Assembly: GCA_040218735.1 (NCBI GenBank)
Contig: JAVJQW010000021.1
Location: 1-27,628 of the forward strand
Direction of reading: 5' to 3'
Length of the DNA stretch: 27,628 nt
From: Deltaproteobacteria bacterium
GTDB taxonomy: Bacteria; Myxococcota; Kuafuiibacteriia; Kuafuiibacteriales; Kuafuiibacteriaceae
Shown: piece by piece, positions 1 through 27,628 of the stretch
How positions within the stretch are numbered: position 1 is the first letter of the stretch
Layout of the letters: each line of letters starts with the position of its first letter
Notes under the pieces: generated by a model
Told to the model about the DNA's origin: nothing
The model's database searches: none
What the model saw: only the letters and a program-made list of their open reading frames with translations
Translations under genes and position numbers: made by a program

Positions 1-189
1 GTCGATTCTGCTGATCTCCATCTCTGAGCTGAAGGCGACCACTATGACGTACTGAGTTTCCTGAGGTGCGATGCTGAATTCGAGCCACACGGATTCCTGT
101 GGATCCGCCGGAAACAAGGTTACGTCTACGAGCACGAGACGTTCCGCGAGCGCTGCTTCGAACGCGACGAGCTCGCCGAGCATTCCGCG

Positions 190-387
190 GTGGTGGTCGA
201 AGTAGCGGCTGAGGCTGGCATCGCCGCTGCTAAGTGCATCGACCAGGGCAGTCCGCGCTCGGGTCTCGAGGGAGTCAAGGTCCGCCGCCTTGTCGTAGAG
301 CGAGGTCAAGGCGGCCCGCTCAAACGAGTCGCCTTCGATATCGAGGGACACGCGAACGGTACGACCCGCGTGAGAGACTTCTGCTGA
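190..387 (+). CDS. hypothetical small ORF or gene remnant; the same frame is open back to position 28 with no ATG/GTG/TTG before 190
   Basis: The frame from 28 to 387 has balanced, protein-like composition (..FLRCDAEFEPHGFLWIRRKQGYVYEHETFRERCFERDELAEH..). The first start-like codon is GTG at 190. Local GC is lower than in the rest of the window. No recognisable motif. Confidence 0.15.
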   Translation: MVVEVAAEAGIAAAKCIDQGSPRSGLEGVKVRRLVVERGQGGPLKRVAFDIEGHANGTTRVRDFC

Positions 388-499
388 CGGACAGTTCTCC
401 GTTTCGGGTGCCGGAGTTCCGAGGACTGCTCTGTAGTCAATCACGGAGATCTATACCTAGGTTCGCACTGTATCGACTCTTGGCATCAGTCAGCCCAAC

Positions 500-575
500 A
501 CCAAGTCTACGGTCTTGGCGATCGCGTTCGCCAAGTCTAGGCGATCGCGTTCGCCGAGTCTTGGCGATCTCGATA
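500..575. repeat. tandem repeat of a 20-bp imperfect palindrome, 23-bp period, 2 full copies plus a partial third
   Basis: Copy 1 is 516-535 ttggcgatcgcgttcgccaa and copy 2 is 539-558 taggcgatcgcgttcgccga. A degenerate copy 3 starts at 562 (ttggcgatctcgat). Each copy is a palindrome with one mismatch pair around a GCGATCGC core. Flanking ccaagtct / agtcttgg inverted motifs nest the copies. The region is non-coding. Confidence 0.6.
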
Positions 576-623
576 TAGCAGCGAAACTCCCGTGCCAAGC
601 CACGCCCCCGCGAGATCTCCGCG

Positions 624-1025
624 CTACGAATCCGCGCCGGGCATCAGTTGGTACGTGGCTACCTCCCATCGGCCGCCCACTCGGCGTAGCGTGACGTGGG
701 CTCTTTGCTCCACGCGGGCGCCGTGCTCTTCGCACGTGCCCGTGGCTACGAAGTTCCAGCCTCCGCTCGCCGGGGTTGCCACCAGCGAGTAGGTCGCGCC
801 CTCGAGGTCGCCGGTCAGGCGCGACGGAGCTCCGCCGCGGGCGACGAGGGCTCGGCCTCGCTCGACCGCGCTCTCCGCGGCCCAGCGGGCTGCGGCTCGG
901 CAGCGGGTGCGGTCCGCGAAACTTCGCTCGGTGTCCCGGAAGCCGTAACCCAACATCAACACCGCCGTGAGGCCGAAGATCACCATCAAGACCGCGCCGT
1001 TCGAGGAGCCCCTACGCCTACTCAT
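624..1025 (-). CDS. pseudopilin-like membrane protein, minor pilin candidate
   Basis: N-terminal hydrophobic helix GAVLMVIFGLTAVLMLGY. The C-terminal part resembles the beta-sheet tail of neighbouring pseudopilins (GGWNFVATG..RWEVATYQ). ATGA overlap with the upstream pseudopilin gene. It lacks the canonical GFTLIE motif, so the call is tentative. Confidence 0.4.
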   Translation of the reverse strand: MSRRRGSSNGAVLMVIFGLTAVLMLGYGFRDTERSFADRTRCRAAARWAAESAVERGRALVARGGAPSRLTGDLEGATYSLVATPASGGWNFVATGTCEEHGARVEQRAHVTLRRVGGRWEVATYQLMPGADS

Positions 1026-1465
1026 CGCCGCCTCGCTATATAGGAGGTTCGCTCCATTCGGATTCGGCGCGTACTCACCAACCGCCGCTCCGCGCGCGTG
1101 ACGACTCTGTAGCCCGCCTCTCCATCGGCGACGATCTCCAATGACTTCACCCGGGGCGCCACCACCGCCTCACGCGACAAGAAGCGACGCACCAACCCTC
1201 GGTCCGGATCCACCCAGTAGTAGGTCGACGCGCCCTCGCTGACGATCTCGATTCTGTCGCCCACCTCGACCGCCGACGAACCCACCACATCGCGCTGAAT
1301 GCGCTCGTGCGTGAGCGCCAAGTTTCGCTGGATCGCGTTCGTCGCCTCGATGCGCGTCGCCGCGATGCGGCCTTCGAGATACAACTTACCGATCGCCCCA
1401 ATCGTGATCGGCAAGATCACGATCACGATCATCAACTCGATCATCGTAAAGCCCCGGCGCTTCAT
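1022..1465 (-). CDS. prepilin-type N-terminal cleavage/methylation domain protein (pseudopilin)
   Basis: N-terminus MKRRGFTMIELMIVIVIL is a classic class III signal: G|FT.IELM with Glu at +5 and a hydrophobic helix. ATGA overlaps on both sides. Confidence 0.7.
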   Translation of the reverse strand: MKRRGFTMIELMIVIVILPITIGAIGKLYLEGRIAATRIEATNAIQRNLALTHERIQRDVVGSSAVEVGDRIEIVSEGASTYYWVDPDRGLVRRFLSREAVVAPRVKSLEIVADGEAGYRVVTRAERRLVSTRRIRMERTSYIARRR

Positions 1466-1827
1466 CGCTCCACCCAGACCAAGCTCTCCAACGCCTGCCG
1501 CTTTCCGTCGACCTCAGCCTCCACGCGCAACCACGTCGTTCCGTCCGGCCCTCGCCGAACCTCTCGCTTCACCGCAGCCCGCACCCACGAATCACTCTCC
1601 GCCGAAGCCGTCGTTGACGACGCGACCTCGCGCAGACACGCCCGTGTGTCACAGGCGCGAAGACGCTCCATCTCGATCTCCAACACCCGCCCCAGCGCCT
1701 CTCGGTTCATCGCTCGCGTCGTCTCCCGCTGGTAGGAGCCGAAGTTCGCGAACAACGACGCCGACGCGATCCCGATCAGCGAGACCGTGATCATCAACTC
1801 GATCAACGTGTAGCCGCGGCGATTCAC
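1462..1827 (-). CDS. prepilin-type N-terminal cleavage/methylation domain protein (pseudopilin)
   Basis: A GTG start gives VNRRGYTLIELMITVSLIGIA, matching the G|YTLIELM prepilin motif. The GTG overlaps the upstream stop (GTGA). The larger ORF in the track (to 2049) is an upstream extension that overlaps the preceding gene. Confidence 0.65.
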   Translation of the reverse strand: MNRRGYTLIELMITVSLIGIASASLFANFGSYQRETTRAMNREALGRVLEIEMERLRACDTRACLREVASSTTASAESDSWVRAAVKREVRRGPDGTTWLRVEAEVDGKRQALESLVWVER

Positions 1828-2480
1828 CAGACCTCCACGAAGGCCGCCGCGCCCACCAACCCGAAGTACAACCCCCAAAAACACAACACGGTCCACACCG
1901 CTGCCGCACCGATGAAGAAGGTCGACGTCGAAGGCACCGGTCGACGCTCGTGAGGCGGATCCGTCACCGACGCAATCGCCAAGTTCTGACCGAGCTGACG
2001 CGCATCGAAACGACGCTCCAGCGACGCCCGCGGGACATCCGCGACCCACGCCGCAATCTCCAACGCATCGACACCCGAAACCCCATCACGGGACAACGCC
2101 ACCAACACCGCCCGGGCCTCCTGCTCGCGCGCCTCGCGCTCCTCCCGACGACCTCTCCACCGCGGCACGACAAAACCCACGATGACCAACAACACCGCCA
2201 CCAAGGGCAGGTACGTCGCCGGCGACGATGCGCCCGGCGCCAACGACGCCAAGTCACCCAACGCCCGCGCACCCAGTACCGCCGCCGCCAACGTCGACAG
2301 CGCCGTCGCGACGCGCCACGTCGCACGCTTCGCCGGCGCAGACGCCAACGACGCCGTCACCTCGACGAGCCTGTCCGCCACCGCGTGCGGCGAATCCAAA
2401 CCGCGCACGCGCCTGACGATTTCATCGCCGCCGTTCTCGTGGAGCCCCACCACGATCTCACTTGCGCGCAGGACACTCAT
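1824..2480 (-). CDS. inner-membrane protein with a type II secretion system F-like domain (TadB/TadC-like platform protein)
   Basis: Segment AVLVALSRDGVSGVDALEIAA resembles the T2SS-F hallmark (L..LL.aG.sl.eAL). Hydrophobic helices in the middle and at the C-terminus. ATGA-coupled inside the pilin operon. Confidence 0.4.
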   Translation of the reverse strand: MSVLRASEIVVGLHENGGDEIVRRVRGLDSPHAVADRLVEVTASLASAPAKRATWRVATALSTLAAAVLGARALGDLASLAPGASSPATYLPLVAVLLVIVGFVVPRWRGRREEREAREQEARAVLVALSRDGVSGVDALEIAAWVADVPRASLERRFDARQLGQNLAIASVTDPPHERRPVPSTSTFFIGAAAVWTVLCFWGLYFGLVGAAAFVEVW

Positions 2481-3433
2481 ACGATCGAAACTCCGAGCCG
2501 CGCCGCATTCAGGATGACCGGGTGCGCCGCCATGAAGACCGCCGCCACCAACAACGCAAACCCGAGCGCCGAGATGACCGCTCCCAAGTGATTCGTTCGG
2601 TCTACCGTCAACGCCACGCGCCGGACACGCTCCAGCACCGCGAGCTCGTCCTCACCCTCGAGACGCACCGCCACGTTCTGCACCTCGACCGGCTCCTGCC
2701 GCGCCCACGTCCGCACCACGCTCATCACATCCGCCTGTGACTTCGCCTCGGACCACAACCGCTGCGCCGAGGTCTGACCCATCGCCGGCGTTGGTATCCG
2801 CCGGAGCAGCTGCTCACCCGCGACCCCCGCCACGGACGCCGCGCCCAACCAACCCAACAACGCATCGAGCCCCGCTGGCTCGCCCATACGCCGCGGAATC
2901 GGGAGCCCCGTGCGCGCGAGGAAGTCATCGTCGAGCATCATCACGCCCAACAAACCTGTCTCCGCCAACGCCCGCGCCGACATGCCTCGCGAAGCGCGCG
3001 CGATACCCACGACCCCCAGGACCATCGCCAGCCCCGCCAACACCGTGACCGCCGTGCCGTTGTAGGCGACGACCCCCGTACCTGCGATCTCCGCGAAGAT
3101 CGGCGCGACGAACTTCCCGACCACCGACCCCAACGCCATCGTGAACGCACCGCCGAGGAAGAGGCCGGTGGGGTGGGTCGCCGCCCGCGGCGCGCTCGCC
3201 CGCGGACGCAACGCGCTCAACATCCACTCCGCACAACGACTCCGCGCCTCCGCCGGACACACCGACAACAGCGCCGGCACCGCACGGGGCGCCAACCCGG
3301 CGGAAGACACGTCGGTCACGCCCAGCGGCGCCAACGCCTGCTCCAGCGTCGCACCCACCGCCAACGCACCGAGCACCGTCCGCGTTCGCTCCGACGCAGT
3401 CCCGGCAGTCGCCCGACTCGAACGATCCGTCAC
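2477..3433 (-). CDS. inner-membrane protein with a type II secretion system F-like domain (TadB/TadC-like platform protein)
   Basis: N-terminal TRTVLGALAVGATLEQALAPLG matches the T2SS-F motif. There are several TM helices (GLFLGGAFTMALGSVVG, VLAGLAMVLGVVGIA, ISALGFALLVAAVFMAA). GTG start 1 nt after the pilin stop, with GGGGGAG upstream. Confidence 0.45.
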   Translation of the reverse strand: MTDRSSRATAGTASERTRTVLGALAVGATLEQALAPLGVTDVSSAGLAPRAVPALLSVCPAEARSRCAEWMLSALRPRASAPRAATHPTGLFLGGAFTMALGSVVGKFVAPIFAEIAGTGVVAYNGTAVTVLAGLAMVLGVVGIARASRGMSARALAETGLLGVMMLDDDFLARTGLPIPRRMGEPAGLDALLGWLGAASVAGVAGEQLLRRIPTPAMGQTSAQRLWSEAKSQADVMSVVRTWARQEPVEVQNVAVRLEGEDELAVLERVRRVALTVDRTNHLGAVISALGFALLVAAVFMAAHPVILNAARLGVSIV

Positions 3434-3434
3434 G

Positions 3435-3893
3435 TTACTCCCCCGGCTTCGTCACGCTGAGGGCCATCGTGTCGCCGTCGTAGCGATACTCCGAGCGCTC
3501 ACCGTCCTGGTCCAGGTCCCCCGTCGCGAACACCACGAACGCGTCGCCCTTCGTCTCGACGCGATACTGAAACCGCATCTTCCCCTCCGGCTCGAAGCCG
3601 AGCTCCTGCCACTGGGGCATCGACTCGAAGAGCGCGAGCGGCGCGGGCACCTCGCGTGGGTTCGCAGGACATGCGATCGGGCGCCCACGCTCGAGGATCG
3701 TCACCTGCTGCAAGTACGCGATCGTCTCGAGGTTGACCGCAGCCTCCGTCGCGCGAGCGCGGTCCAGGTAGACGCGGTACGTCGGCACCGCGAGGCTGAT
3801 GAGTATGGAGATGACCGCGAGGACGCTGGTGAGCTCGAGGAGCGTGAAGCCACGGGGCGTCTTTCGGCGGGGCACTTTCGACAACGTAGCCAT
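3435..3893 (-). CDS. type IV pilin-like protein (prepilin-type N-terminal domain, major pilin candidate)
   Basis: Leader MATLSKVPRRKTPRG|FTLLELTSVLAVISILISLAV: a positively charged leader, G|FTLLE with Glu +5, and a long hydrophobic helix. The C-terminal half is compatible with a pilin globular domain. Confidence 0.7.
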   Translation of the reverse strand: MATLSKVPRRKTPRGFTLLELTSVLAVISILISLAVPTYRVYLDRARATEAAVNLETIAYLQQVTILERGRPIACPANPREVPAPLALFESMPQWQELGFEPEGKMRFQYRVETKGDAFVVFATGDLDQDGERSEYRYDGDTMALSVTKPGE

Positions 3894-3906
3894 CTCCGAG
3901 GACCCG

Positions 3907-4500
3907 TCAAGGTGAGCGCGTGAGCACCTTCTTGATTCGGTGCTGTCCGACCCACGCCTTCTTGTTCGACTCCGTCGCCGTGACCTCGATCGAAGTCAGG
4001 TAGGTGCGCACCGCCTTACCCCCCGCCTCGTCGTTCTGCGAGACGATCCAACCGTTCATCAGGAAGTCCGCAGCCGTCTCGAGGCCCTGACTCTTCGCCG
4101 TCTCGTCGCTCGCATTCTCGGCCTGGTCCGCGCGCTCGTCACGCATCGCGTCGGCCTCCTCCATGCTGCTCACGACCTCGACCTGTCCCGAGTTGATCAG
4201 CGCCGCCTCGATCTGCTTCGTAAAGTACCGGTAGTCCAGGTACCCGTCCGTCTTGTTGCGCACCGGCGCGAGCCGCACCACCGGCTTTCGCCCCGCCTCC
4301 TTCGCGAACATCTGCGCCCACGGGCTCGTCAGACACTTCACGATGATCGCCTGCGCCACCGCGTCCGCGTCGACGTCGTTCCACTCCCCCGACAAATCCA
4401 GCGCCTCGTTGGTTCGCTCGATCTTCGGCCCCTCCGCCGGTGGGGTCGACGAAGCACAAGCGCTCGCGAGCAGGAACAGCAACGGAGTCGGACGACGCAT
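3907..4500 (-). CDS. LpoB-family lipoprotein (penicillin-binding protein activator LpoB-like fold)
   Basis: Lipobox LLASAC. Blocks align, from my memory of E. coli LpoB, as follows: SGEWNDVD vs YDWNGAM; KPVVRLAPVRNKTDGYLD vs LLVDSVNNRTNGSLN; QIEAALINSGQVEVVS vs TLRNALANNGKFTLVS; LTSIEVTATESNKKAWVGQ vs LQMQLMLVQTGEIIWSGK. Confidence 0.7.
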   Translation of the reverse strand: MRRPTPLLFLLASACASSTPPAEGPKIERTNEALDLSGEWNDVDADAVAQAIIVKCLTSPWAQMFAKEAGRKPVVRLAPVRNKTDGYLDYRYFTKQIEAALINSGQVEVVSSMEEADAMRDERADQAENASDETAKSQGLETAADFLMNGWIVSQNDEAGGKAVRTYLTSIEVTATESNKKAWVGQHRIKKVLTRSP

Positions 4501-4555
4501 GCTGCGGACGTTAGGTCACTCCGGCGCCTCACGAAAGTCCGCTATCATCCGCCGC

Positions 4556-6055
4556 GTGAGAGCAGCCCCCATCCTCGTCGCCGCCGCGACGCTCCTCCCC
4601 GCGGTCGCCCACGCCGACGCGGTCCGCGTCGTCTACCGCGTCGAGGCCGACGTCGGGTCGTGGCAGCCCATTCAGCCGACCGACCTGAAGGCCGCCATCG
4701 AGCACGCCGCCCTCGAAGTGCTCACCAAACCCGGGCTCATGCGCCTCGACCGACGCCGCGGCCGCGGCGTGAAACAAGCCGAAGGCGCCTATGAGCTCAC
4801 CATCGCCGGACAGCTCCTCGGTGAAGCCGAGACACATACGGTTTATCTCTCCTTCGGCCCCGGCACCGAGCACGACGTGCCCTCCGTGAACACGTCCGAG
4901 ACCGTCGTGCTCACCAAGCTGAAGCGCGGCCAGATGCTCGAACGAATCGAGAAGAGCGCACGCGAAGCGGCCGCACGGCTCGTGAAGATCCTCGCGCCCG
5001 AGCTCCGCCGCGCGGGCAACGACGCTCCCCCCACCACCCCCGCGTTCGAAGGGGTCAAGGAGTGGCCCTGGAGTTGGTCCGAAGTGCGTGTCCCGCGTCC
5101 GCGGCTCGGGACCAACGGCAAGGACCTCTACAGCAAGAAACACGATCGCCGAAAGCGCGCGCTCCGCGTGCTGACTTCGCTCGCGCTGCAGGAGTCGTCA
5201 CCGCGACAGATCCTCGAGAAGTGCGCGCTCGACCACTTCGACGACGAGACCCGCCGCGGGTGCCTCGAAGCCCTGCGCCCCCTCGCGATGAAACACGCAC
5301 CGACGCGGCGGATCGTCATCGAGGTCTTCCGACGCGACAAGGAGAGCCGAATCCTCCAGGAGGCGATCGATCAGATGAAGTACTTCGAGGGCCCCTCGCG
5401 CGAAGCGGCGGTGCAGGCGTGGCTGGAGGCCGCGTCCCTCGGCAAGGGCTACGGCCCGCTCGCGAACCTCGGCGACATGCCGAACCTCGACCTCGCGATC
5501 CGCAAGTGCCTCGTCGCGCGCAACCAGAAGAAGAACGACTACTCGCGCCGCCCGCACACGTGCATCGAGCTGCTCGACCCCGTGCCCTACCGTCGGCGGC
5601 GCGCGATCCTCTGGCGCTTCGTCCGTGAGATGAAGCCGGACTCACCGTACTACCTCGAAGGGCTCGGCGAGCGCGAAGGGAGCAGCGGCACGGCGTGGGG
5701 CAACGCGGTGAAGGCGCTCCTCGAACCCGCGCAGGCCTGGGACCCCGCGTTCGAAGAGGTGCTGTGGAACCGCTACCAACGGACCCTGTCGTCCACCGCG
5801 CGCGACGCGCTCTGCTCTTGGGCGCCCGCGTCGAAGAAGGGCGTCGAACGACTCCTCGAGATCCTGAAGACCACCGGTGAGAGCCGCGCGCTTCGCGGGC
5901 TCGAACGCATGGGGAAGAGCGACCCGAAACACGCCGGACCGATCAAGGACGCGCTCGCCGAGATGCTCGCGATCGGCAGCTTCCCGAAGGACGTCAGCCG
6001 CTCACACCTGGAGCGCACCATCAAGGCCATCGAGCGCGCGGAGGCGAAGCGATGA
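4556..6055 (+). CDS. secreted protein, paralog A: novel N-terminal about 130-aa domain plus HEAT-like repeats
   Basis: A GTG start gives the Sec signal VRAAPILVAAATLLPAVAHA|DA. An in-frame ATG at 4499 is an alternative start but would overlap the divergent lpoB-like start codon. The C-terminal half has HEAT/PBS-lyase-like repeats (CALDHFDDETRRGCLEALRPLAMKHAPT..). It shares its architecture and the VYLSFGPG motif with the next gene. Confidence 0.6.
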   Translation: MRAAPILVAAATLLPAVAHADAVRVVYRVEADVGSWQPIQPTDLKAAIEHAALEVLTKPGLMRLDRRRGRGVKQAEGAYELTIAGQLLGEAETHTVYLSFGPGTEHDVPSVNTSETVVLTKLKRGQMLERIEKSAREAAARLVKILAPELRRAGNDAPPTTPAFEGVKEWPWSWSEVRVPRPRLGTNGKDLYSKKHDRRKRALRVLTSLALQESSPRQILEKCALDHFDDETRRGCLEALRPLAMKHAPTRRIVIEVFRRDKESRILQEAIDQMKYFEGPSREAAVQAWLEAASLGKGYGPLANLGDMPNLDLAIRKCLVARNQKKNDYSRRPHTCIELLDPVPYRRRRAILWRFVREMKPDSPYYLEGLGEREGSSGTAWGNAVKALLEPAQAWDPAFEEVLWNRYQRTLSSTARDALCSWAPASKKGVERLLEILKTTGESRALRGLERMGKSDPKHAGPIKDALAEMLAIGSFPKDVSRSHLERTIKAIERAEAKR

Positions 6056-7548
6056 TCCTCGAGTTGCTCACGATGATGACCATCGCGTCCGCCGGGGAGC
6101 CGGCGGCGGTGCGCTACGCGGTGAAGGTCGAGACACGCTCCTGGGAGCCGATCGCGATCAAACAGGTCGAGAAGTTCGTCGAAGCGGCGGTGACCGCCGA
6201 GCTGTCGAAGACCAAGTCGATGCGCCTCGAGCGCGCTTCGTTCGCGGACGTGAGGAAGGGCGACTACTCGATCGCGATCCTCGGGCGCTTCGTCGAAGAA
6301 GCGGAGCGCTTCAGCGTCTACCTCACGTTCGGGCCGGGCGCGAAGGACGACCTCCCGACCTACTTCGCGAGCGACACCTCCGAGCCCCTCGGCCGACAGA
6401 AACGCAGCGTGATGCAGGCGCGCATCGACGCCGCCGCGCGCCGCGCGGGGGAGCGGTTGGCTCAGGTCGTCGGGCCGGCGCTCGAGAGTGTTCGGCTGCG
6501 TATCGATCCGCTGCCGATCGAGGAGCCGGACCTCCCGGTGCGGTGGGGTGAGGTCGACGTCCCCGAGGTCACGACGAAGGACAAGGCGATTCGTGACCTC
6601 CTCGACGTCCGCAACCCGGACCACGTTCGCCACAAGGCGCTCACCAAGATCCAAGGTTTTGCGTTCGACCAGCAGGTGGCGCGCAACGCGATCGAGCGGT
6701 GTGTGTTGTTCGACCCGCTCGCGGATCTGCGCGCACGGTGTGTGAAGGCGCTGGCGCCCATCGCGCGCGCGCACGTCCCGACGCAACGTGTCTTGCTCCA
6801 CGCAATGCGCGTCGACGTCGACGACAACGTCCTCGCCGCGCTCACCGACGTGTCGAAGGGCTTCGTCGGACTGTCGCGCCTGGAGACGCTCTCGACGTGG
6901 CTTCACCTCCTCGCCCGCCCCGGCACCCCGGAGCGCGCGGCCGGGGCCATCGCGCAGCTCGTGGCGAGGGAGGAGGAGGTCGCCAACCTCGAGTTCGCGG
7001 TGGCGGCGTGTCTGCAGCAGGACATCGTCGAGACCTCCAAGCGCTACGACTGTGCGCGGTATCTACTGAAGCGATTGCCGCGGAGCCGCCAGGTCGCGGC
7101 CGCGTGGTCCTACCTGCGCGAGGCGAGTGTCTACGGGACGGGGGAGAAGCTCGCGTACGAGGCGGTGCTCGACGTCATCGCGCCGCGTGCGACGCGCGAG
7201 CCGGTCGACGATCGTGTCCCGCAGCTCCTCCTCGATCTCGCGGAGCGTCGCGCCACCGGGCACGTGCGGTACGCGCTGATCTACCGCGCGGGGGACCGCG
7301 CGCCCGCGACGCCCGCGACGATCGAACGGCTCCTGAAGATCGCGCACGACCAAAAACACGCGACGGCCGCGATTCGCGCGGCGGTGGAGGTCGCGGACCG
7401 CGGAGAGGATCTGCTCCCGATGACGCTCGGTGGGCTGAAGCAGCTCGAGAAGAAGGCGCGCTGGTTCCCGCAGCCCTCGCGCGGCAACCCGTACCGCGAT
7501 CTCGCGAAGGCGATCGAACGCGTGGAGCGCAAGCTCGAGAAGAAGTGA
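6052..7548 (+). CDS. paralog B of the preceding gene (novel N-terminal domain plus HEAT-like repeats)
   Basis: ATGA overlap with paralog A. Collinear similarity: VRYAVKVETRSWEPI vs VRVVYRVEADVGSWQPI; MRLER vs MRLDR; VYLTFGPGAKDDLPT vs VYLSFGPGTEHDVPS; HEAT-like CVLFDPLADLRARCVKALAPIARAHVPT; C-terminal KAIERVERK vs KAIERAEAK. Confidence 0.6.
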   Translation: MILELLTMMTIASAGEPAAVRYAVKVETRSWEPIAIKQVEKFVEAAVTAELSKTKSMRLERASFADVRKGDYSIAILGRFVEEAERFSVYLTFGPGAKDDLPTYFASDTSEPLGRQKRSVMQARIDAAARRAGERLAQVVGPALESVRLRIDPLPIEEPDLPVRWGEVDVPEVTTKDKAIRDLLDVRNPDHVRHKALTKIQGFAFDQQVARNAIERCVLFDPLADLRARCVKALAPIARAHVPTQRVLLHAMRVDVDDNVLAALTDVSKGFVGLSRLETLSTWLHLLARPGTPERAAGAIAQLVAREEEVANLEFAVAACLQQDIVETSKRYDCARYLLKRLPRSRQVAAAWSYLREASVYGTGEKLAYEAVLDVIAPRATREPVDDRVPQLLLDLAERRATGHVRYALIYRAGDRAPATPATIERLLKIAHDQKHATAAIRAAVEVADRGEDLLPMTLGGLKQLEKKARWFPQPSRGNPYRDLAKAIERVERKLEKK

Positions 7549-7552
7549 GCGC

Positions 7553-8404
7553 TCACCAGGCGGGGTACTCGAGCACGCGGACCACCTCGTCGTAGACGAC
7601 CTCCGCCTCCGTCAGCCCGCCGGGTCCCGCGTGCGGGACGCCGCTGACCTCGATGTTCTCGGCGCCGTCGAGCGTCGACGAGGCCACCGGCACCGTCCCG
7701 TCGTCGGTCGAGAAGATCGAGACCCACGCGAGGTCGCCGGGCGTGGCGGGGTCGGCGTTGAGGTTCGTGAGGAGCTCGTTGGTCGGGCAGAGCTCCTGCC
7801 ACACGCAGACGTCGAGCGGGTTGAGGCACGCGAGGCGATTGCCGTGGTGGAGGCCGCCGAGCGTCACGTACGTGTTCACCTGCGCGGTGCCGCCGAGCAC
7901 CTTGAGGAAGTGGCGAGACGACAGCGTGCCCATCGAGTGCGCGACCAGATCGATGCGCGAAGCGCCCGTCGTCTGGAGGATCCGCGCGACCTCGTCGGCG
8001 ATCGTCTGTGCGTTGTCGACGTTGCAGCCCCACCGAGGGTCCTCGAAGTCCAGCGCGAAGAGGCGGTTCGCGGGCCAGCCGTCGTCGACCAAACGCATGC
8101 GCATCACGTCGAACTCCGCGCTGCTCCCGTTGATGCCGTGGACGAAGAGCACCGGATCTGGCAGCGCCGTCATCGGACCCGCGTCGCGCGTCACCCCCGC
8201 GTCGCGCATGACGCCGGCGTCGTGGTTCATGCCGGCGTCGCGCATCGTCCCTGCATCGCGCATCACCCCAGCGTCGCCCATGACTCCGGCGTCGCGCGCC
8301 ACGCCGGCGTCCTCGACGACGTCCGCCGCGTCCGGCGGCGACGTCATCACGGCGGCTTCGCCACAGGCCGCCAACCACGGCACGAGCAGCCACACGCCAC
8401 GCAT
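7553..8404 (-). CDS. secreted lipase/esterase lipoprotein (alpha/beta hydrolase, Bacillus LipA-like family)
   Basis: Lipobox VPWLAAC. Oxyanion region LFVHGINGSS and nucleophile elbow AHSMG, as in LipA (VHGIGG / AHSMGG). After the lipobox there is a 6-aa tandem repeat DAGV(M/A/T)R x7.5. An alternative start lies at 8446. Confidence 0.7.
   Translation of the reverse strand: MRGVWLLVPWLAACGEAAVMTSPPDAADVVEDAGVARDAGVMGDAGVMRDAGTMRDAGMNHDAGVMRDAGVTRDAGPMTALPDPVLFVHGINGSSAEFDVMRMRLVDDGWPANRLFALDFEDPRWGCNVDNAQTIADEVARILQTTGASRIDLVAHSMGTLSSRHFLKVLGGTAQVNTYVTLGGLHHGNRLACLNPLDVCVWQELCPTNELLTNLNADPATPGDLAWVSIFSTDDGTVPVASSTLDGAENIEVSGVPHAGPGGLTEAEVVYDEVVRVLEYPAW
8181..8312 (-). repeat. in-frame 18-nt tandem repeat (about 7.5 copies) encoding DAGxMR hexapeptide linker of the lipase
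   Basis: Plus-strand units read cgcatgacgccggcgtcg, tggttcatgccggcgtcg, cgcatcgtccctgcatcg, cgcatcaccccagcgtcg, cccatgactccggcgtcg and so on. Confidence 0.7.
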
Positions 8405-8456
8405 CGCGCGAAGGTACCGCTCGCCGCCGCGCGTGCCGACGGGCATCTGACGGAGG

Positions 8457-10316
8457 TTACAGCCCGACCGCCTCGAGCTCTTCTTCCTCGGTCTCCGTCA
8501 ACGCCGCCATCTCGCGGAACTTCACGTTCGAGCGGCACAGCTCGTCGTAGGTGCCGATTGCCACGACTTCGCCCTGTTCGAGGAACACCAGCCGGTCGCA
8601 CCGCTTCACCGTCGTCAGCCGGTGCGCGATGATCAGGAGCGTCTTGTCGCCCTGGAGCGTCTCGATCGCGCGGCTCATCTCGCGCTCCGTGCGGTTGTCG
8701 AGGGAGCTCGTCGCCTCGTCGAACACGAGCACGTCCGGCCGCGAGTAGAGCGCGCGCGCCACCGCGACGCGCTGCCGCTCACCCCCGGAGAGCCGCAGCC
8801 CCCGCTCGCCGACGGTCGTCTCGAGCCCGTCCGGGAGCCGCTCCACGAATGGCTCGAGCTGCGCCATCTTCACCGACTCCGCGATACGCGCCTCGTCGAT
8901 GCGCTCGTCGCGCACGCCCAGCGCGATGTTGCGCCGTAGGGTGTCGTCGATCAGGTAGATCGACTGCGGCACGAAGCCGATGCGGCGCTGCCACCGGCGC
9001 ACGTCGTCGTGGATGTCCACGCCGTCCACCGCGATGCGGCCGCCGCTGGGTTCGAGGAGGCCGAGGATCAGATCGACGAACGTGCTCTTGCCCGCGCCCG
9101 TCGCGCCCACGATACCGATCGCCTCGCCGCGGTCGATGTGGATCGAGACGCCCTTCAGCGCTTCGCGCGCGCCGGTCGGATAGCGGAACGTGAGGTCTTC
9201 GATGTCGATGCTGTCGGTGTAGGGGAGGGGCTCGACGTCCTCGCCGTGCAGCTCGTCGTTCGACGCCAGCACCGACTGCCAGTCCTTGTGGATCTCGTCG
9301 ACGGAGACCGCGCCGTAGCGAACCGAGTTCACGAAGTACACCATGCGGTGCAGCGACGGCATGATCCGAAAGCCCGCGTACCCGAACAGTCCCAGCAGCG
9401 GCACGATCTCCTGCGCGGCCCCCGCGGAGTGAAACGACACGATCACCCCCGTCACCCCGAGCACGAACAACGTCTCCACGAGGAGCCGCGGCGCCTGCTC
9501 CAGCGCGCTGCGCCGCCACATCAGCCGCGACGCGTCCATGCGCAGCACCTCGAAGCCCTCGTAGAAGTACCGCTCGCGCCCGAGGACCTTCACCTCCTTC
9601 ACGCCGCCAAGGCTCTGGTGAAGGTTCGAGAGGATCTGCGCCGACAGCGCATGCATCTGTTTGCCCCAGCTGCGGAACTGGCGGTGCGTCAGCTTGAGGA
9701 GCAGCCAGAAGAGGCCGCCCATCAACACGCCGGTCGCGAACGTCACCCCCGGCGCCGCGACGACGAGGACCGCGAACACCGCGAGCGTCAGCATCATCTC
9801 GGTGATCATCGAGACCCCCGCGACGAGCACGCTGCGGAACGCGGCTTCGACGGACGTGCTCACGTTGCGGATCAGCTCCGCCGAGTTGCGCGAGAAGTGG
9901 AACGCGTACGGCGCCGACAGGTAGCCGCGCAACAGACGCGACGACAGGGACGCGACGGAGATCGCCGCGCGTTTGTTCGCGATCCAGACCTGCACGAACA
10001 ACATCGAGTTCTTCGTGACGTAGAAGAGCGCGACCGCCCCCGCGAACGCGATGACGAAGCGCCCTTCGCTCTCGAAGCCGAGCAGGTCGTACGCGCGCGA
10101 CAACGACGGCTGCGTGTGGATGCGCGAGGGCTCGTCGATCACGCGGATCAGCCCGAAGATCAGCGCGGCGCCGAGGGCTTCGAAGCCCGCGGTCACCAAC
10201 GAGAGGGGGATGAGGAGCGCCCAGCGTCGCCGCTCCTTGGCGTCGAGGAACCCGAGGCAACGCTTCACCGCGACGAAGGAGCTCGTGGGCATCTCGATCT
10301 TCGCGTCGTCGCTCAT
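8457..10316 (-). CDS. ABC transporter, fused permease/ATP-binding protein (type I exporter, MsbA-like)
   Basis: An N-terminal 6-TM domain is followed by an NBD with Walker A GATGAGKST, ABC signature LSGGERQRVAVARAL, Walker B VLVFDEATSSLD and H-loop IIAHRL. Confidence 0.85.
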   Translation of the reverse strand: MSDDAKIEMPTSSFVAVKRCLGFLDAKERRRWALLIPLSLVTAGFEALGAALIFGLIRVIDEPSRIHTQPSLSRAYDLLGFESEGRFVIAFAGAVALFYVTKNSMLFVQVWIANKRAAISVASLSSRLLRGYLSAPYAFHFSRNSAELIRNVSTSVEAAFRSVLVAGVSMITEMMLTLAVFAVLVVAAPGVTFATGVLMGGLFWLLLKLTHRQFRSWGKQMHALSAQILSNLHQSLGGVKEVKVLGRERYFYEGFEVLRMDASRLMWRRSALEQAPRLLVETLFVLGVTGVIVSFHSAGAAQEIVPLLGLFGYAGFRIMPSLHRMVYFVNSVRYGAVSVDEIHKDWQSVLASNDELHGEDVEPLPYTDSIDIEDLTFRYPTGAREALKGVSIHIDRGEAIGIVGATGAGKSTFVDLILGLLEPSGGRIAVDGVDIHDDVRRWQRRIGFVPQSIYLIDDTLRRNIALGVRDERIDEARIAESVKMAQLEPFVERLPDGLETTVGERGLRLSGGERQRVAVARALYSRPDVLVFDEATSSLDNRTEREMSRAIETLQGDKTLLIIAHRLTTVKRCDRLVFLEQGEVVAIGTYDELCRSNVKFREMAALTETEEEELEAVGL

Positions 10317-11632
10317 TCCTGCTTTCTCTGCAGCTCCACGAAGATGCGGTACTCGCCGGTGGGATCACGTTGGATCTCTCCGACCCAACGCTCGAAGTAC
10401 GGGCTCTTCAGCTCCACCGCGACGCGATCGTCGAGGGTGTAGGGCAGGTCGATCGCGAGCGGCGTCTTGCCGAGGATGTCCTGGCCGAACAGCACGAACA
10501 CCCCCTCGGGGAGGGTGTCGACGTTGACGCGGGTCGGTGTGTTGCTCGGACGCATCGGCGCCGCAGCCGGCCCGGCCAACGAGAAGAATCGCATCTCGAC
10601 GTGCCGCTGCTTCTTGTCCCCCGACGTGAACAACATCGCCAGCGCGGTGATCGTTCCGATGATCACGAACGCGGCGAGCGCGACGGGGATCGCGCGCGCG
10701 GCGGCGTCGGTGTGCGCGACGAGGCGGTGGATGTCGTCCGCGTTGGCGCCCTCCGAAGGGCGCGACTTCTGCTGAACGACGGGGCCCGGCTTCTTCGCGT
10801 CCTTGCTCTTGCCCGGTTTGCCCTCGTCGTCGAGGAAGGGCATCAGATCGATCTCGTCGTTCGGCGAGTGCGGAATCTCCATCGTTTCCTTCACGATGCG
10901 AGGCTCGCTCGACGGGTCCGCAGGGGTATTGGGTTTGCTGGCGGACGGTGCCATCCCGAGCTGCGCCGCGAGATCCAGCATCGTCTCGCTCCCGGACCGA
11001 CGGGGCGGACGCGGCGGCGACGGCATCCGCTCGGCGGCGCTGACCTTGCGGCGGGTGATCTTCGGCGGCGCCTTCTCGATCTCCGGCAGCGACCCTTCGT
11101 GGAAGAGGTCGTACGGGATGGGCGCCTTCATCGTGCGCTCGTGACTCGCCGGGCGTTCGTCGACGGTCTCCTCCGCAGGGTTCGATCCCGGACGCACCGT
11201 CTCCTCGTGATCACCGTCGGTCAGCGTGGGGACCGGCGTGTCGTAGGGCATCGGCGTCTCGTCGAGCGCATCGACGCCGCCGGGTGCGGTGGTCGGGAAG
11301 TCCTCGTCGTCCGAACCGGTGTCTTCCTCGTGCGGAGGCTCGGCGACGACGTGCGGCTGCGAGTCGAAGACCGGCGCGGGCGCGCGGATGGTCATCTCGG
11401 GCGCTTCGTCCAGTCCCGGACCGACGACCTCGTCTTGGATCGCGACGTTCTCCAGGAGCTGGTCCCGCGACAACGCGTTGAGCGCGGCGTTCACCTCGAT
11501 CGACAGGTCGCGGTCGATCACCGTCATGTTGTTGTCCGCCGCCGGCCGCTCCTCGGTGTCGCTCTTGTCGGTGTTCTCGTCGAAGACGAGTGACCAGCCG
11601 CGCTGCTTCTTGTCGTCTTCTCGTTTGGTCAT
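10313..11632 (-). CDS. single-pass membrane protein: acidic disordered N-terminal region, TM helix, C-terminal PEGA-like domain
   Basis: About 300 aa of low-complexity D/E/P/T-rich sequence precede the TM IPVALAAFVIIGTITALAMLF. The C-terminus PEGVFVLFGQDILGKTPLAIDLPYTLDDRVAVELKSPYFERW fits a PEGA-type beta domain. Its stop overlaps the ABC gene start (ATGA). Confidence 0.55.
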   Translation of the reverse strand: MTKREDDKKQRGWSLVFDENTDKSDTEERPAADNNMTVIDRDLSIEVNAALNALSRDQLLENVAIQDEVVGPGLDEAPEMTIRAPAPVFDSQPHVVAEPPHEEDTGSDDEDFPTTAPGGVDALDETPMPYDTPVPTLTDGDHEETVRPGSNPAEETVDERPASHERTMKAPIPYDLFHEGSLPEIEKAPPKITRRKVSAAERMPSPPRPPRRSGSETMLDLAAQLGMAPSASKPNTPADPSSEPRIVKETMEIPHSPNDEIDLMPFLDDEGKPGKSKDAKKPGPVVQQKSRPSEGANADDIHRLVAHTDAAARAIPVALAAFVIIGTITALAMLFTSGDKKQRHVEMRFFSLAGPAAAPMRPSNTPTRVNVDTLPEGVFVLFGQDILGKTPLAIDLPYTLDDRVAVELKSPYFERWVGEIQRDPTGEYRIFVELQRKQE

Positions 11633-11756
11633 CGGTGGGGCCGGACAGCCGGAAAGTCGCGGTCTTAGCCCCGAATCGTGCCCCCATGGCCCCCCTGGCT
11701 CAAGGGCGTGTTAAGACGAGGGCGCCGGCCGGGTCGGCCGTCATGGAGGTGGACCG

Positions 11757-13028
11757 ATGAGCCATTCAATCCGCGCAGGTTGGGTCGTCGCTGCGGCGAT
11801 CACCTGCCTCGTTGCCTGTGAAGAGCGTAAGCCGAAGTCCGCGGCGAAAGCCGAGGAGGCCACAAAAGCCGCGCCCGCGCGGGTTCAGGGGGTGACCGAC
11901 ACGACGATCAAGGTGGGCAGCTACGGTCCCCTGTCGGGGCCGGCGGCGGCCTGGGGCGTGGTCCAGCGCAGCCTGGAGGCATACTTCGCGTTCATCAACG
12001 ATCAGGGCGGCATCCACGGCCGAAAGATCGAATTTGTGTACCGCGACGACGGCTACAGCCCCGCGAAGACGCCGGGGGTGGTGCGCGAGCTCGTCGAAAA
12101 GGAGCAGGTCTTCGCGATGGTCGGCGGGATCGGCACGGCCAACGGCCGCGCGGTCGCGGACTACCTCGACGAGAAGGGGATCCCGGTGTTCACCCCGGCG
12201 ACCGGCGACGCGTTCTTCGGGTCCGGCGCGAAGAAGAACACGTACACGGCGTTCCTCCCGTACGCGGTCGAGGGGCAGATCATCGGCGAGTACATCGCGA
12301 AGGAGCTGCGGTCGCTGAAGGTCGGGGTGCTGTACCAGGACGACGACTTCGGCGCGCAGGGTGTGGAGGGGCTGACGAAGGGCCTCGAGAAGTTCGGCGG
12401 CGCGGTGCAGGTCAAGGTGTCGTGTCTGCCGACCGACACGGATCTGTCCGGGCAGGTGAGTCAGATCGCGGCGAGCGCGCCGGAGGTGCTGGTGATCTTC
12501 ACGGCGCCGAAGCAGGCGATCATGGCGGTGAAGCAGCTGCACGCGATGAAGAAGAAGCCGCACATCCTCACGAGCTACGTGTTGATGGACCCGATCATGT
12601 TCAAGCTCGCGGGCGCAGAGGTCTGGGACGGGACGATCTCCAGCGCGGTCACACCGCTCGGGGACGACGAGGTCGCGCAGGTCGTGAAGTTCCGCGAGAT
12701 CCTCGAGAAGTACGGCGAGGGGAAGCTGCCCATCGGCGCGTTCTCGATGGCGGCGTTTGCGATCGGGGTGCCGTTCGTCGAAGCGCTCGAGCGCGCCGGC
12801 AAGGACCTCACGCCGGCGAAGCTCTACGAGGCGTTGGAGAGCCTGAAGGGCTTCGACGAGGCCGGACCGTACATCGAGGGCGGCGGCTTCAGCCCGGTGC
12901 TGACGTTCGGCAAGGGCGACCACCAGGGCCCGGACTCGCTGTACTTCGTGCGCGGTGAAGGCGGGAAGTGGGTGAAGGCGTCCGACTGGATCACGTTCGA
13001 GGGTGCGAAGAAGGAGGCGGCGAAGTGA
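11757..13028 (+). CDS. Leu/Ile/Val-binding protein family (LivK-like, type 1 periplasmic binding protein) lipoprotein
   Basis: Lipobox ITCLVAC. GGAGGTG SD 6 nt upstream. Typical PBP1/ANF-receptor fold sequence (TIKVGSYGPLSGPAAAWG.., VFAMVGGIGTANGRAVADYLDEKGIPVFTPATGD). No permease or ATPase genes are adjacent. Confidence 0.75.
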   Translation: MSHSIRAGWVVAAAITCLVACEERKPKSAAKAEEATKAAPARVQGVTDTTIKVGSYGPLSGPAAAWGVVQRSLEAYFAFINDQGGIHGRKIEFVYRDDGYSPAKTPGVVRELVEKEQVFAMVGGIGTANGRAVADYLDEKGIPVFTPATGDAFFGSGAKKNTYTAFLPYAVEGQIIGEYIAKELRSLKVGVLYQDDDFGAQGVEGLTKGLEKFGGAVQVKVSCLPTDTDLSGQVSQIAASAPEVLVIFTAPKQAIMAVKQLHAMKKKPHILTSYVLMDPIMFKLAGAEVWDGTISSAVTPLGDDEVAQVVKFREILEKYGEGKLPIGAFSMAAFAIGVPFVEALERAGKDLTPAKLYEALESLKGFDEAGPYIEGGGFSPVLTFGKGDHQGPDSLYFVRGEGGKWVKASDWITFEGAKKEAAK

Positions 13029-13576
13029 AGAACGCGTGGGTCTTGGGTTTGGCGCTGTCGCTCGTTCCGAGCCTCGCGTTCGCGAGCAAACGCGAAGGCG
13101 TGTCCATGAAGGACGCCGCGAAGGTCGGCGGCAAGAAGGTCGTGCTCAACGGGATGGGCGTGCGGCAGGCGACGGTGTTCAACGTGAACGTCTACGTCGC
13201 GGGGCTGTACCTCGAAGCGAAGACACGTGACCCGGCGGAGGTCACGAAGGACGGCGCGAAGAAGATCCTCTTCCACTTCGTGCGCGACGTGGACCTCGAC
13301 GATCTGCAGGACGCGTTCGAGGAGGGCTTCGCGAAGAACGGCGGCGGCGCGCTGAAGGATCGCGTGAAGAAGCTCAACGCGATGATGTCCGACATGAAGG
13401 ACGGCCAGCGCATGTCGCTCGAGTACGCGCCCGGCACCGGGACGACCGTGTTCGTGCTCGGGAAGAAGAAGGGCGTGATCCCCGGCGAAGACTTCATGAA
13501 GGTGCTGTTCACCATCTTCGTCGGCCCCAAGGCGCCCAACCGCCTGCTCCGCGACGGCATGCTCGGCAAAGCCTGA
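13025..13576 (+). CDS. chalcone isomerase-like family protein (secreted)
   Basis: The GTG start overlaps the upstream stop (GTGA). Signal peptide VKNAWVLGLALSLVPSLAFA. Bacterial CHI-like signature VVLNGMGVRQATVFNVNVYVAGLYLE. Confidence 0.65.
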   Translation: MKNAWVLGLALSLVPSLAFASKREGVSMKDAAKVGGKKVVLNGMGVRQATVFNVNVYVAGLYLEAKTRDPAEVTKDGAKKILFHFVRDVDLDDLQDAFEEGFAKNGGGALKDRVKKLNAMMSDMKDGQRMSLEYAPGTGTTVFVLGKKKGVIPGEDFMKVLFTIFVGPKAPNRLLRDGMLGKA

Positions 13577-13645
13577 ACGGTTCCGCTGACCTGCGGGTTT
13601 CTGCGGAATTCAATTGCGAACGACTGGTCAGTCGGATATCTCGGC

Positions 13646-13666
13646 CGTTGCGTAGATCGCGCAACG
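13646..13666. promoter_or_regulatory. perfect 7-bp stem / 7-nt loop hairpin (cgttgcg tagatcg cgcaacg) in the intergenic region upstream of the kinase gene
   Basis: Inverted repeat read directly from the sequence. No U-tract follows, so it is not a canonical intrinsic terminator. Confidence 0.25.
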
Positions 13667-13748
13667 AGTCGAGCCGTTGAACCGAAAACCACATAGGCCT
13701 ACATCCAGCGGACGACGTGTGCCGCCGGATCCGGAGGTCGTGGAACCG

Positions 13749-15032
13749 ATGATCGCCGCGCGAAATCCGAGCGCTGACGTCCAGCCGCGAGACCGGCTGC
13801 TCGGGCAGGTGCTTCACGGCGCGCGGTTGGAGGCGGTGCTCGGCGAGGGCTCGGCGTCCCGGGTGTACCGCGCGCGGCACTTGGTGCTCGAGCGTGAGTA
13901 CGCGGTGAAGGTGTTGTCCGTCCCGCACGCGCACAAGGACGATCTCGTCGAGCGCTTCTACCGCGAGGCGCGCGCGCTCAGCCGCATGGCGCACGAGAAC
14001 ATCGTCGGCGTCGTCGACTGCGGGCAGACCCACGACGGTCGTCCGTTCCTCACGATGGAGATGCTCTTCGGCGAGACGTTGCAGGCGCGCCTCGAGCGCG
14101 GTCGCCTCGCGATGAACGAGGTCGTCGACATCACGCGCCAGGTGTTGAGCGGCCTCGCGGAGGCGCACCGGCGCGGGCTCGTGCACCGCGATCTCAAGCC
14201 GGCGAACGTGATGCTCGTGAACGTCGAAGGCGCGACGGTCGCGAAGCTCCTCGACTTCGGCGTCGCGCGCCTGGTGCGCGACGACCAACCGCAGATCACC
14301 AGCACCGAGATGCTGCTCGGCACGCCGCGGTACATGGCGCCCGAGCAGGCGATGCGGGCGGCGGATGCGTCACCGCGCTCCGACCTCTACTCGTTCGGCG
14401 TGATGCTCTACGAGATGCTCGCGGGGCGCGCGCCGTTCGAAGGCGGCCTGATCGAGGTGCTCGACAAACAGTTCCACACGCCGCCGCCCGTGCTGCGCAC
14501 GTCGTCGGGGCTCGAGCCGTTGGTGTTCCAGCTCCTCGAGAAGGACCCCGCGAAGCGCCCCTCGAACGCGCTGCTGGTGCTCGCGGAGCTCGAGCGGCTG
14601 CTCCGAATGCCGCGGACCCCGTCGCTGTCGTTCCCGGACCGCACGCGTCGCTCCCAGCTCCCCGAGCTCGATCTCGACGGTCCGACGCTCCTCGACGAGC
14701 CGCTGCCGTTCGACGGGCAGGAGGACACCGTCCCCTCCGGCAACGAGCCGACGGTGCTCCGCGCGCGCGTTCCGGCCGTCGGGGCGACGAACCTCCGAAT
14801 CTACGACGACGAGCACGACACACGCGAGATGTCGCCCGCGGATCCGACGACGGACTTCGACACGGATCCGGACGACGCGCCGTTGTTCGGCGAGCGGACG
14901 ATGTCCGAGCTGGTGAGCTCGTCGAACCCGCTGATGCTGATGGTGTTGGCGATGGTGCTCGCGTTCTCGGTCACGATGGTCGCAGGGACCGCCGTGCAAC
15001 ACCGCATCGCGGACTTCGTCGCGACGAGGTGA
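13749..15032 (+). CDS. Hanks-type serine/threonine protein kinase with C-terminal transmembrane anchor
   Basis: Gly-loop LGEGSASRVY, Lys YAVKVL, catalytic loop HRDLKPANVML, DFGVAR, GTPRYMAPE. C-terminal TM LMLMVLAMVLAFSVTMVAG. The ORF-track start at 13677 uses rare low-GC codons, so ATG 13749 is preferred. Confidence 0.85.
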   Translation: MIAARNPSADVQPRDRLLGQVLHGARLEAVLGEGSASRVYRARHLVLEREYAVKVLSVPHAHKDDLVERFYREARALSRMAHENIVGVVDCGQTHDGRPFLTMEMLFGETLQARLERGRLAMNEVVDITRQVLSGLAEAHRRGLVHRDLKPANVMLVNVEGATVAKLLDFGVARLVRDDQPQITSTEMLLGTPRYMAPEQAMRAADASPRSDLYSFGVMLYEMLAGRAPFEGGLIEVLDKQFHTPPPVLRTSSGLEPLVFQLLEKDPAKRPSNALLVLAELERLLRMPRTPSLSFPDRTRRSQLPELDLDGPTLLDEPLPFDGQEDTVPSGNEPTVLRARVPAVGATNLRIYDDEHDTREMSPADPTTDFDTDPDDAPLFGERTMSELVSSSNPLMLMVLAMVLAFSVTMVAGTAVQHRIADFVATR

Positions 15033-15596
15033 TCAGCACTTCGCGACGAAGCACTTCTTCGTCACGGCCTGCCTCAGCGACGCGGCGATTTCGCGCGTGA
15101 GCGCGTCGATGTCGGCGACGTCGGCGCGCTCGATCTCCTTGTGCGCGAACCGGTCCGCCTCCGAGCACCCCGACCACAACGAGTAACCCCAGCGTTCGAG
15201 GTCGGCGGGCGTCCACAGGTCGACGTAGATGTGGTCTTCGCCGCACGCGAGGTGGTGCGCGGCGTCGGCCATCTCACTCGAGTACTGCACCGCCGAGGTC
15301 ATCGGCAGCTCGGGGTGCGAGGCGAGCTCGAGCGACAGCGACTCGGCGACCTCTTCGTAGACGAGCTGCCGCGTCGACGGGTCGACGGACATGCCGACGT
15401 CCTTGAAGGAGATGACGTCGAACGGGAGCTCGGAGGTCATCCGCACCACGAAGGGGGAGTAGGTCGGCCCCGCCACCGCGGCTACCGCCGGCGCGGCCAC
15501 GGGAACTGGCGCCTCGGCCGCCTCACGGCAGGCGCCGACGGCAGCGAGCACCAGGGCGATCGTCGAGAGGCGGAGGGTTCGCTGGCCTACCTTCAT
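15033..15596 (-). CDS. hypothetical lipoprotein, several Cys residues, no recognised domain
   Basis: Lipobox LAAVGAC. High-GC codon usage. Its stop abuts the kinase stop, forming TGATCA. Confidence 0.5.
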   Translation of the reverse strand: MKVGQRTLRLSTIALVLAAVGACREAAEAPVPVAAPAVAAVAGPTYSPFVVRMTSELPFDVISFKDVGMSVDPSTRQLVYEEVAESLSLELASHPELPMTSAVQYSSEMADAAHHLACGEDHIYVDLWTPADLERWGYSLWSGCSEADRFAHKEIERADVADIDALTREIAASLRQAVTKKCFVAKC

Positions 15597-15633
15597 CGCG
15601 CCTTTTCAGCATCCAACGTTCGGGCGCGTTTGA

Positions 15634-17025
15634 CTAGAACTCGTACCGCACACACGCGTACTCGAAGTTGATGCGCGGGTAGTGATACACGAAGTTGAAG
15701 CACATCTCGTCCGCCGAGCCTTCACCCCATTCAACGTCCTGATTCTGCGTGTTGTACTCGCAGCGCGTCCGCAGGCGGTCGCCGGACTGGAGCTGCTGGT
15801 GCTCCGGGGCGATGTCGACGTTGGGCTGATCGTTGAAGTCCCACGCCTGGATGTCGACGAGGCTGATCCACTCCGTCGAGCCGCTGCGCTGCAGCTCCAG
15901 CGAGATCTTCGTCCCGGTTTGGTGCAGGTGCGGGAAGACCGAGAAAATCGTCATGTTCTGGCTGACGTTCCAGGTCTGCGTCTTCACCTCGGCCGGCCCG
16001 TTGATCGAGCCCTGCCAGATGTTGCCGCACCAGAGCATGCCGGCCTCTTCGAGGTTCGTGTCGTCCGTGAGGATGACGCGCGCGCCGCTGTTGTCGGTCT
16101 GGTTGCCGTCCGAGACGCTGTCGTAGTGGACCTGCAGGATGAGCTGCTCACCCTGCGCAATCGGCACGCCGGCGCCGCGCGGGATCTCGTCTGCGGTGCG
16201 GCCGGGCGCCCAGCCCGCGACCATGTTCCAGGACAGCTGCACCGACCCGCAGTCGAACGGCACACCCTCCGGCTCGAGCTGGCCCGTGTTCTTGAACAGC
16301 AGCGTGTGGTGCGTGTGCGCCGTGTTGTCGATCAGCGGCTCGAACCGGAACATGTACTCCTGCCCCGTCGCGTTGCCGGCCGGGACGGTCAGCGCCCAGC
16401 AGCGGTAGTTCGTCGTGCGCTGCGGCAGCTCGTAGGGGTCAGTGCTGTTGGGCTGCGTCGCGCGGATCTCCAGCACGCGAGAGACGGTGCGGGTGTCCGG
16501 TTCGCCACCGTCGCGTGGGACGTCGCCGCCGTCGCGCGTGTCGACGCCGCCGTCACGGTCCGGCGAAGGCGGCGTGCCCTCGGGCGCGCCGATCTCGGAC
16601 CACAGCGTGATGAGCGCGCGCTCCTCGTCGGTGAGCTGCGGCTGGCTGGGCGGCGGCATGCGCTGCTGCGAAGCGTTGATGCGCGCGGCCATGATCTCGT
16701 GCACCGGCGTCCCCGCGCTCGCGACCTGGGTGTGGTCGTAGTCGACGAACGGCCGGGGCGCTCCGAACTGCGGCGGCTCTGCGTGGCAGAGCTGGCACTT
16801 CTCGGCGACGATCGGCTGGACGTCCTGCCACCACGTCACCTCCGCGACGCCGCCGTCGCGCGGATCTTCGATCGTCTCGCCGGCGTCGCGCGGGTCCTCG
16901 ATCGTCGGGCCGCCGTCGCGCTCGACGGGCGGTTCGATCGTCGTCTCGGGCGTGGATTCGCAGGCTACGAGGGCCACGAAGGAGAGGCCGGCGATGAGCT
17001 TCGTCGCGGTGGGATGCACGGGCAC
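15634..17025 (-). CDS. lipoprotein fusing a c-type cytochrome domain (CxxCH) to a PHM/DBH-like copper type II monooxygenase domain
   Basis: Lipobox FVALVAC. WWQDVQPIVAEKCQLCHA is a Planctomycete-type cytochrome c motif with CxxCH. The C-terminal domain aligns to peptidylglycine alpha-hydroxylating monooxygenase with all six Cu ligands: AHTHHTLLF (HH), LILQVHYD (H), FPHLHQTG (HxH) and ADEMCFNFVYHY (Met in EMC). A GTG start is inferred; 17019 is an alternative. Confidence 0.7.
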   Translation of the reverse strand: MPVHPTATKLIAGLSFVALVACESTPETTIEPPVERDGGPTIEDPRDAGETIEDPRDGGVAEVTWWQDVQPIVAEKCQLCHAEPPQFGAPRPFVDYDHTQVASAGTPVHEIMAARINASQQRMPPPSQPQLTDEERALITLWSEIGAPEGTPPSPDRDGGVDTRDGGDVPRDGGEPDTRTVSRVLEIRATQPNSTDPYELPQRTTNYRCWALTVPAGNATGQEYMFRFEPLIDNTAHTHHTLLFKNTGQLEPEGVPFDCGSVQLSWNMVAGWAPGRTADEIPRGAGVPIAQGEQLILQVHYDSVSDGNQTDNSGARVILTDDTNLEEAGMLWCGNIWQGSINGPAEVKTQTWNVSQNMTIFSVFPHLHQTGTKISLELQRSGSTEWISLVDIQAWDFNDQPNVDIAPEHQQLQSGDRLRTRCEYNTQNQDVEWGEGSADEMCFNFVYHYPRINFEYACVRYEF

Positions 17026-17090
17026 GGATGTTAGACCGCCGGACTGCTCCCGACCTGTCGGAAAAATGACCGGCGAGGGTGAGTCCCTAC

Positions 17091-17885
17091 CTACCTGCGG
17101 ATGAGCTCCCCGACCACGTACGACGCCATCAGCTCGTTCACGACCGGGATGCGCATCAGGACCGGCGCGAGGAGGTCTCGCGCGGGGAGGCTGGAGAAGG
17201 TCACGTGCTCGAAGCGCCCGACGTCGAAGTCGTGCCGCCCTACCAGTGTCTTGAACGGCGCGACGTTGAGCTGGTTGATGTAACCCTGCTCGGCGAACGA
17301 CGACCACGCGCGCCACTTGTTGGGCATCAGGTTACCGTCGTCGTCGTAGTTCCAGGGGCGGAGGACCTTCTCCTCTTCGTCGTAGAGGCGCTCGGCGGTG
17401 CGGAACAACGCCTTCTCGCCGAACACGAAGTGCGCCCAAGGTATGGGAATCATCGCCTCCATGTGCGGCGCCCACGGCGAACGGTACGGGCACCACTCCA
17501 GGAGGACTTTGCCGCCGGGACGCAGCACGCGGCGCCACTCGCGGACGATGACGTCCGGCTCCATGACGTGCTCGATGACGTCGAACGCGAGGAGCGTGTC
17601 GGCGCAGGCGTCGGGGAGGGGGATGCCGTCCGGCGAGCCCTGGACGAACGAGACCTCGGTCTCGCCGAAGTCCTGTGCCTCGGCCTGCCGCTGGCACTCG
17701 GCGGCGGAGGGGCCGTGCAGCTCGACGCCGACGATCGATCGCGGCTTCCGCTCGGCGAGGTAGAACGTGAGGTTCCCTTTGCCGCTCCCGAAGTCGATGA
17801 CGTCCTTGCCGGCGATGTCGTCGTCCGAGAAGTGCCGCCACGATCGCGCGAGCGCTTCGCCGCGCCAGGCGACGTACTTGTCCAT
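17091..17885 (-). CDS. class I SAM-dependent methyltransferase
   Basis: Motif I VIDFGSGKG, acidic residue ending beta2 (VGVEL), motif II LLAFDVIEHV, motif III LRPGGKVLL. The upstream part of the track ORF is a Ser/Thr/Arg-rich shadow of the VanZ gene. An alternative GTG start lies at 17963. Confidence 0.7.
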   Translation of the reverse strand: MDKYVAWRGEALARSWRHFSDDDIAGKDVIDFGSGKGNLTFYLAERKPRSIVGVELHGPSAAECQRQAEAQDFGETEVSFVQGSPDGIPLPDACADTLLAFDVIEHVMEPDVIVREWRRVLRPGGKVLLEWCPYRSPWAPHMEAMIPIPWAHFVFGEKALFRTAERLYDEEEKVLRPWNYDDDGNLMPNKWRAWSSFAEQGYINQLNVAPFKTLVGRHDFDVGRFEHVTFSSLPARDLLAPVLMRIPVVNELMASYVVGELIRR

Positions 17886-18030
17886 GTCCTGGACGTGGTC
17901 GCCCGCCGGCTTCACGAGTCGTCGACTCAGCTCGAACAGGACGCGCTCTCGTAGGCCCAGCACGGGACCGAGACGATGACATCTGGGCGGCGCGGCGCCA
18001 AGGGAGGTGAACCGCGGCGCGGATCTTGGG

Positions 18031-19263
18031 ATGCTCGGCGCCGTGACGCGGCGGTGGCTCGTGCTGTGGTGCGTCCTCGTCGCGCTCGGGACGCTGCACC
18101 CGTTCGTTCTGGATCCGCGCCCGGTCGTGGTGCCCTCCGACTCGTTCTTCGTGCCGCGCTTCAAGGGGCTCGATCCGCCGTTCAACGTGCTGATGTTCGT
18201 GCCGCTCGGGGCGCTGCTCTCGCGCCTCGGGTTGCGCACCGCGATGGCCGCGCTCGTCGGGTTGCTGGTGAGCGGTCTGATCGAGCTGTCGCAACACTTC
18301 ATCGCGTTTCGGGTGCCGGTCTTCGAAGACCTCGTCTTCAACACCGTCGGTGCGGCGTTGGGGGCGCGGGGGGTGCACGTCGTGGAGCGCGTCGGCCGCT
18401 TCGTGGAACGACACCTCCGCGTCCCAATCTTCGTGGTGACGACGGGGGTCGTCGTGTGGTCCGCCGCGCCGCCGCGCGTCGACGCGCGCCTGTGGTACTG
18501 GGCGGACTACGCCGAGCTGATCGTCGGGCGCGAGCAGCCCGGCAACTACGCCTACGCCGACGAGGTCCACGCCGCGCGACTGTACGCGGGGGCACACGCG
18601 CCCGATGCGCTCCCAGAAGCGATCTGGTCGTACGGCGTCGACGACGAAGGCCGCTTCCCCGCGATCACCGAACGCATCGAGGCGACGGGCGCGTTCACGA
18701 TCGACGTCGACTTCGACGCCGCACCCCGCGACGAGCTCCTCCGACGCATCTTCACGTACTCGGCCGGGGTGCAGCGCAGGAACTTCCTCTTCGGCGCGCG
18801 CGGGGACGAGCTCGTGTTCCGCGTGCGCACGCGCGTCACGCCGATCGTCGGGCTGTTCACCAACCTCGAAGAGCCGTTGACGCTCCCGCGTCCGCCCGGA
18901 CGTGCCCGCGTCACGATCGCTTACGACGTCGGCGTGGTTCGCGCGTGGGTCGACGGTGCGCCCGTCGCGACGAAACACTTCAAGCTCCCCGAGCACAACG
19001 GCGTGCGGACGTTCTGGCTGCCGCGCGACGCGCTCGGCGTGTGGCTGTTTTGGTTCTCGGCGGGGCTGGTCGTCGCAGCGGGGGCGGCGTTCCTGAGGCG
19101 ACGCTGGGCGATAGCGATCGCGCTCGGGATCGGCGTCGCGTTGGAGATCGCGCAGGTCGTGATGTTCGACCGCGCGCCCGATCTCACCGCCGTCGTTCCA
19201 CTCGTCGTCGGCGCGATGCTCGGCGCATGGTCAGCGCGAAGCCGAGCCACAGCAGACCCGTGA
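18031..19263 (+). CDS. VanZ-family membrane protein with a central beta-rich domain and two C-terminal TM helices
   Basis: The VanZ-like N-terminus has 4 helices (WLVLWCVLVALG, FNVLMFVPLGALL, LVSGLIELSQHF, LVFNTVGAALG). C-terminal TMs GVWLFWFSAGLVVAAGAAF and AVVPLVVGAMLGAW. Alternative GTG start at 18007. Confidence 0.6.
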   Translation: MLGAVTRRWLVLWCVLVALGTLHPFVLDPRPVVVPSDSFFVPRFKGLDPPFNVLMFVPLGALLSRLGLRTAMAALVGLLVSGLIELSQHFIAFRVPVFEDLVFNTVGAALGARGVHVVERVGRFVERHLRVPIFVVTTGVVVWSAAPPRVDARLWYWADYAELIVGREQPGNYAYADEVHAARLYAGAHAPDALPEAIWSYGVDDEGRFPAITERIEATGAFTIDVDFDAAPRDELLRRIFTYSAGVQRRNFLFGARGDELVFRVRTRVTPIVGLFTNLEEPLTLPRPPGRARVTIAYDVGVVRAWVDGAPVATKHFKLPEHNGVRTFWLPRDALGVWLFWFSAGLVVAAGAAFLRRRWAIAIALGIGVALEIAQVVMFDRAPDLTAVVPLVVGAMLGAWSARSRATADP

Positions 19264-21253
19264 TCCCCGACGGCGTGCGCGTCGTGTTCGTGCAGGCGCA
19301 ACCGTCCTCCGCCTCCGGGGGCGACGGCGTGAGGAGCGGTGGTCGTACGATACGCCCGCCGTCCGCGACGCCGCCGTCGGCGCTCGGGCCCGCGTCGCGT
19401 CCCACGCTCCCGTCGTCGGGTGGGGCGGCGTCACGGCTCTCACCGGAGTCCGGCACGCCGCCGTCACGCATCATCACCGGCGACAGCAAGAACAGCTCGC
19501 CGTAGCGCTCCGGCTCCTTGCCGGCGCCGATCCCCGCGGTCCACTCCGTCCACCCGACGCGCCCGGCGCCGTCGGCGTCGTTCACGAGGAACGAGAACCC
19601 GATCAGCTCGCCCGCGAACCACGACGCCTGCGGCAGCGTCGCGTGGGGGATCGCGATCTCGTAGCTCGTCGTCGTCCCCTGGCGCATCGACACCACGCTC
19701 ATCGTCGTCGGGCCCGTGCCCTGTTCGCGGAACACCCGCGTCGTCGAGCCGTCCGTCGAACGTGCGTAGGTGAGCTCGTGGTCGTCGGCGTCGTAGCCGG
19801 TCCCGCCGGTCTGCAGCGGATCGAACGCGAGCTGCACGCTGTCGCCCATCCACATCGTCTCGAGGGGGGCGTCGTTGTCGTGCACGTCGTCGGTGACTTC
19901 GATCCCGAAGTAGAGGTTCGTCGCATCCCACGCGGCGGCGATGCGCACGGCGTGGTCGTCCGTACCGAGCTCTTCGGTGCCACGCCACGACGTCGTCGGG
20001 ACGGGCATCCACCCCATGAGCTCGGAGGGGTCGCCGTCGATCGTCGGCGTCGCGACGGGGAGGCTGATGCGCATCCGCGGCGGGTCGTCGGACTCGTCGT
20101 CGTCCTCCGCGCCGGAGCACCCGCGGTCGTCGCCGTCGACGCGCCCGTCTCCGTCGTTGTCGACGCCGTCGCCGCACTCGGGAGGTGGCGTTGCGCTCAC
20201 CACCGCGGGGTTGTCGACGATGAACTGCTTCAGCGCGGCGAAGGCCGGCTTGAGTCGGAAGTCGCCAGGGAAGTTGCGTTGCCCCGCGACGCCGCCGGTC
20301 GGGCGCATCAAACCGAACCCATCGATCGTGCACGTGGGCTGGTCCACGCCGCAGTCCGTGACCTCGTAGAAGAACGTGTTCGTGACCCACGCGCGCTGCA
20401 GCTGTTCTTCGAGCGCGCGCCGCACGTAGATGGCTTGCAGCTGCTCCTCACCCGCGTCCCCGATCGGCGTCGCGCGGTAGCCGGTCTCGGTGATCCACAC
20501 GTCGCCCGTCCAGCCGGCGTCGTCGAGGAGCTGGCGGAGGTCACGTCGCGTGAACGTGAAGCGCTGGTCGTCGAGGACGTTGATGTAGCTGTCGCCTTCC
20601 CAGATGCGCCAGCCGGTCTCCTCGAAGTCCTGGTAGATGTGGTGCGTGATGATGTCCCACGCGCCGGGTGTGCGCGTGAGGACTTCTTCCAGCGCGTCGT
20701 CCGCGTCGCCGACGTTCGCGAGGTCCGGCCCGAGCACCACGCAGTCCGCGCACGCGGCGCGCAACGCGGCGGCGCCGGGGTTCACGATGATCGTCGCGTA
20801 CTCTTCGAGCGAGCCCTCCCAGAAACCTTGGAGGTTCGCTTCGTTCCACAGCCCGAAGTGTGTCACGCCGAGCGCCCGGTAGTGCGTGACCGCGTTGGTG
20901 ACGAAGTTGGTCCACTCCGTCGAAGCGTTCGGGACGTCGTTGCCGGCGTTGCCGTCCGAGTCGCCGTGGCGCGGCACCCAGCTCGGCGTGTACGCGAGCG
21001 TGAGGTAGACGTTCAGCCCGGACGCGACCGCGTCCGACACCGCGGCGTCGAGGAACGTCCACTGGTAGACGTTCGGCGCGGTCTCGAGCTGGAACCAGTT
21101 GGCGTCCATCCGCACCCACGTCACGCCGAGGTCCGCCGCAGCATCGATGAACGCGGGCGTCCCGTTGTGCACGTTGAGGCCGACGTCGTTGTCACCGGGC
21201 GCCGCGAGCGCCGAGGCGGGGAACAGGAGCAGGAGGAGGGCCGCGCGTCGCAC
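19184..21253 (-). CDS. secreted clan GH-A glycoside hydrolase (GH5/GH39-like TIM barrel) with CBM9-like domain and MYXO-CTERM-like sorting tail
   Basis: A GTG start gives signal VRRAALLLLLFPASALA. The catalytic-region motif is GLWNEANL. The C-terminal beta-sandwich resembles CBM9 (WDATNLYFGIEVTDDVHDND..DSVQLAFDP). The tail is DGCACTNTT..GITGLLWLGFALTMRRASRRRR: a Cys motif, a hydrophobic helix and an Arg-rich end. Confidence 0.7.
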   Translation of the reverse strand: MRRAALLLLLFPASALAAPGDNDVGLNVHNGTPAFIDAAADLGVTWVRMDANWFQLETAPNVYQWTFLDAAVSDAVASGLNVYLTLAYTPSWVPRHGDSDGNAGNDVPNASTEWTNFVTNAVTHYRALGVTHFGLWNEANLQGFWEGSLEEYATIIVNPGAAALRAACADCVVLGPDLANVGDADDALEEVLTRTPGAWDIITHHIYQDFEETGWRIWEGDSYINVLDDQRFTFTRRDLRQLLDDAGWTGDVWITETGYRATPIGDAGEEQLQAIYVRRALEEQLQRAWVTNTFFYEVTDCGVDQPTCTIDGFGLMRPTGGVAGQRNFPGDFRLKPAFAALKQFIVDNPAVVSATPPPECGDGVDNDGDGRVDGDDRGCSGAEDDDESDDPPRMRISLPVATPTIDGDPSELMGWMPVPTTSWRGTEELGTDDHAVRIAAAWDATNLYFGIEVTDDVHDNDAPLETMWMGDSVQLAFDPLQTGGTGYDADDHELTYARSTDGSTTRVFREQGTGPTTMSVVSMRQGTTTSYEIAIPHATLPQASWFAGELIGFSFLVNDADGAGRVGWTEWTAGIGAGKEPERYGELFLLSPVMMRDGGVPDSGESRDAAPPDDGSVGRDAGPSADGGVADGGRIVRPPLLTPSPPEAEDGCACTNTTRTPSGITGLLWLGFALTMRRASRRRRVERRR

Positions 21254-21303
21254 GCGTACCTCATGCCGTCCCTGCGCCGTTACGTCGACCGTCGATCGTC
21301 GGT

Positions 21304-24300
21304 TCAGTACCGCCAGCGAACCTCGAGGTAGTCCGCGGCGATCGCGCCGTCGCCCCCGGCGGCCGTCGTGAGGTTCGCACGACACCCGATCCGAGCGCGC
21401 CCGTCGCCGCCGATGATGGCTTGGGCGAACGTCGCGGCGTCGGCGATCGACGGCGCGAACTCGAGTGACGATGCCGACGGGCTCGCCGTCGTGTTTGTGC
21501 CGAGGTCGGTCGTCGTGGTGCCCGTGAGAACGTAGAGCGCGGCGCCGTCGCCCGTCACGCCGTACCCGGCGAAGCTCCCGCCGCAGGACGCACGCACCCT
21601 CACATCCTCGAGCGCGGCGACGCTGACGTTCGAAGGGAGCGCGGCGGACAGCTCGGTGCGCGGATCGACGGGGAGCGCGAGCTCCCAGGTGTCGTCGGCC
21701 ACGCCGTCCAATTGGCTGATGTCGAAGCCGCCGTGCACGATGAAGCGGCTCCGCGCGTCGTCGAAGACGAGGTTGCTCAAGTGGCGCGCCCGCGGGATGC
21801 GACCGACGGACGGCATTCGCAGGGACCAGTCCGCGCCGTCGTACGCCCAGACCTCCGTGTGGGTGATCCGCATGGCCATGTCGAACGTGGTCGATCCGCT
21901 GAACAGGACCAGCTCCCGACGCGCCGGGTCGTACGCCAGCTTTCCGCGCTGTGGTGGTGCGTTGGCCGTGACGACCTCCGTCCAGGTGGACCCGTCCCAC
22001 TCCCAGGTGTCGGTCCGTTGGTAGCCGCCGTACAGGACGACACGTTCGCGCACGGGGTCGTCGCCGAGCGCGGCGTACAGTCGCGACGGCGGGTTCGTGC
22101 CGACGGGCGTGACGTCGGTCCACGCCGCGCCGTCCCAGGTCCAAGTGTCGCCGTTTCGGTCGAAGAGGAGCGTGACGCCGCGCGCGGCGTCATACGCTGT
22201 TGCGAGGAACTGCGCCGGGGGCCTCGCGCCCGTCGCCGGCGTGATGTCGGTCCAGCTCGTCCCGTCCCACGCCCACGTCGCGACGAGGCTGCTCCCGGTC
22301 CGCGTTCCGAACGCCGCGACGTGCCCTCGCGCCGCGTCGTACGCCGCGTCCGCCACGAACGTCGCGGACGGCGGGCCCGACGCGACCTGGTTCCACGCGT
22401 TGCCGTCCCAGATCCAGGTCTCATCGACGTCGAGCGTCAGCGTCTCGAGCCGCGCGGCGTCGTACACCACGGGGCCGTCCACCTCGACGGGGCTGGTCTC
22501 GACCGGGGTCACGTCTGTCCACGCGACGCCGTCCCACGTCCACAGATCCGTATGTTCGAAGAACGAGTTCCCGCCGTACAGCACCACCCGGCCGATGCCG
22601 GCGTGGTACACCATCGCCGCGCTCTCGCGTGGTTCCGGGCGAGGACCGACCGGCGTCACCTCCGTCCACGAAGTCCCGTCCCACTCCCACACGTCGTCGA
22701 GGTAGTTCGGCGTCGCGTAGCCGCCGGCGAGCACGACGACGCCACGCCCGGCGTCGTAGGCCATCGCTTGCCCCGAGCGCGCGCTGGGACGTGGACCCGC
22801 CGGATTCTCGAGGCTCCACGTTCCGCCGCTCAGCGTCCACAGCTCGTCGGGGCCCTCTCCACCACCGAACACGACGAGCTCCTGCCGAGCGACGTCGAAC
22901 GCCATCGAGTGTCCCGCCGTTCGTGCGGGGGCACCCGTCGTCGGGACGACCGACCAGTTCGTGCCGTCCCAGCTGTAGAGGTTCCTGTCCGCCGGGACGC
23001 CGAAGTCGATGAAGCCGGCGAACAGGACCACGCGAGCGAGGACCGGATGGTAGGCCATCGCGTGGAATTCGCGTGCTTCCGGCGGCGTGGTCGGGGTGCC
23101 GAGGAGCCAGCGTGTGCCGTTCCACATCCAGGTGTCGTCGCGTGAGGGGAACGCGTCGCCACCGAACAGGACCGTCTCGCCGCGTTGCGCGTCGTACGCG
23201 ATCGACGTGAGCTGCCGGCCGTACGGGCGCGGCCCCACGGGGGTGCGATCGGACCACACCGAGCCGTCCCACTCCCAGACGGCCTCGTCGGTCCACACCA
23301 CGGTGTGAACCAGCCGGTCTCGCTGCGCGTCGTAGGTGAGCGTCGGGAAGGTGTCCGCGTGGGGGTTGTGGCGCTCGGCGACGCGGTACCACACGTCGTC
23401 GGGCGTGTGGACGAGGACCGACGTGTCGCGCGCCGCGACGCTCGAGGTCACGATCGGTGCGCCGATGTTCGACCCGTCGCCGAACGCAAACGTGTGCGGG
23501 CTCGCGGCGAGGTCCGCAGACGAAGCGACGTACCACGAACGTTCGATGCGAACCGGCTGGGACGGTACTTCACTCGCGCCGATCGCGACGACGTCGACGT
23601 AGGCGGCGTCGCTCGATGCGAGCGCGAGGTCCACGCGTGACCACGAACCGTCGGCGGCCGGGAGGATCCAACCCGACACCGGCGCGCCCTCTGCGAACAC
23701 ACGAATCGCCGCGGCCGGTCCGCTCGCGAGGGCGAACGTGTCCGGCGGGAGCGCGGCGACGTCCTCGAGCTCGTCCAACGGAGCGAGGGTGTAGCGCGCG
23801 GGCCCGGCCGGGATCGTGAAGCTGCCGAGATCCTCCGCGGTGAGGTTCACGTGCGGCGCGCGCACGTAGCTCACCTGATCCTGGTCGACGAGCAAGGTGG
23901 GCGCTGACGTCGCGATCTGAAACGCGGCCGTGGCGGTCACGGTGTTCCCCGCGCGATCCTCGAGGAGCTCGGCGACGGCGTACGTACCGTCGGCACCTCC
24001 GAACGCCGCGGTGATCTGCGCGGCGTAAGTCGCGCCGGTCGGCGAAGCGCTCCCGGTGATCTGCGTGAGGGTGAGGACGTCCGCGCCGTTCGTCGCGTCG
24101 ATCGTGGCCGGCAGCGCCTCCAGCGGTTCGTCGGCGTCGAGCGCGACGCTCACGGTGCTCCCGATCGTCGCCACGTCGAGCGTCGGCAGCACGACGCCGA
24201 CGTTCGGCGCTAGCGCCACCATCGTCGTGACCTCGGGCGACCGGGTGTCGAGGACGAGCTCGAGCTGCACCGGAGCAGAGGTCTGTCCGATGGCGTCCAC

Positions 24301-24888
24301 GAAGCGCGCGAAGACGACGCGCGCGCAGTCGTCACGACGCGGGTGGGGGCTGGCCGGTCCAAGGCCGCAGTCGTCGGTGAGGCCGACGTTCAGATCCCAC
24401 GTGACGTCGTAGCTGCACGGCTGCGTCGAGCCCGGCGTGTCGTCGCAGGGGTCGGCGGTGCGCGTGGCGGTCCCGGTGAACGCGAAACCGGCGCAGGCCG
24501 GCGCGCTCGCGGTGAGGGCCGCGCACAGCGAACGCTGCGGGTCGAACGCGGCGTCGTTCGAGATCTCCGCGTGCACGCCGTCGGAGGTGATCCGGAGGAC
24601 AGCCTCGGCGTCGGCCAAGGGGCTTCGTCCGAGGTAGGTCAGCGCGGCGGACGGCACGGGCACGCCGCCGTCCCGCGGGGGCCCGGCGTCGCGCGGCCCG
24701 GCGTCCCGATCGCCTGCATCACGGTCTCCGGCGTCGCGGTCTCCGGCGTCACGGTCTCCTGCGTCCCGGACGGTGCCGGCGTCTCGCGCCGAGCCGGCGT
24801 CGCGCTGCGGCGTGGGCGGCTCGGTGCCCGAGCAGGCCGCGAAGAGCACCGTGAGGAGAGCGATCGGGGAGTTCGTGCTGCGGGGCAT
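21304..24888 (-). CDS. large lipoprotein with Ig-like N-terminal region and at least 11 Kelch-type beta-propeller repeats
   Basis: Lipobox LTVLFAAC. RDAGD linker repeats. Repeated blades of about 45-50 aa, each with W.WDG..W..v.p.g..P..R...a.ayD..r...vlFGG (for example VWEWDGSVWSDRTPVGPRP, TWTWDGAAWTDVTPVG, VWAYDGADWSLRMPS). The start in the ORF track at 25062 is an upstream extension. Confidence 0.75.
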   Translation of the reverse strand: MPRSTNSPIALLTVLFAACSGTEPPTPQRDAGSARDAGTVRDAGDRDAGDRDAGDRDAGDRDAGPRDAGPPRDGGVPVPSAALTYLGRSPLADAEAVLRITSDGVHAEISNDAAFDPQRSLCAALTASAPACAGFAFTGTATRTADPCDDTPGSTQPCSYDVTWDLNVGLTDDCGLGPASPHPRRDDCARVVFARFVDAIGQTSAPVQLELVLDTRSPEVTTMVALAPNVGVVLPTLDVATIGSTVSVALDADEPLEALPATIDATNGADVLTLTQITGSASPTGATYAAQITAAFGGADGTYAVAELLEDRAGNTVTATAAFQIATSAPTLLVDQDQVSYVRAPHVNLTAEDLGSFTIPAGPARYTLAPLDELEDVAALPPDTFALASGPAAAIRVFAEGAPVSGWILPAADGSWSRVDLALASSDAAYVDVVAIGASEVPSQPVRIERSWYVASSADLAASPHTFAFGDGSNIGAPIVTSSVAARDTSVLVHTPDDVWYRVAERHNPHADTFPTLTYDAQRDRLVHTVVWTDEAVWEWDGSVWSDRTPVGPRPYGRQLTSIAYDAQRGETVLFGGDAFPSRDDTWMWNGTRWLLGTPTTPPEAREFHAMAYHPVLARVVLFAGFIDFGVPADRNLYSWDGTNWSVVPTTGAPARTAGHSMAFDVARQELVVFGGGEGPDELWTLSGGTWSLENPAGPRPSARSGQAMAYDAGRGVVVLAGGYATPNYLDDVWEWDGTSWTEVTPVGPRPEPRESAAMVYHAGIGRVVLYGGNSFFEHTDLWTWDGVAWTDVTPVETSPVEVDGPVVYDAARLETLTLDVDETWIWDGNAWNQVASGPPSATFVADAAYDAARGHVAAFGTRTGSSLVATWAWDGTSWTDITPATGARPPAQFLATAYDAARGVTLLFDRNGDTWTWDGAAWTDVTPVGTNPPSRLYAALGDDPVRERVVLYGGYQRTDTWEWDGSTWTEVVTANAPPQRGKLAYDPARRELVLFSGSTTFDMAMRITHTEVWAYDGADWSLRMPSVGRIPRARHLSNLVFDDARSRFIVHGGFDISQLDGVADDTWELALPVDPRTELSAALPSNVSVAALEDVRVRASCGGSFAGYGVTGDGAALYVLTGTTTTDLGTNTTASPSASSLEFAPSIADAATFAQAIIGGDGRARIGCRANLTTAAGGDGAIAADYLEVRWRY
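24668..24806 (-). repeat. in-frame 15-nt tandem repeat (about 9 copies) encoding the RDAGD/RDAGP pentapeptide linker of the Kelch lipoprotein
   Basis: On the plus strand: ggtctccggcgtcgc, ggtctccggcgtcac, ggtctcctgcgtccc and so on. The encoded protein is RDAGSARDAGTVRDAGDRDAGDRDAGDRDAGDRDAGPRDAGPP. Confidence 0.7.
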
Positions 24889-24971
24889 GCTCGCTTTCAA
24901 GTGCCGGCCGGCGCCTTGGCGTTCAATGCGTTTGACGCCGGGTGCGTTGTGGCCACCTTGGGCCTTCCGCC

Positions 24972-24990
24972 GTGCGGCGTCCAGCCGCAC
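24972..24990. promoter_or_regulatory. perfect 7-bp stem / 5-nt loop hairpin (gtgcggc gtcca gccgcac) in the divergent intergenic region, 27 nt upstream of the vWA gene ATG
   Basis: Inverted repeat read from the sequence. It lies between the Kelch start (24888) and the vWA start (25017). The SD AAGGGAG sits at 25003-25009. Confidence 0.2.
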
Positions 24991-25016
24991 AATTCCACAT
25001 CGAAGGGAGCCCACCC

Positions 25017-26867
25017 ATGGTGCTCGAGAACCTCGGCCCGGCCGAGACCATTCTGCAGACACTTCTGACCTACAGCGACCACATGGTCCACAACCGCCCC
25101 GGCATGGTCGTGACGGACGCCGGCACCGCGACGAAGGTGCGCTGGATCCCGGTGACCCACCGCGAGGAGGACGGACAGAAGGTCGTCTACCAGCTCCGCT
25201 CGGTACGCAACCGCACGCAGCGTTCTCGCGCCGGCGTGCTGCAGGACGACGGGCGGATCCTCGACGGCGGTCGCGTCGTCGGTCGTTACCAGCGCCCGGG
25301 CCTCTTCGCCGAGGTCGCGGCGTGGATGTACAAGCAGATCGCGGACGTCTACGAGCTCGACAACGAGTTCGCGGCGCGCTGGGCGTCGTTTGCGTACGCC
25401 CAGGAGCACCGCGACCTGAAGGTCGCGCTCGCGGCGTTCATGCTCGTGCAGTCGCGCAAGGGCGACCCGGTCCGCGAGGGCGGCGAGGTGCTCTTCTTCG
25501 ACGAGGACTACCGCGACGTCGGCGAGGCGATGATCCTGCTCTACGACAAGAAGAAGAAGGACCTGAACCCGAAGATGATCCTCCGGGTGCACGACCTGCT
25601 GTCGTTGGATCCGATCGCCCAGATCAACCGTGACCTCGGCTTCGGCCGGTCGGCGCGCGCGCCGTTCTACGGGCGCTGGTCGAAGGCCGTCGAGAAGTGG
25701 CTCGCGTACCGCGAGGACAACGTCCAGCTCCTCGAGGGCCTCGTGAAGGCGGGGTACCGCACCACGGTCATGGAGCTCGCGCGTCGTTCTCGCTACAAGC
25801 CGAAGACGGACAAGTTCTTCGAGCTGCTCCGCTGGAAGCAGAAGCAGTCGAAGGCGGGGCACCGTGACCTGGCGATCGGCGAGGACGTCGCGGCGGCGCA
25901 GACCTGGGATGACCTCACCGAGCGTGAGATCTGCGAGCGCATCGAGGAGGAGAAGCCGGGTTACAAGCGCATCGTCGGCATGCTGCCGAAGTCGATCGGT
26001 CTCACGCGGGCGATCCTCGCGGTGGCGATCGAGGCCGGCTCGCTGTCGGACAAGGATCTCGTGATCCTCACGCCGACGCTGGAGGCCCTCGGGATGCTGG
26101 AGATTCCGGAGCTGAAGTCGCGCTGGGCGTCGGCGGTCAAGGCCGCCGAGGACATGCGCGCGGCGAACATCGCCAAGCGCGTGAAGTCGCAGGAGGCGAA
26201 GGCCCAGCTCGAGGAGGCCGCGGAGGACGTGCTCAAGACGGCCGTGGAGGAGGTCGCGCGGAACATCCGCGTCTACTTCATGGTCGACATCTCGGGTTCG
26301 ATGGAGAACGCCATCGAGCAGGCCAAGGCGTACGTCGCCAAGTTCCTGCCGGCGTTCCCGGCCGAGCGGCTGCACATCAGCGTGTTCAACACGATGGGTC
26401 GCGAGGTGGAGCTGAAGCACCACTCGCAGTCCGGCGTGGAGCATGCATTCCGCGGCATCCGCGCGGGCGGTGGCACCGACTACGGCGCGGGCGTGCGTGC
26501 GCTCGCCGAGCACAAGCCGGCTGAGGACGAGGACGTGCTCTTCATCTTCATCGGCGACGAGCAGGCGAGCCCGTTCGACAACGCCGTGGTGCAGGCGGGG
26601 CTTCGTCCGATGGCGTTCGGGCTCGTTCAGGTGCAGTCGCAGTGGGGCGTGGGCAACTGCGTCCAGCAGACGGCGGCGCGCCTGGGCATCCCGTGCTTCA
26701 TGATCGACGAGGCGACGTTCGAAGACCCGTACGCGATCCCGCGTACGGTTCGCGACCTCGTCGCGTCGACGCCCGTTGGACAGGTTGCGGCCGGTGCGCG
26801 TCGTGAGGCGCTCGTCGACCGCATCATGAAGACGGAGCTTCTGAAGAAGCCGGCGTGGGCGGAGTAG
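25017..26867 (+). CDS. von Willebrand factor A (vWA) domain protein with about 430-aa N-terminal helical domain of unknown function (Ro60/TROVE-like architecture not excluded)
   Basis: Strong SD AAGGGAG 8 nt upstream. C-terminal vWA with MIDAS motif VYFMVDISGSM, then GGTDYGAG and FIFIGDEQ. No Walker A, so it is not a chelatase- or MoxR-type ATPase. The N-domain is helical and charged. Confidence 0.7.
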   Translation: MVLENLGPAETILQTLLTYSDHMVHNRPGMVVTDAGTATKVRWIPVTHREEDGQKVVYQLRSVRNRTQRSRAGVLQDDGRILDGGRVVGRYQRPGLFAEVAAWMYKQIADVYELDNEFAARWASFAYAQEHRDLKVALAAFMLVQSRKGDPVREGGEVLFFDEDYRDVGEAMILLYDKKKKDLNPKMILRVHDLLSLDPIAQINRDLGFGRSARAPFYGRWSKAVEKWLAYREDNVQLLEGLVKAGYRTTVMELARRSRYKPKTDKFFELLRWKQKQSKAGHRDLAIGEDVAAAQTWDDLTEREICERIEEEKPGYKRIVGMLPKSIGLTRAILAVAIEAGSLSDKDLVILTPTLEALGMLEIPELKSRWASAVKAAEDMRAANIAKRVKSQEAKAQLEEAAEDVLKTAVEEVARNIRVYFMVDISGSMENAIEQAKAYVAKFLPAFPAERLHISVFNTMGREVELKHHSQSGVEHAFRGIRAGGGTDYGAGVRALAEHKPAEDEDVLFIFIGDEQASPFDNAVVQAGLRPMAFGLVQVQSQWGVGNCVQQTAARLGIPCFMIDEATFEDPYAIPRTVRDLVASTPVGQVAAGARREALVDRIMKTELLKKPAWAE

Positions 26868-26870
26868 TCG

Positions 26871-27628
26871 ATGGGGTGGCGTGATCTTCTGCAGGCCGAG
26901 GGTGAGACGATCGTCGCGCCCTGGGTCGGTGGGAGCTCCATCACGCTCGCGTCACGCCGGTGGCGCCTCGTGGCGCCGCCGGCGGACCCCGGCTGGTATC
27001 GCTTCGCCGTGAGAGGGCGGGACGTCTCGGTCGAGGCGCCCGCGGAGCCCGACTTCGACGTGTTCGTCACGGTGCGAGTGGGGCACCTGGTGGGCGACCG
27101 TCTCGTCCCGGACGAGACGGTCGCTCATGCCGATCCCGTTTTGATCGCGACTTCGGGCTCGCGCGTTCACCTGCTCCCGCCGGGGCTCGATCGTTTCGCG
27201 CGGATCTCGGCGGGGCGCGTGGTCCCGGACGGGCGGTGGTTCTTCAAGGAAGAGGAGTTTCCGCTGGGGCCGGAGGACGAGGTGCTCACGGCGTGGCAGG
27301 ACGAGCTGCCCTCGACTTCGCACATCCGCGGGGTGCCGCCTGCGCTCGACGCGGCGTTTCGGTTGGAGCGCTGGCGTCGGGAGGAAGCGGCACGGCGCAG
27401 GGCGGAGCTCGAGGCGGCGCGTCGTCGCGAGGAGCTCGCGCGTACGCTCGGCGACGGCGCTGGGCGGCGCGTGATCGCGGCGCAGGACTTCGAGGCCGCG
27501 GCGCGGGCGGCGCTCGCCGTCGGTGGCGCGCGGCTGCTGGAGCATCGGGCGTCGGTGAACGCGGGGGAGATGGTCGTGCGGTTCCGCCTCGACGACATGC
27601 GCTTCGAGTGCACGTGCGACGCGCGCAC
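26871..27628 (+). CDS. hypothetical protein, partial (runs off the window end), translationally coupled to the vWA gene
   Basis: ATG lies 3 nt after the vWA stop. The frame stays open with good codon usage for 758 nt (MGWRDLLQAEGETIVAPWVGG..). It ends in FECTCDAR, a possible start of a CxC..C.H zinc-finger (SWIM-like), which I cannot verify. Confidence 0.5.
   Translation, partial: MGWRDLLQAEGETIVAPWVGGSSITLASRRWRLVAPPADPGWYRFAVRGRDVSVEAPAEPDFDVFVTVRVGHLVGDRLVPDETVAHADPVLIATSGSRVHLLPPGLDRFARISAGRVVPDGRWFFKEEEFPLGPEDEVLTAWQDELPSTSHIRGVPPALDAAFRLERWRREEAARRRAELEAARRREELARTLGDGAGRRVIAAQDFEAAARAALAVGGARLLEHRASVNAGEMVVRFRLDDMRFECTCDAR

Follow-up and report, generated by a model that had tools for sequence, protein, structure and literature searches.

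The window analysed here, a 27,628-nucleotide stretch of DNA from a Myxococcota bacterium, raises the question of what two adjacent and similarly sized genes encode and in what capacity their products might act together. Gene A (4556..6055, plus strand) begins with a GTG at 4556 and specifies 499 amino acids, and gene B (6052..7548, plus strand) begins with an ATG at 6052 and specifies 498 amino acids. The stop codon of A and the start codon of B overlap in the tetranucleotide ATGA. An earlier inspection of the letters alone (the sequence-only reading) had described two overlapping, collinear genes of these lengths, and the open reading frames are as it claimed. BLASTP aligned the two products collinearly with 30% identity over 444 amino acids (E 2e-38; 28-30% overall), and a profile-profile comparison extended over 470 columns with a probability of 100 and an E-value of 5.9e-77. 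The N-terminal domain lies within this profile alignment, and the N-terminal similarity proposed earlier persists in it. As judged from these alignments, A and B are true paralogs over their full length, each subfamily having its own invariant residues and A an extra loop.

Both proteins carry export-type segments at their N-termini. The N-terminus of A, MRAAPILVAAATLLPAVAHA/DA, reads on inspection as the Sec signal that had been assigned to it (aa 1-20, 4556..4615). Protein B starts with an uncharged hydrophobic stretch that contains an A-S-A site (aa 1-14, 6052..6093). B N-termini in general are hydrophobic, have an A-x-A or A-x-G site and lack the usual positive charge, a feature that counts against the model developed below. 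In a distant clade of the family, the subfamily encoded by the downstream gene has canonical Sec signals. These segments suggest that A and B are both exported. A lipobox cysteine at the cleavage site was found in none of 42 A and none of 36 B N-termini. The lack of a lipobox sets A and B apart from nearly all characterised members of the fold group to which their N-domain is assigned below, which also counts against the model.

The signal segments are followed by a domain of about 130 amino acids (aa 23-152 in A, 4622..5011; aa 18-148 in B, 6103..6495), which has the same architecture in confident structure models of both proteins. It has the alpha/beta fold of the CsgG/PelC/HpaA/FlgT cores and is not lipidated. 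The motifs reported for it at first sight (V.V.Y.VE...W.PI, MRL.R and VYL[ST]FGPG..D.P) were seen in the A/B alignment and are conserved in the family, and its description as a domain without an assignable sequence family also held. Neither protein matched an entry in Pfam, including the models for CsgG, LpoB and their relatives, or in NCBIfam or PADLOC. The A family profile matched no PDB sequence, and the B family profile gave only weak matches to designed helical proteins. Foldseek searches of the PDB, which had been suggested as a check, returned only generic ARM/HEAT matches with low TM-scores and no structural relative from end to end; no characterised family in Pfam, NCBIfam or the PDB matches either protein over its full length. 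PqiC-, LptE-, PelC- and CsgG-like groups are outer-membrane lipoproteins with a common alpha/beta core, among which PA3214 assembles as an octameric ring and LptE serves as a plug (PMC13631591), and a 12-mer ring of PelC docks the TPR scaffold of PelB (PMC12141448). While A and B share this alpha/beta core, they lack the lipobox cysteine and any sequence similarity to these proteins, and their core is fused to a HEAT-like solenoid of approximately 320 amino acids. They furthermore occur as a heterologous pair and not as a homo-oligomer.

The N-domain family is very narrowly distributed. It accounted for 59 clusters in a set of 1.84 billion representatives and was present in 8 of 185,579 species genomes, all of them Myxococcota MAGs, and this check on its spread thus found it only in uncultured members of the phylum. 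Literature searches returned neither a name nor a paper for the A/B family, in keeping with the proposal that the pair is a candidate undescribed system. Gene order was read for 13 distinct loci, and A and B were adjacent in 12 of them. Wherever both genes occurred, adjacency and the stop/start overlap were retained, including in the distant clade with 22-25% identity. This conservation bears on the reading that A and B are independent periplasmic or secreted binding proteins with different ligands, which are adjacent only through duplication and co-regulation. Such independence would fit the A/B identity of only 28-30%, the invariant residues specific to each subfamily, the loop of A (a Gly-rich segment at approximately aa 361-381) and the existence of short single-gene relatives of the N-domain (P0144-P0148; the genomic context was read for P0147, at locus L015). 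An overlapping arrangement in which both genes persist even at 22-25% identity is, however, not what simple co-regulation usually maintains, and we consider independent functions unlikely.

The C-terminal part of both proteins is a HEAT-like solenoid, as the sequence-only reading had proposed. In A it spans aa 186-498 (5111..6049) and is joined to the N-domain by a conserved linker with the pattern PW.W..V.VP (aa 153-185, 5012..5110); in B it spans aa 178-497 (6583..7542) and likewise follows a linker. Tandem helix-turn-helix repeats are stacked as an alpha-solenoid, and no profile of the HEAT or PBS-lyase HEAT-like type (PF13646 and others) reached its gathering score with A or B. Of 42 relatives, 10 gave HEAT_2 matches, the best with an E-value of 4e-6, and all examined scores were below the cutoff. 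One earlier claim did not stand: the C-terminal KAIER motif is present in both window proteins, yet it is not conserved across either family, its residues being kept in only 3-30 of 42 A and 8-29 of 36 B sequences. YibA and other bacterial HEAT_2/PBS-lyase-like proteins are generic repeat proteins without an assigned common function, and they lack the N-domain, signal peptide, cysteine pairs and gene pairing of A and B.

Four cysteines are conserved in the solenoid (223, 236, 318 and 336 in A; 217, 230, 320 and 334 in B). A full set of four occurs in 119 of 127 full-length members, and the remaining eight form one subfamily and have lost Cys 223 together with Cys 236 while keeping Cys 318 and Cys 336, which may reflect a single evolutionary event. 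Because the first pair is lost jointly and the second retained, the cysteines probably form two separate disulfides, as would be expected in an oxidising compartment. A single four-cysteine metal site was judged unlikely for the same reason and also because, in the models, the two cysteines of a pair lie on neighbouring helices and the pairs are separated by about 90 residues.

Polar residues of the solenoid are very highly conserved in both families, a pattern that could indicate an enzyme instead of a scaffold. The CpcE/CpcF bilin lyases are likewise encoded by adjacent paralogous HEAT-like genes, and their products act as a heterodimer. By analogy, A and B might be a heterodimeric enzyme or attachment chaperone made of HEAT-like repeats, which would act on a substrate in the periplasm and not be a passive scaffold. 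The E/F lyases, in contrast, are cytoplasmic phycobiliprotein lyases of cyanobacteria without a signal peptide or an alpha/beta N-domain, and A and B carry export signals and occur in Myxococcota. The window proteins lack any Pfam match and their relatives have only the generic HEAT_2 matches, while the remaining solenoid matches, to generic scaffolds, score about as well as those of the E/F-lyase type. Neither a conserved cofactor-binding motif nor a conserved candidate substrate gene near the pair was found at the loci that were read. An enzyme or chaperone of this kind is thus improbable.

A further clue is provided by the gene that diverges from A. It is encoded on the minus strand (3907..4500), and its product is an LpoB-like outer-membrane lipoprotein of 197 amino acids with the lipobox LASAC, which is invariant in an alignment of LpoB-like proteins. 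The protein has a lipoprotein signal and matches Pfam PF13036 (LpoB) with an E-value of 2e-29, but its score against the equivalog model TIGR02722 (68.9) stays below the cutoff of 110.55. The gene is adjacent and divergent in the window and at L001, L003, L006, L007, L009 and L013, and among 37 contigs with LpoB-like orthologues and a length of 5 kb or more, 25 were equal in size to contigs in the A or B match lists. It is absent at L004, L010 and L011, and thus accompanies the pair often but not always. In the distant clade the divergent upstream gene also encodes a lipoprotein, whose sequence is unrelated to the LpoB-like one; the two were rejected as homologues, as only the lipobox aligns. 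Both the loci without the LpoB-like gene and the unrelated nature of the distant-clade lipoprotein count against the model. Homology between the N-domain and the neighbouring LpoB-like protein, considered separately, was ruled out at the sequence level (hhalign probability 0.3%).

This neighbour invites the reading that the pair and the lipoprotein regulate or position peptidoglycan synthases in the manner of E. coli LpoA and LpoB, and LpoA also has a helical TPR-like domain next to a globular one. The neighbour belongs to the same Pfam family as E. coli LpoB, and most LpoB-like orthologues share their contig with A and B. On the other side, the neighbour falls short of the LpoB equivalog cutoff, A and B have no sequence similarity to it, and the LpoB-like gene is missing at several loci. 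LpoA/LpoB systems have peptidoglycan synthase partners, whereas no conserved PBP or other cell-wall gene was found near the pair among the loci read. LpoA and LpoB are outer-membrane lipoproteins that directly contact peptidoglycan synthases and are reported to be conserved in gamma-proteobacteria only (PMC12132463), a restriction that argues against such a role in Myxococcota. A function in peptidoglycan synthesis hence appears very unlikely.

Other neighbouring genes are less constant. An all-against-all comparison of the open reading frames at 13 loci identified only A, B and the LpoB-like gene as widely common. Genes for a pilin-like, a 318-aa and a 218-aa protein are common only to the window and its close relative L006; a supposed link of the pilin-like gene to giant open reading frames was discarded, as these encode alpha-2-macroglobulin lipoproteins unrelated to the pilin-like protein. 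An ABC exporter, a PEGA protein and a Ser/Thr kinase each occur in 2-4 lineages, the PEGA protein also being present at L007 and L013. The possibility that the pair is an accessory of polymer or lipid export, in which a ring of cores lies beneath an outer-membrane channel and the solenoids form a periplasmic rail in the way of PelC with the PelB TPR or PqiC with PqiB, draws on the way PelC, CsgG, PqiC and LptE of the fold group work (PMC13631591, PMC12141448) and on the ABC exporter and PEGA-domain membrane protein that are convergent downstream in the window and L001, but it has little to recommend it, since that exporter occurs in two lineages only, A and B are not lipoproteins and no conserved beta-barrel, MCE, glycosyltransferase or synthase gene adjoins the pair at the loci read.

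The arrangement of expression signals was analyzed in the intergenic region, whose 55 bp (4501..4555) agree with the gap noted earlier. A -10-like TATCAT (4543..4548, plus strand) lies 7 nt before the start of A, and a TAACGT (4513..4508, minus strand) lies 7 nt before the ATG of the LpoB-like gene. At 7 of 11 high-GC loci a TAnnnT begins 12-15 nt before gene A, whereas the background frequency is 0.5% at any one position (P ~2e-14 in a naive binomial test), and the pattern is also found at the distant loci L014 and L016. Gene A and the LpoB-like gene are probably both leaderless. Neither a full sigma-70 consensus nor another promoter-like site for the operon was found. One terminator-like site was seen on the minus strand within gene B and was dismissed as an intrinsic terminator, as it probably arose by chance. 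Within the 3' end of A, a Shine-Dalgarno-like GGAGG (6040..6044, plus strand) precedes the ATG of B by 7 nt. In the window and at L001, L003, L004, L014 and L016, the start of B has a motif of the GGAG type or GAGGG at a distance of 5-9 nt on its upstream side.

The reading that we favor, with a probability of roughly 45%, is that A and B are an obligate exported paralog pair that forms a periplasmic hetero-complex, which has a scaffolding role and is probably attached to a lipoprotein. Gene A would be transcribed without a leader from the -10 element abutting its start codon, and B would be translated from the Shine-Dalgarno site within the end of A. A leaderless A transcript and a coupled B start would cause both proteins to be made together in a fixed ratio. 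In the periplasm, A and B may associate as a hetero-oligomer, which could be a dimer or a mixed ring built through the alpha/beta cores, and the grooves of the solenoids would hold a protein or polymer partner. The net charges of the two proteins are not complementary and vary widely, which counts against the model. Docking at the outer membrane would fall to a lipoprotein encoded by a separate gene, which could be in the main clade the LpoB-like neighbour and in the distant clade the unrelated lipoprotein. A bolder version, which is doubtful, is that A, B and the divergent lipoprotein constitute a new outer-membrane-associated periplasmic machine specific to this Myxococcota lineage, in which only the lipoprotein is lipid-anchored and a mixed CsgG/PelC-type ring carries two kinds of disulfide-braced HEAT arms that guide or hold cargo.

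Characterised proteins with the CsgG/PelC/LptE/PqiC core are mostly lipoproteins that serve as rings or plugs in outer-membrane transport. The core of A and B differs from these relatives in that it is non-lipidated, continues into a long HEAT-like arm and invariably comes as two distinct partners. The practical value of the finding is modest, as the family is very narrow. If A and B do form a hetero-oligomer that docks to a lipoprotein, it would represent a new way to build periplasmic scaffolds and offer a first functional entry point to a gene pair conserved in uncultured Myxococcota.

The two genes lie in a window with a G+C content of approximately 68%. Gene A (4556..6055, forward strand, 499 aa) starts with GTG at 4556 and gene B (6052..7548, forward strand, 498 aa) with ATG at 6052, and the stop of A and the start of B read as ATGA, as was proposed for two coupled genes in the sequence-only reading. 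A second possible start of gene A is the ATG at 4499; homologs begin at the GTG position instead. BLASTP aligned A with B at 30% identity over 444 residues (E 2e-38), and the two family profiles aligned over 470 columns (probability 100, E 5.9e-77). This profile-profile alignment covers the N-terminal domain (N-domain), whose similarity persists under proper alignment, and A and B are collinear paralogs. The N-domain motifs that had been singled out are genuine and conserved in the family, while the KAIER motif, common to both window proteins, is conserved in neither the A nor the B family. Gene order was read in 13 distinct loci; in 12 of them the B-type partner comes immediately after the A-type gene, the exception being a truncated relative (P0059, 418 aa) that occurs by itself in locus L005. 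The stop of A and the start of B overlap by 4 nt in the window, L001, L003, L016 and L017, by 1 nt in L004 and by 8 nt in L014, and all six junctions read have a GGAG-type or GAGGG motif 5-9 nt ahead of the B start.

Searches of both proteins against Pfam, NCBIfam and PADLOC returned zero matches, in line with the earlier failure to assign the N-domain to any family. The A-family profile found nothing among PDB sequences, and the B-family profile found weak matches to designed helical proteins only; of 42 A-family members, 10 gave a HEAT_2 match, the best at E 4e-6. The searches found about 59 clusters of A type and 40 of B type; none has a name, and all come from MAGs and metagenomes of Myxococcota or "Deltaproteobacteria". 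When a profile built on the N-domain only was searched against 1.84 billion representative proteins, it retrieved just 59 proteins at E ≤ 1e-3, nearly all of them from the A/B family. Besides subfamilies A and B, these matches included a likewise paired distant clade (upstream gene 612-659 aa, downstream gene mostly 511-543 aa), with 22-28% identity among the four subfamilies. Five short proteins with an NW[FY]PL motif (P0144-P0148, 359-392 aa) matched the N-domain weakly; one of them has a weak TPR_2 match, and P0147 is encoded by a single gene (L015 2216..3295). Outside the family were the very large proteins P0139 and P0143, with short, partial and repeated matches. Only 8 loci, all in MAGs, were found in 185,579 species-representative genomes, and the family is narrow and without a cultured host. 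One B-type protein (P0106, 702 aa, L017 2109..4217) has a Pro-rich linker and is extended at its C-terminus by ~150 aa that look beta-rich in sequence and have no Pfam match; the extension may serve as a membrane anchor or be an artefact of read-through.

AlphaFold2, run on the family alignments, yielded confident models of A (pLDDT 90.4, pTM 0.86) and B (pLDDT 91.2, pTM 0.87) with the same parts. A hydrophobic N-terminal segment precedes the N-domain (A 23-152, B 18-148), modelled as beta-alpha-beta-beta-beta-beta with a long helix at its end. Next comes a linker of non-regular structure in which Pro and Trp residues are conserved, and an alpha-solenoid of 16-19 helices is predicted to reach the C-terminus, which agrees with the HEAT-like repeats proposed from sequence. 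Foldseek, which had been suggested as a check, found no end-to-end structural relative in the PDB. In the fold-match table, A and B scored 9.7 and 9.7 with CsgG, 8.8 and 9.2 with PelC, 8.7 and 9.6 with HpaA, and 8.6 and 9.3 with the flagellar LPHT-ring protein; CT253 was absent from the A list and scored 8.9 for B. Sequence identity to every fold match is 6-14%, and ribosome hibernation factors reach about equal scores. A 2026 paper (PMC13631591) places the PqiC-, LptE-, PelC- and CsgG-like lipoproteins of the outer membrane in one group on the basis of a common alpha/beta core, and its Foldseek table also has entries for FlgT, HpaA and CT253. Together with this grouping, the matches support, with the cautions of low identity and the hibernation factors, the LpoB/TolB-N-type fold first guessed for the N-domain. 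However, the PqiC/LptE/PelC/CsgG-like proteins are lipoproteins, whereas A and B have no lipobox.

Judged by its sequence, the N-terminus of A is a standard Sec-type signal, as originally read. That of B is hydrophobic with an A-x-A or A-x-G site, usually without positive charge; in the distant clade, the subfamily of the downstream gene carries canonical signals. Of 127 full-length members, 119 have all four Cys residues (223, 236, 318 and 336 in A). In the other 8, all from the distant long subfamily, Cys 223 and Cys 236 are both missing, but Cys 318 and Cys 336 are retained. In the models, the two residues of each pair sit on neighbouring helices. This fits two separate disulfides and hence an oxidising compartment, the loss pattern coming from one clade and the pairing from models.

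The LpoB-like lipoprotein gene (3907..4500, reverse strand; PF13036, E 2e-29) diverges from gene A across a gap of exactly 55 bp, the length first read. It is adjacent and divergent in the window, L001, L003, L006, L007, L009 and L013, and missing from L004, L010 and L011. Among contigs of at least 5 kb with an orthologue of this gene, 25 of 37 equal in size, and were taken as identical to, contigs with A or B. The distant clade (L014 2546..9199, L016 5256..11917; upstream gene 644-659 aa, downstream gene 529-543 aa) has another lipoprotein of 211-214 aa in the divergent position, unrelated in sequence to the LpoB-like protein. A rival to the reading preferred below, that A and B regulate a peptidoglycan synthase together with the LpoB-like protein, has some support. 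No further widely conserved neighbours were found in the loci compared.

The 55 bp (4501..4555) hold -10-like hexamers on both strands, TATCAT (4543..4548, forward) and TAACGT (4513..4508, reverse), each ending 7 nt before the respective start codon; neither gene is preceded by a Shine-Dalgarno site, and no full sigma-70 consensus was found in the region. A TAnnnT hexamer ending 7-9 nt from the A start occurs in 9 of 13 loci (background chance 0.5% per position; 7 of 11 high-GC loci, naive P ~2e-14), and the arrangement with a hexamer on each strand recurs in related loci. These sequence features suggest two back-to-back leaderless promoters, which would account for a stretch of 30-57 bp being enough for both genes. 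In L013 the region is enlarged to ~420 bp (9579..10001) and contains GTGATC/GTGGCC hexamer arrays, followed by the reverse complement of these (GGCCAC/GATCAC), so that a long hairpin could potentially form.

Other neighbours vary. After the LpoB-like gene the window encodes a pilin-like protein with a prepilin N-methylation motif (3435..3893, reverse) and then a 318-aa protein without a family match (2477..3433, reverse), both common to the window and its close relative L006 only. In the pilin position, L007 (3333..9293, reverse) and L013 (3737..8944, reverse) carry a giant bacterial alpha-2-macroglobulin lipoprotein (1735-1986 aa; bMG10, A2M_BRD, A2M, MG2). A 439-aa protein (10313..11632, reverse) begins with a long acidic part of low complexity, contains one hydrophobic segment and ends in a PEGA domain; its gene overlaps an ABC exporter gene by 4 nt, and L001, L007 and L013 each have a relative close to the pair. 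A 560-aa protein (15634..17316, reverse) with both copper type II ascorbate-dependent monooxygenase domains (PHM/DBH-like) has a counterpart near the pair in L001. The listed ORFs of a 986-aa CBM9 protein and a 1252-aa Kelch beta-propeller protein (19184..25062, reverse) overlap by ~840 bp, and the true start of the downstream CBM9 ORF (19184..22144) is probably later than listed. Downstream of the pair, L014 and L016 each carry two convergent Band_7 (SPFH) genes.

The reading preferred here, held at somewhat below even odds (about 0.45), is that A and B would be produced in a fixed ratio, exported, and work as one putative periplasmic hetero-complex, each subunit contributing one CsgG/PelC-type core and one HEAT arm, with the partner lipoprotein probably docking the complex at the outer membrane. 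Some support also exists for three further rivals: an export accessory, an E/F-lyase-like enzyme pair and independent binding proteins. Charge complementarity between A and B was looked for and none was found. For the hetero-complex, the nearest working analogy is PelC/PelB, in which PelC forms a 12-mer ring that holds PelB's TPR scaffold (PMC12141448). There, ring and scaffold are separate proteins, whereas A and B would each hold both elements in one chain. The arrangement is undescribed in the libraries and literature searched; both component folds are already known, and the new element is their combination, in that the core is non-lipidated and joined to a HEAT arm and the family is strictly paired.

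What the first reader, a model, noticed from the sequence alone, without database searches (positions are those of the whole stretch)
15634..17025. Cytochrome c (CxxCH) fused to a PHM/DBH-like copper monooxygenase in a lipoprotein
Type II copper monooxygenases, such as PHM and dopamine beta-hydroxylase, normally take electrons from ascorbate. Here the catalytic core has all six Cu ligands conserved (HH, H, HxH, Met). It is fused downstream of a haem-c-binding domain of the Planctomycete cytochrome c type, and the protein is lipid-anchored. That suggests a periplasmic, haem-mediated electron supply to the Cu site. Bacterial PHM-like enzymes are poorly characterised, and this fusion could define a cytochrome-dependent subclass.
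Basis: partly seen in the sequence, partly recalled or inferred. Interest (0 to 1): 0.65.

Follow-up and report, generated by a model that had tools for sequence, protein, structure and literature searches.

The report
Haem-c-fused DBH/PHM-like copper monooxygenase lipoprotein
This gene encodes a membrane-anchored bacterial enzyme in which a small haem protein (cytochrome c) is joined to a copper oxygenase of the dopamine beta-hydroxylase/PHM family. The haem probably replaces vitamin C as the electron source, and the design is widespread in Myxococcota but has not been studied.

Summary
The protein has five parts:
- a lipoprotein signal (lipobox LVAC, Cys22)
- an acidic repeat tether
- a class I mono-haem cytochrome c domain (C77-x-x-C80-H81, axial Met123)
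- a roughly 30-residue disordered linker
- a two-domain DBH/PHM copper core with all six ligands (H239, H240, H300; H366, H368, M441)

The haem motif, the axial Met and all six copper ligands are invariant in an 82-sequence family alignment.

The fusion is a family trait. Of the 150 nearest representative clusters, 103 carry 1-4 CxxCH domains before the core, and 21 more are truncated inside that domain. All 80 genome loci that were fetched come from Myxococcota or loosely labelled MAGs. Many genomes hold several paralogues.

- The haem domain is c6/c551/cbb3-like, not PSCyt1.
- PHM's peptide-carboxylate residues (R240, N316, Y318) are Phe, Phe, Phe here, so a glycine-extended peptide substrate is unlikely.

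No gene neighbour is conserved and the substrate is unknown. Electron flow from haem to CuH is inferred, not shown. I found no paper on bacterial members. I rate it a new variant of a known kind, of moderate interest.

The parts
15634..17025 (-). Whole gene: 463-aa lipoprotein made of a cytochrome c domain and a DBH/PHM-like dicopper monooxygenase core (GTG start, stop codon at 15634-15636)
   Evidence: The same gene call appears on a 98%-identical contig.
16960..17025 (-). Lipoprotein signal peptide, aa 1-22. The lipobox L-V-A-C is at 16960-16971 and Cys22 is the lipidated residue.
   Evidence: Read directly from the sequence. Cys22 is at least 90% conserved. 87 of 120 homologues have a lipobox.
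16846..16959 (-). Acidic, Pro/Gly-rich disordered tether, aa 23-60. It contains a 30-nt tandem repeat at 16848-16921.
   Evidence: pLDDT below 60. Tandem repeat found.
16576..16845 (-). Class I mono-haem cytochrome c domain, aa 61-150, predicted as four helices
   Evidence: Domain profile against PDB: cytochrome c6 3dr0, E=3e-5, full-length alignment. Cytochrome_CBB3 matches 50 of 82 homologues. pLDDT above 90.
16783..16797 (-). Haem-attachment motif C77-Q-L-C80-H81
   Evidence: Invariant in alignment A1. Aligned with the CxxCH of cytochrome c6. Checked by translation.
16651..16659 (-). M123-P124-P125. Met123 is the presumed sixth (axial) haem ligand.
   Evidence: M123 and P124 are invariant. 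The motif aligns with the axial Met-Pro of cytochrome c6.
16486..16575 (-). Disordered inter-domain linker, aa 151-180, with RDGG repeats (21-nt tandem repeat at 16502-16554)
   Evidence: pLDDT 45-73. Repeat found. Linker length varies widely across the family.
16060..16485 (-). N-terminal beta-sandwich of the catalytic core (CuH domain), aa 181-322. CuH ligands: H239-H240 (16306-16311) and H300 (16126-16128). Q298 corresponds to PHM Q170.
   Evidence: Pfam PF01082. Alignments to DBH and PHM. Foldseek matches 4zel and 3mll. Ligands invariant.
15637..16059 (-). C-terminal beta-sandwich of the catalytic core (CuM domain), aa 323-463. CuM ligands: H366-L-H368 (15922-15930) and M441 (15703-15705). 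F364 (15934-15936) and F443-N-F445 (15691-15699) replace PHM R240, N316 and Y318.
   Evidence: Pfam PF03712. Alignments. Ligands invariant. Checked by translation.

Best explanation
The gene encodes a cell-envelope lipoprotein that contains its own electron-supply module and a copper monooxygenase.

Export and maturation (inferred): after export and lipidation at Cys22, the N-terminal domain is matured into a His/Met-ligated c-type haem, and the C-terminal core binds two copper ions (CuH and CuM).

Mechanism (inferred):
1. The haem accepts single electrons from the periplasmic respiratory pool, such as a soluble cytochrome c or the bc1 complex.
2. The haem passes them to the solvent-exposed CuH site, taking the role that ascorbate has in eukaryotic DBH and PHM.
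3. CuH relays the electrons to CuM.
4. O2 is activated at CuM and a C-H bond of a bound substrate is hydroxylated.

The substrate is unknown. The pocket has Phe at the three positions where PHM holds the peptide carboxylate. That points to a DBH-like, more hydrophobic or aromatic substrate rather than a glycine-extended peptide.

Shown here: the domain composition, the conservation of the ligands, the fold, the lipobox, the family-wide fusion and its restriction to Myxococcota. Inferred: haem and copper loading, the direction of electron flow, the hydroxylase chemistry and the type of substrate.
For: - The catalytic core is homologous to DBH and PHM. Pfam scores are above the cut-offs. phmmer finds DBH at 1.6e-14. 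The family profile finds DBH at 4e-42 and PHM at 1e-38. Foldseek gives 1e-18.
- The six copper ligands and the counterpart of Q170 are conserved.
- The N-terminal domain is a class I cytochrome c. CxxCH and the axial Met are invariant and align with cytochrome c6.
- The fusion is the dominant form among the nearest relatives: 103 of 150 carry CxxCH and 21 more are truncated inside the domain.
- Variants with 2, 3 or 4 tandem cytochrome domains look like electron wires.
- No electron-donor gene or other partner is conserved nearby, which fits a self-contained unit.
- AlphaFold gives pTM 0.79 for the full length and 0.89 for residues 61-463. That is higher than I would expect if the 90-residue haem domain were placed at random relative to the 283-residue core. 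This is an inference; no PAE or coordinates were available.
- Precedents exist. c-type cytochrome domains reduce bacterial LPMO copper centres (PMC8981238). Eukaryote-type relatives found here pair the same core with haem-b-type DOMON/CDH-cyt domains and cytochrome b561.
Against: - There is no experimental data on any bacterial member.
- This protein's own cytochrome domain scores below the Pfam cut-off (18.2 against 27 bits).
- About seven complete lipoprotein relatives lack the cytochrome domain, so the core can presumably be reduced in another way.
- The inter-domain linker is disordered and variable in length. This suggests a mobile rather than a fixed donor, and weakens the docking inference.
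- The substrate is entirely unknown.
Confidence: 0.6

Rival explanations
1. It is a bacterial PHM proper: it alpha-hydroxylates C-terminal glycine-extended peptides as the first step of amidation, with haem as the reductant.
For: The core is about as similar to PHM (1e-38) as to DBH (4e-42). A papain-like peptidase gene lies next to the gene in 4 of 84 loci.
Against: PHM R240, N316 and Y318, which bind the peptide carboxylate, align with F364, F443 and F445, and F445 is invariant. No PAL/NHL-type lyase or any other partner is conserved nearby. The motif after the Met ligand (C-F-N-F) resembles the DBH motif C-V-N-Y.
Confidence: 0.07
2. The copper core acts as an oxidase or peroxide-handling enzyme rather than a substrate hydroxylase. 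It would drain electrons from periplasmic cytochromes to O2 or H2O2, for example to generate reactive oxygen species during predation or to detoxify them. Alternatively it runs in reverse, passing electrons from a substrate to the haem.
For: No substrate-related neighbour is conserved. Many paralogues occur per genome in predatory Myxococcota. The built-in haem links the protein to the respiratory pool.
Against: The full DBH/PHM catalytic apparatus is strictly conserved, including the Met ligand of CuM and a lined pocket (F364, F443, N444, F445). To my knowledge, members of this family couple O2 reduction tightly to substrate hydroxylation (background: PMC9064607 abstract).
Confidence: 0.12
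3. The cytochrome domain is not the electron donor. It could be a structural, targeting or redox-sensing module, and the coppers are reduced by a small-molecule reductant, as in eukaryotes.
For: A few relatives lack the domain. The linker is disordered and variable.
Against: The haem-binding motif and the axial Met are invariant in 82 sequences and in more than 100 representative clusters. Multi-haem arrays precede the core in some members. To my knowledge bacteria generally lack ascorbate.
Confidence: 0.1
4. The CxxCH is a chance motif, or the gene is a decaying or mis-called ORF.
For: The Pfam cytochrome hit is below the cut-off for this protein.
Against: The motifs are conserved family-wide. 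GC3 is 0.84, typical of coding sequence here. The AlphaFold model is confident, with pLDDT 93.8. An independent gene call is identical.
Confidence: 0.01

Closest known systems
Dopamine beta-hydroxylase / tyramine beta-monooxygenase / MOXD (eukaryotic copper type II ascorbate-dependent monooxygenases; PDB 4zel)
   Same: Same two-beta-sandwich catalytic core. Same CuH (His-His...His) and CuM (His-x-His...Met) ligands. The motif after the Met ligand is similar (C-x-N-aromatic). An accessory domain sits N-terminal to the core.
   Different: The N-terminal accessory domain is a c-type cytochrome, not a DOMON domain. The DBH DOMON domain is reported to bind no haem (PMC10691727). There is no C-terminal dimerisation domain. 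The protein is lipid-anchored and bacterial. Identity is about 24%. The presumed reductant is a haem rather than ascorbate.
Peptidylglycine alpha-hydroxylating monooxygenase (PHM; PDB 1phm, 1opm, 3mll)
   Same: Same core fold and the same six ligands. Q170 corresponds to Q298. The cysteines are conserved.
   Different: The peptide-carboxylate residues R240, N316 and Y318 are Phe, Phe, Phe here. There is no PAL partner. A cytochrome c domain is fused to the core.
c-type cytochrome domains that reduce bacterial lytic polysaccharide monooxygenases (Cellvibrio japonicus Cbp2D/Cbp2E; PMC8981238), and the fungal cellobiose dehydrogenase cytochrome domain that feeds LPMOs
   Same: A haem domain in the cell envelope or outside the cell delivers single electrons to the copper centre of an oxygenase, so no small-molecule reductant is needed.
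   Different: The copper enzyme there is a mononuclear histidine-brace LPMO on a separate polypeptide. Here the acceptor is the dicopper DBH/PHM core on the same chain.
Three-domain copper nitrite reductases with a tethered cytochrome c domain (e.g. Ralstonia pickettii NirK). This item is from my own knowledge and was not checked here.
   Same: A class I cytochrome c is fused by a linker to a periplasmic copper enzyme and acts as a built-in donor.
   Different: Unrelated cupredoxin fold, a type 1 / type 2 copper pair, nitrite reduction chemistry, and a C-terminal rather than N-terminal cytochrome.
Eukaryote-type DOMON/CDH-cyt + DBH-like core + cytochrome b561 proteins (P0145 and P0227 found here), and CYBDOM redox-bridge proteins (PMC10691727)
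   Same: Haem domains are combined with the same copper core, or used as an extracellular electron relay.
   Different: They use haem b in a beta-sandwich DOMON domain or a transmembrane b561 domain, not covalently bound haem c in an alpha-helical class I fold. They are eukaryotic multi-core proteins.

Membership tests
Copper type II monooxygenase family (PHM/DBH; Pfam PF01082 + PF03712) | Two-domain beta-sandwich catalytic core detected by both family profiles | tested here: met
   PF01082 scores 43.7 bits (cut-off 30) and PF03712 scores 61.6 bits (cut-off 23). Family profile: DBH 4e-42, PHM 1e-38. Foldseek: 4zel at 1e-18.
Copper type II monooxygenase family (PHM/DBH; Pfam PF01082 + PF03712) | CuH site with three His (HH ... 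H) | tested here: met
   H239, H240 and H300 align with the DBH and PHM ligands and are invariant.
Copper type II monooxygenase family (PHM/DBH; Pfam PF01082 + PF03712) | CuM site with H-x-H ... Met | tested here: met
   H366, H368 and M441 are aligned and invariant.
Copper type II monooxygenase family (PHM/DBH; Pfam PF01082 + PF03712) | Conserved structural disulfides | tested here: inconclusive
   C209, C259, C422 and C442 are invariant and C458 is at least 90% conserved. The pairings could not be checked without model coordinates.
Copper type II monooxygenase family (PHM/DBH; Pfam PF01082 + PF03712) | Binds two Cu and hydroxylates a substrate with O2; ascorbate is the reductant | not testable with these tools
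   This needs biochemistry. The fused cytochrome suggests that ascorbate is replaced.
PHM proper (peptidylglycine alpha-hydroxylating monooxygenase) | R240, N316 and Y318 bind the C-terminal carboxylate of the peptide | tested here: not met
   They align with F364, F443 and F445. The family consensus is f-P-H-M-H and E-M-C-F-N-F.
PHM proper (peptidylglycine alpha-hydroxylating monooxygenase) | Associated PAL (lyase) domain or gene | tested here: not met
   The protein ends 22 residues after M441. No neighbour is conserved across 84 loci.
DBH/TBM/MOXD subfamily | N-terminal DOMON domain and C-terminal dimerisation domain | tested here: not met
   There is no DOMON hit. The N-terminal domain is an alpha-helical cytochrome c and there is no C-terminal extension.
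Class I c-type cytochrome (Pfam clan including Cytochrome_CBB3 PF13442) | CxxCH haem-attachment motif | tested here: met
   C77-Q-L-C80-H81 is invariant.
Class I c-type cytochrome (Pfam clan including Cytochrome_CBB3 PF13442) | Distal axial Met about 40-50 residues downstream, aligned with the Met of known cytochromes | tested here: met
   M123-P124 is invariant and aligns with the axial Met-Pro of cytochrome c6 3dr0.
Class I c-type cytochrome (Pfam clan including Cytochrome_CBB3 PF13442) | Profile score above the curated threshold | tested here: inconclusive
   This protein scores 18.2 bits against a cut-off of 27. 50 of 82 homologues hit at E<0.01, best 8.9e-7. The domain profile finds cytochrome c6 in PDB at E=3e-5.
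Class I c-type cytochrome (Pfam clan including Cytochrome_CBB3 PF13442) | Small all-alpha fold | tested here: met
   Four helices (65-76, 96-99, 108-116, 133-144), pLDDT above 90.
Class I c-type cytochrome (Pfam clan including Cytochrome_CBB3 PF13442) | Export to the periplasm for haem attachment; covalent haem | not testable with these tools
   A signal peptide is present. Haem attachment needs a haem stain or spectroscopy.
PSCyt1 (Planctomycete cytochrome C, PF07635) | Match to the PSCyt1 profile | tested here: not met
   No hit at E up to 10 for this protein. Only 1 of 82 homologues hits, at E=0.001.
Bacterial lipoprotein | Signal peptide ending in a lipobox [LVI][ASTVI][GAS]C | tested here: met
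   ...LSFVALVAC with Cys22. The Cys is at least 90% conserved. Whether the protein goes to the inner or outer membrane was not determined. The residue after the Cys is Glu here and is never Lys in 87 homologues.

The most novel reading that the evidence does not exclude
The family is a distinct class of DBH/PHM-type monooxygenases that is ascorbate-independent and coupled to the respiratory chain. A tethered c-type haem docks on CuH and feeds it electrons. Multiple paralogues in Myxococcota would hydroxylate different envelope or extracellular small molecules, for example prey-derived or signalling amines and aromatics. Because the donor is an optically addressable haem on the same chain, the family would offer a bacterial model for timing electron entry at CuH and the long-debated transfer from CuH to CuM. 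It may also lie close to the prokaryotic root of the eukaryotic enzymes.
Probability: 0.3. Interest if true: 0.75.

Novelty: new variant of a known kind. Interest (0 to 1): 0.55.

Why it matters
DBH and PHM are textbook enzymes, but how electrons enter CuH and cross about 11 Å to CuM is still debated. All 15 family sequences found among solved structures are mammalian: human DBH and mammalian PAM/PHM.

A bacterial member with a covalently attached haem donor could be expressed in a bacterium. It could be triggered by reducing the haem and followed optically, which would make those electron-transfer steps directly measurable.

The family also shows how bacteria that, to my knowledge, generally lack ascorbate could run this chemistry. 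It adds the DBH/PHM family to the copper oxygenases that may be fed by cytochromes; LPMOs are a demonstrated case (PMC8981238). It also marks a paralogue-rich and wholly uncharacterised enzyme family in Myxococcota, a phylum known for predation and natural products.

Tried and rejected
- NCBIfam gave no hit.
Seven looked for bacterial or Myxococcota DBH/PHM-like enzymes, the Pfam names, or ascorbate-dependent monooxygenase in M. xanthus, and found nothing relevant. The other two gave the comparison papers cited here.
- Gene context was examined for P0004, P0039, P0035, P0090 and P0016, and flanking ORFs of 84 loci were clustered. No neighbour is conserved across the family.
  - Ser/Thr kinases occur in 20 of 84 loci, which is about the background level for Myxococcota (my estimate).
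  - Histidine kinase, ABC permease and C1 peptidase neighbours are confined to subclades.
- The upstream methyltransferase is kept only in relatives of at least 71% identity. The downstream 187-aa lipoprotein is kept only in the 98% relative. I therefore rejected a functional operon link.
- The promoter and terminator scan found nothing.
- The afdb50 fold library was unavailable.
- Model coordinates and PAE are not exposed, so the haem-to-CuH distance could not be measured. I used the pTM of a trimmed construct as a weak proxy.
- I considered searching with the cytochrome domain alone for other architectures. I dropped it because the several hundred family members would fill the result list.
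Full report
**The gene.** The finding's coordinates are exact. The open frame on the minus strand ends at 15634. The upstream methyltransferase stops at 17091, and the GTG at 17025 gives a 463-aa product. An independent gene call on a 98%-identical contig (Logan SRR26209243) has the same 463-aa product and the same neighbours. GC3 is 0.84, typical of coding sequence in this 68% GC window. The N-terminus, (M)PVHPTATKLIAGLSFVALVAC, is a lipoprotein signal with lipobox LVAC. Cys22 is at least 90% conserved in homologues, and 87 of 120 homologues have a recognisable lipobox.

**Domains.**
- Pfam assigns aa 198-304 to Cu2_monooxygen (43.7 bits, cut-off 30) and aa 355-456 to Cu2_monoox_C (61.6 bits, cut-off 23).
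- The CxxCH region reaches only 18.2 bits against Cytochrome_CBB3 (cut-off 27), and PSCyt1 does not hit.
- NCBIfam has no model for the protein.
- The only solved relative found by single-sequence search is human DBH (E=1.6e-14).
- A profile of 82 family members finds DBH at 4e-42, PHM at 1e-38 and cytochrome c6 at 1e-4.
- AlphaFold models are confident. The full-length model has pLDDT 87.5 and pTM 0.79; residues 61-463 give pLDDT 93.8 and pTM 0.89. Both show a four-helix domain (aa 61-150), a disordered linker (about aa 151-180) and two beta-sandwiches (aa 181-463).
- Foldseek matches the core to DBH (1e-18) and to about 30 PHM entries. No other protein family appears above E=1e-5. All 15 family sequences found by the PDB profile search are mammalian (human DBH and mammalian PAM/PHM).

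**Metal and haem sites.** In the alignments with DBH and PHM, H239-H240 and H300 occupy the CuH positions. H366-x-H368 and M441 occupy the CuM positions, and Q298 matches PHM Q170. In an 82-sequence alignment that reaches down to 27% identity, the invariant residues include C77, C80, H81, M123, P124, H239, H240, H300, H366, H368 and M441, plus four cysteines. A 121-sequence alignment gives 97-100% conservation for the same positions. A profile of the N-terminal domain alone aligns over its full length with cytochrome c6 (3dr0, E=3e-5). It also aligns with c551/c552, the bc1 cytochrome c subunit and the cbb3 oxidase subunit, with CxxCH and the axial Met-Pro in register. Among 82 homologues, Cytochrome_CBB3 hits 50 and PSCyt1 hits 1. 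The domain is therefore a class I His/Met mono-haem cytochrome c, not the Planctomycete type.

**Substrate pocket.** The three PHM residues that hold the peptide's C-terminal carboxylate (R240, N316, Y318) align with F364, F443 and F445. The family consensus is f-P-H-M-H and E-M-C-F-N-F, and F445 is invariant. The motif after the Met ligand resembles the DBH motif C-V-N-Y. The protein ends 22 residues after M441, so there is no PAL domain and no DBH-type dimerisation domain. The enzyme belongs to the DBH/PHM family but is not a PHM. A glycine-extended peptide is an unlikely substrate.

**Distribution.**
- The first homology search gave 460 hits at E up to 0.001. Nearly all are unnamed, and the named ones come from Myxococcota or 'Deltaproteobacteria' MAGs.
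- 116 of the 120 listed hits have CxxCH upstream of the core. Two of the exceptions are fragments, one (P0025) is a mis-called product, and one (P0076) reads CxxCR.
- A scan of one genome per GTDB species found 139 relatives. The 80 loci kept are all from Myxococcota lineages (Polyangiaceae, Nannocystaceae, Sandaracinaceae, Labilithrix, Myxococcaceae, Archangiaceae) or from loosely labelled MAGs. Several genomes contribute two or three loci, and some loci hold tandem copies. The scan pattern (EMCFNFxxxY) is specific to this family, so the scan says nothing about other phyla.
- An exhaustive HMMER search with the catalytic core alone found 4476 representative clusters at E up to 1e-3 and 1581 at E up to 1e-10.
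- Among the best 150 clusters:
  - 103 have CxxCH before the core (97 with one, 4 with two, 1 with three, 1 with four).
  - 21 start inside the cytochrome domain and are truncated gene calls.
  - About 7 are complete lipoproteins without a cytochrome.
  - 10 are long eukaryote-type proteins with DOMON domains and two copper cores.
  - The rest are fragments.
- The fusion is thus the normal state of the bacterial branch closest to this gene.

**Context.**
- Close relatives (71-98% identity) share the whole neighbourhood: VanZ, methyltransferase, this gene, kinase, chalcone-isomerase-like, periplasmic binding protein.
- At 55% identity and below, the methyltransferase is gone. Loci at 29-48% identity have unrelated neighbours.
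- Clustering the flanking ORFs of 84 loci found no family-wide partner.
- The gene therefore works as a stand-alone unit, and context gives no clue to the substrate.

**Mechanism (inferred).** The protein is exported, lipidated and held on a roughly 38-residue acidic tether. The cytochrome domain is joined to the core by a linker that is disordered in the model. The distance from the end of the cytochrome domain to the HH motif ranges from 68 to 142 residues across the family, with a median of 83. I propose this sequence:
1. The haem takes single electrons from periplasmic carriers.
2. The haem reduces CuH.
3. CuH reduces CuM.
4. O2 is activated at CuM and a substrate C-H bond is hydroxylated.

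Support comes from the joint conservation of the haem and copper sites, the multi-haem variants, and the lack of any conserved donor gene. The high pTM of the trimmed model would be hard to reach if the 90-residue domain were placed at random relative to the 283-residue core. Precedent also helps: c-type cytochrome domains reduce bacterial LPMOs (PMC8981238). In eukaryote-type relatives found here, the same core sits with haem-b-type DOMON/CDH-cyt domains and cytochrome b561. The DOMON domain of DBH itself is reported to bind no haem (PMC10691727). None of this shows electron transfer. Haem loading, copper loading, the direction of flow and the chemistry are all inferred.

**Rivals.**
- A true PHM: disfavoured by the pocket residues and the absence of PAL.
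- An oxidase or peroxide-handling role without an organic substrate: possible, but the strictly conserved pocket argues against it.
- A cytochrome domain that is not a donor: possible, because a few relatives lack it.
- A chance motif: excluded by conservation.

**Novelty.** Seven literature searches aimed at bacterial members found no paper that describes them or this fusion. Database names are 'hypothetical protein' or occasionally 'cytochrome c5'. The parts are well known, and automatic domain annotation already shows them on some homologues. I therefore rate this a new variant of a known kind, not a new category. Its main value is as a tractable, ascorbate-independent model for electron entry and inter-copper transfer in DBH/PHM enzymes, and as a large uncharacterised enzyme family in Myxococcota.

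Noticed in passing
window 16848-16921 and 16502-16554: Two short in-frame tandem DNA repeats (30-nt and 21-nt units, about 2.5 copies each). They encode the (E/D)PRDGG-type repeats of the membrane tether and the inter-domain linker. The linkers may therefore expand and contract by repeat slippage.
   Followed up: partly
P0016, P0124 (4 CxxCH); P0019, P0022, P0025, P0028, P0041 (3); P0051-P0053, P0125, P0126, P0144 (2): Family members with two to four tandem cytochrome c domains ahead of the copper core. Their N-terminal motifs also hit the PccH profile. They look like short multi-haem wires.
   Followed up: partly
P0167, P0206, P0210, P0230, P0245, P0248: Complete lipoprotein relatives of the copper core that have no cytochrome c domain. 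The core can evidently exist without the built-in haem, and their electron donor is unknown.
   Followed up: partly
P0134, P0136, P0145, P0227 and other 637-1584-aa hits: Eukaryote-type proteins with two DBH-like cores and DOMON domains score closer to this bacterial core (E of 1e-39 to 1e-25, 30-33% identity) than human DBH does (24-25% identity). P0145 and P0227 also hit the haem-b CDH-cyt profile, and P0227 ends in a cytochrome b561 domain. Their source organisms are unknown.
   Followed up: partly
P0098, P0100, P0113, P0139, P0159 and about 12 other 590-660-aa members: A subgroup carries an extra C-terminal region of about 150-200 aa after the copper core, with no Pfam match.
   Followed up: no
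L009, L019, L033, L046, L068, L083: Two copies of the gene lie next to each other in several Myxococcota loci, either in tandem or divergent. Some genomes hold at least three dispersed paralogues.
   Followed up: no
P0076: One homologue reads C-Q-R-C-R instead of CxxCH. It may be a haem-less variant or a sequencing error.
   Followed up: no
window 15033-15596 (-): A 187-aa predicted lipoprotein (signal ...LAAVGAC) starts 37 nt downstream of the monooxygenase stop codon. It has no Pfam hit and no counterpart in the first 84 relatives' loci; only the 98%-identical contig fetched afterwards encodes it. Its C-terminal half holds four Cys.
   Followed up: partly
window 17091-17963 (-): The SAM-dependent methyltransferase upstream is 290 aa by comparison with relatives, not the 417 aa of the longest ORF. 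It probably shares a transcript with the monooxygenase (65-nt gap), but the adjacency is lost in relatives below about 70% identity. Separately, P0090 has an LCM-type methyltransferase downstream.
   Followed up: partly
window 4253-6055 (+) and 6052-7548 (+): Two consecutive large ORFs (600 and 498 aa) with high GC3 have no Pfam match at E up to 0.01.
   Followed up: no
window 19184-22144 (-) and 21304-25062 (-): The longest ORFs of a CBM9-domain protein and a Kelch-repeat protein overlap by about 840 nt in different frames. At least one start (or ORF call) is wrong and needs refinement.
   Followed up: no

Follow-up and report, generated by a model that had tools for sequence, protein, structure and literature searches.

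A conserved cassette in bacteria and jumbo phages links a putative divergent Ro60 homologue and Y-like RNAs to ubiquitin-like activation and processing genes

The 27,628-nt stretch of DNA analyzed here (the window) ends within a tightly spaced set of genes, the first of which encodes a 616-aa vWA protein. This gene runs from an ATG at 25017 to a TAG stop at 26865 to 26867 and is preceded by a 128-bp divergent intergenic region (24889 to 25016) that contains its ribosome-binding site and that adjoins the end of a minus-strand upstream gene at 24888, as placed by gene calls on the source contig. A promoter scan upstream of the vWA gene revealed no sigma-70 consensus, and scanning this GC-rich DNA for promoter and terminator consensus sequences was uninformative. 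The next gene, here called X300, starts at 26871, which is 3 nt past the vWA stop, and is cut by the window edge after the residues FECTCDAR, as the sequence-only reading had described. Neither Y-like RNAs nor tRNA genes are present in the window itself. Its features are as follows.

25002 to 25009, plus strand: ribosome-binding site, GAAGGGAG, located 7 nt 5′ of the ATG; sequence read directly
25017 to 26867, plus strand: putative divergent Ro60 homologue, 616 aa; N-terminal part (aa 1 to ~413) TROVE-like, C-terminal part (aa ~417 to 583) a vWA domain carrying a complete MIDAS
26286 to 26300, plus strand: MIDAS DxSxS motif (D424-I-S-G-S428) of the vWA domain, invariant in 36 homologues
26871 to 27628, plus strand: first 252 of the 300 codons of X300, conserved, comprising an OB-like beta N-domain, then a long helix rich in Arg and Glu, and finally the first part of a C-terminal domain in which C247, C249 and C262 are invariant
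27609 to 27617, plus strand: X300 codons C247-T-C249 (the CTC of FECTCDAR), which open the invariant cluster CxC...C...H as its first half

The window takes in the first gene of a longer cassette and the larger part of its second; the rest of the cassette lies past the window edge. The exact 616-aa protein is encoded on an 11.5-Mb contig (the source contig), where five tightly spaced genes and two RNA genes are arranged as listed here in window-equivalent coordinates.

25017 to 26867: Ro60-like protein
26871 to 27773: X300
27780 to 28157: JAB/JAMM peptidase
28159 to 28425: putative 88-aa ubiquitin-like precursor with the end RPKTPFG-AAP
28422 to 29000: minimal ThiF-type E1, 192 aa
About 29098 to 29245 and 29276 to 29432: two tandem Y-RNA-like genes

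The sequence-only reading had assigned a C-terminal vWA/MIDAS domain to the 616-aa protein, and this assignment is borne out by a Pfam VWA_2 match to aa 419 to 510 (E = 1e-7) and by the absence of variation at MIDAS residues D424, S426, S428, T487 and D514 across 36 homologues. The family includes more than 1,300 full-length homologues (60–81% identity among 120 listed), which at present carry the database labels “vWA domain-containing protein” or “Mg-chelatase subunit ChlD”. A Pfam search with the N-terminal ~415 aa gave no ATPase and no other match, as expected from the earlier description of a helical domain lacking ATPase motifs. The domain is not purely helical, in that the AlphaFold model includes a beta-rich subdomain at about aa 29 to 92, followed by helices at 98 to 413. 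A pairing with CobT/CobS or MoxR was considered and rejected, as no AAA+ gene is present in the cassette or among conserved neighbors. Likewise, the cobaltochelatase model matches the vWA part only, at 23 bits versus a cutoff of 779.

When Foldseek was used with the predicted structure of the vWA protein, full-length Ro60/TROVE structures ranked first, aligning along the entire length with modest TM-scores of 0.25 to 0.47. Searches at the sequence level gave a different type of result: the protein has no match to Pfam TROVE, PDB profile searches, run both for the whole protein and for its N-domain, returned vWA matches or noise only, and an exhaustive N-domain profile search of 1.84 billion representatives recovered 206 proteins, all of which belong to the family itself or are fragments thereof. 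Ten of the most distant of these 206 relatives likewise lack a TROVE match. Since Pfam TROVE gives no match, the Ro60 assignment rests on the predicted structure, with its modest TM-scores, and on the RNAs described below. The resemblance to Ro60 noted previously from length, layout and a local similarity is strengthened by both, and the protein is probably a divergent Ro60 homologue with a TROVE-like ring and a vWA/MIDAS domain.

X300 is 300 aa long in full (gene end at 27773, window-equivalent) and has more than 1,300 full-length homologues (49–75% identity among those listed). The genes for the vWA protein and X300 occur on shared contigs and are adjacent in every sufficiently long locus. 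The proposed tight coupling of the vWA gene to a conserved, unannotated partner holds, and neither outcome named beforehand as counting against it applies, since CobT/CobS are absent and X300 is both long and conserved. The further proposal of a two-component system does not hold, because what is conserved comprises four or five proteins together with noncoding RNAs. In the cysteine motif of X300, C247-x-C249-x12-C262-x3-H266, none of the three Cys residues varies, and the His is largely conserved. This CxCx12Cx3H arrangement is noncanonical relative to the CxCxnCxH of SWIM fingers, its His is not invariant, and no Pfam SWIM match is obtained at E values up to 5, such that the SWIM-type finger suggested from FECTCDAR was rejected. 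Compared against Pfam, X300 has no PP-loop or other match.

The catalytic motifs of both enzymes encoded downstream of X300 are intact. The peptidase matches Pfam Prok-JAB (E = 6e-5) and conserves E3...H50-x-H52-x8-S61-x2-D64 in 10 loci, whereas the E1 matches ThiF (E = 2e-25) and conserves the motifs GxGxxG, DxDRVE.KN, GKxK and DCxDN..R, as well as a TCExG Cys, in 16 loci. This Cys (Cys150) appears to be equivalent to the thioester Cys of UbaA and Cap2. No E2 (UBC fold with a catalytic Cys) is recognized in the cassette, nor are RING, MoxR, FtsH, CD-NTase or effector domains.

The 88-aa protein shares an invariant RPKTPFG with its counterparts in 81 loci, and the source copy adds AAP. Identification of this protein as MoaD or ubiquitin by sequence failed, as hhalign comparisons with both and a PDB profile search were empty. 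Its C-terminus varies with the gene content of the locus. In all seven loci that lack the JAB gene, the open reading frame stops directly after the Gly, whereas in ~63 of the 74 JAB-containing loci there are 1 to 60 extra residues after it; in the other 11 the frame already ends at the Gly. The presence of JAB therefore correlates with an extension after the invariant Gly (hypergeometric p ~9e-6, calculated by hand; 81 loci). With its conserved C-terminal Gly and this precursor pattern, the 88-aa protein is a putative ubiquitin-like (Ubl-like) precursor.

Y-like RNAs lie immediately 3′ of the operon in locus L001 and in some 45 others. On the source contig they are two tandem ~150-nt RNAs 3′ of the E1 gene that each include a covarying basal stem and a permuted tRNA-like domain, wherein a hairpin closes the acceptor stem and the arms follow the order T-arm, acceptor, D-arm. 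An Rfam search directly 3′ of E1 gave a tRNA match of 30.4 bits and a partial YrlA match of 27.4 bits (E = 0.001). The YrlA (RF02553) matches, of 27.4 and 20.5 bits, cover model positions 29 to 81 only and do not reach the Rfam gathering score of 69. The architecture predicted by MFE folds is alike in 29 loci, and RNAalifold identifies compensatory changes in 21 of 25 consensus pairs. Moreover, the basal-stem duplex has a median energy of −17.4 kcal/mol when its 5′ and 3′ strands come from one RNA, versus −7.0 kcal/mol when they are taken from different loci. The RNAs share the YrlA design, with base changes that are compensatory.

A covariance model recovered ~57 full-length matches above 50 bits from ~45 loci, including loci on which it was not trained; matches limited to positions 41 to 114 were discarded as junctions between neighboring tRNA genes. 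By this model, the closest cellular relative carries five to seven tandem copies. The conserved motifs of the Y-like RNAs are CUUACAAGCA and ACUCG, and these motifs and the basal stem persist in cellular loci lacking a tRNA array.

Gene content and gene order are conserved across about 80 loci. The vWA gene is found on 75 IMG/VR contigs, mostly of 130 to 620 kb, and in GenBank Virus Rctr197k, and the ordered cassette is collinear in ~65 jumbo-phage contigs. The phage cassette usually lies inside a tRNA array, with the Y-like RNAs after the E1 gene. At least six tRNA genes occur within 8 kb in 33 of 46 loci, on the same strand except in L066 (in part) and L088, and the last tRNA often ends 100 to 300 bp before the Ro60-like gene. 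This placement need not reflect functional coupling, as it could be synteny inherited in a single phage lineage. In the protein tree, Myxococcota chromosomal copies are interspersed among phage copies, and phage and cellular loci share 40–66% protein identity. The copy on the source chromosome is flanked by ordinary metabolic and envelope genes, the chromosomal location differs among related bacteria, and no conserved neighbors were found beyond the cassette. Locus L020 belongs to Paraliomyxa miuraensis SMH-27-4, which is in culture. The cassette has apparently been exchanged with jumbo phages.

We favor the view, with a probability of roughly 60%, that the cassette encodes a phage-derived Ro60–Y RNA surveillance RNP and, coupled to it, a module for ubiquitin-like activation and processing. 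The Ro60-like ring would bind the Y-like RNA at its basal stem and capture damaged or misfolded RNAs, which in phages would most plausibly come from the phage's own tRNA pool, given the location of the cassette in the tRNA array. The Y RNA would use its tRNA-like module to tether a partner, for which the OB-like X300 is the best candidate. JAB would trim the 88-aa precursor to expose its Gly, E1 would adenylate the exposed Gly, and the small protein would then be handed on via the conserved Cys150 of E1 to a target that belongs to the RNP or is brought to it. The small protein may dock on the vWA MIDAS, much as UBL domains do on the MIDAS of Rea1/midasin.

An unlikely alternative is that the small protein serves as a sulfur carrier of the MoaD/ThiS/TtuB type, adenylated by E1 and thiocarboxylated at its C-terminal Gly. 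The role of JAB would then be limited to precursor maturation, like that of QbsD toward QbsE, and the sulfur would end up in thiolated nucleosides, either in phage tRNAs or in the Y-like RNA, with X300 participating in the transfer step. JAB peptidases encoded with C-terminally extended sulfur carriers are a known arrangement (QbsD/QbsE and CysO/Mec+), and JAB is dispensable here where the 88-aa open reading frame ends at Gly. The E1 scores highest against SAMP-activating UbaA (the top NCBIfam match), ThiF and MoeB, and a relay of this type would fit the location in tRNA arrays, the lack of an E2 and the invariant Cys residues (three) of X300. However, sulfur carriers end in GG, whereas the 88-aa family ends in an invariant FG, and no PP-loop thiolase, rhodanese or cysteine desulfurase is present in the cassette or its conserved neighborhood. 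In X300, too, no PP-loop or other Pfam match was obtained, and the Ro60-like protein would be left unexplained.

A more speculative version of the surveillance RNP, which we regard as a long shot, is that the activated Gly of the small protein is transferred, on the Ro60–Y RNA particle, not to lysine but either to a hydroxyl group of RNA or to an RNA-bound partner. An example would be an ester to the 3′ end of a tRNA or tRNA-like RNA, comparable to aminoacylation and to the oxyester chemistry of Bub. The lack of an E2, the embedding in tRNA arrays and the fact that tRNA mimics are always carried are compatible with this version. If true, jumbo phages would use protein–RNA tagging to mark, protect or triage tRNAs.

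We consider it very improbable that the vWA protein has no RNA role and acts mainly as a Ubl receptor or scaffold, in the manner of Rpn10 or the midasin MIDAS, with the tRNA-like elements being decayed remnants of tRNA arrays. The missing TROVE match at the sequence level is in line with such a role, but full-length Ro60 ranks first with Foldseek, and the closed acceptor hairpin and permuted arms are not those of decayed tRNAs. Furthermore, the covarying basal stem is kept together with CUUACAAGCA and ACUCG in cellular loci where there is no array. Least credible is the suggestion, raised in the sequence-only reading, of a cellular anti-phage or conflict system with a vWA sensor and an uncharacterized effector: vWA proteins and Ubl conjugation do occur together in FtsH-ternary vWA-MoxR conflict systems (PMC7159879), the E1 resembles the E1 part of CBASS Cap2 (PADLOC E1-E2 models, E = 1e-14) and the varied chromosomal location in related bacteria recalls mobile defense genes, but PADLOC matches the E1 fold only, with JAB marginal and no model for the vWA protein, X300 or the small protein, MoxR, FtsH, RING, E2, CD-NTase and effector domains are lacking, the flanking genes are not defense genes and lend no support to a defense-island setting, jumbo-phage genomes hold most copies, and the identities (at least 60% for the closest 120 clusters, 40–66% between phage and cellular loci) are unlike those of fast-evolving defense sensors.

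Ro60–Y RNA particles are conserved from bacteria to humans, and their control is poorly understood. The ~80 loci genetically tie a Ro60-like protein and Y-like RNAs to a protease, Ubl-like protein and E1 set and to an OB-like protein, which provides a tractable handle on the regulation of these particles. Prokaryotic ubiquitin-like machinery, known from sulfur transfer, CBASS and Bil/Bub, would gain a fourth context, one that is mainly viral and lacks a recognizable E2. The cassette also points to an unstudied jumbo-phage function inside tRNA arrays, of relevance to host tRNA-cleaving defenses and the phage tRNA supply that opposes them. In practical terms, Pfam misses the TROVE-like part of a family that is now annotated as vWA or ChlD.

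Among known systems, tRNA thiolation by Urm1/Uba4, SAMP2/UbaA and TtuB/TtuC employs GG-ending carriers and requires a PP-loop thiolase (Ncs6/TtuA). The cassette is similar in its small, Gly-terminated candidate carrier, its ThiF-type E1 and its tRNA-related context, and differs in its FG end and lack of a PP-loop thiolase. The FtsH-ternary vWA-MoxR systems (Kaur et al. 2020, PMC7159879) likewise include a vWA protein, JAB, E1 and Ubl in one operon. However, their vWA protein carries a beta-propeller rather than a TROVE-like ring, and they have MoxR, FtsH, a RING E3, a Ubl-E2 fusion, EAD1 adaptors and caspase-like effectors, all of which the cassette lacks.

CBASS Cap2/Cap3, Bil and Bub (PMC10097602, PMC10557695, PMC11601596) and the Ubl/E1/JAB neighborhoods of Iyer et al. 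2006 (PMC1779556) share three features with the cassette: an E1 of the ThiF type whose adenylation site is intact and which has a conserved Cys, a JAB/JAMM peptidase, and a small precursor protein with a conserved C-terminal Gly. The cassette is distinguished from these sets by having no recognizable E2, by its unfused E1 of 192 aa, by the FG end of a small protein that has no sequence match to known Ubls, and by its proposed coupling to an RNA-binding RNP rather than to a CD-NTase or other effector. None of vWA, Ro60, TROVE and Myxococcus is mentioned by Iyer et al. 2006 (PMC1779556). We found no published report of a Ro60-type RNP paired with a ubiquitin-like set, and a prior mention is possible in Burroughs & Aravind 2016 (NAR, RNA repair systems) or in the 2020 Annual Review on bacterial Ro60.

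The closest parallel to the RNP part of the cassette is provided by bacterial and phage Ro60 (Rsr) with YrlA (Chen et al. 2014, PMC4201824; Ro60 of Thermus phage phiLo, PMC12135203). Both are present in bacteria and phages, and both have the layout of a TROVE-like ring plus vWA/MIDAS, predicted in our case, together with an adjacent noncoding RNA whose 5′ and 3′ ends pair into a basal stem and whose tRNA-like module runs T-arm, closed acceptor hairpin, D-arm. Unlike Ro60, the cassette protein has no Pfam TROVE match, is isolated in sequence space and has an extra, predicted beta-rich N-terminal subdomain. Its RNAs score 27 bits against YrlA versus the gathering score of 69, and the GNCGAA motif of YrlA described by Chen et al. 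2014 (PMC4201824) is absent from the conserved columns of a 23-sequence alignment of cassette RNAs, wherein CUUACAAGCA and ACUCG are conserved instead. Finally, the genomic context of Rsr is RtcB/RtcA or PNPase, whereas the partners in the cassette are X300, JAB, the Ubl-like protein and E1.

The vWA gene and the closely coupled partner ORF that the sequence-only reading placed at the window end are real, as the ORFs, their 3-nt spacing and a Pfam VWA_2 match (residues 419–510 of the 616-aa protein) were all seen.

Window 25017–26867 (+): 616-aa vWA ORF, from ATG at 25017 to TAG at 26865–26867
Window, 7 nt 5′ of the ATG at 25017: ribosome-binding site, GAAGGGAG
Window 26871 to the edge (+): partner ORF (X300), starting 3 nt past the vWA stop; 252 codons in the window, last residues FECTCDAR

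Pfam assigns no domain to the first ~415 residues of the vWA protein, and a weak NCBIfam match to cobaltochelatase is limited to its vWA part. Database relatives number more than 1,600, the best 120 of which are all full-length with at least 60% identity, and an 11.5-Mb contig encodes the exact protein, as does an NCBI assembly labelled Deltaproteobacteria MAG. The idea of a two-component system is unsupported, because the operon on the source contig (locus L001; window coordinate = L001 coordinate + 15016) runs on past X300 with three more genes. There, four closely packed genes in the same orientation as the vWA gene come next, encoding the 300-aa X300 and proteins of 125, 88 and 192 aa, the last of the ThiF family; a convergent acyl-CoA dehydrogenase gene lies 3′ of them. 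A proposed role in defence likewise gained no backing from PADLOC, which returned no meaningful match for the vWA protein. The divergent neighbor (window 21304–24888, −), a ~1,190-aa Kelch/beta-propeller protein with a signal-peptide-like N-terminus and a DAGDR repeat run, is not kept beside this five-gene cassette in other genomes. A 689-aa protein (window 19184–21253, −) with a CBM9 carbohydrate-binding module and a Gly/Asp-rich, Cys-containing C-terminal tail is unrelated to the cassette.

We put the probability that the cassette is of Ro60–Y RNA identity at about 0.8. An AlphaFold model of the 616-aa protein (pLDDT 79) places a beta-rich segment at residues 29–92 and helices at 98–413, followed by the vWA domain. 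A Foldseek search of the PDB with this model ranks seven Ro60/TROVE entries first (E-values 2.5e-7 to 9e-6 across 534–567 columns) and vWA-only structures lower, which bears out the suggested resemblance to Ro60. The top entries include TROVE-domain crystal structure 9kop, Ro autoantigen structures 1yvp, 1yvr and 2i91, and the Ro60 of Thermus phage phiLo. As modeled, the protein has a Ro60-type fold and would be a divergent Ro60. Its MIDAS residues are invariant, and a PHROG annotated “RNA-binding protein” weakly matches residues 389–516. The N-domain is isolated in sequence space: it has no Pfam TROVE or PDB match at the sequence level, and a profile search recovered only 206 relatives among 1.84 billion representatives.

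Y-like RNAs are absent from the window and occur farther along L001, in the 442-bp gap 3′ of the ThiF-type E1 gene. Here, Rfam gives a tRNA hit of 30.4 bits that contains a large insert, and a partial hit to the bacterial Y RNA YrlA (27.4 bits, E 0.001, under the gathering score), with a second copy behind it.

L001 14082–14229: Y-like RNA unit 1, ~150 nt, tandem
L001 14260–14416: Y-like RNA unit 2, ~150 nt, tandem

Each unit has a basal stem of 9–12 bp built from its 5′ and 3′ ends and an internal loop with conserved CUUACAAGCA in its 5′ strand and ACUCG in its 3′ strand. The enclosed arms run in the order T-arm (GGUUCGAAUCC), closed 7-bp acceptor hairpin, D-arm and anticodon-like hairpin, a permuted tRNA-like arrangement described for YrlA (Chen et al. 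2014, PMC4201824). These RNAs share the Y-RNA design and covary, with compensatory changes in 21 of 25 consensus pairs in a 23-sequence alignment. Median duplex energy of the basal stem is −17.4 kcal/mol for a unit's own ends versus −7.0 kcal/mol for ends from different loci. A covariance model yields about 57 full-length matches that score over 50 bits across about 45 loci, many of them outside its building set; most matches lie directly 3′ of E1, and some lie 5′ of the Ro60-like gene or inside a tRNA array.

RNA copy number is very variable, given that L105 has 5–7 tandem units 3′ of E1 (12180–13447) compared with two in the source genome. Among cellular loci, L105 is the nearest relative of the window's cassette, at 81% protein identity, but its chromosomal flanks are different. 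One high-GC clade has its matches (25–51 bits) 5′ of the Ro60-like gene rather than 3′ of E1.

L012 5462–5660: upstream Y-like match
L018 5440–5610: upstream Y-like match
L019 5164–5340 and 5524–5700: upstream Y-like matches
L013 359–527: upstream Y-like match
L016 463–616: upstream Y-like match

The most divergent locus, L024, is labelled a Verrucomicrobia MAG, yet a tRNA array is present; two Y-like RNAs (7846–7998 and 8273–8424) account for its 1-kb gap between the Ro60-like gene and X300. At two Nannocystales-type loci, L020 (cultured Paraliomyxa miuraensis; 10151–10223, Arg-ACG) and L022 (10179–10251, Thr-CGT), an apparently ordinary tRNA gene directly 3′ of E1 occupies the position of the Y-like RNA and scores just 16.8 bits with the covariance model. 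This element could be a genuine tRNA or a Y-like RNA that has diverged.

X300 has about 1,350 relatives (49–75% identity) and no Pfam domain. A Cys cluster anticipated in this partner is upheld, with C247, C249 and C262 invariant at the C-terminus and H266 mostly conserved, but the pattern, CxCx12Cx3H, does not confirm a SWIM finger. Motifs of the next two enzymes are intact: the 125-aa JAB/JAMM peptidase conserves E3 and H50-x-H52-x8-S61-x2-D64, and the 192-aa minimal E1 has GxGxxG, motifs for ATP binding and the catalytic Asp, and a Cys conserved within TCExG. The E1 matches UbaA, ThiF, MoeB and the E1 half of CBASS Cap2 best.

The 88-aa protein family carries an RPKTPFG motif at its C-terminal end in 81 loci, and its precursor extension is linked to the presence of JAB. 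A stop codon immediately follows the motif Gly in all seven JAB-less loci, a count that includes two (L008 and L013) whose stretches end near the last cassette genes. Of the 74 JAB-containing loci, about 63 encode 1–60 extra, unconserved residues past Gly, which are AAP for the source genome, and the other 11 stop at Gly. The chance that all seven JAB-less loci end at Gly is about 9e-6 (hypergeometric, hand-calculated). Judging from its sequence, the protein behaves like a ubiquitin-like precursor, a modifier or carrier with a terminal Gly that a dedicated protease would mature. No sequence similarity to known Ubls was found. In L005, L006, L007, L008, L009, L013 and L023, no JAB gene is detectable in the available stretch and the ORF already ends at Gly; in four of these (L006, L007, L009 and L023) tRNA genes surround the cassette, and the loci resemble phage contigs that binning placed in Myxococcota MAGs. 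Some extensions (L060, L083, L054, L057, L093 and L066) are long and domain-like in appearance, with a Cys pair near the C-terminus in L060 (CPHC) and L083 (CHTC), similar Cys-rich tails in L054 and L057, a poly-acidic tail in L093 and a Lys-rich segment in L066. Cleavage by JAB after Gly would release such long extensions.

Among 185,579 species genomes scanned there were 21 loci, most labelled Myxococcota and including cultured Paraliomyxa miuraensis, and IMG/VR gave 75 viral contigs, most of 130–620 kb; one GenBank viral record, Virus Rctr197k, has a cassette gene. About 65 of the phage loci keep all five genes in this order, often with small ORFs or homing endonucleases between them. The homing-endonuclease genes (GIY-YIG, LAGLIDADG, HNH) leave gene order undisturbed.

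L026 11907–12929: homing-endonuclease insertion
L028 16847–17656: homing-endonuclease insertion
L026 7644–8213: homing-endonuclease insertion

At least six tRNA genes lie within 8 kb in 33 of 46 phage loci examined (three have none), on the same strand except in L066 (in part) and L088. The last tRNA often ends 100–300 bp 5′ of the Ro60-like gene, and tRNAs start again after E1. Four phage loci have a tmRNA gene no more than a few kb from the cassette, in the same tRNA-rich region.

L055 17472–17832: tmRNA gene
L065 1276–1651: tmRNA gene
L066 15806–16163: tmRNA gene
L096 16746–17114: tmRNA gene

Near the cassette, ARAGORN also calls tRNA-like genes whose anticodon loops are abnormal (“anticodons” of 2 or 4 bases); these could be additional tRNA mimics or tRNAs resembling frameshift suppressors.

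L066 7761–7832: abnormal-loop tRNA-like gene
L089 6110–6187: abnormal-loop tRNA-like gene
L026 16711–16781: abnormal-loop tRNA-like gene
L100 9872–9945: abnormal-loop tRNA-like gene
L007 10244–10316: abnormal-loop tRNA-like gene
L021 8043–8119: abnormal-loop tRNA-like gene

tRNA arrays also occur in several “MAG” loci, which are probably binned phage contigs. At clearly cellular loci, conservation is limited to the cassette genes, and flanks differ even among close relatives. Cellular copies are scattered among phage copies in a neighbor-joining tree, which suggests that the cassette has moved repeatedly between jumbo phages and Myxococcota.

From established Ro60 biology, the Ro60-like ring would bind the Y-like RNA and capture aberrant RNAs, which in phages would probably be tRNAs. 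The tRNA-like module could tether a partner; X300, whose N-domain is similar to OB folds found in RNA-binding proteins, is the strongest candidate for it. By E1 chemistry, JAB would expose the Gly of the small protein, which E1 would then adenylate and hand on. That the Ro60-like protein and Y RNA are functionally coupled to the JAB/Ubl-like/E1 set is highly probable; protein conjugation as the chemistry of the module is a tentative proposal, somewhat short of even odds, and the end product may instead be a thiocarboxylate or something else.

Ro60 with YrlA is known from bacteria and phages (PMC4201824). A jumbo-phage review notes TROVE proteins in a few jumbo phages with no ubiquitin-like link (PMC7824862), and an Asgard-virus preprint lists one Ro60 and three ThiF genes separately. 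A 2006 survey of prokaryotic Ubl neighborhoods mentions neither vWA, Ro60 nor TROVE (PMC1779556). vWA proteins have been described with Ubl conjugation in FtsH-ternary systems (PMC7159879), but the components of those systems are quite different. Full-text searches, with partial coverage of the relevant papers, returned no paper tying Ro60 to E1, JAB or a Ubl. The finding is more interesting than first proposed and on different grounds; the Ro60 suggestion is supported, and that of two-component defence is not. Both parts are of known kinds, and we classify the cassette as a Ro60–Y RNA particle with an attached ubiquitin-like module.
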